A DNA stretch of 30,348 bases from an uncultured Candidatus Saccharibacteria bacterium. Its GTDB lineage: Bacteria > Patescibacteriota > Minisyncoccia > 2-02-FULL-40-12 > IGHO2-01-FULL-4-A. Shown piece after piece: positions 1-30,348 of the stretch; positions within the stretch are counted from its first letter, which is position 1, and every line of letters begins with the position of its first letter. The notes under the pieces were generated by a model. The model had not been told where the DNA came from and ran no database searches. It was given only the letters and a program-made list of their open reading frames with translations. The stretch spans positions 1 to 30,348 of the forward strand of contig CAYUQA010000085.1 in NCBI GenBank assembly GCA_964446135.1. The letters run 5' to 3'. Both the position numbers and the translations under genes were made by a program.

Positions 1-24
1 TTTTCGTAGGTATATCAACTACGA

Positions 25-97
25 GCGCCCGTAGCTCAATCGGAAGAGCGACTGCCTTCGAAGCAGTAGGTTGTAGGTTCGAGCCCTGCCGGGCGCG
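25..97 (+). tRNA. tRNA-Arg, anticodon TCG; CCA not encoded (followed by CA)
   Basis: Cloverleaf: acceptor GCGCCCG 25-31/CGGGCGC 90-96, D-stem GCTC/GAGC with A20 Arg identity base, anticodon stem ACTGC/GCAGT around CT-TCG-AA, T-loop TTCGAGC. Confidence 0.96.
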
Positions 98-99
98 CA
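83..99 (+). repeat. 17-bp direct repeat copy 1 (tRNA-Arg 3' end, GCCCTGCCGGGCGCGCA)
   Basis: Identical to 198-214; flanking bases differ on both sides. Confidence 0.95.
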
Positions 100-214
100 G
101 TTTGTAGAATATGTCACGAATGTGACATATGACAGGCGAGAACGGTTCGATGACTGAGCGCGAGCGAAGAAATACCAAAGGCCAGCAGGCCGTGGTGGCC
201 CTGCCGGGCGCGCA
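100..214. mobile_element. 115-bp tRNA-anchored mini-element or island scar ending in a duplicate of the tRNA 3' end
   Basis: Bounded by 17-bp direct repeats; contains 9-bp perfect hairpin ATATGTCAC-GAAT-GTGACATAT (109-130), GGTTCGA T-loop copy (144-150) and an AGCA-loop hairpin (174-196). Confidence 0.5.
198..214 (+). repeat. 17-bp direct repeat copy 2 of tRNA-Arg 3' end
   Basis: Exact match to 83-99. Confidence 0.95.
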
Positions 215-238
215 TAAGAGCACAAAAATACCACGGTA

Positions 239-267
239 TTGACTAAAATTCAATAAAATGGTATTAT
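239..267 (+). promoter_or_regulatory. sigma70-type promoter for the surface-protein/sortase pair
   Basis: TTGACT (239-244), 17-bp spacer, TATTAT (262-267) with extended TG at 259-260. Confidence 0.7.
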
Positions 268-319
268 AGTAGCATCTTACAAAGCGTCTCTCCGAGCCGC
301 TTTTCGATAAAAATATCAC

Positions 320-2923
320 ATGAATACATCAATTCGCACCAAGACAGTCGTTATAGCATCAGTACTCTTTGCAGTACTTTTTTCGGTAGTTAACTTTGCC
401 GGTGTCCGCGCTGATCTTATCGACTCCGATGGCAACGTTGCATTTAATACTAACGACACAATCGACTCCAATGGCAATGGCTACGTCTTCTTCGGTCCAA
501 ACGACTCTATTGATCCAACACCGACCGTAACATTTCGTCCAAACGACTCTATAGACCCACTTCCAACCAATCTTCCTGACGGTTGTGGTATTGTCTACGG
601 TCGCAAAATAGTTTGCGGCGCTCCATTTTCAACTCCAACTATCAGGCCGCCACATATTCCTTTTTATCCTACTGTCATTCCAACATATACACCTACCTAT
701 ACACTAGTTCCGCGTCCCACTCGCACCATCACTCCAATGCCTCCGATACAAGTCTACCCTTCAGTTGACTTAAAGGTTCGTGCCGGTAACACAAGTAATT
801 TTGTAGATGGCACTATCACGATTGATCAAAATGTGCCGTTCGAACTCTCTTGGAATTCAAACAATGTCTCAACCTGTAATGCCTCGGGTAACTGGAATGG
901 CGCCCGTGGTACTGTCGGCGCGCTAGTCATCGAAGCTGGTCTACCAGCCGGTCAATATCTATATACGCTAACCTGCACAGGTATATTTGGTAATGCAACT
1001 GATTTTGTCAGAGTAAACATCCGCGGCCCAACAATCACGCCAACACCGACACCAAATGCGCCAACCGTACAACTTCGCGCCAATGGTAGTGATCAAGATA
1101 TTACCATCAACTATAATCAAGCAGTTGCTCTATCTTGGACTTCAACCAATGCCAGCTACTGTGTCGCATCAGGCGATTGGAGCGGAACAAAATCAACACA
1201 AGGTTCACAAACAATTTCAAATAATATATTTCGAAAAGTCTTCTTATTGACCTGTTATGGTCAAGGCGGTAGTGCTTCGGATATCATTAACGTCCATGTT
1301 AATAATCAGGTAACTCCAACACCAACTCCGACGACTGCCCCCTATCTTACAGTCTCATTACAACCACAACCTCAAAGCGGCTATGTACCATTTGCTTCGA
1401 CTTTAACCGCCACGATCAACAGCAACACAAACGGCCCAATCACTTATAAATTTGATTGTACTAATGACGGTATCTACGAAGGTATCTGGACAAATATCTC
1501 AAACACGGTCTGGTCATTTACTTGTAATTACAATCAAGCCGGTACCTATACTGCCAGAGTTATCGCCGAACGCGATGGTTTAACTGCTACAGATACTCGC
1601 GGTATTACTGCATACAATCAAAATAATTATCAGAACACAATAGTCGATCTTACGACTAACCGCACTTCTGTAAATACTGGCGATAGCGCAATCCTTTCTT
1701 GGAATTCCCAAAACGCACAGTACTGCATAGCATCAAATGGCTGGTACGGTAGCAAGGCCACATCTGGTAATGAAATAGTATATAATATTTTCTCAACTAC
1801 GACATTTGTATTAACTTGCTACGGGAACAACTCTGCTTCTGATATAGTCACCATCTCTACAAACTCAAATACAAACAACGGCACAGTCACATTATCAAAA
1901 TCGGTTCGTAACGTATCGCGCTCAAGTGGTCTTGGTAGTTCAATAAACGCACAACCAAACGATACACTCGAGTTCGTAATTACGGCTACCAATAACAGCA
2001 ACTCAACGGCAAACAATGTCCGTGTCTATGATTCATTGCCATATGGCTTGAATTACGTCAATAACTCCGCGACGCAAAACGGATATTCTACAAACGGCGA
2101 GATCGTAAACAACGGTGCCTATATCAATCTGTCGCCAAACCAGACGATAACCTTCCGTTTTCAAGCAACGGTATCGGATAGTTTTATCTTAAATTACATT
2201 TCTTCAACGATCACAAATGTTGCCAATGCCTCTACAAACAATGGCTACGTTACCAGTAACACTGCGACCATCTATGTAAATAAAACCGCGGCTGTCATTG
2301 ATAATACACAAACTGGAACTTTGAGTATCCAAAAATTCGGCAAAGATATAAGTAAAGGCGACGCTACCGAACGCTCAAACTTAACCGCACAACCAAACGA
2401 TACTATTGAGTTTGTATTACGCGTTCGTACGCTGACATCAAGCACGATAGATAACGTCTACGTTCGCGATATTATGCCTGATGGTTTAATATATGTTCCG
2501 CGCTCAACCAGTATCAATGGCATCTCGGCTGCGGATGGCATTGTCGGCAGTTCTGGCCTGTTGATCGGCTCAATTGGAGCTGGCAACGAGATCATCATCC
2601 GCTTCAACGCAACAGTTAGCGCACAATCTTTCCAACGCGCCAACACATCTATCACAAATACCGCTATCGCTTTTGTTAATCAAACCAATACCAGCGTACA
2701 GTCCGGCCTTCCAATCACAATCAACAATCCACTCTACGGCGGTGTTATATCAAACCCGGGCAATATACAAACTGGTTCCGGCACTCTTTTGATAGCACTC
2801 TTGACCGGCCTTGTTATTACCACAGGTTATGTATTCTATAACCGCAGTGGTTACTCACAGAACCGCAGACTCAATAGAATTCTAAAAAATTCTAAAGCAA
2901 AGACTCAGTTCAATTTTGTCTAA
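320..2923 (+). CDS. Large secreted surface protein (867 aa): signal peptide, Pro/Thr linkers, three Cys-paired Ig-like repeats, PKD-like domain, two DUF11-like domains, C-terminal sortase-type sorting signal
   Basis: N-terminal hydrophobic leader; LSWxSxN..C.AS..W.G repeated three times; DUF11-like EFVITATN..VYDSLPYGLNYV and EFVLRVR..VRDIMPDGLIYV; C-terminal NIQTG + hydrophobic helix + basic tail; directly upstream of sortase. Confidence 0.85.
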   Translation: MNTSIRTKTVVIASVLFAVLFSVVNFAGVRADLIDSDGNVAFNTNDTIDSNGNGYVFFGPNDSIDPTPTVTFRPNDSIDPLPTNLPDGCGIVYGRKIVCGAPFSTPTIRPPHIPFYPTVIPTYTPTYTLVPRPTRTITPMPPIQVYPSVDLKVRAGNTSNFVDGTITIDQNVPFELSWNSNNVSTCNASGNWNGARGTVGALVIEAGLPAGQYLYTLTCTGIFGNATDFVRVNIRGPTITPTPTPNAPTVQLRANGSDQDITINYNQAVALSWTSTNASYCVASGDWSGTKSTQGSQTISNNIFRKVFLLTCYGQGGSASDIINVHVNNQVTPTPTPTTAPYLTVSLQPQPQSGYVPFASTLTATINSNTNGPITYKFDCTNDGIYEGIWTNISNTVWSFTCNYNQAGTYTARVIAERDGLTATDTRGITAYNQNNYQNTIVDLTTNRTSVNTGDSAILSWNSQNAQYCIASNGWYGSKATSGNEIVYNIFSTTTFVLTCYGNNSASDIVTISTNSNTNNGTVTLSKSVRNVSRSSGLGSSINAQPNDTLEFVITATNNSNSTANNVRVYDSLPYGLNYVNNSATQNGYSTNGEIVNNGAYINLSPNQTITFRFQATVSDSFILNYISSTITNVANASTNNGYVTSNTATIYVNKTAAVIDNTQTGTLSIQKFGKDISKGDATERSNLTAQPNDTIEFVLRVRTLTSSTIDNVYVRDIMPDGLIYVPRSTSINGISAADGIVGSSGLLIGSIGAGNEIIIRFNATVSAQSFQRANTSITNTAIAFVNQTNTSVQSGLPITINNPLYGGVISNPGNIQTGSGTLLIALLTGLVITTGYVFYNRSGYSQNRRLNRILKNSKAKTQFNFV

Positions 2924-2946
2924 AATATTTTAGGCAAATCAATATT

Positions 2947-3555
2947 ATGAAACTTCGAGCTACAATAATCTTCGTCGTTGCATTTGTGATTATATTTGCA
3001 ACATTGAATTTCTCTTCAATCATAAATGAGTTTAATTTCGCGACGCGCGATGTGCTCAATGCTCAAAGTATCAATGCATTTTATCTGCCGCTTTCAGCAG
3101 ATAAGAAACAGCAAGATCTTACAGAAGAAGCGACTCTAGTCATCGAAAAGCTCAACATATCGGCACCGATTATTTTCTCAAAAGCTCAAACAACAGATGC
3201 TATATATACTGATCTAAAAAAGGGTGTTGTTGTATATCCGGGCAGTGTCAAACCGGGCGAGCAAGGCTCTTCGCTGATTCTTGGACATAGTTCGAGCTAT
3301 CTGTGGGATAAAAATAAATATGGCAATATTTTTGCCCTAATAAATAAACTTCAGATCGGCGACACTTTTAGCATCCGCTATGCTGACGGTCAAACGTTCC
3401 GTTTTCAAGTTGATGAGTCTCTAATATTCAATCCATTTGATTCAGATAGTCTTGCCAAATTAAGTGCTACCGAAACCAGCAACGTCATTCTCATGAGTTG
3501 TTGGCCGACCGGTACTTCACTCAAACGCATCGGTATCAAAGGCGTACGCATATAA
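2947..3555 (+). CDS. Sortase family transpeptidase (202 aa)
   Basis: N-terminal membrane anchor, L.I.KLNI strand, catalytic His in ILGHSS, catalytic Cys in VILMSCWP (TLxTC variant), downstream Arg in KRI. Confidence 0.88.
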   Translation: MKLRATIIFVVAFVIIFATLNFSSIINEFNFATRDVLNAQSINAFYLPLSADKKQQDLTEEATLVIEKLNISAPIIFSKAQTTDAIYTDLKKGVVVYPGSVKPGEQGSSLILGHSSSYLWDKNKYGNIFALINKLQIGDTFSIRYADGQTFRFQVDESLIFNPFDSDSLAKLSATETSNVILMSCWPTGTSLKRIGIKGVRI

Positions 3556-3601
3556 CCAAAATAAAAACCCATCAGACATCTGATGGGTTTTTATTTTGGT
3601 T
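3554..3601. terminator. Bidirectional intrinsic terminator formed by a 23-bp perfect inverted repeat
   Basis: AACCAAAATAAAAACCCATCAGA-CA-TCTGATGGGTTTTTATTTTGGTT; GC core flanked by A and T tracts. Confidence 0.85.
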
Positions 3602-3628
3602 GCCGAAGACTCTTTTTTTTGTTATTAT
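3600..3628 (+). promoter_or_regulatory. Likely tRNA-Lys promoter
   Basis: TTGCCG (3600-3605), 17-bp spacer, TATTAT (3623-3628), 14 nt upstream of the tRNA. Confidence 0.55.
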
Positions 3629-3642
3629 TTTGCCATCAAATA

Positions 3643-3718
3643 CCGCCCTTAGCTCAGTTGGTAGAGCTGCTCCCTCTTAAGGAGAAGGTCGTTGGTTCGA
3701 ATCCAACAGGGCGGACCA
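3643..3718 (+). tRNA. tRNA-Lys, anticodon CTT, with encoded CCA
   Basis: Acceptor CCGCCCT/AGGGCGG, discriminator A, CCA 3716-3718; D-stem GCTC/GAGC; anticodon loop CT-CTT-AA; T-arm GTTGG-TTCGAAT-CCAAC. Confidence 0.96.
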
Positions 3719-5189
3719 TTTGAGATTTTTTACCACCAGATTCTTTATTGATGGCGTAGATATTAGATAATTTGGTGGTTCCAAATTTCTCACCGTCAAA
3801 GAACGGTTTTTCGTCAAAAATCATATTTTGGAAACGAACATTATTTGGGTGAGTCAATCTTAGCCATGTTTTAGCTGTCTCTCTTACAAAGTTAAAACAA
3901 TAATCCAGAGATTCTTCCATGTTAAACTCTTCAATATGGCTCTCCTGTAATAGTTGCCGCTTTTCGTATATTTTCTGATTAATCAAATCTTTCTGCTCAA
4001 CAAACTCCTCATCGTTATATCTGCCCGCTCTATGAAGATCAAAAATTTTTAATCTATCTTGCTCTAGATTCTCAACCTCTTTATTTATTTGAACATTCTC
4101 CTCATTAAATCTTTTGTAATTTGACTGCCAAATATCTATCATGATGGCCTTAAACATTTTCTCGTATTTTTTATTCGGAGTAATCTTGGTTAAATATTCA
4201 ACAAATAACTGTTCAAATGTTTCTTTGGGTATAAACTTTGCATTCTCGCAATTTTGACGATGGTGATGATAGTAAGGATATTTTACCCTCTTTCTTCCGG
4301 TAGAATAGCTACCGGTTATAGAGGTTCTGCAATTAGGACAGACAACTTTTCTTAAGGGGAAATTGGGATTAGCGCTTATTCTTTGTGTAGATTGAGATCT
4401 ATCTTTCTTTTTGCGCTGGCATTGATTAAATAACTCCTCACTAACTATTCCAAATGAACTTTTTATTCTCATTCCCCACACATCTATAATCCCACAATAT
4501 ATCGGATTCTTAATTATTCGCTCCATTAGTTGAGCAAAAGGTATTTTATTATTTCTAGTTCTAAATCCACGTTCACCTATGAATTTAGCCAATGCACGAT
4601 AACTATATTTGCCCTTAGCATATTCTTCGAATAAAAGTCTTATGTAAACAGAATCTTGAGGATGTGGTTCAATATTCGAACCAGAGTAAGATCTATAAAA
4701 ACCAATAGGAGCCGCCCATGTCCAAATTCCCTTCTTAAGCTGTTCCATCATGCCACTTATGCTCCTTTCTTTTCTGACGTTATTGTCTAATTCGGCAAAG
4801 ACAGAAAGCACACCCTCCATAGCCCTACCAAAAGGCGTTTCATTAATCGGCTCCGTAACTGATTTAAGCTCTGTTCCGAATTTTCTTAATATCGTCCTAA
4901 CGTTGACGTGATCATCTTGATTCCTTGCAAAACGATCTAACTTGTAAACAATAAAATAGTTAATGGGCTTTTTTTTGTTAGAACAAAGCGATATCGCTTT
5001 CATAAACTCTGGCCTGTCAGCAGTCTTAGCCGATTCTCCACGATCAACAAAAACTTTCGGATCCATAATTCCTAATTTCGTAGCATATTCACGGCATAGT
5101 CTTTCTTGCATATCTAAACTTGTTCCCTCAACCTGTTCCTTTGAAGAAACCCTACAATACAACACTCCCGTTTTTGCTGATTCGCTCAT
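3654..5189 (-). CDS. Large serine recombinase/integrase (511 aa): resolvase catalytic domain, recombinase domain, zinc ribbon, coiled coil
   Basis: LYCRVSSKEQ catalytic Ser motif, YKLDRFARN, WAAPIGFY, CPNC..YYHH..C ribbon; last 21 codons and TGA lie antisense within tRNA-Lys. Confidence 0.93.
   Translation of the reverse strand: MSESAKTGVLYCRVSSKEQVEGTSLDMQERLCREYATKLGIMDPKVFVDRGESAKTADRPEFMKAISLCSNKKKPINYFIVYKLDRFARNQDDHVNVRTILRKFGTELKSVTEPINETPFGRAMEGVLSVFAELDNNVRKERSISGMMEQLKKGIWTWAAPIGFYRSYSGSNIEPHPQDSVYIRLLFEEYAKGKYSYRALAKFIGERGFRTRNNKIPFAQLMERIIKNPIYCGIIDVWGMRIKSSFGIVSEELFNQCQRKKKDRSQSTQRISANPNFPLRKVVCPNCRTSITGSYSTGRKRVKYPYYHHHRQNCENAKFIPKETFEQLFVEYLTKITPNKKYEKMFKAIMIDIWQSNYKRFNEENVQINKEVENLEQDRLKIFDLHRAGRYNDEEFVEQKDLINQKIYEKRQLLQESHIEEFNMEESLDYCFNFVRETAKTWLRLTHPNNVRFQNMIFDEKPFFDGEKFGTTKLSNIYAINKESGGKKSQMVRPVGFEPTTFSLRGSSSTN
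3698..3716 (+). repeat. attL-like 19-bp direct repeat (CGAATCCAACAGGGCGGAC)
   Basis: Exact match to 7653-7671; runs from the T-loop to the first C of CCA. Confidence 0.93.
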
Positions 5190-5383
5190 GACTGTATTTT
5201 ATTGCTTTCCCCAAGTTTGTGCAGTATCCCAATAGGATACTTGGAACCACTTACACTATCTAGCCAATCATCAAAAATAAGCCGTCCTAACTCATAATAT
5301 TTATCGCGTATCTTAATAGCCTCATCATCAGAGATGCCATTTAATTCTGGGTCTATTTTTCTTAATTTCTCTATGTTGAGCAT
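5186..5383 (-). CDS. Small hypothetical protein (65 aa) translationally coupled to the recombinase
   Basis: Stop overlaps recombinase start (ATGA at 5186-5189); helical charged sequence. Confidence 0.7.
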   Translation of the reverse strand: MLNIEKLRKIDPELNGISDDEAIKIRDKYYELGRLIFDDWLDSVSGSKYPIGILHKLGESNKIQS

Positions 5384-5439
5384 AGGGTATCAGTCTGTAT
5401 TTATTATCTCAACCTGGGGCATTTAAAGCCCAAAGGTCC

Positions 5440-5625
5440 CTACTTTTTACTACCTTTTCTCTCTATGTCCTCTGATAGTTTTCGGTAGTAATTCTCATTC
5501 TCTAAAATTGATTTGATTGAATAAGTTTTTCCATTCGAGGGAACTATGCCGTAATAAGCTCTAACAAAAGCATCCCTTAACTCCTTATTTGGTATTTGTT
5601 CAACTAAATTTATTGTCTGGATCAT
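5440..5625 (-). CDS. Small hypothetical protein (61 aa)
   Basis: ATG start, co-oriented with island genes, AT-rich upstream spacer. Confidence 0.55.
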   Translation of the reverse strand: MIQTINLVEQIPNKELRDAFVRAYYGIVPSNGKTYSIKSILENENYYRKLSEDIERKGSKK

Positions 5626-5633
5626 ATAGTTAT

Positions 5634-5948
5634 AAATAAAAATCCGCTTAATTCGATGGGGGTACCACTTGGAATGACGACCCCCGCCGAATCAAACGGA
5701 CATTTCCCAAGTAGTTTACCGCCAAAACAGAAAAAGACCTCTCGCTAGAGGCCCTTTCTTTAAATAATCGAGAAAAAGCTCTACTAGCTCTTTCTCGCTC
5801 ACGAGGCGAAGGATTTAACCATGTTCTGTATAGGCTTAAAAATCTTCAAGCCATCAAGACGCAGTGAATTTACCGAATAACGAATCGGGGAGGATCTCAC
5901 CCCCTGATTCACCAAGCAGTTTTCTCTCTGCCTTTAGAATCTACAGTT
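5634..5948 (-). ncRNA. Candidate structured RNA or attenuator leader of the recombinase operon
   Basis: ORF-free; stem-loops at 5914-5933, 5882-5910, 5769-5797, 5736-5753 (+U-tract) and 5643-5700 (+U-tract); A-C mismatches on + become G-U pairs on -; TTGACA at 5982-5977 on - upstream. Confidence 0.4.
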
Positions 5949-5984
5949 GATTCCATTAAAGCAATTCGTGTATCTTTGTCAATC

Positions 5985-6236
5985 TTATTTGTCGATAAAT
6001 ATCATTTTTGGCACTTCGATTGTCGTCTCTATCGGCGTGACTGGTCTCCCGAACGCACGATCAAATAAAATCTGAGTTGCCTTTAAATCACCTTGCTTTG
6101 CGCGCTCTATAAGTCCAGTAACGATTAGTCCCAAAGAATTCCCAACTTGCTGAACTATATACTCTCGGAACTTCTCAGCCTGAACGCCACTAAATCCCTG
6201 TTTCCTGCCTGCATTTTCTCTATATCCACCTCTCAT
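5985..6236 (-). CDS. Hypothetical protein (83 aa) resembling phage terminase small-subunit-like/DUF5681-type proteins
   Basis: N-terminal GGYRENAGRKQG and C-terminal GDLKATQILFDRAFGRP resemble motifs remembered from such phage proteins; function not verified. Confidence 0.55.
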   Translation of the reverse strand: MRGGYRENAGRKQGFSGVQAEKFREYIVQQVGNSLGLIVTGLIERAKQGDLKATQILFDRAFGRPVTPIETTIEVPKMIFIDK

Positions 6237-6273
6237 AAAATTTGATAAGAATCAAAGATGATAATCGCAAAGA

Positions 6274-7290
6274 TTACCAAGAATTAATTTGGAAACTACC
6301 ATTGTTTATCTGCTGGGTTTGTATTCTGGTGCCACCAGGACCATAGCAGTCATAACCACCGTTAAGTGGGTGACAGATTGTTGAAGAATAGCTTCCGGAT
6401 TGATCAATATAGCCAGTATACGGTGATACGGGAAGCTTAACACCCATATCTTTGAGTTTTTGTATGGCATTGTATTCCAGCTGACTTGCCGTCCAATATC
6501 CTCCTGCTGCCTGGTATTCCTTAAGGAGTTGCTCCTTAACTTCGGCTAATTTATCGTTGTATTGTTTCCACTCGGTCTCAAATCGAGCTATTGCTGGATC
6601 TTTCTGATATTGAGCAGGTTTGTTTACGGCAGAGTTGGCAGATTGCATCTGCAACATCATTTCCCGCAAAAATTGATTAGCTTGATCCATTTGCTGACCA
6701 TAATTTTTAATCTGTTTTAATGATTGCTGTGTAGAAGCTTCAAAAGCATCTACTTGTTGGTTATATAATCCGATTGTTCTTATCTCTAGATTCTCATATT
6801 CTGCTATAACATCAGTTCTAGGATTTTCACCCTTTTTCAATCTATCAATTTCCTTATCTACCAAATCTAAAAGAGTATATTGATATCCAAGCGCAGTGGT
6901 GTTTGCATCTCTTAAGCCAGGAGCAGTGTTATTGGTTATTATTAAATTATTTTTGGTGATTTGATTTCTTAAAGCCTCAAGTCGTTGGATAACTGTTTTA
7001 TCCATTATTGGAATTGTTGTCTTTACGGTTCTCTGAACTTTTTTGACAGCAGCTCCTTTGTTCGTGTTTTTTACTTCCGAGGGTTTCGTAACATATTTTT
7101 TCTCAGATTCCTCTTTCATCATTCGTTGAAGTCCACTGGACTTATCAATTAAAGAGTCTTGTTGGACAGCTTCTTGCTTAAAAAGTTGCCAATTATCGAA
7201 CCAAGTAAAAGGATTCCACCAAGCTGCAAAAGTAACTTGCGGATAGAGTATAATTCCCAAAATCAAGCTAAATAGTATACCTTTCTTCAT
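6274..7290 (-). CDS. Secreted coiled-coil hypothetical protein (338 aa from MKKGILF) with AAWWNPFTW motif
   Basis: Signal peptide MKKGILFSLILGIILYPQVTFA; C-terminal Cys pair; start chosen at 7290 because the promoter lies at 7298-7326. Confidence 0.8.
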   Translation of the reverse strand: MKKGILFSLILGIILYPQVTFAAWWNPFTWFDNWQLFKQEAVQQDSLIDKSSGLQRMMKEESEKKYVTKPSEVKNTNKGAAVKKVQRTVKTTIPIMDKTVIQRLEALRNQITKNNLIITNNTAPGLRDANTTALGYQYTLLDLVDKEIDRLKKGENPRTDVIAEYENLEIRTIGLYNQQVDAFEASTQQSLKQIKNYGQQMDQANQFLREMMLQMQSANSAVNKPAQYQKDPAIARFETEWKQYNDKLAEVKEQLLKEYQAAGGYWTASQLEYNAIQKLKDMGVKLPVSPYTGYIDQSGSYSSTICHPLNGGYDCYGPGGTRIQTQQINNGSFQINSW

Positions 7291-7297
7291 AAAATAT

Positions 7298-7326
7298 ATT
7301 ATAACATAAAATTCTTTAGATTGCAA
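7298..7326 (-). promoter_or_regulatory. sigma70 promoter giving a leaderless mRNA for 6274-7290
   Basis: TTGCAA (7326-7321), 17 bp, TG-n-TATAAT (7303-7298); ATG lies 7 nt after the -10 box. Confidence 0.7.
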
Positions 7327-7547
7327 TTAGGGTACTTGAATCCGCTCTTCTGCGACTTTATCTCGGATTCTAATATCAGAGGGTATTATATCGCCAAGAA
7401 TAATCGCTATTTTCAAGCACTTTTCCAAAATCTCTCCATTTGTTAAGCTCTAATAATAGGTGATTCCAATTCTGTCCTATTAGGCGGACATTCTAAACAA
7501 TAAAGTCGAATTTATTTGGCTTTATTGTTTAGATATATTTTGTATCT

Positions 7548-7652
7548 TGTTGGATTCGAACGCCGGAGCGACTGTTTCGTCAGCAGACGAAACCGCGAGG
7601 CGCGGCCTGGAGACCTAGTTCCGACGGCTGGTCGGGACTAGAGTCGAAATGG
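7548..7652. repeat. tRNA T-arm mirror plus GC-rich hairpin cassette at the island right end
   Basis: 7548-7561 (TGTTGGATTCGAAC) is the exact reverse complement of tRNA-Lys 3695-3708; hairpins GTTTCGTC-AGCA-GACGAAAC (7574-7593), CCGCG-AGG-CGCGG (7593-7605), CTAGTTCCGAC-GGCTG-GTCGGGACTAG (7615-7641). Confidence 0.8.
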
Positions 7653-7671
7653 CGAATCCAACAGGGCGGAC
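7653..7671 (+). repeat. attR-like 19-bp direct repeat of tRNA-Lys 3' end
   Basis: Exact match to 3698-3716; followed by AAAC rather than CA. Confidence 0.93.
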
Positions 7672-7696
7672 AAACTATCTTTCACAAGGAGACGGT

Positions 7697-8242
7697 ATGG
7701 ACTGGACAAAATTAGAATATGAGTCACGAGATATTTTAGAAGAAACAGTAATCAGAATACAAGAGGCGATTCTTGAGGTATTTAACATGAAGGGCGACAA
7801 CCGTTGCTGGCTGGCATACTTTATTATCTACGAAGCCGCTGATATCGCTACGTTGTCATCCTCGGCCAGATTTCCAAAAGAAGATTTTGGTGATCGCTGT
7901 GATCATTTTATTGAGCACAGTCCTAACCCAGATCAAATGGTCTTATGGGAAAATGCCGAGCCATATCACACATACGATGTTTCAAAAATGAATGATGCAA
8001 AACTTCGTGCATACATCAGAAGATGCCGCAAAGTAATCGGCGTCCATTACCGTAAATTCTTAACTGGTAAATACGATTACAAAGATGACCAAAAAATTAT
8101 CGCACTTCTGCCCCAAAAAATTATCTTCGACACTAGACTACCTGATAGAGAAAAAATGAGACCAAACTGTGATCGATTTTACGAGTGCAAAGAAGCACAA
8201 CTCGATAAAAACGGCTTCACCGACTGGCACCGTTGGGAATAG
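7697..8242 (+). CDS. Hypothetical protein (181 aa from MDWTKL)
   Basis: AAGGAG Shine-Dalgarno at 7686-7691 before ATG 7697; terminator follows; no recognisable family. Confidence 0.7.
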   Translation: MDWTKLEYESRDILEETVIRIQEAILEVFNMKGDNRCWLAYFIIYEAADIATLSSSARFPKEDFGDRCDHFIEHSPNPDQMVLWENAEPYHTYDVSKMNDAKLRAYIRRCRKVIGVHYRKFLTGKYDYKDDQKIIALLPQKIIFDTRLPDREKMRPNCDRFYECKEAQLDKNGFTDWHRWE

Positions 8243-8257
8243 ATTTTAAAAAAAAGT

Positions 8258-8287
8258 AATGCCGATACATAGGTGAGTATCGGCATT
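8258..8287. terminator. Bidirectional terminator between convergent genes
   Basis: AATGCCGATAC-ATAGGTGA-GTATCGGCATT 11-bp stem with A tract before and T tract after. Confidence 0.8.
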
Positions 8288-8301
8288 TTAAAATAAACTT
8301 T

Positions 8302-9021
8302 TTACTGAATTTTACGTTTAAGCCAATCAACGACTGGTAGAAAACTTGTGGTTTTAGTAACTGTCTCAAAATGGCCAGAATTAAAAAGATCCACGCATTC
8401 ATTATCAGTCTCGGCGACACCACAACGATTATCCTCGTATGGACTTAAATATCGGTCAACGAGAGAATCGCCCAAAGCAAAGATTCTGTTATCGGCAACG
8501 CCGTGTTTCTGGGCAAACAACTCGGAAAAGAACCATTTGTTATGTCCGACCACTAGCGTTTCTTCTTTATAGCCACAGGCTCTGCCAGATTCATCAAACA
8601 GCAGATCAGCGGCATAAATTTCATCAACGAGACCCAGTGCATTATTGCCTTCAAGCACCGCCTCAATAAATTGTTTGATACCAAAAGAAACGATAGCAAT
8701 CTTTATATGATTTTGTTCACAAAAGATAGAAAGATCCTTAAAATTATCTCGCATAGGTAGCTTACCGAGTACTTCACGAACAGCTTCTCTAGATAATCCG
8801 GCTCGAATATATAGTTCGAGTGACTGTCTCATCCACGATAATTCATCTTCGATACCACACGTACCAGTAGTAATTTTTTCCTGATAAAATACTCGCAAAG
8901 CATCTAGCTCTTTCCCATGCGTATTTTTAAGAATACCTTCATCGATATTTTGACACAACGCTTTTTTAGATCTCAGCAAACAGGTCCCGTCGAAATCGAC
9001 AGCTAGAACATATTGAACCAC
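8302..9021 (-). CDS. HAD-superfamily hydrolase/phosphatase (239 aa)
   Basis: Motif I VDFDGT, motif II VSFG, motif IV LGDSLVD; GTG start with GAGGTG Shine-Dalgarno. Confidence 0.85.
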   Translation of the reverse strand: MVQYVLAVDFDGTCLLRSKKALCQNIDEGILKNTHGKELDALRVFYQEKITTGTCGIEDELSWMRQSLELYIRAGLSREAVREVLGKLPMRDNFKDLSIFCEQNHIKIAIVSFGIKQFIEAVLEGNNALGLVDEIYAADLLFDESGRACGYKEETLVVGHNKWFFSELFAQKHGVADNRIFALGDSLVDRYLSPYEDNRCGVAETDNECVDLFNSGHFETVTKTTSFLPVVDWLKRKIQ

Positions 9022-9086
9022 TCTATCTCACCTCTATTGTTAAGTTTCTATTGAGACTAGATTGTAGCGTGGATTGAGGATATCGT

Positions 9087-10244
9087 CTACTTTAATATTT
9101 TTACGAGCGCCGAGACAAGAGTATCAATCTCTTTTTTTGTCGTTGGACGGCCAAGACTAATGCGAACAACGCCGTCTTGATAATGTCTAGATAGATTCAG
9201 CGCTTTGACGACATGAGATGGACCGGTTTCGTGCGATGAACAAGCGGCGCCACTGGCGACAAAAATATTTTTAGCGCTCAATGCTTGCACGATCATCTCA
9301 CCCGAAATATTCGAAAATGCCACGCTGATAATATGAGGCACCGTTTGAACTTTTTCAGCGATCACTAACGCATCGGGGGCGACTTTTTTAATTTTTTGGA
9401 TACAATATTTTTTTAGTTCAGCCAAACGCTCCGATTCTCGGATCCGCTTTTTTTCACTAATCTCGAGTGCCTTTGCAAAACCGGCAATTGCCGAAATATT
9501 TTCGGTTCCAGATCGTAATCCGCGCTCCTGTCCGCCGCCAACAATCAAGGGCGAAAGATACTGTGGAAAATGCGACCAAAGCAAAGCAATCCCTTTAGGC
9601 CCATAGCATTTGGCCGCATTGAGTGTCATCGCATCCAAACCATACTCATGTGGCATAATCGACAGGAAGCCGGTAGCCTGACATGCGTCGCTATGCAAAA
9701 GAGGGAATAGCGCCTTGTTTTTTTTACGAAAATCCAAAATTATTTTGCTGATCTCTTTAAGTGGTTGGATGGTGCCGATTTCATTTTGAACCAACATACA
9801 AGAAACGAACACCGTCTTGCGCGTTAGTAATTTTTTGAGTGCCGTCGGGTTAACAGAACCGTCTCTATTGATGGGTGCATAGAGGACCTTAAATCCTTCT
9901 TTTTTTAAAATATCACAAGCACGATGTATAGAGGCATGCTCGACGGCACTCACTATAATATGGTTACCCTGTTTTTTAAGCGATCGGGCGATGCCAAGAA
10001 GCGCGAGATTGTTTGACTCGGTACCCGAAGCTGTAAAGATGATTTCGGGGGATTTTACGTTTAGAATCTTAGCGATACGAGATCGCGCATCCTGAACAGC
10101 GCAAGCTGAATCCGAACCAGCGCGATGTACTGATGAGGGGTTGGCATAGAAATCTTTACTGGCTTTTTCTGTAGCACGCGAAACAACCGGATCAACTGGC
10201 GTAGCAGCAGCGTAGTCGAGATAGATAGATTTTTTCTTTGGCAT
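9087..10244 (-). CDS. iscS: Cysteine desulfurase, IscS/NifS family (385 aa)
   Basis: YLDYAAATP, NPSSVH, FTASGTESNN, HSDACQA, PLP lysine in AAKCYGPKG, RSGTEN, catalytic Cys in SGAACSS. Confidence 0.9.
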   Translation of the reverse strand: MPKKKSIYLDYAAATPVDPVVSRATEKASKDFYANPSSVHRAGSDSACAVQDARSRIAKILNVKSPEIIFTASGTESNNLALLGIARSLKKQGNHIIVSAVEHASIHRACDILKKEGFKVLYAPINRDGSVNPTALKKLLTRKTVFVSCMLVQNEIGTIQPLKEISKIILDFRKKNKALFPLLHSDACQATGFLSIMPHEYGLDAMTLNAAKCYGPKGIALLWSHFPQYLSPLIVGGGQERGLRSGTENISAIAGFAKALEISEKKRIRESERLAELKKYCIQKIKKVAPDALVIAEKVQTVPHIISVAFSNISGEMIVQALSAKNIFVASGAACSSHETGPSHVVKALNLSRHYQDGVVRISLGRPTTKKEIDTLVSALVKILK

Positions 10245-10278
10245 AATAAAAAGTCCGACGATTATCGGACTTTTTATT
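10245..10278. terminator. Intrinsic terminator after dsbA-like gene, abutting the iscS start codon
   Basis: AATAAAAAGTCCGA-CGATTA-TCGGACTTTTTATT, 14-bp perfect stem. Confidence 0.75.
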
Positions 10279-10304
10279 CTACAATCAGTTCAAAATATAG
10301 TCAA
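10276..10304 (-). promoter_or_regulatory. iscS promoter overlapping the terminator
   Basis: TTGACT (10304-10299), 17 bp, TAGAAT (10281-10276). Confidence 0.6.
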
Positions 10305-10305
10305 T

Positions 10306-11025
10306 CTATTTTAGGGCGGCGTCTATGGTAGCTTTAAAACTAGCAAATGGCTGAGCACCTACCAGTTGAGTCCCATTGATAAAGAATGAAGGTGTACCAC
10401 TGACGTTTATAGAGCTGGCATAAGCTAAATCATTATCAATATGGCTAGTATATTTACCGGATTCAAAACATTGGTTGAATTGCGAGGCATTGAGCTTGAT
10501 ATTCGCCGCCCATCGTTTTAAGTCACTGGTCGTATATTGAACGGTCCCAGTTCCTTTTTTAGCCTGTTCTTGAAATATTTTATCGTGCATCTCCCAGAAC
10601 TTACCCTGTTCAGCGGCACATTCTACAGCTATCGCCGATGGTTTAGCTAGCGGGTGAAAATCTAAAGGAAAGTGTCTAAATACAAGTCGTGCTTTGCCGG
10701 TATCAATATATTCGGTTTTGACCTGGGCAAAAGCGCCTTCAAAGAAACTTCGGCAAAATGGACACTGAAAATCACTAAACTCAACAATCGTAACTTTGGC
10801 ATCTTTATTGCCAAGAATATGATCCTGATCTGTGATCTCAATCTTCACTGGTTTGGGTGGTGTATTATCTGCAATTTTAGCTAAACCACCAGCCCCGCCA
10901 CGTGTCATGAGTAGAGTTCCTGCAATAATAACCGCGGCGATCAAGATAGCGCCAGGTAGAATAAAAGGCTGAAAACCACGGGGGCTTGCGCTAGATGCTG
11001 GAGAAGTTTGTTGTATATCTTCCAT
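10306..11025 (-). CDS. Membrane-anchored DsbA-family thiol:disulfide oxidoreductase
   Basis: FSDFQCPFC active site, RHFPL, GTP cis-Pro loop, N-terminal TM helix; start MEDIQ (11025) preferred over 11094. Confidence 0.9.
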   Translation of the reverse strand: MEDIQQTSPASSASPRGFQPFILPGAILIAAVIIAGTLLMTRGGAGGLAKIADNTPPKPVKIEITDQDHILGNKDAKVTIVEFSDFQCPFCRSFFEGAFAQVKTEYIDTGKARLVFRHFPLDFHPLAKPSAIAVECAAEQGKFWEMHDKIFQEQAKKGTGTVQYTTSDLKRWAANIKLNASQFNQCFESGKYTSHIDNDLAYASSINVSGTPSFFINGTQLVGAQPFASFKATIDAALK

Positions 11026-11115
11026 AAAAATTACGATGTTGCTGATAGTTAAAAAAATATCAGAAGCATACGGATTACGTTTGGATACTAGCATATATCG
11101 ACAAGAATATACCTA

Positions 11116-11144
11116 TTGACAAGTAGTTAAATATATATTATAAT
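11116..11144 (+). promoter_or_regulatory. Perfect consensus sigma70 promoter with no downstream + strand gene
   Basis: TTGACA (11116-11121), 17 bp, TATAAT (11139-11144). Confidence 0.75.
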
Positions 11145-11150
11145 TATATA

Positions 11151-11351
11151 CATCGTGGTACTGCAACTTTCGTGACTCTCTGATGCACAATGCTCCACCT
11201 CTTTTAAGAAGTGGAGCGGTTTGATAGGCATACTATACAGCTTTTATGCTGTATAGTCTATCATTTATCAAAGGGGAAAATATCCGGTTTCCGGATATAA
11301 CCGAAGATGTGGTCCTCATAAAAAAGCCGAGCGTAAATGCCCGGCTTTTTT
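11151..11351 (+). ncRNA. Candidate ~200-nt structured small RNA
   Basis: Lies between the perfect promoter and the terminator at 11315-11356; hairpins 11192-11217, 11222-11263, 11280-11298; possible closing ACATC/GATGT. Confidence 0.5.
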
Positions 11352-11356
11352 ATGAG
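11315..11356. terminator. Bidirectional terminator at the tig stop
   Basis: CTCATAAAAAAGCCG ... CGGCTTTTTTATGAG, 15-bp perfect stem. Confidence 0.85.
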
Positions 11357-12657
11357 ACAATCTCCTCGACCGCTCTTGCGCCCTGTTCTAGAAGTGAGAA
11401 CACCTTGTCTGTGGTTAGTGTCTCTCTTATCTGACTTTTCATTCTCTCTATGGTCTCCGGTTTTAACTGCTCGGGATTCTGGCCAAGGCGGACCATTGAA
11501 TACTGCAACAGAGCCTGAAGCTCTACGTCGACCTCATCTTCAGAGACCGAGATATTCTCCGCGCGAGCAATCGCTCGCAACACTAGATTTGCTTTTACTT
11601 GTGATTCGGCCTGCTTGCACCATTCTTTTCTAAGCTCCTCTTCTGTTTTTTTAATATGCACCAGATATAAAGCCAGTTCGAGACCATTTCGATGAAGCTC
11701 TTCATCGAAAGAGGCGATCATTGAATCCAGTCGCTCGTTGATAAGCGTCTCCGGGATATCGGCTTCACTTTTTTGGGCGACTTGCTCCATTAGGTTTAGT
11801 CTTATTTTTTCTTTTGCCTTATCATTTTTTTCTTTAAATAAACCGTCACGAATACTTGCCCTTAAATCATCGGCTGTCTGAAAAGAGCCAAGAGAAGCGA
11901 CAAAAGAATCGTTGAGTTCGGGAGTCTCACGATCCTCTATTTTTTTTACTGTAACTTCGGCATGTAGCGTCTTGCCAGCGATAGTTTGTTGGTAATAATC
12001 AGCTGGTATTTCAAGATTGAATTCTTTAAACTCGCTCTTCTTCATGCCGACAATATGATCCTCAAAGCCAACAACAAATTTGTTGTCACCTATAGTTATG
12101 GGGTGATTTTCACTTTTGCCGCCGTCAATAACGGCATCGCCTTCTTTAATAATAAAATCGACTTCAACACGATCACCATTCTGGGCTGGGCGGTCAACTT
12201 CATTAAAAACTGTGCGTGATTTTGTAATATCTTGGACCACCTTATCTACCTCTTCGTCGCTGACAGATATAGTCTCTGGTTTAAATTTAAGATCAACATA
12301 ACTTCCGAGTTTTATATTAGGGAACAGAGATAGTAAGACTTCGAATTTTAAAAGGTCTTTGGAATTTTCAAGAACCTTTAGATCACTATAGGAGATAAAA
12401 TCCAACTTTTCTTTTTTGACTACGTTCGAAAGACTATTCTCAATTGCCATATTGAGGGCCTCTTGTCTGATATGGTCTTCGCCAACTTTTTTACGAAATA
12501 TATCCGGCGGCGTTTTGCCGGGACGAAATCCCTCTAGTGTGCTTTGCTTTATCATCGCCTGCTCGGTAGCCTCTATAAATCCGGCCAAATCGGAACTATC
12601 TAAATCAATAGTTAGTTTAACTCGACTGTCCTTTAGCTCTGTAACCTTATGTTCCAT
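11350..12657 (-). CDS. tig: Trigger factor (435 aa)
   Basis: Ribosome-binding GFRPGKTP signature, FKBP domain (GDRVEVDF, GFEDHIVGMK), C-terminal chaperone domain. Confidence 0.95.
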   Translation of the reverse strand: MEHKVTELKDSRVKLTIDLDSSDLAGFIEATEQAMIKQSTLEGFRPGKTPPDIFRKKVGEDHIRQEALNMAIENSLSNVVKKEKLDFISYSDLKVLENSKDLLKFEVLLSLFPNIKLGSYVDLKFKPETISVSDEEVDKVVQDITKSRTVFNEVDRPAQNGDRVEVDFIIKEGDAVIDGGKSENHPITIGDNKFVVGFEDHIVGMKKSEFKEFNLEIPADYYQQTIAGKTLHAEVTVKKIEDRETPELNDSFVASLGSFQTADDLRASIRDGLFKEKNDKAKEKIRLNLMEQVAQKSEADIPETLINERLDSMIASFDEELHRNGLELALYLVHIKKTEEELRKEWCKQAESQVKANLVLRAIARAENISVSEDEVDVELQALLQYSMVRLGQNPEQLKPETIERMKSQIRETLTTDKVFSLLEQGARAVEEIVS

Positions 12658-12658
12658 A

Positions 12659-13999
12659 TTATTCTTCTGTTTTTATATCTGGACTTTCTCCTTCTGATAT
12701 CGAGACAGGAGTCTCCAGATCAACTTCGCTTTCTTTTGCGGTCTTCGTTGATTCTGCACTTTCAGATTCAACTGAAGTCTCGCCTTCAGCTACCACCTCT
12801 GCTTCTGCGGATTTTATTTCGCCCTGAGGAGCGCGAACATCTATCTTCCAGCCAGTTAATTTGGCCGCCAGACGAACGTTCTGGCCGCTTTTTCCAATAG
12901 CAAGTGAGAATTGATCATCAGCAACTTCGACTAATGCGTGGTGGTGTGCTTCGTCTAAAATTTTGACATTTAAAATCTTCGCCGGAGAAAGTGCTTGCGC
13001 GATAAAACGTTCTGTGTCCTCACTCCATTCAACAATATCTATCTTCTCACCACTAAGCTCGTTAATAACAGTTTGGACACGAACACCTTTCTGGCCAACC
13101 AAAGAGCCGATGGGATCAACGCCGCTCTCATGGGAGAGTACGGCGATCTTTGAACGAGACCCGGCTTCGCGAGCAATCGTACGAATTTCTACAGTGCCAG
13201 CTTCAATCTCCGGCACCTCAAAGCGGAATAGTTGCAAAACCAAATCTGGATGAGAGCGACTTAGTAGAATAACTGGCCCCCTGTTTGTCTCATCAACTCG
13301 CAATATTAAAAAACGCAAACGTTGACCGATACGATAACGATCATTCGGTAATTGCTCTATGGGCAAGAGTAGTCCGGTAGTGCGTCCGATATCGACATAA
13401 ACCATGCGACCTTCGATGCGCTGAACCAAACCAGAGATAATCGATCCCTCCTTGTTTTTAAATTCAGCATACACGACTTCTCGTTCAACCTCTCTAAGAC
13501 GTTGTATCACCACCTGCTTTGCTGTTTGCGCGGCGATACGACCAAAATCTGTTTTGGTTTCAAGAGGAAAGGTAACTTCCTCACCGACATTAATATTAGC
13601 ATTTATGCCACGAGCATCATCTATTGTAATATATTTTTCGGGATTAAAACGCACTCGAGCATCTTCTGGGCTTTGTTCTTCTGATTCTAAAACCTGCCTA
13701 TCTGGACCTTGGCGATTAGATCTATCTTCATATTCTTCTTTTACGCCTGCATCTGGTACTGGACCAACGACATACCCCTCTTCGTCGAACCCCTCAACCA
13801 CAAATTTGACCTGCCATATAGTAAACTCGCCCGTAGTTCGATCAAGATTAGCTCGAATGACCTGGCCTTTCTCGCCATAGTCTTTTTTATAAGCAGCCGA
13901 AACAGCCGCTTCTATCGTCTCAACTATCTTATCTTCGGGAATCCCTTTTTCTTCGGCAATCTGCTGAATCGCTGAAATAAATTGTTTGGTATCAAGCAT
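12659..13999 (-). CDS. nusA: Transcription termination/antitermination factor NusA (446 aa)
   Basis: FGRIAAQTAKQV, S1 domain, IAREAGSRSKIAV, DPIGSLVGQKGVRVQ, AIGKSGQNVRLAAKLTGWKID. Confidence 0.97.
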   Translation of the reverse strand: MLDTKQFISAIQQIAEEKGIPEDKIVETIEAAVSAAYKKDYGEKGQVIRANLDRTTGEFTIWQVKFVVEGFDEEGYVVGPVPDAGVKEEYEDRSNRQGPDRQVLESEEQSPEDARVRFNPEKYITIDDARGINANINVGEEVTFPLETKTDFGRIAAQTAKQVVIQRLREVEREVVYAEFKNKEGSIISGLVQRIEGRMVYVDIGRTTGLLLPIEQLPNDRYRIGQRLRFLILRVDETNRGPVILLSRSHPDLVLQLFRFEVPEIEAGTVEIRTIAREAGSRSKIAVLSHESGVDPIGSLVGQKGVRVQTVINELSGEKIDIVEWSEDTERFIAQALSPAKILNVKILDEAHHHALVEVADDQFSLAIGKSGQNVRLAAKLTGWKIDVRAPQGEIKSAEAEVVAEGETSVESESAESTKTAKESEVDLETPVSISEGESPDIKTEE

Positions 14000-14025
14000 A
14001 GTATATAAACATTATGACCCCTGTT

Positions 14026-14052
14026 AAAAAGGAAATCCGCACCTCGGCGGAC
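14026..14052 (-). terminator. Weak terminator-like hairpin in the nusA 5' leader
   Basis: On -: GTCCGC-CGAGGT-GCGGAT followed by interrupted tract TTCCTTTTT, 26 nt before nusA ATG. Confidence 0.5.
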
Positions 14053-14089
14053 ATACTCTTTCATAAGTCACTCTGTTCTGTATGTATCC

Positions 14090-14118
14090 ATAATACAAAA
14101 GATAAAAGAGAAAGTCAA
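14090..14118 (-). promoter_or_regulatory. nusA-tig promoter
   Basis: TTGACT (14118-14113), 17 bp, TATTAT (14095-14090). Confidence 0.7.
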
Positions 14119-14203
14119 ATAATTATTATCTGATCGTGACTCAATCGGCGCGAATGCTTATCGAACAGTCGTTTTCAGCCAATAAGCTAGACATCCAGTC
14201 AAG

Positions 14204-14243
14204 TTATACACATTTTAGGGCATATATCAACAAGTTATCCCCA
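14204..14243 (+). promoter_or_regulatory. Two DnaA-box-like 9-mers upstream of pilB
   Basis: TTATACACA (14204-14212) and TTATCCCCA (14235-14243), each preceded by CAAG; both 9-mers occur in oriC. Confidence 0.45.
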
Positions 14244-14295
14244 CTTATTCCCTTTGACGGAGCCCTCGGGAGTTGATAGACCAAAGATACTTCAG

Positions 14296-14304
14296 TGATA
14301 TAAT
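14296..14304 (+). promoter_or_regulatory. Extended -10 promoter, probably giving a leaderless pilB mRNA
   Basis: TG-A-TATAAT ending 14304; ATG at 14311. Confidence 0.6.
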
Positions 14305-14310
14305 ATATCT

Positions 14311-15957
14311 ATGGTCAATATCTCAACACAGTCACAAAAAAAGACAGCGGAATTGGAAAAAAAGCTCTCGTCGCTTGAGAGCGTTGAGGTTGAGAGCAAC
14401 GTCAAAGAAGAAGCCAAAAAGCTATCCTTGCCGTATGTTGATCTGTCTTCTTACCCCGTCAACGTTAACGCCCTATTTCTACTTAGTGAGCAAGACTCGC
14501 GTACTGGACAGTGCGCTGTTGTTGAAAAGGCTGGGCAGACTATCACAATCGCGGTTAGAGACCCTAAAAACAACCAGACTCTATACATATTAAACACACT
14601 GAAGGACAGGGGGTTTACAATAAATCAAGTCTTAGTATCTGAAGTTGGCCTTGAAAACGTATGGAAACGCTATAGCGAACGCCAAGAAATCAGATTTGAG
14701 AATCCAGGCATTTTAGAAATAGGCGAGGCGGATATCAAATCGATAGAGGATATCGCTAATAAATTAAGTAATCTAGCCGTCACTGACATTTTGGAGAGTA
14801 TTATTGCGGCGGCGCTTAAGGCAGGATCTTCGGACATTCACCTTGAGCCAGAAGAAAAGAGTGTTCGTCTGCGTTTTCGTATTGATGGGGTGCTTCGAGA
14901 TGTAACAAACATCAATCACGACACATATCCGGGAGTATTGTCTCGTATAAAAGTAGTCTCCGGGCTCAAACTCAATATTCACGATGCGCCGCAAGATGGT
15001 CGTTTTACAATCCGCCAGAATAAAAAAGATACTGATGTTCGCGTTTCGATATTACCCGGTGCCTATGGCGAGAATGTAGTCGCTCGTATTTTAAACCCAG
15101 AAGCAGTTACCCATAAGATCGAGGACCTCGGTATGCGACCGGCGCTTTTGGCAGAAACTCGTGAGGTATTAAAGAAAACAACTGGCGCCTTATTGACAAC
15201 GGGACCGACCGGATCAGGAAAAACGACTACACTCTATGCGTTCCTTGAGGAAGTAAACAATTCTGGCGTTAAAATCATCACCATAGAGGACCCAATCGAG
15301 TATCACGTTCAAGGGGTTTCACAAACACAAGTGGACGATACGGCTGACTATACATTTGCTGATGGTTTGCGATCGATTATGCGACAAGATCCGGACGTGA
15401 TTCTGGTTGGAGAAATTCGCGATGGTGAGACAGCCGAGATCGCCATGCAGGCAGCGCTTACAGGACACTTTGTTTTTTCAACACTTCACACCAACGACGC
15501 CGCCGGAGCCATTCCGAGACTGATTGATCTAGGCGTAACTCCCATTACTATAGCTCCGGCTATCAAAGCGGTTATGGCCCAACGCCTTATTAGGCGCATA
15601 TGTAGCGCCTGTGCTGAGAAGAAGTCAATCACAGCAAGTGATAAGGCGACGCTAGAAAAATATTTTAAAAATCTACCGGATAAACAAGCGATTGATATTA
15701 GCTCCATTTCCGAGCTTACATATCCAAAAGGTTGTGATGCCTGTGATAAATCAGGATATAAAGGACGCGTCGGGGTATTCGAACTTTTTACTATTGATGA
15801 CGAGATCGAAAAGTTAATTCTACAATCACCTGCGATATCGACAGTCAGGGATATTGCGATTAAAAAGGGCATGGTCCCGATGTTGCAAGACGGTTTATTG
15901 CGAGTAATTGAAGGTATGACAACCGTCGATGAGGTGATTAGAGTAGTTGGAACGTAA
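14311..15957 (+). CDS. pilB: Type IV pilus assembly/type II secretion ATPase, PilB/GspE family (548 aa)
   Basis: SDIHLEP, Walker A GPTGSGKTT, Asp box TIEDPIEY, Walker B RQDPDVILVGEIRD, His box TLHTND, CxxC..CxxC zinc site. Confidence 0.9.
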   Translation: MVNISTQSQKKTAELEKKLSSLESVEVESNVKEEAKKLSLPYVDLSSYPVNVNALFLLSEQDSRTGQCAVVEKAGQTITIAVRDPKNNQTLYILNTLKDRGFTINQVLVSEVGLENVWKRYSERQEIRFENPGILEIGEADIKSIEDIANKLSNLAVTDILESIIAAALKAGSSDIHLEPEEKSVRLRFRIDGVLRDVTNINHDTYPGVLSRIKVVSGLKLNIHDAPQDGRFTIRQNKKDTDVRVSILPGAYGENVVARILNPEAVTHKIEDLGMRPALLAETREVLKKTTGALLTTGPTGSGKTTTLYAFLEEVNNSGVKIITIEDPIEYHVQGVSQTQVDDTADYTFADGLRSIMRQDPDVILVGEIRDGETAEIAMQAALTGHFVFSTLHTNDAAGAIPRLIDLGVTPITIAPAIKAVMAQRLIRRICSACAEKKSITASDKATLEKYFKNLPDKQAIDISSISELTYPKGCDACDKSGYKGRVGVFELFTIDDEIEKLILQSPAISTVRDIAIKKGMVPMLQDGLLRVIEGMTTVDEVIRVVGT

Positions 15958-16125
15958 ACGAACCCTGACAATCCGCAAGCACTCTCCCGCATCTTAATAA
16001 AACGCGGGGTAGAATAATAGCGAGGTATATCCCAGTCGAAACCAAGATACCCGTCAACAAGAATATTCCAATTGAATCCGATGTCTCCAACAAGATTCAT
16101 GTGCCTGCGGATTGTCAGGGTTCGT
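15958..16125 (-). ncRNA. 6S RNA-like rod-shaped ncRNA (168 nt)
   Basis: 25-bp closing stem (20-bp perfect IR + G-U + 4 bp on -), central region, terminal stem with UUCG tetraloop at 16037-16040 near the midpoint; G-U pairs favour -; TAAGTT -10 candidate at 16137-16132. Confidence 0.6.
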
Positions 16126-16157
16126 ATCAAAAACTTACTACGTAACAACAAATTTAA

Positions 16158-16189
16158 TAAAAAAGCCTTGTAATAACAAAGCTTTTTTA
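16158..16189. terminator. Bidirectional terminator-like hairpin between pilB/ncRNA and ruvB
   Basis: TAAAAAAGC-C-TTGT-AATA-ACAA-A-GCTTTTTTA. Confidence 0.6.
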
Positions 16190-16226
16190 CAAAGAATGTG
16201 CTTAAAGTATACCAAATATTACCACT

Positions 16227-17261
16227 ATGTCAAGGCCAGTCGGTACAGAAAATATCATCGCAAGCCCATCGCAGAATAATGACGAAGTCACCTTTGACTT
16301 AGCTCTTCGGCCACAGGCATTTGATGAGTACATCGGCCAAGAACAGGTTAAGCGCAATTTAAAAATATTAATTGGTGCCGCAAGCAAACGAGGCGAGGCT
16401 CTGGAGCACATCCTAATACATGGCCCATCGGGTCTAGGTAAGACGACACTATCCTATCTTATAGCAAAAGAATTTGGCGCAGCCATAAAAATCACATCTG
16501 GCACTGCGCTTGAAAAGGCTGGTGATATTGGATCCATTCTTACTGGCCTTAGCGATGGTGATTTTTTGTTTATTGATGAAGTGCATAGGCTCAACAAGGC
16601 AGTCGAGGAGACGCTATACCCGGCAATGGAGAACTACAATCTAGATATTATTATCGGCAAAGGTGTCTCGGCAAAAACACTACAAGTGAAGCTCCCGCGC
16701 TTCACTCTGATCGCCGCCACCACAAGAATATCGCTTTTATCCAACCCGTTTCGCTCTCGTTTTGGCGCACATTATAAGTTAGATTTTTATACAACCGAGG
16801 AAATCAGTCGAATATTAGGTCGCTCTGCGAGACTGCTGAATATAGAGATAGACAGCGATGCACTTACAATCATCGCGCAAGCATCTCGCCTGACACCACG
16901 TATCGCGAATAGACTACTAAAGCGCGTCCGAGATTATACACAAGTCCAAAATGCCGAACGCATCACAAAGTCATTAGCTCTTCTGGCGCTGGAGCTCATT
17001 GGCATTGATAATATTGGTCTTGATGATACTGATCGAAAAATATTGCGGATAATAGGTCAAAACTTCCAAGGTGGTCCGGTTGGACTTAAATCAATAGCCG
17101 CCGCCATAGCAGAAGAAGAAGAAACCGTTGAAGATGTTTATGAACCCTACTTACTACAACTCGGCTTGATTGCTCGCACAAGTCGAGGTAGAGTAATAAC
17201 CGATATCGGTAGGGTTCACATAGGCTTAGCTGTCGAACAAAGAGAACAATCTTTTCTATGA
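16227..17261 (+). CDS. ruvB: Holliday junction branch-migration ATPase RuvB (344 aa)
   Basis: LRPQAFDEYIGQ, GPSGLGKTT, FIDEVHRL, YPAMENY, TPRIANRLLKRVRD, EPYLLQLG..RGR. Confidence 0.97.
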   Translation: MSRPVGTENIIASPSQNNDEVTFDLALRPQAFDEYIGQEQVKRNLKILIGAASKRGEALEHILIHGPSGLGKTTLSYLIAKEFGAAIKITSGTALEKAGDIGSILTGLSDGDFLFIDEVHRLNKAVEETLYPAMENYNLDIIIGKGVSAKTLQVKLPRFTLIAATTRISLLSNPFRSRFGAHYKLDFYTTEEISRILGRSARLLNIEIDSDALTIIAQASRLTPRIANRLLKRVRDYTQVQNAERITKSLALLALELIGIDNIGLDDTDRKILRIIGQNFQGGPVGLKSIAAAIAEEEETVEDVYEPYLLQLGLIARTSRGRVITDIGRVHIGLAVEQREQSFL

Positions 17262-17518
17262 TTATTAATTCTATAACATCTTTCCTGAGCACCAACCTAC
17301 CTTCGTTATTACTATTTATTATTCTTGCCGTTTTTATTGTCGGTATATTGTCTATACTCTATCACCTCATTCGATTTGGAATCGGAGCAATTACTAAAAT
17401 AGTAGCTGTGCTTTTATTAATAGCCGCCTTTATTGGCGTTAGTGCAGTACTATATTTTTATAGTCGCGTTGATTTCGCTGATATTATTTCGTTGATTACT
17501 GGCAATTTTAATTTTTAA
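17258..17518 (+). CDS. Small two-TM membrane protein (86 aa)
   Basis: Two hydrophobic segments; ATGA overlap with ruvB stop. Confidence 0.75.
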   Translation: MIINSITSFLSTNLPSLLLFIILAVFIVGILSILYHLIRFGIGAITKIVAVLLLIAAFIGVSAVLYFYSRVDFADIISLITGNFNF

Positions 17519-17520
17519 AT

Positions 17521-18078
17521 ATGCATAAAGTATTTATAAACCAGAAAGAGTACGAGACTGTACGAATCCTATTGCGCAGACATTATCTTTTTCTATTGGC
17601 TATATTTTTAATGTTTGGCATTCTGGCGCTTATCCCTATATTTGGCTACGCTCTTTTAACTAGATTTATCACAATACAGCCTGCTGTACAAAATCTCATA
17701 TTCTTCTTCATTAGTGTCTACTATCTTTTTTGGATTTATGGTTTTTTCTATTCCTTAGCTGATTATCTATTAGATGTTTGGCTTGTCACCGATCATCGTA
17801 TAGTCGACATGAAACAAAATGGCCTTTTTAACCAAGATATCGCCGAAACCAGACTTAGTAACGTCCAAGATGTATCGGTAAGTATCAAGGGAGTTTTAGC
17901 GACATTATTTAGTTTTGGAAATGTCGTCATTCAAACCGCCGGCGCAAAACAAGTCTTCGAATTTCAACAGATACCAAATCCGGTTCGCGTCAAAGATACC
18001 ATACTGAGACTCTTCGATGAATTCACTCGCACCCATGTCGGTGGCACCGAGATACACGAAGAATCAACTCCCACATAA
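17521..18078 (+). CDS. Membrane protein with bacterial PH-like domain (185 aa)
   Basis: Two TM helices followed by WLVTDHRIV..GLF..L.NVQDV.V...G..ATLFSFGNV.IQTAG pattern. Confidence 0.8.
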   Translation: MHKVFINQKEYETVRILLRRHYLFLLAIFLMFGILALIPIFGYALLTRFITIQPAVQNLIFFFISVYYLFWIYGFFYSLADYLLDVWLVTDHRIVDMKQNGLFNQDIAETRLSNVQDVSVSIKGVLATLFSFGNVVIQTAGAKQVFEFQQIPNPVRVKDTILRLFDEFTRTHVGGTEIHEESTPT

Positions 18079-18080
18079 TT

Positions 18081-18689
18081 ATGAAAGTTATCGTTGCCGC
18101 TATCGTCTTTTTTATTACCGCCACAGGGCTCATCCTCTCCACACGTACAGATACAGCTGGCAATGCCGTCATCTCCAATTCGCTGACGCCATCAATATCA
18201 ATAACTAAAAACAGCTCCAGGACTGCGACTATTAATCAAGCTATTACGACAGCTAGTACTAAGGCACTTCGAACTACAGAGGCCACGCTCATACCAGTAC
18301 AGACTCCGGCGCCTTCGCAAACGTATACAGAGACAATAACACCAACAAAAACACCGACACCGACAGTATTAATACCGACAGCTACAACGCCGCCTAAAAC
18401 CCTCACTCCAATACCGACAATACTTACACCAAGTCCCGTCACGATAACTTCTACGCCAACACCCACAACAACACCACAAACGCCGGTTCCAACTCCAGAG
18501 CCAACAACCAGCACGACTACAAGTAACCATATCTATTACACCAGTTCTTATAAGACATCTAAATACTACTACTGCGATACCGATAATGCCTGGAAGGGGC
18601 TTTCACCAAACAACCTAAAATCATTTTCATCGCCCGAAGCATTACTTGCAGAATTCTCAAATCGCAGTCTACATGAACCGTGTAAATAA
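18081..18689 (+). CDS. Membrane-anchored/secreted Thr/Pro-rich protein with small aromatic C-terminal domain (202 aa)
   Basis: N-terminal hydrophobic helix, long TP-rich linker, C-terminal YYTSSY..YYYCDTD.AWKGL domain with two Cys. Confidence 0.75.
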   Translation: MKVIVAAIVFFITATGLILSTRTDTAGNAVISNSLTPSISITKNSSRTATINQAITTASTKALRTTEATLIPVQTPAPSQTYTETITPTKTPTPTVLIPTATTPPKTLTPIPTILTPSPVTITSTPTPTTTPQTPVPTPEPTTSTTTSNHIYYTSSYKTSKYYYCDTDNAWKGLSPNNLKSFSSPEALLAEFSNRSLHEPCK

Positions 18690-18694
18690 ATAAT

Positions 18695-18773
18695 ATGTCC
18701 GGACATTCGAAATGGTCGCAGATCAAACATAAAAAAAGGGGAGGTCGCTGACCAGAAAAAATTAAATTTTTAA
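18695..18773 (+). pseudogene. yebC: 5' remnant of yebC/pmpR (about 26 codons, frameshifted and truncated)
   Basis: ATG 18695 reads MSGHSKWSQIKHKK then stops at 18749-18751; the +1 frame continues VADQKK to TAA 18771-18773; sits directly upstream of ruvC as yebC usually does. Confidence 0.85.
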
Positions 18774-18788
18774 TATACAACCTTTATT

Positions 18789-19265
18789 ATGCGAATACTT
18801 GGTATTGATCCAGGAACATCACTCATTGGTTATGGTGTTATCGAATCACAAAAATCAAAAAATATATCCTTGGCGCATGGCGCCATCAGAACACCACCCA
18901 AAATTCCAACACACGAACGAGTCGCCGAGGTCGAGCGTTTTTTACACAAATTGATAGAACAGTATAAGCCCGATCTCGTCGCTATCGAAAAATTATTTTT
19001 CTTCAAAAATGCCAAAACGGTCATGGCAGTCAGTGAAATGCGTGGCGCACTAATGATGATTGCCAGCAAACATCAACTGCCGGTGCGCGAGTTTACGCCG
19101 CTTCAAGTTAAGCAGGCGGTAACAGGCTATGGTCGTGCTGAGAAGCATCAGATACAACAAATGGTCACAATAATCTTGAATTTAAAAGAAGTTCCAAAGC
19201 CCGATGATGTTGCTGATGCTTTAGCTATTGCAATTTGCTGTGCGAATACTATAGTGTACCAATAA
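18789..19265 (+). CDS. ruvC: Crossover junction endodeoxyribonuclease RuvC (158 aa)
   Basis: ILGIDPG, VAIEKLFF, E.TPLQVK.AVTGYG.A.K.Q, DDVADALAIA. Confidence 0.96.
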   Translation: MRILGIDPGTSLIGYGVIESQKSKNISLAHGAIRTPPKIPTHERVAEVERFLHKLIEQYKPDLVAIEKLFFFKNAKTVMAVSEMRGALMMIASKHQLPVREFTPLQVKQAVTGYGRAEKHQIQQMVTIILNLKEVPKPDDVADALAIAICCANTIVYQ

Positions 19266-19352
19266 TACTTTTTGTCTCCAAATTTTTTAACAGACTCCCC
19301 GACAAGATTTGAGTGGTAGGTCTTAATATAATTTGGCGAAAAAAGCAGATTT

Positions 19353-19463
19353 ATGAGTAACGAAGAATATCGCTACCGTCTTGATGATGAAGAAGAAAAT
19401 GATGATTTAGATGAAGATGAAGACGAAGAAGAAGAGGAAGAAGATGATGAGGACGAATCTTAA
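19353..19463 (+). CDS. Hyper-acidic microprotein A (36 aa; MSNEEYRYRLDDEEENDDLDEDEDEEEEEEDDEDES)
   Basis: Translated by hand; 25 of 36 residues are D/E with mixed synonymous codons; TATAAT at 19327-19332; shares EEYR..LD with the next ORF. Confidence 0.65.
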   Translation: MSNEEYRYRLDDEEENDDLDEDEDEEEEEEDDEDES

Positions 19464-19482
19464 TTTTTTAGCTTTAGATTAT

Positions 19483-19511
19483 TTGCATTTTATAAAGAGT
19501 CATATTATAGT
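19483..19511 (+). promoter_or_regulatory. Promoter for microprotein B
   Basis: TTGCAT (19483-19488), 17 bp, TATAGT (19506-19511). Confidence 0.55.
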
Positions 19512-19597
19512 ATCCCCGAACCATAACACTGCTTGTATCTGGATCGCGTGTCGCTTATTTAAACGGTGTGTCAATTCAGATAGGAGAGGTACACAGT

Positions 19598-19684
19598 ATG
19601 ATTCAAGAAGAATATCGTCTCGATGGTGAGACAACCGAGGCTACACCAGCAGCAGAAGAAAAAAATGAAGAACAAGCTGCGTAG
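19598..19684 (+). CDS. Acidic microprotein B (28 aa; MIQEEYRLDGETTEATPAAEEKNEEQAA)
   Basis: AGGAGAGGT Shine-Dalgarno at 19582-19590, own promoter and terminator, N-terminus similar to microprotein A. Confidence 0.7.
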   Translation: MIQEEYRLDGETTEATPAAEEKNEEQAA

Positions 19685-19698
19685 TTCTCACTCAATAC

Positions 19699-19728
19699 AA
19701 AAACCACTCAACAGGCAGAGTGGTTTTT
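19699..19728. terminator. Bidirectional terminator between microprotein B and tyrS
   Basis: AAAAACCACTC-AACAGGCA-GAGTGGTTTTT. Confidence 0.8.
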
Positions 19729-19745
19729 ATTTACTGATGTAGAGC

Positions 19746-20969
19746 CTAGCTCTCGTCTATTTTTAAAAACCGGTGCGAACCAATTTGAATTATATCGCCT
19801 TTTTTGATGGCGATATTTGGATTGTCTATTTTTTCACCATTAATTGAAATGCCTTTTTGCTCAACCAGACGACGCACTTCTGATTTTGAGACAATAACTC
19901 CACTATTGTTTAAAACATCAGCTAAACTTTCATTATCCGAAGTAGGTGAGTAGCTTTTAATATCCTTAGGAATTTCTTTTTCAGTAAATTCTTTCTGCGA
20001 CTGATCGGCGGCAATATCACCATGATATATGCGTGTAATTTCGTGTGCTAAGGCCAATTTAAAATCACGATAATCAGTGGAATTCTCATCAGATTTTTTC
20101 TGCCATGCTTTTATTTTTTGCCGACCATTTTCAGTATCACACACTTCGGTACACAGTTCAAAGACAGTCTTAATCATCTCATCTGGAATAAAAGCCATAA
20201 CCTTACCAAACATTTCTCGAGGAATCTCATCAAGAGCGATAAGTCCGCCCTCGCTCTTGCTCATTTTTTTACCAGAATCGGCATTAACCAATAATCGTGT
20301 TGCTAATACTATTTTGTCTTTTTTTAAATATTCTTTTTCGAGATCGCGACCAATAAGCATATTAAAAATCTGATCGTTGCCGCCAATCTCGCCATCAACT
20401 TCAAGTGCCACCGAATCATAGCCCTGCATTAATGGGTAAAAGAACTCGTGTAAATAAATCGGTTTTTTATTTTTAATTCTCTCCTGAAACATATCTCTCT
20501 CTAAAAGCTGTTGCACTGTCACTCTACTGGAAAGATCGAGTACGCGCTCGAGGTTAAGAGATTCAAGCCATGTCCTATTGTAGACAATATCAAAACTATC
20601 TTCTTTAAGAATTTTATGCACTTGATCGACATAGGTCAGCATATTCTGCTCTATCTCTTCTGATGATAATGTAGTGCGAGCGGCGGCTTTATCCATAGGA
20701 TCACCTATACGAGCAGTAAAATCGCCGATAAGAAGAGTAATTTTATGTCCAAGTTCAGAGATGTGTTTTAGTAAGAATAATGGAACTGTATGTCCCAGAT
20801 GAAGAGATGGTCCAGTAGGATCAATACCGAAATAAAAATGCAGTTGCTCTTCTAAGGCAAAGCGCTTAAGCACCATCTCGCGATTAGGGAAAAAATGCAT
20901 TATACGACCGCCATCTTCTTCTAAACGTAAAATAATATCTATCGCTTTTTTGTCGGTATTTATAGTCAT
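19746..20969 (-). CDS. tyrS: Tyrosine--tRNA ligase (407 aa)
   Basis: GIDPTGPSLHLGH (HIGH), YPLMQGYD, GGNDQIFN, KMSKS, C-terminal S4 domain. Confidence 0.97.
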   Translation of the reverse strand: MTINTDKKAIDIILRLEEDGGRIMHFFPNREMVLKRFALEEQLHFYFGIDPTGPSLHLGHTVPLFLLKHISELGHKITLLIGDFTARIGDPMDKAAARTTLSSEEIEQNMLTYVDQVHKILKEDSFDIVYNRTWLESLNLERVLDLSSRVTVQQLLERDMFQERIKNKKPIYLHEFFYPLMQGYDSVALEVDGEIGGNDQIFNMLIGRDLEKEYLKKDKIVLATRLLVNADSGKKMSKSEGGLIALDEIPREMFGKVMAFIPDEMIKTVFELCTEVCDTENGRQKIKAWQKKSDENSTDYRDFKLALAHEITRIYHGDIAADQSQKEFTEKEIPKDIKSYSPTSDNESLADVLNNSGVIVSKSEVRRLVEQKGISINGEKIDNPNIAIKKGDIIQIGSHRFLKIDES

Positions 20970-21001
20970 ATTTTAAATTATCATATCGTATCAATAGAAC
21001 C

Positions 21002-21030
21002 TTGTAAACCGAGTCGTTTTATGTCATAAT
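21002..21030 (+). promoter_or_regulatory. Promoter for PBP1A, near-leaderless
   Basis: TTGTAA (21002-21007), 17 bp, TG-T-CATAAT (21025-21030); ATG at 21039. Confidence 0.55.
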
Positions 21031-21038
21031 CGGGGTTC

Positions 21039-23162
21039 ATGTCAAGATATCGTCGCAGAACATTTAGAGACCTTCTTCTTCTCGGTTTTGCCGGTGGTTT
21101 TGTTCTTGTTCTTCTTTTTATTTTATTGGTTATTTTTTATGCTGTTCAGTTGCCAGACCCTACCGCATTAGCAACTCGTCGAGTTAGTGAATCAACCAAA
21201 ATCTATGATTCTTCTGGACAAACCGTGCTCTATGATGTACACGGTGAAGAAAAGAGAACTATTATCTCTTGGGAAGAGATTCCTGATATTGTAAAGAAGG
21301 CAACACTCGCTTCGGAAGATAACGATTTTTATAACCATCCGGGGATTGATGTGCGTGGTATTCTAAGAGCTTTTTATACAGATTTTATAACACTAAGCAC
21401 TTCGCAGGGTGGCTCAACTATCACCCAACAACTAGTTAAGAAATCCATTCTTTATGATGATAAGACTATCTCACGAAAGATTAAAGAAGCGCTTTTATCC
21501 ATTCAGATAGAACGTAAGTTCACAAAAGATGAGATTTTTTGGATGTACCTCAATCAAATACCATACGGCAATAATGCCTACGGAATAGAGGCGGCAAGTA
21601 AAACCTATTTTGGTAAACGAGCAAAACAACTAACACTTTCGGAGGCTGCATTTTTAGTAGGTTTACCAAAAGCGCCGACCTATTATTCTCCATATGGTAA
21701 AAATCTCAACGAGTCCATAAAACGACGCGATTTTATTCTGGGCAGAATGTTACAATTAGAGACTATAGAACAATCAGAATACGATGAGGCAATCGGGGAA
21801 AAGCTTACTATAAAACCAAAACAAGACAAAATTCAAGCACCACATTTTGTAATAATGGTCCGTGATTATCTAATAAAAAAATATGGCGCAGATACTGTAG
21901 AGAATGGTGGTCTAAATGTTGTCACAACTCTGGATCCTGATCTACAAACAATAGCGGAAGATGTTGTCACAAAATATGGCGATATTAATGAAAAACGCTA
22001 TAAAGCAGGTAATGCGGCTTTAGTTTCAAGTGATCCTAAGACCGGCGCTATACGAGCAATGGTCGGATCTAGAGATTATTTTAATACCGAGAATGATGGC
22101 AATTTTAATGTCACGCTATCACATAGACAACCAGGTTCTTCTTTTAAGCCTTTCGCCTATGCCACCGCTTTTGATAAAGGTTTTACAGACTCAACTATTC
22201 TTTTTGATCTACCAACTGAATTTAGTCCGAGTTGTGATTCGTCTGCCAAACAGATAAAAGATTCCTATGGGCAGAAATGTTATAACCCCCAAAATTATAA
22301 TGGAACTTATAGCGGCCCAGTAACCGCGCGGCAAGCACTTGGTCGTTCTTTAAATGTACCTTCTGTTAAAATGCTTTATCTTGCCGGCATTGATGACACC
22401 ATGTCTTTAGCAAAAGCAATGGGCATTCAAGATCTCGGCAAAAGCAGTCAATATGGTTTATCACTTGTTCTTGGTGGTGCTGAAGTTCGTTTATTGGATA
22501 TGACGACTGCTTACGGTGTTTTTGCAAACGACGGTATACGAGTTGAACCATATTTTATAGAAAAAGTAACAAAGAGCGATGGCACAGTACTTGAAGAACA
22601 CGAATTAAAACAAAAACGAGCTATCAACGAACAGATTGCCAGACTTGTAAATGATATTTTATCAGACAATAACGCACGCGGTCCGGTTTTTGGATATAAT
22701 AGCTCATTATATTTTCCTGATCGCCAAGTTGCCGCCAAGACAGGTACAACTCAAGATAATCGAGATGGTTGGTTGGTTGGTTATACGCCATCTTTAGCTA
22801 CCGGTGTTTGGACCGGAAATAACGATAATAGTCCTATGACCAGAGAGGGCGCTGGACTTTCAGCGGCTGGTCCAATGTGGCATGAATTTATGGCTCGAGC
22901 GCTTGCAAAACAACCTAGAGAATCTTTTATTCAACCCAATCCTATCTCTGTAGACAAAACCATGCTAAATGGCAATTATAATGGTCCTTTTGGTATTCAC
23001 ACCATATTATATTATGTCTCAACAAATAATCCCCAAGGATCTTTTCCAAGCTATCCCGAGAAAGACCAGCAATTCCGAAATTGGGAAGATGCCGTACAAC
23101 GCTGGGTATTTCAATCAGTTAATCAAGAGATAGTTTCTCCAACTCCGACTATCTCACAATAA
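21039..23162 (+). CDS. Class A penicillin-binding protein (PBP1A family, transglycosylase/transpeptidase, 707 aa)
   Basis: EDNDFYNHPG, GGSTITQQLVK, RKIKE glycosyltransferase motifs; SxxK (PGSSFKP), SxN (SLN), KTGT. Confidence 0.95.
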   Translation: MSRYRRRTFRDLLLLGFAGGFVLVLLFILLVIFYAVQLPDPTALATRRVSESTKIYDSSGQTVLYDVHGEEKRTIISWEEIPDIVKKATLASEDNDFYNHPGIDVRGILRAFYTDFITLSTSQGGSTITQQLVKKSILYDDKTISRKIKEALLSIQIERKFTKDEIFWMYLNQIPYGNNAYGIEAASKTYFGKRAKQLTLSEAAFLVGLPKAPTYYSPYGKNLNESIKRRDFILGRMLQLETIEQSEYDEAIGEKLTIKPKQDKIQAPHFVIMVRDYLIKKYGADTVENGGLNVVTTLDPDLQTIAEDVVTKYGDINEKRYKAGNAALVSSDPKTGAIRAMVGSRDYFNTENDGNFNVTLSHRQPGSSFKPFAYATAFDKGFTDSTILFDLPTEFSPSCDSSAKQIKDSYGQKCYNPQNYNGTYSGPVTARQALGRSLNVPSVKMLYLAGIDDTMSLAKAMGIQDLGKSSQYGLSLVLGGAEVRLLDMTTAYGVFANDGIRVEPYFIEKVTKSDGTVLEEHELKQKRAINEQIARLVNDILSDNNARGPVFGYNSSLYFPDRQVAAKTGTTQDNRDGWLVGYTPSLATGVWTGNNDNSPMTREGAGLSAAGPMWHEFMARALAKQPRESFIQPNPISVDKTMLNGNYNGPFGIHTILYYVSTNNPQGSFPSYPEKDQQFRNWEDAVQRWVFQSVNQEIVSPTPTISQ

Positions 23163-23427
23163 TATTATTTACGAGGATTTTATTTTTATTTAAAAATTCC
23201 AATAATTCCTGTCGTACAAAAAATATTTCATTGGCATATATTTTTCTTCTAGTTGTTAAAGTTAGAACATTTCGCTGAAAACGAATATCAGCCAAAATAT
23301 TTTTTTTATTGGGAAATTTTTTAGAGATAAAATCATTCAAAACATTTTGAATGATTTCTCTCTGCATCGCTTGGCCACTCATTATGCTCTTGTAGCGCTC
23401 AAATTGGGAATCTGCTGAACGAAACAT
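23149..23427 (-). CDS. Small basic protein, probable DciA/DUF721-like helicase loader (92 aa)
   Basis: Directly downstream of dnaN; LTLTT..IYANEIFF..ELL..L....V..I.VR pattern recalls DUF721; not verified. Confidence 0.55.
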   Translation of the reverse strand: MFRSADSQFERYKSIMSGQAMQREIIQNVLNDFISKKFPNKKNILADIRFQRNVLTLTTRRKIYANEIFFVRQELLEFLNKNKILVNNIIVR

Positions 23428-23430
23428 ATG

Positions 23431-24519
23431 TTATGAACGTAATGGCATTATGATGTAGATAAAATTCTTATCTGAGTCATTTTTAAGTACTAGTGGATTA
23501 CCCTCTCCTGTATATTCTAATATAACATTATCACTACGTATCGATTTAAGTCCATCCAATAGATATCTGTAATTCATAGAGACTGCAAATGGTTCATAAG
23601 AATCTTGTGTTAATATTGCCGCATTTAATTCTCCGCGATCAGTATTTTGTGAAAATATCTCAAGACGATCTTCTATTAAACGTAAAGTTATATCGGATAT
23701 TGTTGAAGAAAAAATACTCGCCAACCGTACTGTTTTTTCAAATTCTTGCCGTGGAATTTTTAATGTAGCTATAGAGTTGTTAGGAATAATCCTTTTATAA
23801 TCAGGATAACGTCCGTCAATAAGACGAGAGACAAATTGAAAATTCTGATTTGATAAAAAGAATTGATTTTCAGATAATTCAAATTCAATATCTTCATCAA
23901 GACTATCAATAATACGAATAATCTCGATCGCTGTTGTCCGAGGAATAATAAATTGCTTTGTTATCCCTAAATCACAAGCAAGCTCTTGTTCAGCAAGACG
24001 AAAACTATCAGTGGCGGCAAAAATAATTTTATTTTCATGTAATTGTAAAAAAATTCCGCTTAATTCAGGACGTAATTCAGATAGTGATGCCGAATCCAGA
24101 ACTGATGATAGACCCTGTTTTAATACTCCGCGATTTATGGATATCGGTTCAACTGTTTTATTTGAAGGGATAATCGGGAATTCATGACTATCCATTCCTA
24201 ATAATTTCGTAGCTATTTTTTCTGTTTGTATCTGAAGTGTATTTTTTACGGCAGTTAGTGTGATTTTTTCGTCATGGATATTTTGAATAAATTCAGAAAA
24301 TAGTCTTGCCGGCACAACAAGTTCCCCTTCGGCTTCAATCTTTGCACCAATCCAATAATGCATTCCTATCTCCAGATTTGTGGCAGAGAGTCTAAGACGT
24401 CCTTGATCTGTCTTTAAAAGAATCCCATTTAAAATTGGTAGACTGTTATTCTTTGCGGCAACATGCTCCACGACCCGAACTGCATTTAGGAGCCTCTGAT
24501 GATTAATAATTATATTCAT
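23431..24519 (-). CDS. dnaN: DNA polymerase III beta sliding clamp (362 aa)
   Basis: LPILNGIL, SATNLEIG, ATDSFRLA, SRLIDGRYPDY, MNYRYLLD, IMPLR. Confidence 0.97.
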   Translation of the reverse strand: MNIIINHQRLLNAVRVVEHVAAKNNSLPILNGILLKTDQGRLRLSATNLEIGMHYWIGAKIEAEGELVVPARLFSEFIQNIHDEKITLTAVKNTLQIQTEKIATKLLGMDSHEFPIIPSNKTVEPISINRGVLKQGLSSVLDSASLSELRPELSGIFLQLHENKIIFAATDSFRLAEQELACDLGITKQFIIPRTTAIEIIRIIDSLDEDIEFELSENQFFLSNQNFQFVSRLIDGRYPDYKRIIPNNSIATLKIPRQEFEKTVRLASIFSSTISDITLRLIEDRLEIFSQNTDRGELNAAILTQDSYEPFAVSMNYRYLLDGLKSIRSDNVILEYTGEGNPLVLKNDSDKNFIYIIMPLRS

Positions 24520-24728
24520 ATGTTATTACTACTATTATAGGTGTGATTATGGGGATAAGTTATTATTTGTCTATATGTATCAACCGATTATGTTAGATTT
24601 TACGTGTGTGTAACTCGGGGATAATTTTGGATAACTATGTGTATAATTTGGAGTGTTTATAAATCGATTACTTATACTCAAGTTTATGCAAAAGTTTTGG
24701 CCATACTATCGACATAGTTATAAACAGG
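24520..24728. other. Replication origin oriC (dnaA-dnaN intergenic)
   Basis: About ten DnaA-box-like 9-mers (24550, 24605, 24616, 24626, 24638, 24654 on -; 24672, 24684, 24706, 24718 on +) and an AT-rich trinucleotide run at 24522-24540. Confidence 0.85.
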
Positions 24729-26099
24729 CTATAAGTTCTCTATATTTTGGTAGATTCTTTCTTTGATTAAAATAAGTTCTTGCTTAGTGGATTCATTACC
24801 ATCTTCTTCACGTTTAATTTTTTCATATGCGTGTATTACCGTAGAATGATCTCTTCCTCCAAGTTTAGATCCTATTTCAGGAAAAGATAATTTTATCTCT
24901 TCTCGTAAAAGAAACATTGCTATTTGTCGTGGTCGGACAATCTCTTTTTTGCGACTGCGTTTTATCAGATCATTTTGGGAGATATTATAAAATTCGGCGA
25001 TTATTTTTAGAACTTGCTGATAATTTGTTTTGCGATATGGAGTTGTGAGATATGCGACGAGAAGTTTTTTAATTTCTTTCAGTTCCGGAGCTTTATTATA
25101 TATTTGACCGAAGGCGATAACACGATTAAGAGCGCCCTCTAGCTCGCGAATATTTTTTTGAATATTAGTGGCGATATATCCAAGACTATCCTCATTAAGC
25201 ATAAAATCTTTTTCTCGACATTTTACTTTTAAGATAGCTAATCTGGTCTCATAGTCAGGGATACCAACGTCAGCTATCATACCGCCTTCAAAACGCGAAC
25301 GTAAACGTCCTTCAAGTGCCGGGATAGCACTAGGTTGGCGATCAGAAGACAAAATAATCTGTTTATTTTTGCTATAAAGTTCGTTGAACGTGGCAAAAAA
25401 TATCTCTTGCGTACGCTCTTTACCGGCAATAAATTGAATATCATCAATAATAAGACAGTCTATTTTGGCGTATCTTTGTTTGAGCTCTTCTATTGTTTTG
25501 TTTTTTATCGATTCTATAATATCCGAAGTCATTCTCTCGGAAGAGATATAAGCGACTTTTTTCTCTGGCATCAGCGCGCTTATCTGATTGCCGGCCGCTT
25601 GAATAAGATGTGTTTTACCAAGACCAACACCACCATAAATAAAAAGCGGATTATATGTTTTGCCGATATTCTTTGAAACAGCAATACTGGCCGCGTGGGC
25701 AAGCTCGTTATTACTACCAACAACGAATGAGTCGAAAGTATAACGCTTGTTTATATTGGTTGACTTATCAATATCGCTATCGAACGAGTCTTCGTGCTGT
25801 AATCTTTCAGGAATAAATTGAGGAAAATGTTTGCGGATAGTTGGTAATGAGTTTAAACCGCCAACAGTATATTTTATCTCGCGAATATCTGGATCAAATT
25901 TCGCTATAACGCCAAAAATATTTTTATTAAATTTATTTTCTAACCACTCTTTTACAAAACCATTAGGGACACTTACGAGAATAGAATCTTTTGTGCTAGA
26001 TAATATATTCGTATTTTTAAACCATGTTGTGAAATTAGCTTTTGAAAGCGAAATTTCCATCTCCGCAAGTACTGCTTTCCATAGTTCTTCTTTCATCAT
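24729..26099 (-). CDS. dnaA: Chromosomal replication initiator DnaA (456 aa)
   Basis: YTFDSFVVG, YNPLFIYGGVGLGKTHL, IDDIQF, RLRSRFEGG, NIRELEGAL, RPRQIAMFL, GGRDHSTVIHA. Confidence 0.98.
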   Translation of the reverse strand: MMKEELWKAVLAEMEISLSKANFTTWFKNTNILSSTKDSILVSVPNGFVKEWLENKFNKNIFGVIAKFDPDIREIKYTVGGLNSLPTIRKHFPQFIPERLQHEDSFDSDIDKSTNINKRYTFDSFVVGSNNELAHAASIAVSKNIGKTYNPLFIYGGVGLGKTHLIQAAGNQISALMPEKKVAYISSERMTSDIIESIKNKTIEELKQRYAKIDCLIIDDIQFIAGKERTQEIFFATFNELYSKNKQIILSSDRQPSAIPALEGRLRSRFEGGMIADVGIPDYETRLAILKVKCREKDFMLNEDSLGYIATNIQKNIRELEGALNRVIAFGQIYNKAPELKEIKKLLVAYLTTPYRKTNYQQVLKIIAEFYNISQNDLIKRSRKKEIVRPRQIAMFLLREEIKLSFPEIGSKLGGRDHSTVIHAYEKIKREEDGNESTKQELILIKERIYQNIENL

Positions 26100-26147
26100 A
26101 ATGGGAAAAAAAGATGTTGCCGAAAAAATCGTTCAACAGTCTCGTTA

Positions 26148-26261
26148 CTATACACACTTTCAAATTAAAAAGTAAAATTTATAATTTATTTTTTAATCTA
26201 TGGCCATAATATAGCCAAATCATTTTTTAAAAGAGTTGATAAGATGTGTATAACTGGATAA
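26148..26261. promoter_or_regulatory. DnaA boxes in the dnaA-rpmH intergenic region
   Basis: CTATACACA 26148-26156 (+), TTATACACA on - at 26245-26253, weaker TTATCAACT and TTATCCAGT flanking it. Confidence 0.6.
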
Positions 26262-26274
26262 AGAATAACAAGTA

Positions 26275-26303
26275 TTGACTAATCTTATTTTTTTTGTTAT
26301 CAC
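26275..26303 (+). promoter_or_regulatory. Likely rpmH-rnpA-yidD-yidC promoter
   Basis: TTGACT (26275-26280), 17 bp, TG-T-TATCAC (imperfect -10). Confidence 0.45.
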
Positions 26304-26341
26304 TAATATGTAGTAGTAATACTTTTTAGCACATATTTACT

Positions 26342-26479
26342 ATGAAAATCACACTCTATAGACCAAAGAAAAAGAAGCGAAAAAAGAAGCATGGTTTTTT
26401 GAAGCGGGCAGAATCCAAAAACGGCAAAAAAGTTCTTGCGCGTCGTCGGGCAAAAGGCAGAAAGAAATTAACCGTTTAA
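26342..26479 (+). CDS. rpmH: 50S ribosomal protein L34 (45 aa), below ORF-track cutoff
   Basis: [45 protein letters not shown]; conserved position before rnpA. Confidence 0.97.
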
Positions 26480-26485
26480 AGATTA

Positions 26486-26812
26486 ATGTCTTTTTTAAAA
26501 AAACATCGTCTTCGAACAAAAAAACAGTTCGACGAGATATTTAAGAGGGGTAAAAGCATACGCGGCAGTTTTTATTTAGCCAAATATATACCGAATAATC
26601 TATCTAATAGTCGTTTTACCATCATGGTTTCTAAAAAGATTGTCTCGGGCGCGGTGGCTAGAAACAAAATGCGTCGGCGAATACGCGAGGCATGGCGTAT
26701 GTATGGTGGTCTTTCGTCGGCGTTTGATATTATATTTAATATACAAAAGCCAACCAATCTTTCGAGTTTGGAGATACAAAAAGAAATGCGCGATCTCAAT
26801 TTACCCCATTAA
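26486..26812 (+). CDS. rnpA: Ribonuclease P protein component (108 aa)
   Basis: RL..K.QF..IFKRG, RF...VSKK...[13 protein letters not shown] (RNR motif). Confidence 0.93.
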
Positions 26813-26822
26813 TATTTATTTA

Positions 26823-27062
26823 ATGAAAGATATACTAAAAAAGTTTATATTAGGCCTAATCCGCTTATATCAAAGAACTATCTCGCCATCACACGGTATT
26901 TATCTTTTAGCTCCCTGCTGTCGTTATTATCCTTCTTGTTCTGAATATACAGCGAAAGCCATTAGTCATTTCGGATTATTTCGCGGGATAATTATGGGCT
27001 GTTGGCGTATCGCGCGTTGCCAGCCTTTTTCTCGTGGTGGCGTGGATGATATCAAAATATGA
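26823..27062 (+). CDS. yidD: Membrane protein insertion efficiency factor YidD (79 aa)
   Basis: [31 protein letters not shown]; start MKDILK. Confidence 0.93.
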
Positions 27063-27757
27063 TTCAATTTTTCAACACAATTCTTTTTTATCCAGTCTTT
27101 AATTTACTGGTTTTAATATACAATACAGTCGCATTTCAGGACTTTGGTTTAGCAGTTGTTATATTGACCATAGGTGTGCGTTTAGTGCTATCGCCATTAT
27201 CTATAAGGGCGATCCGTTCTCAGCGTGAGATGAGCGCGATACAGCCCCAGATAAAAGAGCTCCAGGAGCGTCACAAGGGCAACCGTGAAGAGTTGGGGCG
27301 CGCGACGATGGCACTCTATAAAGAACATAAAGTTAACCCTTTTGGTGGCTGTTTGCCCCTATTGGTTCAGATACCGGTACTCTTGGCACTATATAGCGCT
27401 TTTAGCGCCGCATTTAATCCGGCTAGTTTTGCAAATATCTATTCTTTTATTACAAATCCCGGCACGATTAATCCGCTAACTCTTGGTTTTATTGATCTTA
27501 CTAAAACCAGTCCCATATTAGCCATACTAGCCGGCGGACTTCAATTTATTCAATCTTGGCAATCACAAAAGTTAACTCCGGCTAGCAATCAACAGATGGC
27601 CGGCATGAATAAGCAATTATTGTATTTTTTCCCAGTCATCGTTATAATTATCTCTTGGAAATTACAAACTGGAATCGTATTATATTGGGTCGCAACGACC
27701 TTATTCTCAATAGTCGAATTAATATATATATCCAAGAAATATCATGTCCGATCTTAA
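27059..27757 (+). CDS. yidC: YidC/Oxa1 membrane insertase, short form without large periplasmic domain (232 aa)
   Basis: [56 protein letters not shown]. Confidence 0.95.
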
Positions 27758-28241
27758 TCATATATTTAAGGAGACAACAAAAGCCTGCTTAGAAAAGCTT
27801 GGTATTAGCGCCGAACTTTTGTTTTTGGATATACCAGAGAAAAAGCTTAAAGTTATAAATATTAAACCATCAGCTAACGATTCCCAAATTCTTATTGGTA
27901 AACATGGACAAAATCTAAGCGCTTTAGAACACTGTGTTAGATTGATAGCTTTCAAAAAAATAACAGAGCAAGCGGATCAAAATATTAATGACATTAATTT
28001 TGTACTCGATGTTGATGACTATCGTAAATTTCGGGCAGAAGAGATCGTCTCACTAGCTAAAACCACCGCAGAGCGTGTTTCTAACACTCGACGAGCAGAG
28101 GCTTTGCCGCCGATGACATCATATGAGCGTCGCATAGTGCATGTTGAGCTGGCTGGATTTAGTGATCTTCATACAGAGAGCATCGGACAAGAACCTCGAC
28201 GCCGAATCGTTATTAAACCAGACTCGGCACTGTTTTTGTGA
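27744..28241 (+). CDS. jag: Jag/KhpB-like KH-R3H RNA-binding protein (165 aa)
   Basis: KH LIGKHGQNLSALE, R3H LPPMTSYERRIVH, G.EPRRRIVI; follows yidC. Confidence 0.85.
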   Translation: MSDLNHIFKETTKACLEKLGISAELLFLDIPEKKLKVINIKPSANDSQILIGKHGQNLSALEHCVRLIAFKKITEQADQNINDINFVLDVDDYRKFRAEEIVSLAKTTAERVSNTRRAEALPPMTSYERRIVHVELAGFSDLHTESIGQEPRRRIVIKPDSALFL

Positions 28242-29662
28242 AATCGTTAACATTTAATGTTGGCATTACGACACTAGCCCGTATTATTACGGGCCTTGTT
28301 GGTCTATGGGTAATAAGAATTCTAACTACAGCTTTGGGACCGACTGGTTATGGCTACTATAACACCATAATCGCCTATCTTTTTTTGTTTAGCTCGCTTG
28401 CTGATGGTGGTTTGCAGGCGATTTTTTTACGAGAAATCTCAAAAAATCCTAGCGATGAAGAAAAATTAGCTAGCAATGTCTTTACTCTCAGATTATTCTT
28501 AAGCGTTGTTTTCGTTATTGTGGCAAATGTGATCGCATTTTTTCTGGGATATCCGGCACTAGTTCGCTGGGGTATATTTATCGCATCTTTCTCGTCGGTT
28601 GGCGTTTCCTTGGCGCAAGTTCTTCAGCCGATTTTTCAAAAACGCATGGCGCTATCGGCACTGGCCTTTAGCGACATTGTATCAAGAGCGGTACAAGTGG
28701 TGCTTTTATTAACGCTCATGAAGATAGGGGTTGGATTGCTGTTTTTTGTGATAGTTATGGCCATTTCCGAACTTGTTCGTTTTGGAGTCGTATTCGTTGC
28801 AAGCTATCGTTTTTATCCAATAAGGTTTTCGATAAATTTAGCAACCTGGAAAAATATTTTAAAATCAGCTTTTCCTGTAGCCATCTCGCTTATTTTTATT
28901 CTTATATATTTTAAACTCGATACTATAATACTTTCAATAATGAAATCAGGATATGAAGTCGGTATCTATTCCATTTCTTACAAAATTTTAGAATTGCTTT
29001 TGTTTTTACCGGCGACATATGTCGGACTTATCACGCCGATATTAGCTCGTACGGCGTACCGTCGTAGTTTTATTACCAACTTTCAGAATGGCTTTGATAT
29101 TATATCAATCTTTGCTTTGCCTTGTGGAGCCATTTTGGCGATACTGTCGCCACAGATTATTTTATTTATCGCCGGCGCTACATTTTTACCGGCAGCCGGA
29201 GTTTTAGCGGTATTGAGTTTGGCGATAGTTGTTATTTTTTATAGCACGCTTTATTCGCAATCAATCATAGCTCTTAACCTACAGAGAAAGACGATGATTA
29301 TATATTTTTTGGCGCTACTTCTAAATGTTGCCCTGAATATTATTTTTATTCCAAAGTATTCTTATTATGCCGCCGCTTGGGCCACTGTTGCCACAGAGAT
29401 TTTTGTAAATGCGGGCATTGGTTTCTACATCTTTAAAGCTATGAAATTTAAACCAGTACTAACTCGTTTTTATAAGGCCATTTTTGCGACGCTATGTATG
29501 GGCGCCTTGATATATTGGACCCGTTCTTCTTTAATATTGTCCATAAGCTTAGCGCCAATATATTTTCTAGTGCTTTTTTTGGTTGGTGGATTTAACCGCC
29601 AAGAATTGCGTCAGTTTTTCTCGTTGCGCCAACCAGTCTATCCAGAATCTAATCTCGAGTGA
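28238..29662 (+). CDS. Oligosaccharide flippase (Wzx/MOP family, 474 aa)
   Basis: LGPTGYGYY, ADGGL, FKLDTIIL..VGIYS.SYKI, LNVALNIIFIP.Y...AAWAT; multiple TM helices; GTG start overlapping jag stop. Confidence 0.88.
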   Translation: MKSLTFNVGITTLARIITGLVGLWVIRILTTALGPTGYGYYNTIIAYLFLFSSLADGGLQAIFLREISKNPSDEEKLASNVFTLRLFLSVVFVIVANVIAFFLGYPALVRWGIFIASFSSVGVSLAQVLQPIFQKRMALSALAFSDIVSRAVQVVLLLTLMKIGVGLLFFVIVMAISELVRFGVVFVASYRFYPIRFSINLATWKNILKSAFPVAISLIFILIYFKLDTIILSIMKSGYEVGIYSISYKILELLLFLPATYVGLITPILARTAYRRSFITNFQNGFDIISIFALPCGAILAILSPQIILFIAGATFLPAAGVLAVLSLAIVVIFYSTLYSQSIIALNLQRKTMIIYFLALLLNVALNIIFIPKYSYYAAAWATVATEIFVNAGIGFYIFKAMKFKPVLTRFYKAIFATLCMGALIYWTRSSLILSISLAPIYFLVLFLVGGFNRQELRQFFSLRQPVYPESNLE

Positions 29663-30348
29663 TCGGAAAGATTGATAGTTTACCAGTTGTAGCTAAGGTA
29701 ATAAAATAATTCTCATCAAGGGTTAAAAATGGTGCTTGAGCAAAGTCTTTTATCTGATCGTCCAGAGCAAGGACTACTTTTGTTTTTTCTGGGGCTTCTA
29801 CTGCTAGGCGTACAAGTTTTTGTCCGTCTGGAGATTTGGTTAAGCAAAATATATTATTACTATCTATGCTCCAGGCACAATCTGAAGCTTGGGCGTCTAT
29901 GCTAATATCATTAACTATCTCGCCCCCGACACGCTTTATGGCAATATGTCGTTTTGAATCAGGCTTTGTATAGTATGTGTATAACAAATATTCACCATTT
30001 GGAGACCATTGATTTTCGGTAAGATATAACTCACTAATAAAATTATTAAGTAATTTTGTCTCGGTATTTAGGATAAATATAGTTGTTTCGTTGTACGCTT
30101 CGCGGCGTAAAACAGCGATATTATTGTCATTAAGCCAGCGTATCTGCCAATCGGTTGAGCGAGTAGAAAATATATCTTTGTAAGTCTCTAGGTCTGGGTC
30201 GCCAATTCGGATAATAGCGCTCCCATCGTCATTTAAAAATAAGTATGAGATGAGATCACCTGATTTATTAAAGCTAATTTGAGATATGTTGTTCGGATAG
30301 ATCCGTGATTTTTTACCGAGTGCATCGGTGTATATAAACTTATCGCCA
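29649..30348 (-). CDS. Partial CDS (5' end beyond the window), probable TolB/WD40-like beta-propeller protein
   Basis: Frame read by hand is open from 29649 to the window edge (..ISFNKSGDLISY..QWSPNGEYLLYT..AWSID..SPDGQKL); the TTG start in the ORF track is internal. Confidence 0.75.
   Translation of the reverse strand, partial: GDKFIYTDALGKKSRIYPNNISQISFNKSGDLISYLFLNDDGSAIIRIGDPDLETYKDIFSTRSTDWQIRWLNDNNIAVLRREAYNETTIFILNTETKLLNNFISELYLTENQWSPNGEYLLYTYYTKPDSKRHIAIKRVGGEIVNDISIDAQASDCAWSIDSNNIFCLTKSPDGQKLVRLAVEAPEKTKVVLALDDQIKDFAQAPFLTLDENYFITLATTGKLSIFPITRD

Follow-up and report, generated by a model that had tools for sequence, protein, structure and literature searches.

Why does the 3' end of a tRNA-Arg gene recur a short way downstream, behind DNA that holds no gene? 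Transfer RNA genes are classic landing sites of mobile DNA, and leftover tRNA fragments are usually read as dead footprints. The window, which is the whole 30,348-nt stretch of DNA analysed here, is a complete contig whose first base lies 24 nt 5' of tRNA-Arg. An earlier note on it had described a tRNA end that was duplicated, split at the T-loop by a hairpin insert and possibly left by a miniature relative of a tRNA-targeting recombinase system. We conclude that 100-214 belongs, as a short representative, to a family of gene-free structured cassettes not described before, which lie on the tRNA strand directly 3' of tRNA genes in Parcubacteria (candidate phyla radiation). The features of the two loci concerned are collected in the table.

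Table. Features of the tRNA-Arg and tRNA-Lys loci, with positions in the window (~, approximate).
Feature	Position	Strand	Remarks
tRNA-Arg(TCG) gene	25-98	+	ARAGORN, Rfam; CCA not encoded, 3' end ..CGGGCGC-G-CA
DR1	83-99	+	final 17 nt of the tRNA-Arg region: T-loop end, T-stem 3' strand, acceptor 3' strand, discriminator, CA
Arg cassette	100-214	+	115 nt, gene-free, directly 3' of tRNA-Arg
Perfect AT-rich palindrome ATATGTCAC-GAAT-GTGACATAT	109-130	+	in the spacer of the Arg cassette
GACAGGCGAGAAC	131-143	+	degenerate inverted copy of T-loop/T-stem 3' strand, ~10/14 with a gap; read from the sequence
Conserved 48-nt module	149-196	+	GATGACTGAGCGCGAGCGAAGAAAT plus hairpin ACCAAAGGCC-AGCA-GGCCGTGGT (174-196)
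DR2	198-214	+	second direct copy of the tRNA-Arg 3' end; closes the Arg cassette
Promoter-like site TTGACT-17-TATTAT	239-267	+	of the DUF11 surface-protein gene (320-2923)
tRNA-Lys(CTT)	3643-3718	+	ARAGORN, Rfam; left junction of the island (attL) at ~3716/3717
Recombinase ORF	3654-5189	-	511 aa; Pfam Resolvase, Recombinase and Zn ribbon
Large-serine-recombinase island	3717-7490	-	right end is the conserved 29 nt 7462-7490, ending GGCGGAC
Terminator-like hairpin with T-rich tail	7492-7533	+	equivalent hairpin directly 3' of tRNA-Lys in L059
Lys cassette	7548-7672	+	full-length, same family as the Arg cassette
Lys cassette, inverted copy TGTTGGATTCGAAC	7548-7561	+	
Lys cassette, P2 domain	~7561-7603	+	includes AGCA-loop hairpin 7574-7593
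Lys cassette, second branch	~7605-7650	+	
Lys cassette, direct copy CGAATCCAACAGGGCGGACA	7653-7672	+	

ARAGORN calls the tRNA-Arg gene, and the Rfam tRNA model scores it at 70.2 bits. The window has exactly two copies of the 17-mer GCCCTGCCGGGCGCGCA, DR1 and DR2, where 0.02 copies are expected and none of 100 shuffles had two. The duplicated tRNA end described earlier is thus real, as is its location behind the 3' end of the gene, and the interval between the two copies is only 98 nt. The palindrome in the spacer takes the position of the terminator-like tRNA hairpin of other family members; a T-run is absent 3' of it, and terminator prediction is negative here. Next comes the inverted copy, which is perfect in several other cassettes but weak and degenerate here, and GAAC is present at 140-143. 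The closing stem is formed by CAGGC (133-137), which pairs with GCC(C)TG (198-203). Besides its inverted copy, the Arg cassette has a single core domain, the 48-nt module, whose AGCA-loop hairpin reads ACCA-AA-GGCC-AGCA-GGCC-G-TGGT. Both this hairpin and the GAAC had been recognised correctly.

The module is not confined to this locus. When metagenomes were searched with a 20-nt stretch of the hairpin, 13 loci were returned; ten are chance matches in coding DNA of unrelated genomes, and three (L039, L042 and L043) are true homologues, L039 and L042 being one Yanofskybacteria locus. Related strain contigs of that locus are identical in sequence. The module block, GATGACTGAGCG(N)GAGCGARGAAAT plus the hairpin, differs from that of the window by two substitutions in 48 nt in L042 and by two substitutions and a 1-nt indel in L043, whereas the surrounding sequence cannot be aligned among the three. 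The module-closing stem varies from copy to copy: the window has CAGGC/GCC(C)TG, L043 has TTGGGC/GCCCAA and L042 has GGCTCGC/GCGAGCC. In the two source metagenomes, depth over positions ~150-195 is 4-7 times that of the flanking sequence, and the module also occurs in other metagenome contigs with different sequence on both sides.

The Yanofskybacteria locus carries a 180-nt cassette 3' of tRNA-Ser(GGA) that ties the two elements of the window together. Its frame matches the Lys cassette at 7548-7672 (TCGAACGCCGGAGCGA, hairpin, CCGCGAGGCG, GAGTCGAA..CGAATCC and a tRNA-like 3' block), and the Arg module is nested in its second branch. Because one cassette holds both the Lys-type frame and the Arg module, both window elements belong to one family, and the Arg element had rightly been called a second gene-free instance akin to 7548-7671. 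The C-AGCA-G loop that had been used to link them is indeed common to both, but the Arg hairpin (174-196) and the Lys hairpin (7574-7593) are two different domains of one architecture, and both are found in L042. The Arg element is a short version, made up of the inner domain and the tRNA 3' block without the P2 domain. Compared with tRNA-Ser itself, the L042 cassette has a perfect inverted copy and a diverged downstream direct copy.

The proposed split of the tRNA end at the T-loop did not survive. It rested on the 7-mer GGTTCGA at 144-150, taken as the 5' half of the tRNA copy. The window contains six copies of this 7-mer where 3.1 are expected, and 9 of 100 shuffles contain at least as many. 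It sits on the 5' edge of the module, within the conserved block ..CGATGAC.., and the homologous position reads GGTACGA in L043 and CTCGCGA in L042. With a signal this weak and not conserved in the homologues, "split at the T-loop" is the wrong description; the 7-mer belongs to the module, and its match to the T-loop is most likely coincidental. At the corresponding place the Lys, Ser and Phe cassettes have the reverse complement of the tRNA and not a direct copy. The T-loops of Ser and Phe are non-palindromic, so that the 5' arm is clearly a reverse complement, which rules out a tRNA gene or fragment split by an intron-like T-loop insert.

How widespread the arrangement is can be gauged from all 33 tRNAs in 264 kb of non-redundant loci, which had been chosen via the recombinase or the module, so that the frequencies are biased. 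The 11-mer at the tRNA 3' end (up to one mismatch) appears again within 400 nt downstream on the same strand at four of the 33, where ~0.1 would be expected. The same scan gave no matches on the opposite strand and one upstream, in low-complexity coding DNA. Including shorter or diverged copies, seven of the 33 tRNAs are followed by a cassette, an indicative frequency: Arg and Lys in the window, Lys, Phe and Leu in L025, Leu in L051 and Ser in L042.

These seven cassettes have a common build. The tRNA is followed by a spacer, usually with a palindromic or terminator-like hairpin, by an inverted copy of the T-loop and T-stem 3' strand that always terminates in ..GAAC, by a core, and by a direct copy that spans 12-24 nt of the tRNA end. 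The inverted and direct copies pair and close a multi-helix core of exchangeable domains. Four cassettes have an inverted copy without a mismatch over 11-14 nt: TGTTGGATTCGAAC at Lys, GGAGGGAGTCGAAC at Ser, GGGAATTGAAC at Phe and GACTTGAACC at L051 Leu. Cassettes measure 100-230 nt, and six of the seven lie within ~200 nt of their tRNA with neither gene nor pseudogene between; at the seventh, the Lys cassette of the window, only the inserted island separates the two. The gene-free condition is the normal state of the family and not a derived one.

P2-type GC-rich cores are found in the Lys cassettes of the window and of the related locus L059, in L042 Ser and in L025 Leu; module-bearing cores are those of the window Arg cassette, L042 and L043; and the cores of L025 Phe and L051 Leu are unrelated AT-rich hairpins. 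Orthologous tRNA-Leu(GAG) loci beside rplS in L025 and L051 hold unrelated cores, as do the tRNA-Lys loci of L025 and the window. In both Leu cassettes CCA stands after the downstream copy and not after the gene's own end.

The tRNA-Lys locus was the one at which 7548-7671 had been taken for the attachment site of a recombinase island. The recombinase has more than 2400 homologues, and the final ~20 codons of its ORF run antisense through tRNA-Lys. The 3' end of the recombinase gene overlaps an opposite-strand tRNA gene (Lys, Glu, Arg or Ala) in nine of ten distinct loci; at the tenth, L050, a tRNA was not detected. The right end of the island was mapped by comparison with the L025 island, which is 82% identical. 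Its last 29 nt (7462-7490, ..GATTCCAATTCTGTCCTATTAGGCGGAC) are 96.6% identical to the L025 island end, and homology stops at 7490. The far junction has just GGCGGAC in common with tRNA-Lys, and the L047 island has the same junction pattern, with GGGTGGAC in common with its tRNA; the overlap is 7-8 nt. A recombinase with an alternative C-terminus in the excised form was also considered and rejected; it rested on a wrong far junction at 7653.

L059, a syntenic contig of assembly GCA_034680565.1, allows both tRNA loci to be compared between relatives. It encodes, in order, a DUF11 protein, a sortase, tRNA-Lys, a HAD hydrolase, an aminotransferase, a DsbA-like protein and trigger factor, and its neighbouring proteins are 45-64% identical to those of the window (aminotransferase 64%, DUF11 protein 55%). 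The serine-recombinase island is absent from it. Here tRNA-Lys is directly followed by a terminator (6085-6128), then by a cassette of the form TGTTGGATTCGAAC-core-GATTCCAACCGGGCGGAC that extends to ~6262, and then by a second terminator-like hairpin. This order implies that the island of the window inserted between tRNA-Lys and its own terminator and that the cassette is older; the hairpin at 7492-7533 is the native tRNA-Lys terminator, displaced by the island. A contig of run X2 that links 3716 to 7545 via 20 other bases represents a third arrangement, again island-free. The Lys cassette is therefore not the far junction of the island, which ends at 7490, and it persists in L059 where the island is absent; no cassette lies within 12 kb of five other recombinase islands. 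These comparisons show that the cassettes are independent of the serine-recombinase island.

The tRNA-Arg genes of L059 and the window are identical except for the discriminator base, which is A in L059 and G in the window. In L059 the gene is followed by a hairpin and then by the same promoter-like site, TTGACT-17-TATTAT, at 2481-2509, and neither the module nor a second copy of the tRNA end was found at this locus. With tRNA-Arg and the promoter-like site as anchors, the comparison shows 100-214 to be present in one relative and absent in the other, a positive outcome for the check that the earlier note had proposed at orthologous tRNA-Arg loci. A variant from run X2, in which ..GGCGCACA and 15 other bases are fused to cassette position 136, indicates that the spacer is variable as well. 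An apparent empty-site allele in run X1, with a loose end TAAGAGCACAAAA after 99, was discarded as a second placement of a 40-nt contig covering 188-227.

The fold of the cassettes differs in strength among them. Positions 100-216 fold with z = -3.8 against shuffles, probably mostly due to the palindrome at 109-130; 128-214 alone fold no better than shuffles (z = -0.48). The Lys cassettes reach z = -7.0 in the window and -3.5 in L059. These two are 82% identical in aligned columns and have similar folds, with neighbouring proteins at 45-64%, a divergence at which neutral intergenic DNA should be unalignable. An RNAalifold consensus of P2 from four cassettes has 15 pairs, 6 of them changed on both sides, with 59 of 60 cells paired, figures that are provisional with only four sequences. 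For three sequences, 97.8% of cells are paired against 29-40% in slid controls, and the observed covariation score was reached by 4 of 500 shuffles. All wobble pairs observed are G-U on the tRNA strand. Each of these would be an A-C mismatch on the other strand, which points to a single-stranded, tRNA-sense form, most simply RNA. We provisionally regard the cassette fold as being under selection. A covariance model of P2, run over 273 kb (L059 not included), matched only its three source cassettes and nothing inside any island.

A coding role finds no support. Five reading frames of 100-240 have no match among 5.8 billion proteins, and homologues differ by a 1-nt indel; on both grounds we rejected a minus-strand frame (..GLLAFGISSLALSH..) and a plus-strand ORF (MTERERRNTKGQQ..), which pieces of metagenome contigs had made plausible. 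Rfam 15 reports only the two tRNAs in the window at gathering scores, and at E values up to 10 it gives nothing credible for the Arg, Lys and Ser cassettes. The 5' sequence GGATTCGA resembles the D-loop analogue of tmRNA, but neither ARAGORN nor Rfam identifies a tmRNA or permuted tmRNA. Hammerhead, group II domain V and other ribozymes were likewise rejected, with no Rfam match.

The reading that we tentatively favour is that the Arg cassette is a small, non-autonomous, non-coding insertion that is specific for tRNA 3' ends and whose fold is kept by selection. Such a cassette would enter the 3' end of a tRNA gene by site-specific recombination, and the direct repeat would be the footprint of this event, as it is for islands in tRNA genes. 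The fold would be maintained by selection, most likely as RNA from the tRNA strand, and the mobilising enzyme would be encoded elsewhere. The anatomy, the recurrence at many tRNAs, the presence or absence between relatives, the compensated structure and the independence from the island are seen directly; from there we infer that the repeat stems from integration, that the cassette is transcribed and that an enzyme may act in trans. Counting against an insertion, no free form, empty-site read or mobilising enzyme was found for the cassettes, and a 115-bp circle would be implausibly small for double-stranded site-specific recombination. That two genomes keep the Lys cassette at the same locus is explained equally well by a host function and by repeated site-specific acquisition.

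Two observations sit awkwardly with every reading. A simple displaced fragment does not predict the L042 pattern of a diverged direct copy and a perfect inverted one. At tRNA-Lys, the window has T:A at pair 7:66 where L059 has G:C; the downstream copy follows this change, with A in the window and C in L059. This tracking and the diverged direct copy of L042 fit none of the readings well.

It is possible, although unlikely, that the cassette is a vertically inherited host small RNA or leader that mimics the adjacent tRNA, its closing helix displaying the T-stem and acceptor 3' strand. A protein that recognises this tRNA might, for instance, meet it as a decoy or an operator, and the identity of the repeats would then be due to selection or gene conversion and not to integration. 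Consistent with this, the Lys cassette occupies the same locus in the window and L059, its structure is kept by compensatory changes, and its downstream copy tracks pair 7:66. The L059 cassette has a terminator-like hairpin on either side, as a transcription unit of its own would have. The window Lys, L059 Lys and L042 Ser cassettes are each preceded, at 5-10 nt, by a TATATT box, and the G-U pairs are found on the tRNA strand only. However, a full promoter was not called at the Lys cassette of the window or of L059, and no Rfam family matches. The distribution is also patchy. A purely vertical host RNA is disfavoured by the absence of the cassette at the orthologous tRNA-Arg of L059 and by the unrelated cores at orthologous tRNA-Leu (L025 and L051) and tRNA-Lys (L025 and the window), and one module is found at different tRNAs of distant lineages.

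An insertion at tRNA 3' ends could also take a bolder form, which we consider doubtful. The cassettes would then represent mobile elements of a new class, specific for tRNA genes and active as a folded single strand of RNA or DNA, whose two ends, antisense and sense copies of the T-arm and acceptor strand, would specify the target. If this were true, a nucleic-acid-guided or hairpin-mimic integration system would be common in bacteria of the candidate phyla radiation, with its target set by pairing and not by an encoded protein.

Decidedly doubtful is a plain scar, in which an integrase island once sat in tRNA-Arg, lost its interior by deletion and left two junctions and nothing functional. 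Islands that integrate site-specifically into tRNA genes classically leave the tRNA 3' end as a direct repeat (Islander, PMC4383910), and partial-tRNA remnants are often found beside island tRNAs (tycheposon preprint, 10.1101/2020.12.28.424599). The inverted copy is, moreover, degenerate in the Arg cassette. Yet a neutral remnant would not hold the 48-nt module at 96% identity to the Yanofskybacteria copy, compensatory changes are unexpected in it, and no translated frame tested matches a protein. Intermediate sizes and integrase fragments should also outnumber clean 100-230-nt units, six of seven of which lie within 200 nt of their tRNA. The clean size without gene fragments, the compensated fold and the near-identical module at different tRNAs in distant Parcubacteria make a scar unlikely.

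We regard as improbable a folded single-stranded DNA recombination site, in which pairing of the inverted copy with the direct one would mimic the double-stranded target, and one strand would be swapped with the tRNA gene by a recombinase. Integrations of the CTX/XerCD and integron attC kind leave a target copy, spacer, inverted copy, structured loop and target copy, and by analogy the order within the cassettes may be read in the same way. Structure is more conserved than sequence, the cores of ~50-150 nt are similar in length to attC sites, and the T-loop GTTCRAN, as read from the sequence, matches the integron core GTTRRRY at six of seven positions. In attC, the R'' box (RYYYAAC) is 5' and the R' box (GTTRRRY) 3', with L boxes and extrahelical bases. 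The cassettes have the opposite arrangement, ..GAAC/GTTC.., with ..GAAC at the inner end of the 5' arm. They form neither gene cassettes nor arrays, no integrase was found among the first ten ORFs with Pfam, and none of the cassettes is linked to an integron integrase, an Xer-type partner or a single-stranded replicon. The wobble pairs fit RNA better, although DNA tolerates G-T pairs.

A link to the neighbouring large-serine-recombinase island, with the cassette as its miniature or trans-mobilised relative, was the first suggestion; it is highly improbable and largely refuted: recombinase genes do abut tRNA 3' ends (9 of 10 loci, with a detected tRNA) and a cassette lies near such an island in the window and L025, but the island uses another junction, ending at 7490 with 7-8 nt common to the tRNA as in L047, the L059 cassette has no island beside it, the five other islands have no cassette within 12 kb, and the P2 model finds nothing inside islands.

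Among known systems, the closest are the att-bounded remnants or CIMEs of elements that integrate into tRNA genes; in structure, the nearest are the attC hairpin of integrons and the attP hairpin of CTX. As in islands mapped by Islander, an intact tRNA-Arg is accompanied by a displaced 3' fragment, downstream and in direct orientation; no integrase gene lies in the 98 nt between the repeats, where no tested frame matches a protein. CIMEs are att-flanked elements without recombination genes, and those known are kilobases long. Like CIMEs and tRNA-island att fragments, the cassettes are inserts bounded by a 12-24-nt tRNA 3' repeat that leave the tRNA intact, have no recombinase of their own and vary between relatives, and the Arg cassette in particular is flanked by att-like repeats and devoid of recombinase and transfer genes. 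Unlike CIMEs, they measure 100-230 nt, contain an inverted T-arm copy and a compensated multi-helix fold, and have no known parent element that shares their att sites. The junction of the serine-recombinase island differs, and neither the module nor P2 was found in any island, phage, plasmid or viral contig searched.

With attC and the attP hairpin of CTX phage the cassettes have in common an imperfect palindrome of ~60-150 nt, structure conserved above sequence, and inverted and direct copies of the target; the single-stranded structure is provisionally supported by P2 pairs kept through compensatory substitutions in four sequences. They differ in the arrangement of the core site, in having no IntI or Xer partner, cassette genes or arrays, and in their target, the tRNA 3' end. 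MITEs are likewise small, non-coding, multi-copy and patchy, with inverted-repeat ends that fold into a stem. In the cassettes, by contrast, the terminal repeats match the adjacent tRNA and are not element-specific, so the arms differ between copies; insertion is strictly site-specific, with six of seven copies within ~200 nt of their tRNA, and the flanks are a 12-24-nt target repeat and not a short target-site duplication. Finally, tRNA-like RNAs (the tRNA-like domain of tmRNA, YrlA, mascRNA and viral tRNA-like structures) also present a T-stem and acceptor 3' strand, a discriminator and CA or CCA. The cassettes have no T-loop or acceptor 5' strand, their tRNA-like strand is hidden in a helix that it forms with its complement, and there is no Rfam match at permissive thresholds.

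BLAST of the full L042 cassette against cultured phages and plasmids gave no match, a scan of viral contigs with four cassette patterns and the recombinase found nothing related, and a scan of a genome collection with the tRNA 24-mer returned only an unrelated Rubrobacteraceae contig. No description of such cassettes was found in the literature searched. What would ordinarily pass for a footprint has here a conserved, compensated fold and an antisense T-arm copy, and it occurs at ~1 in 5 tRNAs (in biased loci) of poorly understood uncultured bacteria. If mobile, the cassettes would be the smallest site-specific insertions known at tRNA genes and would raise the question of what moves them; if they are host RNAs, they would form a new tRNA-mimicking RNA family. 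For genome annotation, automated island detection that relies on a tRNA and its displaced fragment would set the ends of islands wrongly in such genomes, as happened in the earlier note at tRNA-Lys.

The serine recombinase encoded by the island behind tRNA-Lys(CTT) belongs to a very large family of ~505-amino-acid proteins in Parcubacteria, with more than 2400 homologues; among those listed, the best 120 share at least 53% identity. Members integrate at the extreme 3' end of various tRNA genes (Lys, Glu, Arg, and Ala). Their islands span ~4-7 kb and carry small unknown genes, and the far junction has only 7-8 nt in common with the tRNA.

In the window, the recombinase ORF crosses the island junction. 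Its final ~20 codons are antisense to tRNA-Lys and encode the predicted tail ..MVRPVGFEPTTFSLRGSSSTN, and the first island bases past the tRNA encode GGKKSQM, a conserved stretch of the recombinase. This ORF/tRNA overlap recurs across homologous loci, being found in nine of ten distinct loci; the tenth, L050, has no detected tRNA. At another homologous locus, L046, tRNA-Arg(TCT) has the serine-recombinase island on one side and a gene for a tyrosine integrase on the other; therefore, two recombinase types occur at one tRNA.

Of the gene-free folded cassettes behind tRNA genes, a single 21-kb Parcubacteria locus (L025) holds three, at tRNA-Lys, Phe, and Leu. In the Phe cassette, the fold consists of a closing stem with three hairpins (z -7.2), and 12 nt separate its end from the following tRNA gene. 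Behind tRNA-Leu(GAG), adjoining rplS, unrelated cassettes are present in two genomes (L025 and L051).

Three cassettes, those at tRNA-Lys in the window and in its island-free syntenic relative L059 and that at tRNA-Ser in the Yanofskybacteria contig L042, are preceded by a TATATT box. It is located just past the tRNA terminator, with 5-10 nt between it and the base at which pairing in the cassette begins. The box may serve as the -10 element of a separate cassette transcript; no -35 element was found for these copies.

At the L042 locus, a single long, imperfect palindrome (arms of ~45 nt) is made up of the tRNA-Ser 3' end, the hairpin downstream of it, and the inverted copy. The Lys loci of the window and L059 have the same arrangement, there with an unpaired middle part. 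It looks like either an extension of the palindrome around the terminator or a deliberate alternative fold in which the 3' half of the tRNA itself is the pairing partner.

Coordinates of the features described, by locus
Feature	Locus	Coordinates
Recombinase ORF end over tRNA-Lys	window	3654-3718
Recombinase loci	L025, L028, L030, L032, L046, L047, L051	
Tyrosine integrase gene	L046	11660-12829
Cassettes	L025	14891-15036, 15455-15655
Cassette	L051	13950-14080
TATATT box region	window	7534-7547
TATATT box region	L059	6129-6142
TATATT box region	L042	3600-3611
Palindrome	L042	3538-3632
Surface protein and sortase	window	320-3555
Surface protein and sortase	L059	2606-5901

Between tRNA-Arg and tRNA-Lys, the window and L059 share a conserved gene pair, encoding a sortase and a surface protein with DUF11/CLIPPER repeats (867 aa). 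In L025, only 25 nt separate these two tRNAs, and the tRNA-Arg(TCG) sequence is quite different.

Follow-up and report, generated by a model that had tools for sequence, protein, structure and literature searches.

The window, a stretch of DNA of 30,348 nucleotides, very probably contains (probability about 0.85) a 3,773-bp Patescibacteria element with a large serine recombinase (LSR) whose gene, int, includes the attP site near its 3' terminus. Integration would split this gene and excision would rejoin it. Recombination would take place at the 7-bp sequence GGCGGAC, which lies on the 3' side of the acceptor stem of a tRNA-Lys gene, and the element would insert between the body of the tRNA and the tRNA terminator. 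The tRNA would stay whole because the element donates the CCA end and all bases 3' of the core. The body of int would remain at attL, where it continues into the antisense strand of the tRNA until a chance stop codon, so that 19 disordered residues follow its Met-Val. The 37 codons that end int and encode a conserved helical 'WN' tail would be moved to attR, 3.8 kb away, and excision would rejoin this tail exon to the int body.

The split anatomy of the gene is present in the window, is conserved among relatives, and has its contiguous counterpart on a circular contig. The phenomenon is far wider than a single locus. The element apparently belongs to a large and undescribed family in Patescibacteria (CPR), and no account of this family was found in the full-text literature, a coverage that leaves out most subscription journals. 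The family adds very common and very small (3.5–11 kb) mobile elements to the Patescibacteria, whose mobile DNA is poorly known.

The integrase gene and its overlap with tRNA genes

An intact tRNA-Lys(CTT) gene with an encoded CCA lies at 3643-3718 on the forward strand (ARAGORN; Rfam RF00005, 67.6 bits), and it is the sole match in an Rfam scan of 3400-8000 at E<=1. On the reverse strand, 3654..5189 encodes the integrated isoform of a large serine recombinase of 511 aa, as identified by ORF translation, Pfam and PHROG matches. The protein ends in ...KKSQMVRPVGFEPTTFSLRGSSSTN. Its last 21 codons and stop, MVRPVGFEPTTFSLRGSSSTN (3654..3719, reverse strand), are read antisense through the tRNA, and the TGA at 3656-3654 falls within the tRNA D-arm. 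A preliminary description of this DNA had claimed that the C-terminus and stop codon of the integrase come from the antisense strand of the host tRNA, and the ORF, ARAGORN and Rfam all bear this out. Its direct sequence observations (the read-through of the ORF, the stop, a 19-bp repeat and a hand-joined tail) are likewise all present.

The domain content of the enzyme is that of a serine recombinase only, with no tyrosine recombinase domain among its Pfam matches. Resolvase (PF00239, E=7.5e-30) covers residues 9-155 and Recombinase (PF07508, corresponding to DBD1, E=3.5e-10) covers residues 179-264, while Zn_ribbon_recom (PF13408) scores 23.9 bits, slightly below its cut-off of 25.3. Every Pfam domain ends before residue 333. 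Compared with the PHROGs, the protein matches an integrase family with E=1.7e-74. Residues R13, V14 and S15 of the catalytic domain are invariant or nearly so across family alignments, and the zinc-ribbon cysteines C284, C287 and C314 are invariant in the family alignment.

A search of 5.8 billion proteins, in which 8,000 candidates were scored, identified at least 2,631 relatives at E<=1e-10, and the best 120 of these (at least 2,631) are 53-82% identical, with a length of ~505 aa. Most C-termini of these 120 have the form ...KKSxLVxPxG(I/F/V)EPxxxx, in which G(I/F/V)EP is the translated antisense of the tRNA T-loop (GGNTTCGAACC / GGNATCGAACC). The codons behind G-I/F-E-P are GGN ATC/TTC GAA CCN, and the near-invariant L/M-V that precedes the motif is encoded by xTG GTN, the antisense of the discriminator and CCA. 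Such antisense-tRNA tails are found in 115 of 145 family proteins, and ~16 carry a different, longer tail. This origin explains the hundreds of recombinases predicted by gene callers that end in G(I/F)EP-type peptides.

The genomic context was surveyed with one genome per species, giving 80 loci, nearly all from Patescibacteria (CPR) MAGs. The int ORF enters a tRNA antisense and stops inside it in ~60 of the 80. The overlapped gene is mostly a tRNA-Glu (TTC or CTC); Lys(CTT), Ala(TGC) and Arg(TCT, CCT, TCG) tRNAs are also used. The antisense overlap between int and tRNA is 65 nt in the window and ~35-40 nt in the tRNA-Glu lineages. The preliminary description had named homologues that usually end ahead of the tRNA as an outcome that would speak against it; instead, the homologues consistently enter different tRNAs. 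Since antisense-tRNA ends are shared by so many of the loci and proteins (~60/80 and 115/145), the read-through in the window is neither an accident caused by a lost stop codon nor a chance occurrence.

The detached tail exon and the crossover core

The missing end of int consists of 37 codons and a stop at 7489..7376 on the reverse strand (VRLIGQNWNHLLLELNKWRDFGKVLENSDYSWRYNTL). This exon was recognised by frame translation and by a match to the tail HMM (E=2.8e-9), and is conserved in L001, a locus from a syntenic relative, with NusA, trigger factor and an aminotransferase on one side and tRNA-Arg on the other. Its first seven bases, GTCCGCC, are also those of the int body at 3716-3710, and the exon shares homology with the C-terminal ends of integrases in the contiguous, free form. 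The minority long ('WN') tail is conserved as ...LV(A/T)(L/Q)VG(K/A/Q)(S/N)WN(R/Q)(I/L)(V/I)xxLxxWxxFG..., and is kept throughout the family among integrases that are only ~45-60% identical. Between the window and L001, the 37 codons of the exon show 13 non-synonymous and 7 synonymous codon differences, and in this comparison constraint is clear for the first ~23 codons only.

When the long-tail HMM was run against six-frame fragments of all loci, a detached copy of the tail was found upstream of int in ~45 loci, and all matches at E<0.01 in oriented loci are on the int strand. The exon is detached in 39 integrated, tRNA-overlapped loci, including the window. For each locus the int/tRNA junction was compared with the start of the tail exon. 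The core common to both is 7-13 bp family-wide and sits right at the 3' terminus of the tRNA, where it comprises the discriminator and the acceptor 3' strand; examples are GTGACCC, GTAGCCC, GTCCGCC, GTGCGCC and TGGTGGCC. A join of int body and tail exon could be tested in 39 loci, and in all 39 it is in frame at this tRNA-3'-end core (at least 6 nt long in 38 loci, 4 nt in one), and the join restores a single ORF and its stop, with the consensus end ...LV..(V/I)G.NWN.L..EL..W..FG.... The elements reconstructed from these 39 loci are 3,496-10,989 bp in size, with a median of ~5.5 kb.

In the window, the longest block common to the attL and attR junctions is GGCGGAC, at 3710-3716 (attL) and 7483-7489 (attR), and a join at this block is in frame. 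The attL copy begins at the second base of the acceptor stem's 3' strand and runs through the discriminator to the first C of CCA. The element between the two cores is 3,773 bp, and its predicted circle junction (7482 joined to 3717) reads ...CAAATGGTCCGCCTAATAGGACAG... on the int strand. The 39 in-frame reconstructions, together with the contiguous forms described below, place attP inside the coding sequence of int, which receives a new 3' end and encodes a new C-terminus upon integration. The occurrence of both split and contiguous forms is consistent with attP x attB recombination catalysed by the LSRs of this family.

Contiguous integrases with the long tail provide the other half of this comparison. 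One of them, P0022, is encoded on a 4,154-bp contig that has no tRNA and a 141-bp terminal overlap, which indicates a circle of ~4,013 bp. A second assembly is a circular permutation of this contig and is likewise without a tRNA. The contig L069, which carries a contiguous int, aligns with five integrated relatives as two blocks that overlap by 9 nt where they meet. Identity is 84-87% in the body block and 91-94.5% in the tail block, and in the integrated relatives the tail block is found 4.5-6.3 kb upstream. Further contiguous forms are present in two loci from JGI metagenomes (L087 and L092), and contigs that were binned to Acidobacteriota and Longimicrobium MAGs encode relatives whose WN tail is likewise contiguous. 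The excised junction predicted for the tRNA-Lys lineage, TGGTCCGCCTNATAGGACAGAATTGGAA, had no match in metagenome and viral contigs, and a protein search with the P0022 integrase found no element in both states at >90% identity, the nearest relative to this circular-form integrase being 72% identical. In a separate arrangement, a single tRNA-Glu at locus L062 holds two distinct members of the family in tandem, and the outer integrase is fused to a probable tail exon of the inner element.

The two C-termini also differ in predicted structure. AlphaFold2 modelling of P0022 with a 93-sequence alignment (mean pLDDT 88) gives the layout of an LSR, with a catalytic domain, the long helix E, DBD1, a zinc ribbon, a coiled-coil and the rest of DBD2. 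The two-helix coiled-coil lies at ~342-436, and the remainder of DBD2 extends to ~496. A low-confidence linker (497-503) follows, and then the WN tail as a 20-residue helix at 504-523, with block pLDDT values of 67-82. The integrated isoform of the window has the same predicted fold up to ~490, and in both models two long antiparallel helices lie at ~340-435. Its tRNA-derived tail (residues 493-511) has pLDDT <50 and no secondary structure, and is predicted to be disordered. In a Foldseek search the P0022 model matched full-length serine integrase-att complexes with E values of 5e-20 to 3e-13, including those of Bxb1 and phiC31 and among them an 'autoinhibited phiC31 integrase-attL complex'. 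A zinc-ribbon DBD2 with an embedded coiled-coil is thus indicated by the near-threshold Pfam match, the invariant cysteines, AlphaFold2 and Foldseek. The WN tail lies past all recognised catalytic and DNA-binding domains and could be dispensable.

Possible roles of the exchanged C-terminus

Conservation of the WN tail across the family, including the relatives binned to Acidobacteriota and Longimicrobium, suggests that the two isoforms differ in function and that the tail matters to the free-form enzyme. The difference may concern activity, directionality, dependence on a partner, or stability. Integration is most likely carried out by the free, full-length form, whereas truncation in the integrated state would alter activity or directionality, perhaps together with a small partner. 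If the isoforms do differ, the recombination product itself sets the state of the enzyme. Serine integrases are valued in genome engineering because they are simple and one-directional, and how direction is set, and might be built into the enzyme itself, is an active question; a large natural family that rewrites the C-terminus of its own integrase is a natural test of C-terminal gating of directionality or activity.

The candidate partner is a conserved ORF of 65 aa (5186..5383, reverse strand) that overlaps the start of int (ATGA) and, in almost every member of the family, occurs upstream of this gene. Its homologues are 60-65 aa long, abut the int start in nearly every locus and share the consensus MLSxExLRKIDPxLxxLSDEELxxIRxxLYxLxQLAFExW..GSKNPVG. 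The 65-aa ORF has no Pfam match and no PHROG match. It could be an accessory factor or a conventional recombination directionality factor (RDF).

The presence of this ORF bears on a reading that is rather unlikely but has to be weighed seriously, in which the swap of C-termini is a neutral by-product. The overlap of attP and int would then result from compactness and from the need to supply the CCA end, the isoforms would be equal, and the swap would have no regulatory role. If the 65-aa ORF gave ordinary RDF control, a tail-based switch would be unnecessary, and this keeps the neutral alternative alive. It also agrees with the position of the tail, after all known LSR domains and on a low-confidence linker, and with the integrated tails, which are arbitrary in length and sequence and set only by the tRNA that is hit. 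However, the tail motif is kept across phyla as well as across strongly diverged integrases (~45-60% identity), which is hard to explain for a dispensable tail, and the detached exons are intact and in frame at 39 of 39 loci.

A functional difference between the isoforms could take a more specific form, here put forward tentatively as an unlikely but definite proposal. The tail helix, near DBD2 and the coiled-coil, would favour attP x attB, and its replacement by the disordered, tRNA-derived peptide on integration would leave an isoform that is competent for attL x attR or dependent on the 65-aa protein. In canonical LSRs the direction is set by a separate RDF that binds near the junction of DBD2 and the coiled-coil, and its action has been placed in the part of the coiled-coil next to DBD2 (PMC11795197). 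It may be speculated that a helix directly after DBD2 is well placed to interfere at the RDF site. If this proposal is true, a serine integrase has here a complete directionality switch of its own that fits into <4 kb.

The integrases of phiC31, Bxb1, A118/LI and TP901-1 have the same domain architecture and fold as the window family. Serine integrases use short att sites with a small common core and a 2-bp crossover, and the 7-13-bp cores of this family are consistent with such sites. In the canonical large serine integrases attP lies outside int and the targets are mostly protein-coding genes. The window family, in contrast, has attP inside int, a C-terminus that depends on the integration state, and targets at tRNA 3' ends, which are thereby added to the targets of serine integrases. 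The full-text literature, again with most subscription journals outside the coverage, yielded no serine integrase whose own gene contains attP.

Loss of the tail could instead disable the enzyme and lock the element into the chromosome, as a 'suicidal' integrase of the SSV type. Such self-inactivation is improbable here. Among database proteins integrated forms outnumber free forms by ~7 to 1, and att sites within int genes have a precedent in the integrases of SSV-type archaeal viruses and plasmids, in which the site lies within the ORF and integration partitions the gene (PMC7253208). However, those are tyrosine recombinases cut into two large inactive pieces, whereas the window family loses only the last 37 codons, past the last DNA-binding domain. 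The residues exchanged are those after ~492 and the modelled DBD2 ends at ~490, so the catalytic and DNA-binding domains are retained and a split into two inactive fragments is not indicated. In addition, the tail exons are undecayed, free circular forms exist, and the family occurs in many hosts, at four kinds of tRNA.

Among known systems the myxophage Mx8 comes closest, a 49-kb phage that also targets tRNA (tRNA-Asp) genes. Mx8 resembles the window family in having attP in int and a changed C-terminus in the prophage enzyme. Integration converts intP to intX by giving it a new 3' end, and the activity of the prophage integrase is reported to be modified, not abolished (PMC6070905, citing Tojo 1996 and Magrini 1999). 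The Mx8 Int is a tyrosine recombinase, whereas the window family consists of large serine recombinases on 3.5-11-kb elements. Unlike in Mx8, the new tail is a literal antisense translation of a tRNA, and this holds throughout a very large family that uses four kinds of tRNA. In the mycobacteriophages BPs, Brujita and Charlie an att site within a gene likewise makes a C-terminus depend on the integration state. In that integration-dependent immunity the remodelled protein is a repressor and the integrase is a tyrosine recombinase, whereas here the gene split at attP is int, the integrase itself is remodelled and no repressor is involved. Pfam and PHROGs show no repressor-like family among the ORFs of the island.

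Antisense control of int, through pairing of the 3' end of its mRNA with the tRNA or through colliding transcription that silences the integrated gene, is quite improbable. Throughout the family the two genes do overlap and converge, and a promoter-like site at 3600-3628 (forward strand) drives the tRNA towards int. However, both the overlap and the convergence follow unavoidably from the split-gene geometry, and mature tRNAs, being tightly folded and modified, are poor antisense partners. Control of this kind is compatible with the split-gene explanation and does not exclude it.

The outer 19-bp repeat, flanking signals and cargo

An exact 19-bp direct repeat, CGAATCCAACAGGGCGGAC, is present at 3698-3716 and 7653-7671. 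The outer copy, identified by an exact repeat search, is a copy of the 3' part of the tRNA and lies 163 nt beyond attR. Joining the two repeats (7652 to 3717) gives ...GAAATGGCGAATCCAACAGGGCGGACCATTTGAG... on the int strand and an ORF ending in ...MVRPVGFAISTLVPTSRRN with a TAG at 7617-7615, as the preliminary description had stated. That description took the repeats to bound the element, with excision producing the tail AISTLVPTSRRN. Although the repeat is exact and a genuine copy of the tRNA 3' end, and the hand-joined ORF is correct, this version can hardly be right, as the resulting tail has no counterpart in any homologue, the conserved exon would be left out of frame 163 nt inside the boundary, 39 of 39 loci join at the short core at the acceptor end, a terminator of the tRNA separates attR from the outer copy, only 5 distinct loci have outer fragments, and serine integrases are not known to need or use long blocks of identity. 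The proposed swap of the C-terminus on excision therefore stands in principle, but its joint and its alternative tail have to be replaced: the recombination site is the family core of 7-13 bp at the tRNA 3' end, and the true tail is the exon at 7489..7376. Since the joint is the 7-bp core, complementarity between the free int mRNA and the tRNA would extend over only ~10 nt, made up of TGG and the core, and not over the 19 nt suggested for the circle.

Outer tRNA fragments of at least 11 nt past attR were found in five distinct loci of ~60 (the window, L001, L033, L057 and L078). In L001 the region beyond attR consists of an unrelated 90-nt spacer and an 11-13-nt tRNA fragment. The structured segment at 7546-7665 of the window matches no Rfam family and has no homologue by BLAST against 97 loci. 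The outer repeat is probably a relic, the displaced tRNA 3' end of an older event at tRNA-Lys. Trusting the longest tRNA-derived direct repeat, as at this locus, leads to island boundaries that are mis-set.

The flanking transcription signals agree with the inner boundary. Directly after the attR core, a terminator scan identified a terminator-like hairpin with a 19-pair stem and a T-rich tail (7492..7533, forward strand). It is read as the native terminator of tRNA-Lys, displaced 3.8 kb by the insertion. With the promoter-like site located before the tRNA and this hairpin after attR, it follows that the element entered between the end of the tRNA and its terminator.

The cargo region (5440..7326) contains ORFs of 61 aa (5440-5625), 83 aa (5985-6236) and 350 aa (6274-7326), all on the reverse strand and without a family match; every ORF of this region is on the int strand. 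Pfam and PHROGs gave nothing usable for four cargo ORFs. An inovirus identity, raised by the literature, was rejected, as neither a morphogenesis ATPase nor any phage family was found and 3.8 kb is too small. Among the matches listed in a DNA comparison of the window with L001, the int body and the 65-aa ORF align, with 78% identity over 1,669 nt, and the gene list of L001 differs from that of the window. A non-coding stretch at ~5730-5905 of the window has three terminator-like hairpins in the terminator scan.

Gene order and a conserved small ORF

All genes of the window element lie on a single strand. A conserved small ORF of 60–65 aa (window 5186–5383, minus strand) adjoins or overlaps the start of int, the large serine recombinase gene, and is likewise located upstream of int among loci L001–L086. 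It is found in nearly all members of the integrase family, including relatives on contigs not binned as CPR, with the consensus MLSxExLRKIDPxLxxLSDEELxxIRxxLYxLxQLAFExW..GSKNPVG. No family was assigned to it by Pfam or PHROG, and its product is a candidate RDF (directionality partner) or accessory subunit. Further upstream but still within the element, a non-coding stretch (5626–5985) carries three minus-strand hairpins that resemble terminators (5797–5769, 5758–5731 and 5904–5887). These hairpins separate the unit formed by orf350 and orf83 from the one formed by orf61, orf65 and int.

Tail exons at other loci

At L062 (7993–18382) a single tRNA-Glu is associated with two distinct family members in tandem. 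The ORF of integrase B (16777–18348), which is 31% identical to the query integrase, runs into the tRNA-Glu. The long tail of integrase A (9989–11653) is contiguous with the rest of the gene and probably represents the tail exon of element B. The tail exon belonging to A itself is located at 7993–8064. Elements can apparently exchange tail exons, the detached C-terminal pieces of int. Shortened tail exons, reading VTQVGQNWN followed by a stop, occur at L089, L090 and L094 with no in-frame integrase upstream, and are possibly scars left by lost elements.

A folded segment beyond attR

A GC-rich segment of ~120 nt is present within window 7534–7671, and its plus strand folds into a three-way junction with a closing stem of 12 bp. 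The predicted fold (ΔG −66.5 kcal/mol, z = −6.6) was not equalled in any of 200 shuffles. The outer 19-bp tRNA fragment contributes its T-arm portion as the 3' strand of this stem. The segment has no match in Rfam and no homologue among the 97 loci compared.

Genomic surroundings

In the window (25–3643), tRNA-Arg(TCG) and tRNA-Lys(CTT) are separated by 3.5 kb that encode a sortase and a surface-type DUF11 protein of 867 aa, whereas in the syntenic relative L001 (9472–9646) the spacing is only 26 nt. This difference suggests either a further insertion, or a deletion in L001. The genes dnaN and dnaA (23431–26099) lie ~16–19 kb from the element, placing the window near the chromosomal replication origin region. 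Other genes in the window encode NusA, trigger factor, RuvB, TyrRS, a T2SSE ATPase and a class A PBP.

Follow-up and report, generated by a model that had tools for sequence, protein, structure and literature searches.

Here, we identify a stretch of ~3.8 kb (~3717-7489), apparently inserted in the tRNA-Lys gene of a Patescibacteria (CPR) bacterium, as very probably an integrative element of a Patescibacteria clade of large serine recombinases (LSRs) that inserts at tRNA 3' ends, with an exact 19-bp repeat at the locus assigned to the host side. The entire analysis was performed in silico on a window comprising the whole 30,348-nt stretch of contig CAYUQA010000085.1 (assembly GCA_964446135.1, forward strand) and on a family set of 85 loci with LSR homologs. 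We document the anatomy of the island, its horizontal transfer and, within the family, a shared junction structure, an in-frame integrase tail and a single free form that is circular. tRNA genes are held to be the territory of tyrosine integrases. The clade described here indicates that serine integrases, too, have colonized tRNA 3' ends, and these enzymes apparently form a large group that was undescribed before; the largest LSR survey analyzed only protein-coding targets and leaves tRNA unmentioned.

The earlier note on this DNA had proposed that a large serine recombinase drives a tRNA island here, and both the tRNA gene and the LSR were verified. The tRNA-Lys(CTT) gene (3643-3718, plus strand) is intact and encodes its CCA (ARAGORN; Rfam tRNA, 67.6 bits); as mapped from the junctions, it is predicted to be host-derived up to C74 (3716) and element-derived from C75-A76 onward. 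The GC content is ~0.35 in the island versus 0.40 to 0.45 in the flanks, and the best named matches of RuvB are from Yanofskybacteria, Paceibacterota and Minisyncoccia. The LSR in its integrated form has 511 aa (3654-5189, minus strand; Pfam, PHROG, alignment and an AF2 model of a homolog) and carries Resolvase, Recombinase and Zn_ribbon_recom domains (Pfam). Its catalytic domain (PF00239, E 7.5e-30) spans residues 9-155, and R13 and S15 (within YCRVSS), the latter in keeping with a nucleophilic serine, are invariant among 22-31 homologs. PF07508 is matched with an E value of 3.5e-10, while PF13408 reaches 23.9 bits, slightly below the cut-off of 25.3, with the cysteines conserved in the alignment. 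The protein was assigned to PHROG 95 integrase. The AF2 model of the homolog P0022 has paired long helices at 342-419 (the coiled-coil insert of the zinc ribbon), aligns over its full length with the SPbeta, Bxb1 and PhiC31 integrases (E 5e-20 to 1e-14), and also matches the Listeria innocua (LI) integrase. Judged by these matches, the LSR has the integrase-type architecture of a resolvase-type catalytic domain, a recombinase domain and a zinc ribbon with coiled-coil insert.

Several observations place this LSR in a family associated with tRNA genes. The stop codon of the integrase is overlapped by an antisense tRNA gene in 54 of the 85 loci (43 tRNA-Glu, 7 tRNA-Lys, 3 tRNA-Ala and 1 tRNA-Arg), and a further three loci are cut off inside a T-loop. 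Among the best 120 database protein homologs, 94 likewise bear this tRNA-antisense signature where the integrase ends, and thousands of homologs from this clade occur in Patescibacteria. These counts supply the survey of CPR serine recombinases for tRNA adjacency that the earlier note had called for, and they uphold its suggestion of a tRNA-targeting serine-integrase class in CPR. Read in antisense, ACCA and the T-loop translate to ...KSxLVxPxG[FILV]EP, with which the integrase C-termini close; in the window, the final 18 residues of the 511-aa LSR, PVGFEPTTFSLRGSSSTN, are the antisense reading of the tRNA. Synteny links the island to the tRNA-Glu islands of loci L097 and L124. An uninterrupted attP is found in 15 of the 85 loci (attP-form loci), some of which represent junctions within a tandem array and not free elements. 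The element of loci L144 and L145, from two samples, is a circle of 6,512 bp with an intact attP, as the two sequences are 100% identical but circularly permuted, and another attP-form contig (L094) encodes a conjugative coupling protein (T4CP) and a relaxase.

The junctions were resolved by comparison within the family. At the left end, the B arm of attL (3694-3716, plus strand) contains the T-loop GGTTCGAAT at 3694-3702, 23 nt from C74, and the P' arm (3717-3760, plus strand), which is also the antisense 3' coding end of the integrase gene, bears the family-conserved CA-N5-GATTTTTT (consensus of 18 loci). At the right end, comparison with 84 related loci placed attR at 7462-7490. Its P arm, GATTCCAATTCTGTCCTATTAGGCGGAC (7462-7489, plus strand), carries the family motif and marks the true right end of the island, with A7490 as the first host base. 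DNA homology between the window and the locus of its nearest relative, L082, covers 3642-5383 and 7368-7490, ending exactly at 7490, directly before a terminator-like hairpin; in 19 loci, the distal P-arm motif is found with the end exactly at C74. The sole identity between attL and attR is GGCGGAC (3710-3716). Thus, the long 19-bp core that had been proposed reduces to 7 bp here and, at every attR that was mapped, to no fewer than 6 bp (tRNA positions 69-74), which is ordinary for serine integrases, and attB, attP and the empty site belong at 3716/7489 and not at the 19-bp repeat.

The spacing of the conserved motifs is asymmetric. Among 18 non-redundant P arms, the distance between GGTTCCAAT and A73-C74 is 28 nt, while the tRNA T-loop (GGTTCGAAT or GGTTCGAtT) lies 23 nt from C74, i.e., shifted by 5 bp relative to the P arm. 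In characterized LSRs, the motif recognized by the zinc ribbon domain (ZD motif) is 5 bp closer to the center in attB than in attP (PMC3783163). With its short core and 5-bp motif shift, the island appears to follow this rule, and GGTTCCAAT and the T-loop may serve as ZD motifs; conservation of GGTTCCAAT could partly stem from coding for N-W-N instead of from DNA recognition. The crossover can probably be bracketed within tRNA positions 69-74. Across all mapped loci, no dinucleotide other than A73-C74 is both invariant and non-palindromic, while the geometry of the LI integrase would put the crossover at 70/71, which reads CG and is palindromic in the tRNA-Lys of the window. Two features are unusual among characterized LSR sites: the motif does not recur in inverted orientation in the P' arm, and B' lacks conservation. 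In each element, the attP arm is further matched to the acceptor stem of the tRNA in which that element sits. Accordingly, the idea of universal tRNA sites holds in part: the conserved T-loop provides one element of recognition, but the match to the acceptor stem ties each attP to its own tRNA.

The direct repeat CGAATCCAACAGGGCGGAC (19 bp, exact; 3698-3716 and 7653-7671) starts in the T-loop, as the earlier note had reported and as we confirmed at both positions, and two occurrences of an exact 19-mer in a 30-kb window are far above chance. The repeat also brackets all five ORFs, which are co-oriented on the minus strand in agreement with the ORF list, and beyond the island of L082, too, the tRNA-Lys 3' end recurs, over 11 bp. 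These features would suit the original proposal, in which attL and attR have the 19-bp copies as their cores, the island spans 3698-7671, and the serine integrase works with an unusually long identity block. We consider this very unlikely, because the P arm shared by the family is situated 165 nt inward of the second copy and the homology between the window and L082 stops at 7490, because LSR recombination does not duplicate the B arm, and because, were excision to take place at the 19-bp copies, the integrase would acquire VRPVGFAISTLVPTSRRN* as its tail, without the conserved motif, whereas excision at 7489 restores this motif. The second copy (7653-7671), 164-182 nt past the island end at 7489/7490, is the 3' end of a structured "B-type" element (7545-7671, plus strand; fold −68.5 kcal/mol, z −5.3; repeats D12 and I23), which lies on the host side, behind the native terminator-like hairpin of the tRNA. 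The element comprises an antisense T-arm copy (7548-7561), a conserved hairpin (7574-7593) and a second hairpin (7614-7641); it had no Rfam covariance match at E ≤ 5 and no ARAGORN tmRNA. It has relatives in other contigs, and its homolog at the tRNA-Leu gene of L082 shows compensatory changes. An internal control is tRNA-Arg(TCG) (25-98), which together with an analogous B-type element occupies 25-214 (plus strand): a 17-bp copy of its 3' end (83-99 and 198-214) lies 99 nt downstream, with no ORF, recombinase or island between the copies. The tRNA-Leu and tRNA-Phe genes of L082 have similar downstream 3'-end copies without a recombinase in between, and in the contig of a relative, tRNA-Lys is followed after 19 nt by the structured element while the island is absent. 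From these arrangements, the 19-bp repeat appears to be unrelated to the integrase and to end a lineage-specific structured element behind several tRNA genes of this organism. Because the second copy belongs to the host-side element, the empty site proposed earlier, i.e., the tRNA directly followed by AAACTATC, is wrong; with the boundary at 7489/7490, the predicted empty site reads ...CAGGGCGGAC|ATTCTAAAC... and is followed by the terminator. A 19-bp block from the T-loop to the 3' end is also the classic footprint of a tyrosine integrase (Williams 2002), and a tyrosine recombinase encoded elsewhere in the genome might act on the repeat in trans, with the LSR as cargo or a resolvase. This is scarcely credible, given that the LSR has a full integrase-type architecture and is associated with tRNA genes in >50 loci with a precise junction structure. 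Moreover, domain scans of the island ORFs and of 26 ORFs in the 30-kb window yielded no tyrosine recombinase (Phage_integrase domain), and no recombinase other than the LSR was detected in the window, consistent with its earlier description as the sole one.

Whether the element at 3717-7489 is still mobile bears on a further alternative, in which the island integrated via the serine integrase at 7489/3716 and has since become a fixed relic, unable to excise. In this direction point its small size and lack of transfer genes (Pfam and PHROG scans), its depth in metagenome run X1 (9.1, versus 9 to 12 for the flanks), and the failure to find an empty-site allele, a circle junction or any other excision product of the island in the assembled contigs of the two metagenome runs holding it. 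However, the integrase ORF of the window is unbroken and keeps every family-invariant residue, neither the P arm nor a 37-codon tail ORF is disrupted and both are conserved in L082 as well, two island alleles are present side by side in X1, and a related element was found as a circle. Moreover, the integrase is 82% identical between the window and L082, far above the 35% and 41% of the host trigger factor and NifS, from which we conclude that the island moves horizontally. Altogether, we regard a relic as unlikely.

Because attP lies inside the integrase ORF, integration alters the C-terminus of the integrase. In the window, the coding segment for a C-terminal helix, VRLIGQNWNHLLLELNKWRDFGKVLENSDYSWRYNTL* (7376-7489, minus strand; virtual excision and translation), is orphaned and joins the integrase reading frame only upon excision. 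After virtual excision with the junctions joined at C74, the tail ..NWNxLIxELxxWxxFG.. is in frame at 23 of 23 mapped junctions, including that of the window; the same tail is the genuine C-terminus in the 15 attP-form loci and in 13 database proteins, and forms one helix (residues 493-527) in the AF2 model. We suggest that in the free form, attP lies within the 3' coding region of the integrase gene, and that GGTTCCAAT in the P arm and GGTTCGAAT in the B arm of the tRNA would be positioned 28 and 23 nt, respectively, from the region in which strand exchange occurs, i.e., tRNA positions 69-74. Integration would keep the tRNA intact and supply the encoded CCA, displace the native intrinsic-terminator-like hairpin of tRNA-Lys (7492-7533, plus strand; inverted repeat I4), which is host DNA, by 3.8 kb, and exchange the conserved 35-aa helix for 18 tRNA-antisense residues, so that prophage-form and free-form integrases would differ. 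In attB, the tRNA half alone is conserved. Because the downstream half-site B' is not, an occupied tRNA could be hit again, and this re-hit model would account for the tandem island arrays at CPR tRNA genes elsewhere.

Any function of the tail swap can be proposed only with caution. It is possible, if on balance doubtful, that the integrase is a two-state enzyme for which the swap is a built-in switch, and that only the tRNA half of attB is recognized. In such a scheme, full-length protein with the C-terminal helix would be made only while attP is intact and would favor attP × attB recombination, while the integrated element would make only the version with the tRNA-antisense tail, which would either excise the element together with the product of the neighboring orf65 or stay inactive.

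The island LSR resembles the LSRs of phages (A118/LI, Bxb1, phiC31 and SPbeta) in domain order, short attP/attB identity and the 5-bp motif shift. It differs from these in targeting the 3' end of a tRNA gene, in having attP in the integrase ORF, in the conservation of only the tRNA half-site of attB, and in sharing at most 29% identity with any LSR of cultured phages or plasmids. With tyrosine tRNA islands (P4-like and others; sublocation classes of Williams 2002), it shares insertion at the tRNA 3' end, a tRNA rebuilt by the element, an integrase gene adjoining attL, and tandem arrays. By contrast, the enzyme family is unrelated, identity is 6-12 bp instead of 15-50 bp, the predicted crossover is near A73-C74 instead of in the anticodon loop or T-loop, and arm-type sites are not evident; the long tRNA identity at both element ends that marks tyrosine islands is absent from the island in the window. 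SSV1-type archaeal integrases are tyrosine recombinases that target tRNA genes, with attP inside the integrase gene, which is split into two halves upon integration. The island is similar in carrying attP in the integrase ORF, but the exchange is confined to the last 35 codons, with the remainder still expressed. In the mycobacteriophages BPs and Brujita, the integrase is a tyrosine recombinase and attP lies in the coding region of the repressor; here, too, the prophage product has a different C-terminus, but the remodeled gene is that of the integrase itself. CcrAB of SCCmec are large serine recombinases that act at the rlmH 3' end, with 15- to 18-bp direct repeats and two recombinase subunits; they likewise use the 3' end of a conserved housekeeping gene but differ by the protein-coding target, the two subunits and the long repeats.

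The clade described here appears to read the T-loop and acceptor stem as a single half-site, with attP embedded in its own gene. Because the integration state dictates two integrase isoforms, it offers a natural experiment on serine-integrase directionality. It could also provide factor-light integrases for a genetically intractable phylum, with targets in every genome; if only the tRNA half of attB is indeed recognized, retargeting would be possible via the 6-9 bp acceptor-stem segment of attP.

Among the other island ORFs, all on the minus strand, orf65 (5186-5383) overlaps the integrase start and is kept beside the integrase in 71 of the 85 loci (tblastn). It has no match in Pfam or PHROG and is a candidate directionality factor (RDF) or regulator. 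A small cargo or regulatory ORF, orf61 (5440-5625), is shared with the L082 island (59% identity), and orf83 (5985-6236) with the tRNA-Glu islands L097 and L124/L125 (~62% identity). A secreted protein of ~338 aa with a signal peptide (6274-7290; the ORF as listed extends to 7326) has a C-terminal part in common with tRNA-Glu islands, and a promoter-like site lies by its gene at 7326-7298.

The tRNA-targeting serine integrases that the earlier note suggested for CPR bacteria are a real and large class. In the window, the gene for a large serine recombinase (LSR) of 511 aa (5189 to 3654; domains Resolvase, Recombinase and Zn_ribbon_recom) adjoins tRNA-Lys(CTT) (3643-3718; Rfam 67.6 bits), and no second recombinase was found among the window ORFs scanned. 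Databases hold >2,900 homologs of this integrase, and the best 120 are 53-82% identical and ∼505 aa long. Upon alignment, nearly all homologs end in ...KKSxLVxPxG[FILV]EP followed by a variable tail. This ending is what a tRNA 3′ end encodes on its antisense strand, with TGGT as the reverse complement of ACCA and GFEP read from that of GGTTCGAATCC. Among 85 loci (80 fetched metagenome loci, four contigs obtained by exact protein, and the window), an antisense tRNA covers the integrase stop codon in 54 (Glu 43, Lys 7, Ala 3, Arg 1); three others are cut off inside the T-loop, 15 have another, longer C terminus, seven lack the 3′ end, and six are unclear. Similarly, 94 of the best 120 proteins have the tRNA-type tail, while 13 are long-tail and 13 are of other types. 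These counts bear out the proposed class and show tRNA adjacency for the homologs of this integrase. As a whole, the observation in the earlier note is confirmed in part and its interpretation supported in part. The nearest LSRs of cultured phages and plasmids are ≤29% identical. The structure that AF2 models for a long-tail homolog is that of a canonical LSR and can be aligned from end to end with the SPbeta, Bxb1, PhiC31, and LI (Listeria innocua) integrases (E 5e-20 to 1e-9). By every feature testable in silico, the window enzyme belongs to the integrase-type LSRs. A 65-aa ORF, orf65 (5186-5383, minus strand), overlaps the integrase start codon, and its position is kept in 71/85 loci; it is a candidate directionality factor or regulator. 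Pfam and PHROGs searches with orf65, orf61, orf83, orf350, and the 181-aa ORF downstream of the island returned nothing usable.

The tRNA-Lys island, its LSR, the exact 19-bp direct repeat (CGAATCCAACAGGGCGGAC at 3698-3716 and 7653-7671), and the five ORFs between the copies, all on the minus strand, are present as described before; however, the second 19-bp copy is not the island end. In islands in tRNA-Glu, the distal junction consists of GGTTCCAAT, 12 nt, and the final 7 nt on the 3′ side of the acceptor stem up to A73-C74, followed by unrelated host DNA. A strict search for this P arm, in which both the motif and 6 nt of tRNA identity up to C74 were required, placed it 1.9-8.5 kb past the integrase in 19 loci. 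The window P arm is at 7462-7489 (GATTCCAATTCTGTCCTATTAGGCGGAC), and its counterpart is GATTCCAATTCTGTCCTATAAGGCGGAC in L082, the locus with the nearest relative of this island, in which the integrase is 82% identical and the island likewise lies in tRNA-Lys(CTT). In blastn, the window and L082 share only two blocks, 3642-5383 (78.7%) and 7368-7490 (75.6%), and similarity stops exactly at 7490. Right after it, at 7492-7533, a 19-pair hairpin and then a T-rich tail follow on the tRNA strand, as a native tRNA terminator would be expected to look; in L082, a different hairpin is found at the same place behind the junction. Based on the P-arm motif, the end of blastn similarity, and the hairpin directly after it, we infer that the island spans 3717-7489. 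The identity between attL, the tRNA-side junction, and attR, the distal junction, is the 7-bp GGCGGAC (3710-3716 and 7483-7489), and a long 19-bp core as the att site is not borne out. The host tRNA before insertion would have read ...GGCGGAC-A-TT without CCA, the CCA coming from the element. The 7489/7490 boundary predicts the circle junction ...GATTCCAATTCTGTCCTATTAGGCGGAC|CATTTGAGATTTTTTACC... and the empty site ...GGTTCGAATCCAACAGGGCGGAC|ATTCTAAACAATAAAG..., whereas ends at the 19-bp copies would instead give ...GAAATGG[19 bp]CATTTGAG... and ...GGTT[19 bp]AAACTATC.... In the assembled contigs of X1 and X2, the two metagenome runs that contain the host, the window island yielded no empty site and no circle junction, and no skip or circle joints were found in the contigs of these runs plus one run with 6% of words; searches for further host-bearing runs and for RNA runs found none.

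Several observations place attP within the integrase gene. We joined attR to attL at C74 for every locus with a mapped P arm, and after this virtual excision, the integrase ORF stays in frame in 23/23 junctions with 6-44 extra codons (typically 14-27), which encode ..(Q/L)(V/I)GxNWNxLIxELxxWxxFG... The window integrase becomes a protein of 528 aa ending in VRLIGQNWNHLLLELNKWRDFGKVLENSDYSWRYNTL. The same tail forms the C terminus of the 15 long-tail loci and of 13 database proteins, and in the DNA of the long-tail loci, the integrase 3′ end runs on without a break through the ACCA core into GGTTCCAA, i.e., attP is intact. AF2 models this tail as one helix spanning residues 493-527. Conservation in the 12 nt beyond the motif has a 3-nt periodicity, which indicates that the tail is under selection as protein. 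Because the tail is in frame after virtual excision and recurs in the attP forms, integration swaps 35 conserved C-terminal residues for 18 tRNA-antisense ones.

Consensus sequences of the arms were built from 18 non-redundant junctions and read GgTTCCAATtCtgtcccActtGGGtcAC for the P arm, GgGTTCGAtTCcC.gTagGGtcAC for the B arm, and CAatt.aGATtTtTta... for the P′ arm. The B′ arm is not conserved across these junctions, and neither P′ nor B′ contains an inverted motif copy. The distance from the 9-bp motif to C74 is 28 nt in attP and 23 nt in the tRNA. In the LI integrase, the motif of the zinc-ribbon domain (ZD) occupies positions 16-24 in attP and is 5 bp nearer the center in attB (Rutherford et al., PMC3783163). 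By analogy, this same 5-bp offset is the strongest in silico indication that the zinc-ribbon domain recognizes the T-loop, and GGTTCCAAT and GGTTCGAAT would be the motif pair in this assignment. In every locus, the P and B arms agree throughout positions 69-74, and in hosts without an encoded CCA, divergence of the flanks sets in immediately past C74; together, these features point to crossover within tRNA positions 69-74. A73-C74 is the only dinucleotide that is invariant and non-palindromic in all cases; the LI geometry would place the crossover at 70/71, which is GT in tRNA-Glu and CG in the window tRNA-Lys. In its inner part, each P arm agrees with the acceptor stem of the tRNA that it targets (Lys, GGCGGAC; Glu, GGGTCAC; Ala, GGTCCAC), and specificity is therefore not "universal." The idea of universal tRNA sites in the earlier note is right only in part, with the conserved T-loop as one putative recognition element.

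We could not find three features described together: insertion at tRNA 3′ ends, conservation of just one attB half-site, and an attP inside the integrase ORF, through which integration swaps the C terminus. Full-text literature searches that combined serine integrases with tRNA or Patescibacteria, or that looked for attP inside the gene of a serine integrase, gave no relevant result; a large LSR survey does not mention tRNA, and surveys of streptococcal IMEs tie tRNA targets to tyrosine integrases only. Island databases may contain such cases without comment.

The second 19-bp copy belongs to a structured element. The region 7545-7671 has a three-way fold of very high stability (−68.5 kcal/mol, z −5.3), in the closing stem of which a perfect 14-nt antisense T-arm copy (7548-7561) pairs with the second 19-bp copy. 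The core of this element, including the exact 30-mer 7573-7602, is present in many other, more abundant contigs of the same metagenomes, and one 97-nt contig contains a genuine tRNA-Lys 3′ end, 19 nt, and the start of a structured element of this kind with the island absent. Moreover, the 3′ end of the window tRNA-Arg (83-99) recurs as a 17-bp copy 99 nt downstream (198-214), and L082 has such copies behind tRNA-Leu (16 bp), tRNA-Phe (14 bp), and tRNA-Lys (11 bp). In these lineage-specific B-type elements (window 25-214 and 7545-7671; L082 13460-13660, minus strand, and 12890-13040, plus strand), the copies are exact, 11-19 bp long, and 100-190 nt downstream of the tRNA, with an antisense T-arm copy and GC-rich hairpins ahead. 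The window Lys element and the L082 Leu element have GGAGCGA-hairpin-CGYGAG in common, and the hairpin shows compensatory changes at two pairs. A duplicated B arm cannot arise from LSR recombination. Together with the findings above, this makes the 19-bp repeat a pre-existing host-side feature separate from the integrase. Among 84 tRNAs across all LSR loci, only three hits were obtained, all in the window and L082, and none at tRNAs of other LSR-bearing loci. The repeat may be a fossil att scar left by an element of another kind; alternatively, it may represent a miniature mobile element, an RNA encoded in the trailer, or a secondary attB. Behind a pseudo-3′ end of this sort, L146 has a second integrase 3′ end. 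The structured element fits neither an Rfam family nor a tmRNA call, and tmRNA, permuted tmRNA, SRP RNA, Y RNA, T-box, and minus-strand tRNA were dropped as candidates for 7545-7671 because they lack ARAGORN/Rfam support and their hallmarks do not fit. A GTDB scan for a 30-mer of the structured element, a pattern 2 nt off the conserved block, gave 0 matches, and an IMG/VR scan for the conserved hairpin gave none.

The integrase family also occurs in free and arrayed forms. L144 and L145, from two samples, are 100% identical circular permutations of one 6,512-bp element with a 127-bp terminal overlap in L145. This element is a free circular form of the family; besides an HTH protein and a DUF4352 protein, it has an unbroken attP and an integrase of full length. 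At L094 11798-13943, an attP-form member lies on a 41.5-kb contig beside a TrwB-like coupling protein and a Replic_Relax protein, and some family members therefore sit on conjugative or mobilizable elements. We rejected the idea that all attP-form loci are free elements since some are joints inside tandem arrays, which occur at a single tRNA. In L151 and L090, the attP-like junction is such an internal joint, and the upstream element of each array has a second, distant LSR (28-33% identity). In L151, this LSR is at 10782-12260, and its 3′ end overlaps a tRNA (12238-12309); in L090, it is at 11232-12758, and the contig stops ∼100 nt past it, so that no tRNA is visible. These arrays imply that the tRNA-targeting habit reaches beyond the close clade. 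Two to four P-arm copies are repeated in L111 (four), L112, L115, and L146. With B′ unconserved, attL (B plus P′) would still offer a recognized half, which would allow repeated hits on an occupied tRNA and could explain the arrays.

L082 was rejected as a close relative since its host genes are just 35-41% identical. The window and L082 are far more alike in island proteins (integrase 82%, orf65 73%, orf61 59%) than in host proteins (trigger factor 35%, NifS 41%), and the island has therefore moved between divergent hosts into the same tRNA. The orf83 product and the secreted protein of the window island recur in tRNA-Glu islands of like layout (L097, L124/125). In X1, the integrase 3′ end (window 3716-3844) is represented by two alleles with depths of 3.3 and 3.2 that differ at 11/129 positions; one community thus contains two variants of the island. 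LOOT RNA (RF03000), an orphan Rfam motif counted with an HMM built from four Rfam matches, is found inside related serine-integrase islands in 22/85 loci (L085 7361-7483, L116 9183-9304, L089 9562-9666, L105 3609-3723, plus 18 others), in most cases 0.3-2.5 kb upstream of the integrase gene. The window, including its island, lacks this motif, and LOOT RNA was dropped as the identity of 7545-7671.

The remaining window genes are chromosomal housekeeping genes (dnaA, dnaN, rnpA, yidC, nusA, tig, ruvB, ruvC, tyrS, and a PBP gene). The best named relatives of RuvB are from Candidatus Yanofskybacteria, Paceibacterota, and Minisyncoccia, and the CPR/Patescibacteria assignment therefore holds. Exact-protein look-ups returned no record for the integrase or the 181-aa downstream protein and only a 1.5-kb contig (from ERR3478687) for the sortase. 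The best match in a NifS-based synteny search in GTDB was 42% identical, leaving no close relative and no usable synteny. The mechanical start of the downstream ORF (7649-8242) falls within the structured element at 7649; the true start of the 181-aa ORF is likely the ATG at 7697, which has AAGGAG ahead of it. Its product has no family match, and a homolog is absent from all fetched loci. The genes dnaN, dnaA, rnpA, yidC, and jag (23431-29662) are the usual surroundings of a chromosomal replication origin, placing the island ∼20 kb from the probable oriC. Immediately upstream of tRNA-Lys, 320-3555 encodes a surface protein of 867 aa that has DUF11 repeats and a membrane anchor at its C terminus, and then the sortase. 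In L082, tRNA-Arg adjoins tRNA-Lys directly, and the surface protein and sortase pair in the window thus looks like an insertion between the two tRNA genes.

Follow-up and report, generated by a model that had tools for sequence, protein, structure and literature searches.

Whether a second copy of a tRNA 3' end marks the limit of an integrated island or belongs to something else that trails the tRNA is the question raised by positions 7546-7671 of the DNA analysed here, a stretch of 30,348 nucleotides from an uncultured Candidatus Saccharibacteria bacterium (hereafter, the window). An earlier note, made from the letters alone, had described a folded cassette at this place and had offered several readings of it, namely a structured attP arm of the adjoining integrase island, a tRNA-mimicking RNA or cruciform, or a small independent mobile unit. 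Here, we show that the cassette lies beyond the island and is one copy of an undescribed three-armed, RNA-like element of about 110 bases that stands behind many CPR tRNA genes.

Repeats and fold of the cassette

The two arms of the cassette repeat the tRNA-Lys(CTT) gene in opposite orientations, at the positions where they had been claimed to bracket the fold. GTTCGAATCCAACA (14 nt) occurs once in the tRNA (3695-3708, plus strand) and once inverted at 7548-7561 (minus strand), with no further match in the window even when one mismatch is allowed, and none of 100 shuffles gave two matches. Likewise, CGAATCCAACAGGGCGGAC, the last 19 nt of the tRNA-Lys body, is exact at 3698-3716 and 7653-7671 and found nowhere else in the window, and no shuffle yielded two matches; the direct repeat with the tRNA 3' end is a perfect 19 bp, its copies lying 3955 bp apart. 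The plus strand of 7540-7680 has a predicted folding energy of -68.5 kcal/mol against a shuffle mean of -45.1 (z = -5.33; 0/200 shuffles), and the minus strand of the same stretch folds less well (z = -4.6). The repeats and the fold of the cassette are genuine and not due to chance, and the description of a GC-rich cassette in an AT-rich island agrees with the measured GC (0.60 for the cassette vs 0.38 for the island).

The minimum-free-energy fold and the family model described below agree on a three-way junction (Table 1). Of the multi-way junction of three hairpins described previously, the structured fold stands, while the arrangement as three hairpins on a four-way junction does not: CCGCG/CGCGG, formerly taken for a 5-bp hairpin, forms the 3' strands of P2b and P2. 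ARAGORN reported no tRNA, tmRNA or permuted tmRNA in the cassette, a scan of 7300-7800 revealed no intrinsic terminator (GC-rich hairpin plus T run) inside it, and no promoter-like site was found for the element. The AT-rich hairpin upstream lies between DR1 (with the island removed) and the inverted arm, at the centre of an imperfect long palindrome that extends from DR1 to IR-L.

Table 1. Coordinates of the features at the cassette and the neighbouring island (positions in the window).
Feature	Position	Strand	Description
tRNA-Arg(TCG)	25-98		
tRNA-Lys(CTT)	3643-3718	+	ARAGORN; Rfam tRNA 67.6 bits; 3' end 3698-3716 is DR1, copied by the cassette in both orientations
Large serine recombinase	3654-5189	-	511 aa as integrated; Pfam Resolvase, Recombinase, Zn_ribbon_recom; last codons antisense through the tRNA
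Island right end (attR core GGCGGAC at 7483-7489, and P arm)	7370-7489	-	Conserved motif, L081 boundary, junction alignment
AT-rich 19-bp hairpin, then TATATTTTGT	7492-7533	+	Sole terminator-like site in 7300-7800
IR-L	7546-7561	+	Inverted tRNA-Lys T-loop, T-stem 3' strand and first acceptor bases; 5' strand of P1
P1 closing helix	7546-7558 : 7653-7665	+	13 bp, one G-U
Conserved core	7561-7652	+	P2/P2b/P3 arm (GGA/GA internal loop, AGCA tetraloop) and P4/P5 arm
Second arm, P2	7561-7564 : 7599-7602	+	
Second arm, P2b	7568-7570 : 7594-7596	+	
Second arm, P3	7574-7581 : 7586-7593	+	AGCA loop
Third arm hairpin	7615-7625 : 7631-7641	+	11 bp
DR2	7653-7671	+	Direct copy of the tRNA-Lys 3' end (T-loop C56 to the C that follows the discriminator base); 3' strand of P1

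Ends of the serine-integrase island

The integrase belongs to a large family (2498 homologues at E <= 1e-20), of which the single named match is a Minisyncoccia (CPR) protein. In 57 of 80 GTDB species-representative loci, its 3' end overlaps a tRNA 3' end, the targeted tRNAs being mostly tRNA-Glu and in some cases Lys, Ala or Arg. Serine integrases are expected to have short cores. Searching these 80 loci for long direct repeats as attR markers mostly returned none because the core is short, and the longer repeats found in loci L020 and L058 turned out to be part of cassettes.

The right end of the island can be placed on three lines of evidence. First, the motif GATTCCAATTCTGTCC..GG.CAC is conserved in at least 13 loci of the integrase family; in the window it occupies 7410-7489 (GATTCCAATTCTGTCCTATTAGGCGGACA). 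The motif always closes with a few bases repeated from the acceptor 3' strand of whichever tRNA is targeted, and similarity between the loci ends there. At L005, where no tRNA adjoins the integrase end, the motif and core stand directly against the integrase 3' end without a cassette, which is an attP arrangement. Second, L081, the closest relative (its integrase is 82% identical), matches the window over 7368-7490 with 76% identity, and blastn conservation ends at 7490; it shares no sequence with 7491-7652 and has no such cassette there. Third, joining the integrase gene to 7482 via the core GGCGGAC yields a 528-aa protein that aligns with residues 460-527 of the long-form homologue P0039 (46% identity, E = 9e-19), its added tail, LIGQNWNHLLLELNKWRDFGKVLENSD, covering residues 503-527. 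In the excised form, the P arm (7370-7482, minus strand) encodes the C-terminal ~37 residues of the integrase. When the junction is made through the 19-bp repeat instead, the alignment with P0039 is lost at the core and the resulting tail has no homology. Based on the motif family, the stop of L081 at 7490 and the junction alignment, attL is 3710-3716, attR is 7483-7489 and the island is 3717-7482, with the cassette about 60 nt beyond its end.

The proposal of an island spanning 3717-7652 whose attP has the cassette as its structured P arm, which encodes an alternative integrase tail and abuts the att core in the excised circle, could draw on the perfect repeat with a distant tRNA, on an integrase lying just inside it and on an open frame that, via the 19-bp-repeat junction, would extend 19 codons into the cassette, yet it is hardly credible given that the family-wide P-arm motif and core lie upstream, that homology to long-form integrases is restored via 7483-7489 and not via the repeat, that the closest relative has the island end without the cassette, and that the same element follows tRNAs without any island.

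The corrected map of the locus, then, has an island with a 7-bp core and a 19-bp repeat that belongs to a separate element. Displaced tRNA 3' fragments mark the ends of genomic islands and form the basis of the Islander method (PMC4383910). The element resembles such islands in its direct tRNA 3' copy downstream of an intact tRNA, with inserted DNA between and the gene left functional, but differs in that its block measures ~100-200 nt, lacks an integrase and adds an inverted target copy and a conserved structured core; the 7-bp core of the real island in the window differs from the repeat of the element. Delimiting islands by a displaced tRNA fragment would misplace the ends wherever the element trails a tRNA.

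Several further features of the island were noticed. The integrase has its attP within its own reading frame, with the last ~37 residues (LIGQNWN...) swapped on integration for a tail read antisense to the tRNA (..PVGFEPTTFSL..), and the residues E498 and P499, invariant in the family alignment, lie in this second tail where it is antisense to the T-loop TTCGAA of the tRNA. The long tail is present in homologues of 535-555 aa (P0027, P0036, P0039). A 65-aa ORF at 5186-5383 (9807-10004 in L081) overlaps the integrase start codon, is kept with the integrase in L081 and L084, and could be a small accessory protein of the island, for instance a directionality factor.

A family of elements behind tRNA genes

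A search for similar cassettes at other tRNAs, as the earlier note had proposed, found them in number, which bears out its suggestion of a small unit independent of the island. Among the fetched loci, 7 of 111 tRNAs are followed within 600 nt by a copy of their own 3' end of at least 11 nt. The shared layout comprises the tRNA, a hairpin, the inverted 3' part of the tRNA, a GC-rich core and the direct tRNA 3' end, with a core consensus of GAA.G.CGGAGCGA, a hairpin and then CG(C/T)GAG.CGG. A metagenome scan with the core pattern returned 120 loci, ~24 of which, on low-GC contigs, are true copies; a tRNA lies within 400 nt upstream in 18/120. From this sample, chosen with the core-derived pattern, 18 copies were used to build a covariance model (R1) from which the window was left out. 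R1 recovers the window copy at full length (7550-7663, plus strand, model positions 1-108; 55.3 bits, E = 2.7e-13), with its IR-L aligned to model positions 3-9, and further detects 13 copies in 1.28 Mb of CPR genome loci and 49 in 0.44 Mb of member loci (CPR-type DNA). The model gives a working tool for a structured element that is common in CPR genomes and contained in no RNA library.

Covariation across the copies is strong. In the 18-copy alignment, 92.2% of the cells are paired and compensatory changes affect 26 of 39 pairs; no shuffle among 500 reached the observed values, and slid controls were 32-43% paired. The 49-copy alignment, which was fitted to the model and so favours pairing, shows compensatory changes in 37 of the 39 pairs. 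One G-U pair occurs in 18/18 copies and another pair alternates between G-C and G-U. G-U outnumbers A-C by 42 vs 7, which assigns the fold to a single strand, that of the tRNA sense. All seven P1 pairs vary on both sides across the family; the conserved unpaired bases are the GGA/GA loop and the junction GG. The core of ~90 nt folds into two arms of the three-way junction, and the third helix is made of sequence from the local gene.

No match in the window cassette was obtained from Rfam 15 at the gathering score, and at a permissive threshold the best score over the cassette was 13.9 bits against a gathering score of 80. Canonical members likewise returned nothing at either setting, including tRNA, tmRNA, self-cleaving ribozymes and omega- or bridge-type RNAs, and literature searches found no published description of the element. 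In IMG/VR, a loose core pattern gave only chance matches in GC-rich coding DNA, and a specific one gave 24 loci, none of which passed R1. Several identities were dropped on inspection by eye, namely a hammerhead core (CUGANGA is absent), a kink-turn (the bulge has 1 nt, not 3) and group II domain 5, 5S rRNA and SRP helix 8. Kissing of the AGCA loop with the CTGC loop of the upstream hairpin was likewise dropped, as no covariation supports it (L231).

The position of the element is tied to the 3' end of a gene and to its sense strand. Each of the 32 copies that have a tRNA no more than 450 nt upstream shares its strand, over 17 anticodon classes, and several of the sampled tRNA clusters have the element behind every tRNA. 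Seven other copies, that of the window included, have an island attR motif or core just upstream, so that an integrase island alone separates each from its tRNA; the window copy, on the plus strand like tRNA-Lys, follows this tRNA once the island is removed. In most copies, P1 consists of IR-L and DR2 and has no conserved sequence itself. The closing helix is built from the 3' end of the local upstream gene, in nearly all cases a tRNA gene and occasionally one for a protein, so the arms change with each tRNA (GGATTCG/CGAATCC, GGATTTG/CAAATCC, GGGAATTGAAC/GTTCAATTCCC, and up to 19-24 nt in L283); whether the inverted arms do so was the test proposed in the earlier note. In most copies, IR-L corresponds, as reverse complement, to the part of the tRNA that begins in the T-loop and continues into the acceptor strand, and in a second group it is the complement of the acceptor end and trailer. 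DR2 usually starts at T-loop C56, in keeping with the notion of a unit that nests in tRNA T-loops, which was too narrow in that other copies start at the acceptor end or at a protein-gene 3' end. In copies whose DR2 begins in the T-loop or close to the acceptor end, IR-L extends 2 nt further upstream than that beginning.

The direct repeat ranges from about 6 to 37 nt across copies, and IR-L is often closer to the real tRNA than DR2 is (L283, L275, L303); in L283, IR-L matches over 19-24 nt and DR2 over 6 nt. In L003 and L283, everything between and including DR1 and IR-L forms one long palindrome whose arms measure ~38-39 nt, the loop in L283 being 4 nt. A terminator-like hairpin precedes IR-L in most members, with a CTGC loop in 17/48 (within 75 nt upstream of the model match); its stems vary freely, and the loop in the window copy is TTTA, not CTGC. 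Two further identities considered by eye do not fit these arms, since P1 often passes the discriminator base into the trailer (against a mimic of the tRNA acceptor/T minihelix) and DR2 is decayed in several copies (against a T-loop intron).

Several findings speak for insertion. Related loci differ in whether they carry the element. At tRNA-Ser(CGA), it is found in 3/8 loci, and at the five empty sites neither core nor inverted arm is present and the tRNA end occurs without a second copy. Elements at L063 (2126-2260) and L070 (14888-15022), from MAGs labelled as different CPR lineages, stand at the 3' end of an ftsZ-like ORF (..WGAVPAFLRRSKLK*), where the final codons together with the stop are duplicated in a 37-nt repeat, to whose start the arm is complementary. 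At L247 (7050-8500), the clustered genes for tRNA-Cys, Leu(TAA), Lys(CTT) and Leu(TAG) each have a diverged copy behind them, and a fifth copy is situated inside a duplicated 5' fragment of tRNA-Lys (a pseudo-tRNA), with its direct repeat in the D arm. Tandem copies occur in L231 and L265. The cores of L304 (tRNA-Arg) and L277 (tRNA-Ile) are 97% identical, with locus-specific arms and hairpins, and those of tRNA-Ser(CGA) copies in two contigs are 93% identical; other nearest neighbours share either a tRNA type across contigs or a contig. Both descent and spread have therefore taken place. Degenerate or core-less versions exist as well, including a decayed copy in L081.

The start of the window contains a comparable arrangement. 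The tRNA-Arg(TCG) 3' end (83-99, 17 nt) recurs 115 nt downstream at 198-214, and the 98-nt spacer between (100-197) contains a hairpin and a stem-loop of GGCC-AGCA-GGCC, a layout reminiscent of the element in decayed form, although its score with R1 is below significance (6.9 bits).

Origin and possible function of the element

We hold with moderate confidence that 7546-7671 belongs to a repeated structured element of CPR (Patescibacteria) genomes, non-coding and strand-specific, that is separate from the island and entered as a non-autonomous insertion. More generally, the element is most likely a non-autonomous, target-duplicating insertion element with an RNA-level fold, and we rate it as a structured miniature insertion element whose target-derived arms are unprecedented. 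The inserted block would comprise the hairpin, IR-L and the core, and its insertion near a gene 3' end would duplicate 6-37 nt of the target as DR1 and DR2, so that the gene would automatically stay intact at any site. Fold-back or hairpin-templated synthesis may have produced the inverted arm from the target, or may have maintained the match between the two later on. The core appears to be constrained as a single strand of tRNA sense, most simply as RNA from tRNA read-through; in such an RNA, DR2 would pair with IR-L, which would otherwise be antisense to the tRNA T arm. In the window, the element probably settled behind tRNA-Lys first and the island entered the tRNA afterwards, which would explain why the 19-bp repeat looked like the att repeat of an island inserted between the two.

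Several observations sit poorly with parts of this reading. Clustering of the neighbouring ORFs for a partner enzyme showed that the serine integrase alone recurs, because of how the loci were chosen, and no transposase, integrase or reverse transcriptase is consistently nearby; terminal repeats and the length of the target duplication are not fixed, unlike in ordinary transposons. Read-through RNA is opposed by the terminator-like hairpin between the tRNA and the element and by the lack of a promoter-like site. In a single transcript of the unoccupied locus, moreover, IR-L invading the T arm is predicted to be 7 kcal/mol more stable than the tRNA with P1, which speaks against P1 in a read-through RNA; it would therefore make a difference to the tRNA whether P1 forms or transcription terminates at the hairpin. 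Finally, copies within one contig have diverged with compensatory changes and the same tRNA has related copies across genomes, so a long-maintained functional RNA fits these as well as a selfish element does.

MITEs, the Correia elements of Neisseria and the palindromic elements of Rickettsia are structured miniature bacterial repeats whose terminal inverted repeats are specific to the element and whose target duplication is short and constant in length. The element is like them in being short, non-coding, multi-copy, present or absent between loci and predicted to fold, and they are sometimes co-transcribed with their neighbours. Unlike them, it has inverted arms that are locus-specific copies of the target, a duplication of 6-37 nt and a place at gene 3' ends on the sense strand. 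A miniature mobilised by a transposase was rejected on the grounds that element-specific terminal inverted repeats are absent, as the arms differ by locus, and that the duplication length is not fixed. A closing helix rewritten from the 3' end of the local gene in both orientations is predicted by no ordinary scheme of transposition or site-specific recombination, and points either to an unfamiliar insertion chemistry or to an RNA obliged to pair with its own tRNA.

[quoted passage not shown] We consider this rather unlikely, while acknowledging how much it accounts for: the strong compensatory covariation, the conserved unpaired GGA/GA loop and junction GG and the near-invariant G-U pair, the constant placement on the strand of the tRNA, a diverged copy at each of four tRNAs of one cluster, the similarity of the tRNA-Ser(CGA) cores on two contigs, two pairing states close in energy, and an IR-L that often fits the real tRNA better than DR2 does. 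It sits less easily with the absence of the element from five of the eight sampled tRNA-Ser(CGA) loci, with the putative decayed copy in the window (the tRNA-Arg spacer) and the decayed one in L081, and with copies at protein-gene ends, in a pseudo-tRNA fragment and in tandem; nor does an RNA function need a direct repeat of target length, and a terminator-like hairpin separates the tRNA from the element. A known small RNA from a tRNA 3' external transcribed spacer is 3'ETS-leuZ of E. coli. If expressed, the element would be similar in its location in the tRNA trailer on the same strand, but it has no relation to 3'ETS-leuZ in sequence or structure, and its tRNA-derived arms have no counterpart there.

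Alternatively, the fold might act in DNA as an attachment structure, with a single strand folding IR-L onto the repeat to rebuild the target duplex for a recombinase, in the remnant of a miniature integrative element or as what is left, at one end, of a larger island of another family that has since been deleted; we find this improbable. CTX phage attP(+) and integron attC sites contain inverted site copies ~90 nt apart that form a stem on one strand, long attC sites being branched terminally, and the layout of the element parallels the ends of an integrated CTX prophage (an inverted copy, ~90 nt, a direct copy beside host DNA and a target-identical repeat opposite). Two inverted copies ~90 nt apart likewise form a stem on a single strand of the element, its fold is specific to one strand, palindromes such as that of L283 (~39-nt arms, 4-nt loop) would suit such a site, and in L072 a second integrase adjoins the direct repeat, suggesting use as attB. 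However, the element is linked to no recombinase, Xer-type site or rolling-circle gene, the core was not seen at the end of any larger element, two core-derived patterns found no copy on viral contigs, and locus-specific arms would require a new matched pair for each target. The conserved internal loops and tandem G-A motifs also look like an RNA or a protein-binding core rather than a spacer. An integron attC or CTX-type att site proper was rejected, as there is no IntI or Xer neighbour (the serine integrase alone recurs) and the arms are not constant; unlike those sites, the element has no dif, R'' or R' consensus, its arms are local target sequence, and the intervening sequence is the conserved part.

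Within the preferred reading of an insertion element, the inverted arm may be a working guide that pairs across the intact target and directs insertion at gene 3' ends, chiefly at the near-universal T-loop motif of tRNAs, with a copying or fold-back step rewriting both arms for each target. This extension, which builds on the arm reaching 2 nt past the start of the direct repeat, strikes us as doubtful; if true, the element would be a new kind of non-autonomous mobile unit, with nucleic-acid-guided, target-copying insertion and no linked recombinase gene. Guide-bearing transposon RNAs include the omega RNA of IS605, with its scaffold and flank-derived guide, and the bridge RNA of IS110. The element shares with these a conserved structured scaffold and a variable segment equal or complementary to the flanking target, but genes for TnpB, IscB or an IS110 recombinase are not nearby, its variable segments pair with each other, and it has no Rfam match.

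The surroundings of the cassette offered several minor observations. The ORF just 3' of it (7697-8242, listed as 7649-8242) is an orphan without a Pfam domain, and a collection of 5.8 billion proteins held no homologue of it other than the window's own 197-aa product. Exact-protein matches for the flanking sortase and HAD genes were confined to short contigs of one sample, broken at the tRNA and at 7643. In the relatives L081, L083 and L084, tRNA-Arg(TCG) lies 19-25 nt upstream of tRNA-Lys(CTT), and in the window a gap of 3.5 kb that holds genes for a DUF11 surface protein (320-2923) and a sortase (2947-3555) separates the two. Elsewhere in the window, a 25-nt inverted repeat (15958-15982 and 16101-16125) is 96% complementary, with 118 nt between its arms.

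Finally, L072 (5854-11546 in flipped coordinates) contains two integrase islands in tandem, the first at tRNA-Glu(CTC). A cassette-like element after the first attR scores 10.9 bits, and the second integrase copy abuts its direct repeat, which was probably used as a secondary attB. The integrase genes of both islands appear interrupted, the frame of the second being open through the cassette and the hairpin into the P-arm coding motif of the first island. This locus suggests that the direct repeat of the element can be an extra landing site, making tandem islands possible.

Follow-up and report, generated by a model that had tools for sequence, protein, structure and literature searches.

Genetic organization of the tig-dsbA region

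The window analysed here, a contiguous stretch of DNA of 30,348 nucleotides, contains a set of genes that are all encoded on the minus strand: nusA (positions 12659-13999), tig (11350-12657), a gene for a DsbA-like thioredoxin (10306-11094, with the real start probably near 11026), a class-V aminotransferase gene (9087-10244), and a gene for a HAD hydrolase (8302-9021). Between tig and dsbA, in an orientation that is convergent with tig and divergent from dsbA, lies what is almost certainly a real structured RNA gene of ca. 200 nt. A first-pass annotation, made from the sequence without database searches, had proposed at this place an unannotated and possibly novel small RNA of the CPR, a proposal that is strengthened by the conservation of promoter, RNA body and terminator, the covariation of the helices, a bias towards G.U pairs, and the lack of a match in Rfam, all of which are described below. 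The gene appears to be free-standing, and is predicted to be transcribed from a perfect sigma-70-type promoter at positions 11116-11144 and to be stopped at a bidirectional terminator on the tig side.

A comparable layout was observed at another place of the window. At positions 16157-16233 of the minus strand there is a promoter matching the consensus at 11 of 12 positions (TTGACA-16-TATACT, preceded by TG) and, about 15 nt past it, a bidirectional terminator hairpin that also ends a pilB-like gene, an arrangement that would give a convergent transcript of ca. 50 nt. The open reading frame at positions 15486-16151 of the minus strand, which overlaps pilB and has no Pfam match, is probably spurious.

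Promoter, terminator and predicted transcript

A sequence scan located, on the plus strand, a -35 hexamer TTGACA (11116-11121) and, after a spacer of 17 nt, a -10 hexamer TATAAT (11139-11144). This had been described as the only perfect TTGACA-17-TATAAT of the region, and indeed no other site with a 12/12 match and a spacer of 16-18 nt was found on either strand of the whole 30-kb window, in which sites with an 11/12 match are only two; simple arithmetic from base composition gives an expectation of ca. 0.04 perfect promoters per window. The promoter points at no protein gene, the next gene on the plus strand beginning 3 kb away at position 14311. The stretch encoding the RNA is identical between independent assemblies from two DNA sequencing runs, so that it is not an assembly artefact. 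That the RNA may be abundant is deduced from the quality of its promoter alone.

At the other end, a G+C-rich stem (11326-11345) and the U tract after it (11346-11351) make up the strong terminator that had been noticed after the hairpins. The initial description has to be corrected in one respect: the terminator is bidirectional, with an A tract at positions 11320-11325 on the other side of the stem, and its U tract overlaps the stop codon of tig (11350-11352). The element at 11326-11351, readable on both strands, would thus serve both the RNA gene and the convergent tig gene. The primary transcript is predicted to span positions 11151-11351 (plus strand, ca. 200 nt), with the start placed from the position of the -10 hexamer and the end from the U tract. 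None of the RNA sequencing runs that were searched for the sequences of the window and of two homologous loci (L088, L021) contains them, and three small Rifle metatranscriptome assemblies, each with a small SOLiD run, gave zero depth on L021, L029 and L026, a result that carries no information on expression.

The plus strand between positions 11151 and 11353 folds with a predicted free energy of -77 kcal/mol, as compared to -46 ± 4 kcal/mol for dinucleotide-shuffled sequences (z = -7.5), and none of 200 shuffles folded as well. Two other members of the family gave z-scores of -6.2 and -5.8. The minus strand of the region folds equally well (z = -8.4), and folding alone therefore gives no information on the strand.

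Conservation and distribution of the RNA

An exact-peptide search for tig in GTDB genomes rendered no match, and tig loci were retrieved instead by an alignment-based search, which gathered 160 loci from species-representative genomes and metagenomes. The nearest relatives of tig belong to Parcubacteria/Minisyncoccia/Yanofskybacteria genomes and show at most 58% identity. In the syntenic contigs with the closest tig genes, tig is followed by a gap of 280-360 nt that bears a TTGACA/TATAAT promoter, the same helices and a terminator, these features standing on the strand opposite to tig. A covariance model, R1, was built from three seed sequences, that of the window included, and it matches more than 30 loci, all of them right after tig and in the opposite orientation; in the window, which is one of the seeds, the match covers positions 11154-11320 of the plus strand with 157.9 bits. 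A scan anchored on the promoter revealed many further loci in which a near-perfect convergent promoter is followed by a shorter related RNA, and a second model, R2, built from this short form, matches about 35 additional loci at the same position beside tig. Six loci are matched by both models, which links the long and short forms. A strict regular-expression descriptor recovered only 3 members. As to specificity, R2 gave zero matches in 351 kb of unrelated viral contigs, among which a 15-mer scan had picked up 42 chance matches, and a second copy of the RNA was not found in ca. 870 kb of DNA flanking tig.

Taking both models together, the RNA is present in ca. 75 of ca. 100 loci of Yanofskybacteria-like Parcubacteria. 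In a tree of tig, it appears in all the major branches of a single clade, the Yanofskybacteria-like group, and it is absent from the 50 outgroup loci. As judged from these sequences, the family is conserved at the same position in a Yanofskybacteria-like clade of the Parcubacteria (Patescibacteria/CPR). Several assemblies titled "uncultured Candidatus Saccharibacteria" (L007, L016, L022, L023, L033 and others) carry a tig gene that falls inside the Parcubacteria/Yanofskybacteria clade; some assemblies with this title also carry the RNA, and these taxon labels look unreliable.

The elements by which a locus can be assigned to the new family, namely the promoter, the rod of helices P1 and P2 (with ACU.../...GGU and CGU/A(C/U)CG), the hairpins P3 and P4, and the terminator, are all found in the window within positions 11116-11351. 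Among 48 non-redundant homologs with upstream sequence available, the promoter matches the consensus at 12/12 positions in 34 and at 11/12 positions in 11, and a TG is found just 5' of the -10 hexamer in 43; the end of the -10 hexamer is typically located 5-9 nt 5' of the first position of the covariance model. A script that looks for a hairpin plus a run of T detected an intrinsic terminator in 50 of 62 homologs, usually a bidirectional one, and in most of them a single hairpin is common to the two convergent genes.

Roughly one fourth of the loci within the clade show no RNA beside tig, although some of those contigs end too early. Close relatives that do not bear the RNA gene include L012, L017, L018, L020, L087, L091 and L104, among others. 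In several of the RNA-less relatives, a doxX-like gene is found 30-110 nt after tig, followed by the aminotransferase gene on the same strand, which suggests that the whole cassette may have been cleanly lost on repeated occasions. In two loci (L139, L150), the slot downstream of tig is filled by two tRNA genes with a promoter of their own on the minus strand. The best reading of the distribution is ancestral presence followed by repeated loss or relocation, and the losses within the clade speak against an essential function in housekeeping, provided that the gene has not moved elsewhere in the genome.

Secondary structure and covariation

The RNA is modelled as a long irregular rod in which its 5' end pairs with its 3' end (P1 and P2), with a three-way junction at the tip from which two hairpins, P3 and P4, emerge. 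The initial inspection had identified three hairpins, which are present as claimed at positions 11192-11217, 11222-11263 and 11280-11298, as well as a possible closing pair ACATC/GATGT. The latter is not a conserved closure, since GAUGU pairs instead within P1; the conserved closing helix is longer, and consists of P1 (11157-11173/11299-11315) plus P2 (11176-11185/11266-11276).

The 5' strand of P1 (GGUACUGCAACUUUCGU, plus strand, 11157-11173) contains the conserved ACUG and CGU, and its 3' strand (AACCGAAGAUGUGGUCC, 11299-11315) the conserved AACCG and UGGU. The ACUG/UGGU pairing is nearly invariant, with a U.G wobble in 23 of 23 sequences and a C-G pair in 22 of 24 (alignment A5), and CGU opposite A(C/U)CG flanks a C x C mismatch. 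Of the 11 pairs in the main helix of P1, 10 show double changes, and all 10 pairs of P2 have compensatory changes (both in A5). The 5' strand of P2 (11176-11185) pairs with a 3' strand (UAUCAAAGGGG, 11266-11276) after which comes an A-rich joiner, AAA, at positions 11277-11279. P3 (GCTCCAC/GTGGAGC, 11192-11217) is a G+C-rich hairpin in which 7 of 7 pairs covary in both subfamilies, and across the family it often bears loops of the UUCG type. P4 (TGATAG...CTATCA, 11222-11263) is rich in A+U, is lengthened in the window by a perfect stem of 10 bp, and shows double changes in all of its modelled pairs (5 of 5 in A5, 8 of 8 in A8); its apical motif AUUAUA is invariant in alignment A6, with 18 members. 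P5 (ATATCCGG/CCGGATAT, 11280-11298) is an optional peripheral element, with three modelled pairs that covary; it is inserted in the 3' strand of the rod, is dispensable, and is missing from the short form and enlarged in other members by up to roughly 170 nt. Loops and joiners show little conservation, and almost all of what is conserved is the shape together with a few motifs of the rod.

The follow-up that had been suggested for the dsbA-tig intergenic region, i.e. a search for covariation among relatives, was carried out, and all the helices covary. In A5 (24 sequences), 91.6% of the cells are paired, versus 33-47% when the partners are slid, and double changes occur in 39 of 41 pairs, a figure reached by 0 of 500 shuffles. 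For A8 (27 sequences), the corresponding values are 90.9% versus 37-49%, with double changes in 30 of 38 pairs and, again, 0 of 500 shuffles as high. Both alignments were fitted to the covariance models, so that these counts lean toward the structure; alignments produced with MAFFT only, with no fit to a model, also show compensatory changes in P1, P2 and P3. Moreover, in the pairs of the family G.U or U.G combinations outnumber A.C or C.A combinations by 142 to 29. Such an excess identifies the plus strand as the one that bears the RNA, since neither a DNA palindrome nor an RNA from the minus strand would show that bias.

Several members deviate from the common form by additional elements. 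Large lineage-specific expansions are found in P5 (L009, L089, L095, L097), and hairpins are inserted in the 5' strand (L153, L148) or in P3 (L116, L157). These expansions sit at fixed points and recall the expansion segments reported in the ribosomal RNAs of the CPR. Two loci that represent different subtypes (L023, L029) have an extra conserved long hairpin (ACCCCGCACUUAA...UUAAGUGCGGGGU) between the 3' strand of P1 and the terminator.

A promoter-like site on the opposite strand and a possible antisense role

In most of the relatives, the DNA strand opposite to the RNA carries a promoter-like site of the form TTGnnn-16/18-TATAAT (e.g. in L121, L160 and L003), whose equivalent in the window lies within positions 11232-11276. 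Its -35 element falls in the 3' strand of P2 and the adjacent GCAA, and its -10 element in the apical AUUAUA of P4, GCAA and AUUAUA being two of the few sequences that are invariant in the RNA. In the window, only a weak promoter-like site, TAGACT-17-TATAGT, with a degenerate 9/12 match, is present inside P4 (11232-11260, minus strand). Sites of the type TTGnnn-16/18-TA...T, with the -10 hexamer required to match at 5 or more of 6 positions and often being a perfect TATAAT, were counted on the opposite strand of 45 of 50 RNA bodies; the sense strand bears them in 2 of the 50, and shuffled sequences in 2.4 ± 1.4. The count for the opposite strand is inflated by common descent, the probability that one ancestral sequence mimicked a promoter by chance being ca. 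5%. The first-pass annotation had also named a contrary outcome, in which the AT-rich box would serve only the divergent dsbA promoter and the hairpins would not be conserved. Neither part agrees with the data: the hairpins are conserved, and the opposite-strand site lies inside the RNA gene, in P2 and P4, and not in the AT-rich box.

The context of this site is in line with a function. In 54 of 55 loci, the gene that comes next, which is doxX, dsbA or that of the aminotransferase, has the orientation of the opposite-strand site. In 7 loci its open reading frame starts at the border of the RNA promoter, and its own promoter must therefore lie inside the RNA gene. The common terminator, in turn, cuts the doxX/dsbA/aminotransferase genes off the nusA-tig promoter, which makes sense of a promoter restarting transcription within the cassette. 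The opposite-strand site would then act as a promoter for these downstream genes, and that part of the sequence conservation which concerns the AUUAUA of the P4 apex and the GCAA following P2 may reflect such a function of the DNA.

These observations lend themselves to an explanation of the whole locus in which the RNA is a cis-antisense or transcriptional-interference partner of the downstream doxX/dsbA/aminotransferase operon. The downstream mRNA would start ca. 70 nt inside the RNA gene, so that the two transcripts would have ca. 70 complementary nucleotides in common, and, with the promoters facing each other, the strong promoter of the RNA, the RNA itself or both would repress or tune the downstream genes. 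The frequency of the site, the orientation of the next gene with the seven reading frames at the promoter edge, and the separation from the nusA-tig promoter all speak for it, as does the direct junction of tig to doxX in the RNA-less relatives, such a loss being easy if the role were local. However, the 5' half of the RNA, which is the part complementary to the mRNA, is buried in a rod that covaries and measures roughly 26-30 bp, the stable tetraloops of P3 (UUCG, UCCG) are poorly suited to kissing contacts, and interference would need no covariation in P1 and P2. In addition, the internal promoter of the window is degenerate while its RNA is nonetheless intact, and the counts that speak for this role are those that are inflated by descent. 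We consider a local antisense or interference role unlikely as the explanation of the RNA, although it is the strongest of the alternative readings.

Comparison with known RNA classes and alternative identities

No family of Rfam 15 matches the RNA at the gathering score, either in the window or in 12 homolog loci, and when the threshold was relaxed to E <= 10 the same sequences gave only noise driven by the terminator; in the window, the only matches at the gathering score are two tRNAs located elsewhere. Likewise, no signature of tmRNA, RNase P or SRP RNA had been recognized initially, and none came up with Rfam 15, ARAGORN or inspection of motifs. ARAGORN finds just the two tRNAs located elsewhere in the window, in agreement with Rfam. 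In one homolog (L003), the sequence AACCGGCUU resembles the 3' strand of the P4 helix of RNase P RNA, but its GCUU part varies and covaries with the P1 of the RNA itself, and the RNase P RNA families of Rfam give no match. A search of the literature found no description of such an RNA. The family is therefore new, in that it has neither a match in Rfam 15 nor a detectable relative, while the general kind to which it belongs, that of lineage-specific structured small RNAs, is well known.

Other candidates were discarded on the basis of the arrangement of the locus or of comparison between members. In the window as well as in every homolog, the RNA is followed by the terminator and then by the convergent 3' end of tig; with no gene downstream on the same strand, the RNA is not a leader or a riboswitch, and few of its junction nucleotides are conserved. 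A dispersed repeat of the MITE type is at odds with the strand asymmetry of the mismatches (the excess of G.U over A.C given above) and with the ca. 870 kb of tig loci searched, in which no locus has more than one copy and the copy always adjoins tig. A hammerhead-like CUGAUG is confined to the sequence of the window, with no conservation in the family, and the reading of CGUGA.../GGGAAAA as a kink-turn or k-junction does not hold for the family, the short form having a plain helix at this place. A ribozyme, a riboswitch, a base-pairing small RNA and an mRNA are all unlikely identities.

It could also be the case that the RNA is 6S-like and binds the RNA polymerase holoenzyme. In such a complex the rod would mimic the downstream DNA, the open bubble would be represented by the junction, and P4, rich in A+U and with a UAUAAU-like sequence, would take the place of the -10 region. 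Size, a free-standing gene, a consensus promoter, paired ends, low conservation of sequence with high conservation of shape, and a dispensable nature would all fit. It also fits that no Rfam 6S match was found in the window, its 2.5-kb flanks or the 12 homolog loci, and that our literature search rendered no paper linking 6S RNA to the CPR. Nevertheless, a large central bubble open on both sides is missing, the joiner on the 5' side measuring just 2 nt in the form with P5 or 7-9 nt otherwise, the junction is branched, and P3 would have to be longer than its 7-12 bp to extend to a mimic of the -35 region. A literal mimic of the -10 sequence within the RNA was also discarded, the perfect TATAAT being found in most members on the opposite DNA strand and not in the RNA sense. 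Taken together, these features make a 6S-like RNA improbable.

Still less probable is a small RNA acting in trans by base-pairing, which would regulate mRNAs encoded elsewhere in the genome: the promoter and terminator of its own and the size are typical, but no single-stranded stretch is conserved as a seed would be, the loops and joiners being free to vary, so elaborate a covarying architecture is unusual for the class, and, to our knowledge, chaperones of the Hfq or ProQ type are not known in the host group. That there is no RNA gene at all, and that the region consists of DNA palindromes, a MITE-like repeat, tig terminators, a minus-strand leader of dsbA or an mRNA for a 13-residue peptide, is very hard to maintain and these readings are largely refuted, since, although the minus strand folds too, the paired ends resemble terminal inverted repeats and an ATG-initiated reading frame of 13 codons does exist on the plus strand as first reported, the G.U excess is specific for the plus strand, promoter and terminator frame a unit of defined strand in dozens of genomes, this unit occupies a single fixed location with no dispersed copies, and neither the start nor the frame nor the length of the reading frame is conserved in homologs, so that the micropeptide mRNA suggested for it does not stand.

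Proposed function of the RNA

The pattern of conservation gives an indication of how the RNA could work. The conservation of shape and of the rod motifs, the variable loops, the tolerated expansions and the protected, paired ends lead us to infer a stable RNA that would be recognized by a protein and would act in trans, in the manner of the 6S, SRP or Y RNAs. The protein-binding mechanism is read from the conservation pattern only, and that the RNA works as a trans-acting, protein-bound RNA is proposed tentatively, at somewhat less than even odds. As a whole, a new structured RNA gene whose product has a stable, protein-bound role in trans is the best explanation of the data, to which we assign a probability of about 0.6. 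A bolder version, which we regard as rather unlikely, would make the RNA the core of a new ribonucleoprotein of the Parcubacteria, in which it could, for instance, replace 6S RNA functionally by sequestering RNA polymerase or act as a scaffold for a lineage-specific protein, the gene doubling as an insulator cassette. Such a cassette would comprise the terminator, the RNA and the inward-buried promoter that restarts transcription of the downstream operon.

The CPR, or Patescibacteria, account for a large part of the diversity of bacteria, and these uncultivated, ultra-small organisms live mostly as episymbionts. We know of no non-coding RNA family, beyond the universal housekeeping RNAs, that is specific for them, and a search of the literature for such a family found none. 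A structured RNA with a consensus promoter throughout its family could open a way into regulation in the CPR or into a new ribonucleoprotein. The set of loci provides, in addition, an empirical picture of the promoters of the group (TTGACA-17-TGnTATAAT) and of its bidirectional terminators, as well as a putative case of dual coding in a compact genome, in which a hairpin loop and a helix strand of the RNA would also be read as the -10 and -35 elements of the opposite strand. Alignments A5 and A8 could be used to seed a database family.

Comparison with other systems

Among known systems, the RNA-OUT/RNA-IN pair of IS10 resembles the layout proposed for the tig-side locus in that the strong promoter of a structured small RNA faces the weaker promoter of an mRNA and the 5' regions overlap. 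In the tig-side case, however, the ribosome-binding site would be far from the overlap, the RNA hides its complementary part within its own rod, and no mobile element is involved.

SRP RNA of the archaeal or large type, with a helix-5 rod plus helices 6 and 8, has in common with the tig-side RNA a rod closed by the ends and two hairpins at the tip, and tig, which the RNA adjoins, encodes another factor acting on nascent chains. The universally conserved motifs of helix 8 of SRP RNA are a GNAR tetraloop and symmetric and asymmetric loops. These motifs are absent from P3, P4 and P5 of the tig-side RNA, P3 being a simple G+C hairpin whose loops vary, P4 being rich in A+U and P5 dispensable; there is no Rfam SRP match either, and a reading of the helices as SRP helices 1/2/3/4/5 was discarded in view of the dispensable P5 and the lack of a domain IV motif.

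With 6S RNA (RF00013 and variants) the tig-side RNA shares a length of ca. 150-200 nt, a strong housekeeping promoter, ends that form a long irregular helix, a family resemblance that is apparent from shape more than from sequence, and dispensability in some lineages, but it differs in that its tip branches at a three-way junction into two hairpins and its "upstream" helix is far too short. Finally, the raiA motif RNA and similar orphans described by the Breaker laboratory differ from the tig-side RNA, which is found in the CPR, has far fewer conserved junction nucleotides, and, as judged from negative Rfam scans, is unrelated to them in sequence and structure, yet in both cases the RNA is lineage-restricted and multi-stemmed, is flanked by a promoter and a terminator of its own, has no assigned function, and combines strong covariation with a fixed gene neighbourhood.

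Follow-up and report, generated by a model that had tools for sequence, protein, structure and literature searches.

The pilB-ruvB Locus

The window, i.e., the whole 30,348-nt stretch of DNA analyzed here, encodes a structured RNA with a body of 168 nt in the gap between pilB and ruvB. The RNA is read from the minus strand, and the two protein genes are on the plus strand. Placement between these neighbors had been part of the original prediction for this DNA, and Pfam matches confirmed both (T2SSE and RuvB, Table 1).

The same arrangement is found in the other genomes in which synteny was looked at, a check recommended with the prediction. The ruvB gene is upstream and divergent in 55/55 loci; pilB is downstream and convergent in 54/55, and the remaining locus ends at a contig edge. 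The promoter overlaps the ruvB start and the end of the RNA overlaps the pilB stop; these overlaps suffice to fix the gene order, and a functional link is not thereby proven.

Table 1. Features of the pilB-ruvB region (window coordinates).
Feature	Position	Strand	Evidence or remark
pilB-type ATPase gene, convergent with the RNA gene	14311..15957	+	Pfam T2SSE, E 9e-120
RNA body: closing helix P1 and three hairpins, four-way junction	15958..16125	-	MFE; R1 156.7 bits; covariation
P1 3' arm, 25 nt; begins right after the pilB stop codon (other strand), followed by a U-rich stretch	15958..15982	-	
P4, 3'-side junction hairpin, CCCGCGUUUU/AAGAUGCGGG	15986..16008	-	fold
P3, long irregular apical arm, UUCG cap at 16037-16040	16010..16070	-	fold
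P2, 5'-side junction hairpin, UGAAUCU/GGAUUCA	16073..16099	-	fold
P1 5' arm, 25 nt	16101..16125	-	fold
5' leader of the primary transcript, ~74 nt (putative)	16126..16199	-	inferred from promoter position
TAAGTT box	16132..16137	-	present; no -35 partner, missed by promoter scan, not conserved
Leader hairpin, A/U-flanked, terminator-like in both directions	16157..16190	.	similar leaders in many but not all relatives
RNA-gene promoter (predicted): TTGACA (16233-16228), 16 nt, TG-n-TATACT (to 16206)	16206..16233	-	promoter scan, 11/12 matches, TG extension
ruvB, divergent from the RNA gene	16227..17261	+	Pfam RuvB_N/RuvB_C, E 7e-68

Fold of the RNA

The ends of the RNA are joined in the closing helix P1, where nucleotides 1-25 (16125-16101) pair with nucleotides 144-168 (15982-15958) in 25 pairs with no gap. 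Because one of the 25 pairs is G.U, the arms are 96% complementary as DNA. P1 opens into a four-way junction with the hairpins P2 and P4 on either side and the arm P3 opposite, its UUCG cap at nucleotides 86-89 of 168, the midpoint. An uninterrupted 25-bp closing helix, a hairpin on each central strand and an irregular inner helix with a UUCG loop at its middle had all been predicted from the sequence and are present. The 'central bubble' that 6S RNAs have is not, as the junction is closed and the side hairpins are kept by covariation. The minus strand folds to a minimum free energy of -85.1 kcal/mol, compared to -45.5 ± 4.1 kcal/mol in dinucleotide shuffles (z = -9.7, 0/200 shuffles as stable). 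The plus strand of the same region reaches only -65.2 kcal/mol; the 20 kcal/mol advantage of the minus strand arises because 11 pairs are G.U.

Relatives of the RNA vary in length from 156 to 191 nt, with the ends closed by P1. The four-way architecture was recovered in 39 of 45 independent folds, with a median of 6 unpaired nucleotides at the junction. P1 is a continuous helix of 21-26 bp (median 24 bp, 95.5% of cells paired). The family consensus of P1, CUGUAGGCAA/UUGCCUACAG, is replaced in this genome by CCGCAGGCAC/GUGCUUGCGG, a difference of three compensated pairs. In P2 all six modelled pairs vary on both sides among relatives. P3 keeps a tandem U.G/G.U and a CCUCG(G) segment, and in some relatives its cap is replaced by insertions of ~20 nt. 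The letters of the P4 stem are wholly different between families; the hairpin is nonetheless formed in every relative folded.

Conservation and Strand

BLASTN detected related sequence in 12 of 60 relatives. All 12 fold into the shape seen here, with the helices spelled in different letters. An alignment of 13 sequences has 49 consensus pairs, 26 with compensatory changes, and the covariance model R1 was built from it; R2 is a broader model. With 39 relatives from many families of the class, compensatory change was observed for 44 of 51 pairs, and 94.7% of the pair cells were standard, as opposed to 77% in shuffled sequences and 35-49% when the partners were slid. Three G.U positions are nearly invariant, one at the base of P3 and two forming the tandem U.G/G.U near its tip. 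At such positions the opposite strand would have A.C mismatches. Across the order, model scores are 120-175 bits on the RNA strand and 45-57 bits on the opposite one. The window itself reaches 156.7 bits under R1 and 142.7 bits under R2, and all features that define the family are present: the P1-P2-P3-P4 four-way junction, the junction-proximal GGCAA/UUGCC helix, the tandem U.G/G.U near a UNCG-capped P3, and the pilB-ruvB locus. Its own genome, of 709 kb, has one copy of the element. Copy number, covariation, strand-specific scores and conserved G.U positions together exclude a coding region, a MITE and an inverted repeat that matters only as DNA.

No Rfam family (Rfam 15) matches the RNA, either in the window or in 20 diverse relatives. 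Literature searches, whose coverage was not exhaustive, also turned up no description of it. On this comparative evidence, the pilB-ruvB gap holds a single-copy, minus-strand gene for a structured RNA of an undescribed family. The original prediction had offered two identities, ssrS or a new rod-shaped RNA; it is the second that is borne out, as a conserved, covariation-supported RNA gene present once in the genome.

Distribution

In 101 of the order's 105 genomes R1 matched one locus and no more, with all 49 genera represented. In the class as a whole this narrow model found the RNA in 78 of 151 genomes. In a phylum sample of 401 genomes, R2 matched 16 of 24 class members and 1 of 377 others. 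Contigs with matches are labelled Candidatus Yanofskybacteria, Azambacteria, Paceibacteria/Paceibacterota and Parcubacteria. These model searches indicate an RNA that its order (Yanofskybacteria-type Paceibacteria/Parcubacteria) carries universally, that is widespread through the class, and that hardly occurs elsewhere in the phylum.

The sole R2 match outside the class (L094, G627:C2:22245-22414) scored 35.5 bits, with 14 bits on the other strand. It has a four-armed shape, a similar P3 tip (UUUGGCUUCGGCUGAAU) and a bulged closing helix. Neither pilB nor ruvB occurs within 2.5 kb, and the wider context was uninformative. The family may have a distant relative here, outside its own class.

Inverted repeats that resemble P1 occur elsewhere. 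Three elements of ~170 nt (L204 and L205 from IMG/VR, and L154) have terminal inverted repeats of 17-24 bp and the core AUACUGUAGGCAA in common with the family P1. They differ in their interiors and score about equally on the two strands, and the common core was judged to be chance sharing of a 10-mer among many inverted-repeat elements. About 17 chance matches are expected for the search pattern in 596 Gb. The matches in two IMG/VR contigs and in MAGs labelled Verrucomicrobiales, Enterobacteriaceae and Rhodohalobacter were set aside as unrelated repeats, since they lack pilB and ruvB, have unrelated interiors, and score about equally on both strands or weakly.

Transcription Signals and Ends

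A strong sigma-70-type promoter is predicted on the first codons of ruvB, its -35 hexamer overlapping bases 2-7 of the reading frame (ATGTCAA). In relatives, TTGACA-17-TAnnnT, often TG-extended, is found upstream of P1 on the RNA strand in 42 of 45 cases. About 25 of those 42 have CAT right after TTGACA, i.e., the same overlap with the ruvB start. The TAAGTT box singled out in the original prediction does lie 6 nt before the first paired base. A promoter role for it is unsupported: it has no -35 partner and is not conserved, and the scan picks TTGACA-16-TGnTATACT instead, as in relatives. Inspection by eye of the complement of P1 revealed no properly spaced, conserved promoter for ruvB.

The primary transcript in this genome would be ~240 nt long. 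Among relatives the leader between promoter and P1 ranges from 4 to 118 nt, and such variable length suggests 5' processing. At the other end, P1 reaches exactly to the pilB stop codon and a U-rich stretch comes next; P1 therefore probably also terminates the transcript. The outer half of P1 is conserved in pairing only, the inner half in sequence, and the genome has an RNase III signature. Taken with the variable leaders and a helix length of more than 20 bp, these traits suggest that P1 probably serves as a processing stalk too. The mature RNA would then be the 168-nt body, or the body trimmed within P1. The stalks that RNase III processes in rRNA precursors are similar in that the sequences flanking a stable RNA on its 5' and 3' sides pair in a nearly perfect helix of more than 20 bp, with an outer half where only pairing matters and with variable leaders. 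The likeness extends to P1 only, where cleavage is predicted, and the enclosed RNA is not an rRNA.

A short hairpin and a U run between promoter and P1 occur in many, not all, relatives (L023, L035-L037, L045, L046, L060, L071, L073 and L075). The leader hairpin could be an attenuator, a tiny transcript in its own right, or a signal that serves the opposite strand.

Comparison with 6S RNA and Ms1

6S RNA is described as a rod whose arms are imperfect and whose central bubble has relatively little structure; the B-DNA-like geometry of the paired parts has been called a major part of promoter mimicry (PMC8876501). The check with the Rfam 6S model (RF00013, threshold 46.4 bits) that accompanied the original prediction was run and gave no match in the window region at the gathering level or at E ≤ 10. 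It also gave nothing over the cut-off in 31 relatives and no match at E ≤ 10 in 20 diverse family members; identification as ssrS is thus unsupported, with no score for the window or these 20 at any threshold. The model works on control genomes. In the phylum sample it finds full-length 6S in 39 of 401 genomes (8 above cut-off), all outside the class. None of ~53 class genomes has a match, and no genome carries both 6S and the new RNA. The canonical 6S genes of the Candidate Phyla Radiation (CPR) fold as classical rods in which the 5' bubble strand is open and the 3' strand forms a hairpin, and they are not recognized by R2.

The genomic locations are also distinct. Neither pilB nor ruvB is near the six best 6S loci of other classes, and orthology with canonical CPR 6S by synteny was rejected because the loci differ. 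Five of those six best loci (L088-L092) adjoin a gene for a small M50-like membrane metalloprotease (HExxH ... NLLPxxPLDG), and a DNA polymerase III delta'-like gene is often close by. The protease neighbor may be a useful synteny marker for annotating 6S in CPR genomes.

The new RNA and 6S have several characteristics in common. Both are ~160-190 nt and single-copy, with a strong promoter, lineage-wide occurrence and ends paired in a long stem; both have a long apical arm opposite the closing stem, with hairpins possible on the two strands between. In contrast to 6S, with a bubble of a dozen or more nucleotides per strand, the new RNA has ~6 unpaired nucleotides at a closed junction; it keeps specific sequence blocks and G.U pairs; and its irregular arm is P3, with P1 unbroken where 6S arms are bulged. 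When the inner 5' strand of P1 was held open, as a computational proxy for pRNA release, no conserved alternative helix appeared in 39 relatives. Membership in the 6S family was rejected on the lack of any model score, the closed junction, the perfect P1 and the different locus.

Ms1 provides another comparison. In Actinobacteria 6S is absent and Ms1 is present, in strict synteny (PMC9130861). Like the new RNA, Ms1 is a clade-specific, rod-like RNA with a strict gene neighborhood in a lineage without detectable canonical 6S, and it was found by structure and synteny rather than by sequence (PMC9130861). It differs in being ~300 nt, with a central bubble and terminal hairpins, and in having proven binding to the polymerase core. 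Membership in Ms1 was rejected, as size and architecture differ and no Rfam match was found.

Alternative Explanations

The RNA could still be the 6S of its class in function, either a very derived ssrS or an Ms1-like analogue that serves as a promoter decoy for RNA polymerase. P1 would then be the downstream duplex, P3 the upstream duplex, and P2 and P4 structured versions of the bubble strands. Size (156-191 nt), strong promoter, single copy and lineage-wide occurrence are consistent with such a role, and so is the succession of elements (first the closing stem, then the 5' hairpin, the apical arm and the 3' hairpin), which is that of canonical CPR 6S, with its weak 5' and clear 3' bubble hairpin, and of B. 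subtilis 6S-1 (PMC8876501). There is the Ms1 precedent, and the ortholog of the M50-like protease gene in this genome has a spacer of only ~90 nt, with no hidden 6S there. 6S-model matches occur only outside the class and never together with the new RNA, but since 6S is detectable in only ~10% of other CPR genomes, its absence from the class and the complementary distribution are weak evidence. Set against all this are the mutual blindness of the 6S model and R2, the lack of an open bubble, side hairpins that covariation maintains, a perfect P1 in place of bulge-interrupted arms, no conserved release helix to form as the template strand opens, and a different locus. A 6S-like function is best regarded as doubtful. 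The possibility of a highly divergent SRP (4.5S) RNA is practically nil. It is suggested by an RNA universal in an order whose class has no detectable SRP RNA. RF00169 matched none of 16 relatives and none of 151 class genomes; RF01854 likewise matched none of the 16. However, the protein partner is missing as well: the Ffh M domain (PF02978) was absent in 13 of 13 relatives and over the cut-off in 0 of 151 class genomes, compared to 14 of 14 controls, and this genome has no SRP-type GTPase motifs. Nor does the genome have a GGAAGCAGC-type helix-8 motif in an RNA context, and the RNA itself lacks both the helix-8 motif and a GNAR loop. Because the class has neither Ffh nor SRP RNA, the new RNA is not its SRP RNA, and that identity is refuted as far as sequence allows. 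The loss was already published: Nelson and Stegen reported in 2015 that Parcubacteria lack ffh and ffs (PMC4508563).

The invariant position next to ruvB and pilB invites local explanations. A cis-encoded antisense regulator of one or both genes could act by duplex formation and RNase III cleavage, or by collision or occlusion between overlapping divergent promoters. Both genes are on the plus strand, so that read-through from pilB or a ruvB transcript started upstream would be fully complementary to the RNA; the -35 hexamer is on the ruvB start, the RNA ends directly next to the pilB stop codon, and the genome has a gene for RNase III. Antisense action, however, needs sequence and not shape, and here compensatory changes and conserved G.U pairs indicate that the fold is selected. 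Two rod-like, self-paired RNAs would anneal poorly, overlapping signals can fix gene order without regulatory meaning, and the possible out-of-class relative is at another locus, which makes antisense regulation improbable. An RNA mimic of a four-way (Holliday) junction, acting on or with RuvB from the usual ruvA slot, would account for the junction shape and the constant ruvB adjacency. It is very unlikely, given that an A-form RNA junction poorly mimics a DNA junction and that the RNA gene is on the opposite strand. The proposal that the RNA replaces RuvA was rejected. RuvA is encoded at contig C64:9416-9940 (E 5e-27 against E. coli RuvA), so nothing is missing for the RNA to replace. A DNA-level element, be it a MITE, a cruciform-forming inverted repeat or a bidirectional terminator, would explain the 25-nt terminal inverted repeats and a plus strand that also folds well (-65 kcal/mol). 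It is scarcely credible for an element with its own consensus promoter, 11 G.U pairs and model scores three times higher on the minus strand; the pattern matches in viral and odd-taxon contigs are unrelated inverted repeats. Dispersed copies, which would have marked a MITE, were looked for, and instead there is one copy here and one per genome in 101 genomes of the order, with constant neighbors. A single-copy element is not a MITE.

Other Elements in the Genome

SRP loss in the class (no Ffh M domain, no SRP RNA) was observed over 151 genomes, a larger-sample confirmation of the earlier report (PMC4508563).

Two tRNA genes in the window are associated with repeats. The 19-nt 3' end of tRNA-Lys (3698-3716) is perfectly repeated at 7653-7671, and a large serine recombinase of 511 aa (Resolvase, Recombinase and Zn ribbon domains) is encoded at the tRNA on the minus strand (3654-5189). 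The whole (3643-7671) resembles an element of ~4 kb that integrated between att repeats; its other ORFs had no Pfam match. For tRNA-Arg (83-99), a perfect copy of the 17-nt 3' end is found at 198-214, only 115 nt downstream (window 25-214), and may be an integration or excision scar.

On contig C15 (~7750-8300), two neighboring stretches have at their end a T-arm-like GGGUUCAAAUCCC and then GCCCCCGCAAC; one of them starts with GGGGGUGUUGGAUUUGAAC, like the 5' end of a tmRNA. A quick ARAGORN run reported no tmRNA in the genome. Together these suggest that this genome may have an unusual or a split tmRNA.

Proposed Role and Significance

The conserved letters of the RNA are paired or adjacent to the junction: GGCAA/UUGCC where P1 meets the junction, the initial pairs of P2, the G.U at the base of P3, CCUCGG in mid-P3 and the tandem wobble under the UNCG cap. 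Loop sequences vary freely, and the P3 tip accepts insertions of 20 nt. Conservation in or next to helices, with the loops free, suggests that the RNA is recognized by protein as a shaped object and is not a base-pairing regulator. With moderate confidence, it is proposed to be a housekeeping RNA of a new family, stable and protein-binding, that would act in trans as a scaffold for protein and not by base-pairing with targets. The only concrete candidate for the partner would be RNA polymerase, in a 6S- or Ms1-like role, and that assignment is itself unlikely. Two observations count against this reading: the fixed pilB-ruvB position could mean a local role in cis, and in this genome a terminator-like hairpin intervenes between promoter and RNA body.

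Further parallels are the orphan noncoding RNAs of the raiA, OLE, ROOL and GOLLD type, which are also defined only by covariation and distribution, likely have a protein partner and have no assigned job. In contrast to these, the new RNA is confined to one CPR class, with one per genome at an invariant locus, and it is much smaller than OLE, ROOL or GOLLD.

Lineage-universal, single-copy, strongly promoted RNAs almost always belong to central machinery. Bacteria are known to have only a handful of classes of this kind, and outside these genomes SRP RNA occurs universally. The class with the new RNA has lost SRP and has no detectable canonical 6S. A more tentative possibility is that the RNA is the core of an unrecognized housekeeping ribonucleoprotein that arose in the ancestor of Paceibacteria, perhaps with a job that has no counterpart among the near-universal bacterial RNAs (rRNA, tRNA, RNase P, tmRNA, SRP and 6S).

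Paceibacteria, ultra-small bacteria of the CPR, are among the most abundant uncultivated bacteria and have tiny genomes. These genomes are reduced enough to have shed SRP, yet all 49 sampled genera of the order keep a 170-nt RNA at one place. Models R1 and R2 permit annotation of its gene in hundreds of genomes. Minisyncoccus archaeiphilus, a member of the phylum that grows in co-culture, would open the way to experiments, provided that it falls within this class and has the RNA. The partner, once found, would lead either to RNA polymerase regulation without canonical 6S or to a new ribonucleoprotein.

Follow-up and report, generated by a model that had tools for sequence, protein, structure and literature searches.

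A small acidic gene downstream of ruvC in Patescibacteria, apparently undescribed, and its putative tandem duplication in one lineage

Introduction

The C-terminal tail of the RNAP delta subunit of Firmicutes, the C-terminal tail of SSB and region 1.1 of sigma70 are polyanionic, disordered segments covalently attached to a folded domain. These segments compete with nucleic acid or recruit partners, and they have a short hydrophobic docking element. DNA mimics such as Ocr, ArdA, DMP19 and HI1450 are small, strongly negative, folded proteins in which carboxylates are fixed in a DNA-like array, and they target DNA-binding proteins. DinI, counted with them for its C-terminal helix, is also small and strongly negative and regulates recombination through RecA. 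In eukaryotes, the small acidic disordered protein DSS1 competes with DNA in recombination, in the BRCA2 complex (PMC7641332, PMC11329725). Acidic sequences can also act during their own synthesis. Specifically, D/E runs near the start of a coding sequence destabilise translating ribosomes in E. coli, and MgtL-type acidic nascent peptides carry consecutive D/E residues close to the start of a very short ORF (PMC12673854, PMC9718836).

Here we analyse two short acidic ORFs that lie between ruvC and tyrS in a Patescibacteria genome, together with their counterparts in related genomes. The family to which they are assigned shares with DSS1/Sem1 a tiny size (about 70 aa in DSS1), high acidity, predicted disorder and few conserved aromatic or hydrophobic anchors; with the RNAP delta, SSB and sigma70 tails a polyanionic stretch next to a short hydrophobic element; with the DNA mimics a small, strongly negative product; and with MgtL-type peptides the early run of D/E residues.

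Results

Two acidic ORFs occupy the interval between ruvC and tyrS

The window, that is, the whole 30,348-nt stretch of DNA analysed, has a GC content of 39.6%. Its nearest RuvC proteins, at 73%, 68% and 68% identity, stem from uncultured assemblies, and the named relatives belong to Yanofskybacteria, Paceibacterota, Saccharibacteria and the "Patescibacteria group". No relative nearer than this 73%-identity set was present in any collection searched; a 1.9-kb Logan contig (L001) represents the same organism as the window and differs from it at two positions, both in tyrS.

The ruvC-to-tyrS interval spans 480 nt and contains two short plus-strand ORFs, ORF A and ORF B (Table 1). ORF A starts 87 nt past the ruvC stop and contains 10 D and 15 E (25 D/E, 69%), two R and no K; it is the sole polyacidic tract in all six frames of the window, and a Logan assembly already lists it among its called genes. 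ORF B carries 9 D/E in 28 residues (32%), at the bottom of the family range of 0.32-0.69. The initial annotation had described a pair of acidic ORFs, one of 36 aa with 25 D/E and no Lys and one of 28 aa, with a common M-x-x-EEYR..LD start, and both ORFs indeed begin in this way. In particular, the 11-nt string GAAGAATATCG has exactly two matches in the 30-kb window (0.01 expected by chance), beginning at codon 4 in each of the two ORFs, and the extended pattern GAAGAATATCG-N(1-7)-CTNGAT has two matches against 0.00 expected. A K-rich ORF in the +2 frame (19411-19629) and several antisense ORFs were judged to be mechanical by-products of the GAW tract.

Table 1. Coordinates of genes, motifs and putative signals around the two acidic ORFs (positions in the window).
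Feature	Position	Strand	Description
ruvC (Holliday-junction resolvase)	18789-19265	+	Pfam RuvC, E = 8e-50; conserved upstream neighbour of the acidic gene
Weak long hairpin, ruvC-ORF A gap	19268-19345	+	MFE -17.1 kcal/mol, z = -1.43
Isolated -10-like TATAAT	19327-19332	+	20 nt before the start of ORF A; without a convincing -35
ORF A, MSNEEYRYRLDDEEENDDLDEDEDEEEEEEDDEDES	19353-19463	+	36 aa; hyper-acidic putative paralogue, poly-D/E tail
ORF A N-terminal motif EEYRYRLDD	19362-19388	+	Aligns with KYSLLEEDE / YKLSLLEEE of other clades
Promoter-like TTTGCA-18-TATAGT (9/12)	19482-19511	+	Upstream of ORF B
Shine-Dalgarno GGAGAGG	19583-19589	+	8 nt before the ORF B ATG
ORF B, MIQEEYRLDGETTEATPAAEEKNEEQAA	19598-19684	+	28 aa; mildly acidic putative paralogue, canonical slot adjoining the terminator
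ORF B N-terminal motif EEYRLDG	19607-19627	+	Pattern and string match
Intrinsic terminator	19699-19733	+	11-bp stem, 8-nt loop, U-run; z = -3.59; between ORF B and convergent tyrS
tyrS (tyrosyl-tRNA synthetase)	19746-20969	-	Pfam tRNA-synt_1b, E = 3e-63; convergent downstream neighbour

A small acidic ORF follows ruvC in divergent Patescibacteria

Both strands of the 165 fetched loci (0.9 Mb) were scanned for ORFs of 20-90 aa with at least 45% D/E, which yielded 43 acidic ORF hits, several of them duplicated across loci and all located between ruvC and tyrS/PBP. Two of these hits are atypical, one lying on the opposite strand (L053) and the other 656 nt from ruvC (L147). At ruvC loci outside the Patescibacteria (Clostridia, Paenibacillus and others) the scan returned no acidic ORF. 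The initial annotation had made its reading of the pair depend on conservation of the frames and motif in relatives, and such conservation is found: among 56 loci with tyrS or PBP1A within 1.2 kb after ruvC, 46 carry a small acidic ORF just 3' of ruvC on the same strand by automatic criteria, and about five more have a sub-threshold member judged by eye, such as MQNEYRLMEEDE... in L090 and MSEQNFKYSLLEEDE... in L093. A strict scan for M-x(0-6)-EEY[RK] over 160 ruvC or tyrS loci retrieved only the window's own copy; this motif is clade-specific, and the family surfaced only through the scan by composition and position.

The slot is kept across several classes, in Saccharimonadia-, Paceibacteria- and Yanofskybacteria-like genomes, within a syntenic block ruvB-yebC-ruvC-X-tyrS-PBP1A that includes unrelated genes. 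Two members found by sequence alone (P0127 and P0128) also sit in the ruvC-X-tyrS-PBP slot. Five Saccharibacteria loci lack tyrS here but retain the acidic ORF after ruvC, so the linkage is with ruvC and not with tyrS. The family has gaps in its distribution: among Patescibacteria species representatives, about half of the ruvC loci lack an acidic ORF beside ruvC. In nearly all related loci a terminator, commonly shared with convergent tyrS, comes right after the family ORF, and the distance from stop codon to terminator stem is 0-10 nt in most loci.

The two ORFs of the window fit this pattern. ORF A comes directly 3' of ruvC, in the same orientation, and ORF B stands behind it in that slot; both have the size of the family (28-80 aa), a D/E-rich tail and few K/R; and EEYR(YR)LDD and EEYRLDG match the motif x-[YF]-[KRS]-[LF]-..-[ED][ED]. 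The stop codon of ORF B is followed by a strong terminator and that of ORF A by an unstructured 134-nt spacer, so that ORF B, which abuts the terminator, holds the canonical position.

The family is under purifying selection as a protein

In most close pairs of family members dN/dS is 0.07-0.4 (highest value, 0.77), and third-position changes are in excess, with differences at the three codon positions of 1/3/12 for L088/L101 and 3/4/19 for L083/L098. This excess bears on the reading that neither ORF is a gene, ORF A being an open GAW low-complexity tract and ORF B a chance ORF, since one frame of a (GAN)n tract always stays open and its GA-dinucleotide constraint alone could mimic third-position freedom. 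The N-terminal 16 codons were therefore tested separately. Across these codons, changes at the first, second and third positions number 70/39/117, and among the 175 identical non-D/E residues, 59 have differing codons; this synonymous codon use at conserved non-D/E motif residues shows selection on the amino acids. Additionally, more than 50 divergent loci preserve the start codon, reading frame, stop and terminator although their ORFs differ in length, and within the window the common 11-mer at codon 4 of both ORFs and the well-spaced Shine-Dalgarno sequence before ORF B also speak against the non-gene reading. A concatenated A+B protein query gave no matches, as such a reading would have it, but this is probably a result of low-complexity bias correction. 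ORF B is known from the window and the near-identical L001 only. Taken together, the dN/dS check proposed with the initial annotation comes out as purifying selection on the protein, non-acidic motif codons included. ORF A's family is a protein-coding gene under purifying selection, for this family the non-gene reading is already largely refuted, and for the pair as a whole we give it hardly any weight.

ORF A and ORF B as probable products of a tandem duplication

Two copies in the slot occur in the window only. The initial annotation had described the two ORFs as a tandem pair; a pair is not the normal state of the family, because the relatives are single-copy and the window alone is double. 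Each of the loci of the three closest RuvC homologues has one small acidic ORF between ruvC and tyrS. The acidic ORFs of L162, L163 and L166 read MNTEEIYRLDDELEESDDMLTPEEEEDDEEEEQA, MDNELKYLFEEDIEEK... (followed by poly-D/E) and MEHLKYLLEETDEVEE..., respectively. ORF B matches the single L162 orthologue over its whole length, with identity at 17 of 27 aligned positions, TP and the EEQA at the C-terminus among them. The likeness of ORF A to L162 and L021 lies in the N-terminal half (YRLDDE.EE.DD), and ORF A is far more acidic. A duplication of the whole unit was also sought in the DNA and rejected, as local alignment of A with B recovers a 21-nt start/motif segment only, with a score within the shuffle range. 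The units thus share no detectable DNA similarity outside the motif, so the duplication would be old or quickly diverged. Judging from the 11-mer at the same codon position and from the resemblance of A to the N-terminal half of L162 and of B to its TP...EEQA portion, ORF A and ORF B are probably paralogues that arose by tandem duplication, this lineage being the only one in which such a duplication is seen.

Expression signals and RNA structure around the gene

In relatives, the gap between ruvC and the acidic ORF has a median length of 90 nt and shows two architectures. One set of lineages has a perfect or near-perfect sigma-70 promoter in the gap, for example TTGACA-16-TATAAT, with 12/12 matches in L050, L126, L131, L142 and L149; in several of these promoter-type lineages the -35 hexamer overlaps the ruvC TGA stop. 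As the ORF has its own promoter in several lineages, co-regulation with ruvC is not required. The other set has a long hairpin in the gap; its z is between -1.8 and -7.7 in 11 relatives, and L089 (-0.6) is the exception. For one clade, a covariance model comprises 10 copies of a 25-bp helix in which 7 pairs show compensatory changes and 91.9% of cells are paired, versus 38-54% with the partner slid. The abundance of G-U pairs in this helix and its far higher sense-strand score point to a sense-strand RNA structure. Only the clade-level alignment worked; a plain MAFFT alignment of 17 gaps gave no consensus with RNAalifold, and the clade model does not detect the gap of the window.

The window itself carries weaker signals. 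The best two-hexamer promoter match in the ruvC-ORF A gap scores 8/12 (shuffle p = 0.88), and the 9/12 match upstream of ORF B is unremarkable for its region, where seven promoter-like matches were found against 4.5 +/- 2.2 expected from shuffles; the separate promoter elements that the initial annotation gave to each ORF are thus only weakly supported. The clean terminator that it placed after the pair, on the other hand, is borne out (11-bp stem at 19699-19728 and U-run, z = -3.6 versus shuffles). The Shine-Dalgarno sequence of ORF B is unusual here, with SD-like sequences at no more than one or two of the 25 other listed gene starts in the window. The hairpin in the ruvC-ORF A gap occupies the same position as the structured intercistronic hairpin of relatives, and 15 of 200 shuffles fold as well. 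Between ORF A and ORF B, the 134-nt spacer is unsupported as a structured RNA (z = +1.58) and the sub-hairpin before ORF B is weak (z = -0.9); in the predicted fold of the spacer, the Shine-Dalgarno sequence of ORF B pairs into the lower stem. The stem of this hairpin, AUCUGG/UCAGAU, resembles stems of L083, L084 and L099. Rfam searches returned noise only for 19200-19800 at E <= 10, two tRNAs outside the region for the whole window at the gathering threshold, and no family in the ruvC-ORF gaps of 10 related loci.

These features would suit a cis-acting, hard-to-translate ORF, in which the poly-D/E chain destabilises or pauses the ribosome, ribosome occupancy at the stop codon abutting the terminator then tunes termination, mRNA stability or read-through, and the peptide is a by-product. 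N-terminal D/E runs do cause intrinsic ribosome destabilisation in bacteria (PMC12673854, PMC9718836, bioRxiv 10.1101/2021.02.02.429294), and the stop codon lies within 10 nt of the terminator stem in most loci, structured 5' hairpins stand just before the start in many lineages, and the Shine-Dalgarno sequence of ORF B is paired in the predicted fold. However, most loci, the window included, have no downstream target on the same strand, the terminator being followed by convergent tyrS, and shuffled sequences fold about as stably as the hairpins of the window (z = -1.4 and -0.9). Known regulatory leader peptides of the MgtL type stand before the gene that they control, whereas the acidic ORF is the last gene before a terminator, and with a terminator and a convergent gene following it in the window and most loci it was rejected as an MgtL-type leader. 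We consider a cis-acting role improbable.

A short N-terminal head precedes a polyacidic tail

The 51 unique members are 28-80 aa long (median 51) with a D/E fraction of 0.32-0.69 (median 0.53). A head of about 10-16 N-terminal residues bears an aromatic/leucine motif, and a polyacidic tail follows it. Specifically, the hydrophobic fraction is 0.36 in residues 2-16 versus 0.10 in the tail, the D/E fraction is 0.31 versus 0.62, and 47 of the 51 members have an aromatic residue in the head. The design proposed from the window, a short N-terminal motif plus a polyanionic tail, therefore holds across the family. The EEYR(YR)LD motif itself is conserved in relatives, but it turns out to be only one clade's version of a looser family motif, [DE]-x-[KR]-[YF]-x-L-[LD]-E-E, obtained by alignment across clades. 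The clade form EE(x)YRLDD is found in ORF A and ORF B of the window, L162 and L021, with a related NEYRLMEE in L090; other alignable clade motifs are DLKYSLLEEDEL, DYKLSLLEEEEL, LKYLFEED and NYKFDEAEE, and head variants outside the motif alignment, from the locus scan, include EDLKSPLLLEDDE and DPLYLLRADE. An AF2 model of ORF A, built on a small alignment, predicts a helix at residues 3-16 (pLDDT about 72) and has low confidence elsewhere (overall mean pLDDT 64.8, pTM 0.23). The tail of the family is presumably disordered.

The freedom of the tail, whose sequence varies while remaining D/E-rich, and the spread of lengths from 28 to 80 aa would be expected of a non-specific polyanion without a dedicated partner, that is, an electrostatic chaperone of ribosomal or nucleoid proteins, or a buffer of Mg2+, Ca2+ or polyamines like prothymosin-alpha. 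The strong promoters and terminators of relatives, which suggest high expression, would also suit such a role. The N-terminal motif is the only non-acidic conserved element and is under amino-acid-level selection within clades, which is hard to explain in this way, so that a specific contact or another specific role is likelier; a purely non-specific polyanion seems to us an unlikely, though not far-fetched, explanation.

One specific contact to be weighed is the beta-clamp, whose binding consensus is Q-L-[SD]-L-F or Q-L-x-L-x-L. A QL[SD]LF-like motif at the N-terminus, as in Hda, would dock on the clamp and the acidic tail would modulate clamp traffic. KLSLL or KYSLL occurs at residues 7-11 in some clades, and dnaN is 4 kb away in the window. 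Against this, position 1 is never Q, and YRLDD and YRLDG of the window lack hydrophobic consensus positions 4-5. Inspection of Y-R-L-D-D and Y-R-L-D-G against the consensus led us to reject them as clamp-binding motifs, and a clamp ligand is a very improbable identity for the family. A double-glycine leader precursor of a bacteriocin or pheromone, recognised by an L-S-x-x-E-L-x-x-I leader followed by a GG cleavage site and by a C39-peptidase ABC exporter nearby, was likewise rejected, as neither ORF A nor ORF B contains a GG motif and the genes around them are ruvB, ruvC, tyrS and PBP1A.

The family is distinct from described acidic proteins

Profile searches of Pfam, NCBIfam, PHROG and PDB with family members gave no match; Pfam on 24 members returned only four unrelated low-complexity models (E = 0.24-0.9). 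A profile search of a word-indexed set of 5.8 billion proteins gave 10 hits, and an exhaustive HMM search of 1.84 billion representatives gave 12 hits at E <= 1e-3, from one sub-clade only. All 12 are 39-53 aa long and matched over almost their full length, and none is fused to a larger protein or another domain. The sole annotation given to members by any source is "hypothetical protein", and literature searches on small acidic proteins of Patescibacteria found nothing relevant and no description. The suggestion of the initial annotation that this may be an undescribed small-protein family thus agrees with the searches: the family is real and absent from the curated libraries, and it appears to be undescribed.

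The comparison with known acidic proteins also sets the family apart. DSS1 is eukaryotic, has a known partner and carries its anchors spread along the chain, whereas the ruvC-linked family has an N-terminal head and a tail; none of 24 members matched Pfam DSS1_SEM1 at E <= 1. Unlike the RNAP delta, SSB and sigma70 tails, the family is free-standing, its hydrophobic element is N-terminal, and it has no HARE-HTH, OB or sigma domain. Membership of the RNAP delta (RpoE) family was rejected, these being proteins of 28-80 aa without the HARE-HTH domain and with no fused homologues in the exhaustive search. The known DNA mimics are folded, whereas most of the chain is predicted to be disordered here; PHROG, Pfam and PDB gave no match, and the AF2 model offers only the helix at residues 3-16 (pTM 0.23), so that a folded DNA mimic was rejected as well, although the product may still function in the manner of a mimic.

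Discussion

Our preferred reading, to which we assign a probability of roughly 40%, is that ORF A and ORF B are translated paralogues of a widespread Patescibacteria gene downstream of ruvC, whose product is a polyanion that docks by an N-terminal helix and competes with nucleic acid. The product would be a disordered polyanion, free and probably abundant, whose N-terminal amphipathic helix docks on a partner and whose tail competes electrostatically with DNA or RNA for the partner's basic surface, as a detached acidic tail or nucleic-acid mimic. We infer this mimicry from composition and gene neighbourhood. The hyper-acidic ORF A and the milder, T/P/A-containing ORF B would differ in charge density, and may differ in competing strength or in partner.

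The gene neighbourhood alone makes the Holliday-junction machinery, RuvC or RuvAB, the first candidate partner. Gene order hints at it weakly, because the same syntenic block conserves unrelated genes (tyrS and PBP1A), and any abundant basic nucleic-acid-binding protein may equally well be the partner. Besides RuvC, the initial annotation had named RNAP, the ribosome and an incoming phage enzyme as possible targets. The yield of the protein could be low, given that early D/E runs destabilise ribosomes (PMC12673854, PMC9718836).

A bolder version of the preferred reading can be put forward, which we offer as speculation that is unlikely to hold in full. It would make the family a phylum-wide, strongly expressed free "acidic tail", a bacterial counterpart of DSS1 or prothymosin that, as a disordered competitor of DNA or RNA, gates the processing of Holliday junctions or some other central nucleic-acid machine. 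Its mRNA would be shaped by a dedicated intercistronic hairpin or by a consensus promoter of its own, and the window would show a duplication that gave rise to a hyper-acidic and a mild isoform.

The recovery of this family illustrates that synteny and composition can reveal microprotein families that sequence search misses. The genomes of CPR/Patescibacteria are tiny, so nearly every conserved gene is expected to matter, and here an acidic microprotein kept beside ruvC has had neither a name nor a family model. Should it turn out to act in trans as a polyanionic regulator, whether of recombination or of some other nucleic-acid machine, it would be one of the rare bacterial cases in which a disordered acidic regulator is free-standing.

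Genes surrounding the ruvC region

The window carries a gene for a DUF11-repeat surface protein followed by a sortase gene; such a pair, serving in cell-wall anchoring, is typical of Gram-positive-type envelopes. Downstream, the tRNA-Lys(CTT) gene and the 3′ end of a gene for a large serine recombinase overlap, and the ORFs after the recombinase, in a region extending to about 8242, have no Pfam matches. This region may represent a mobile element integrated at tRNA-Lys(CTT). Additionally, the window adjoins the replication-origin gene cluster, in which three DnaA-box-like sites with one mismatch each cluster between dnaN and dnaA; over the whole window, DnaA-box counts are not above chance (13 vs 8.2 ± 3.2).

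In relatives, yebC lies directly upstream of ruvC. In the window this position is taken by a protein rich in Thr and Pro that has a hydrophobic segment at its N-terminus and no Pfam match, and yebC is found nowhere in the window's block.

Translation starts and an overlapping reading frame

The majority of window genes lack a Shine-Dalgarno sequence, and in several a TATAAT-like box stands 5-15 nt ahead of the ATG, an arrangement of sequence elements suggesting leaderless transcripts or very short leaders. ORF B, the milder paralogue of the hyper-acidic ORF A, is one of the rare exceptions: its Shine-Dalgarno sequence is strong and well spaced. In the +2 frame, a 72-aa ORF whose N-terminus is rich in Lys (MKMKTKKKRKK...) runs from within ORF A through the spacer into the first part of ORF B. 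It is an alternative reading of the low-complexity GAW tract that encodes the acidic run of ORF A, and the short slots in relatives are too small for a counterpart; we therefore judged it to be a by-product.

Elements between ruvC and the acidic ORF

Coordinates of features in the window and in the compared ruvC or tyrS loci (L-numbers); gap, the stretch between the ruvC stop and the acidic ORF
Feature	Locus	Position	Strand or frame
DUF11-repeat surface protein (867 aa), then sortase	window	320-3555	
tRNA-Lys(CTT)	window	3643-3718	+
Serine recombinase (Resolvase, Recombinase, Zn-ribbon)	window	3654-5189	-
Thr/Pro-rich protein (202 aa)	window	18081-18689	
Gap hairpin	window	19268-19345	
TAGGTCT, counterpart of AAGGTC(G)-like motif	window	about 19316-19322	
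72-aa ORF	window	19411-19629	+2 frame
ORF B Shine-Dalgarno	window	19583-19589	
Gene starts, most without Shine-Dalgarno (examples)	window	14311; 20969 (-); 21039; 24519 (-)	
Stretch adjoining origin cluster: dnaN (-), dnaA (-), then rnpA, yidC, Jag/KhpB-like R3H protein (+)	window	23431-28241	
DnaA-box-like sites	window	24550-24646	
Gap hairpin	L110	4319-4414	-
Gap hairpin	L102	4334-4429	-
Gap hairpin	L111	2107-2202	-
Gap hairpin	L119	3437-3527	-
Gap hairpin	L167	684-775	
Gap hairpin	L168	1-78	
Gap hairpin	L096, L103, L093, L109		
Gap promoter	L131	4514-4541	-
Gap promoter	L149, L126/L127, L142, L050, L051		
Gap promoter, judged by eye	L031, L035, L041, L055, L138, L089		
AAGGTC(G)-like motif in gap	L031, L035, L041, L055, L050, L051, L138, L155, L100		

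In many lineages a long sense-strand RNA hairpin separates ruvC from the acidic ORF, and in other lineages the gap contains a TTGACA-16-TATAAT promoter that is perfect or nearly so. In several of the latter the -35 hexamer shares bases with the ruvC TGA stop codon, and the small gene is therefore under its own strong promoter there. Additionally, an AAGGTC(G)-like motif recurs across lineages upstream of the acidic ORF, at distances of 5 to 40 nt from the ATG.

Specifically, the gap hairpin of one clade (model R1) folds into a 25-bp helix in which 7 pairs are compensatory and pairing reaches 91.9%, and it matched no Rfam family; the window's own hairpin is weak (z = -1.43). The gap hairpin could be processed by RNase III, stabilise the 5′ end or act as a translational operator.
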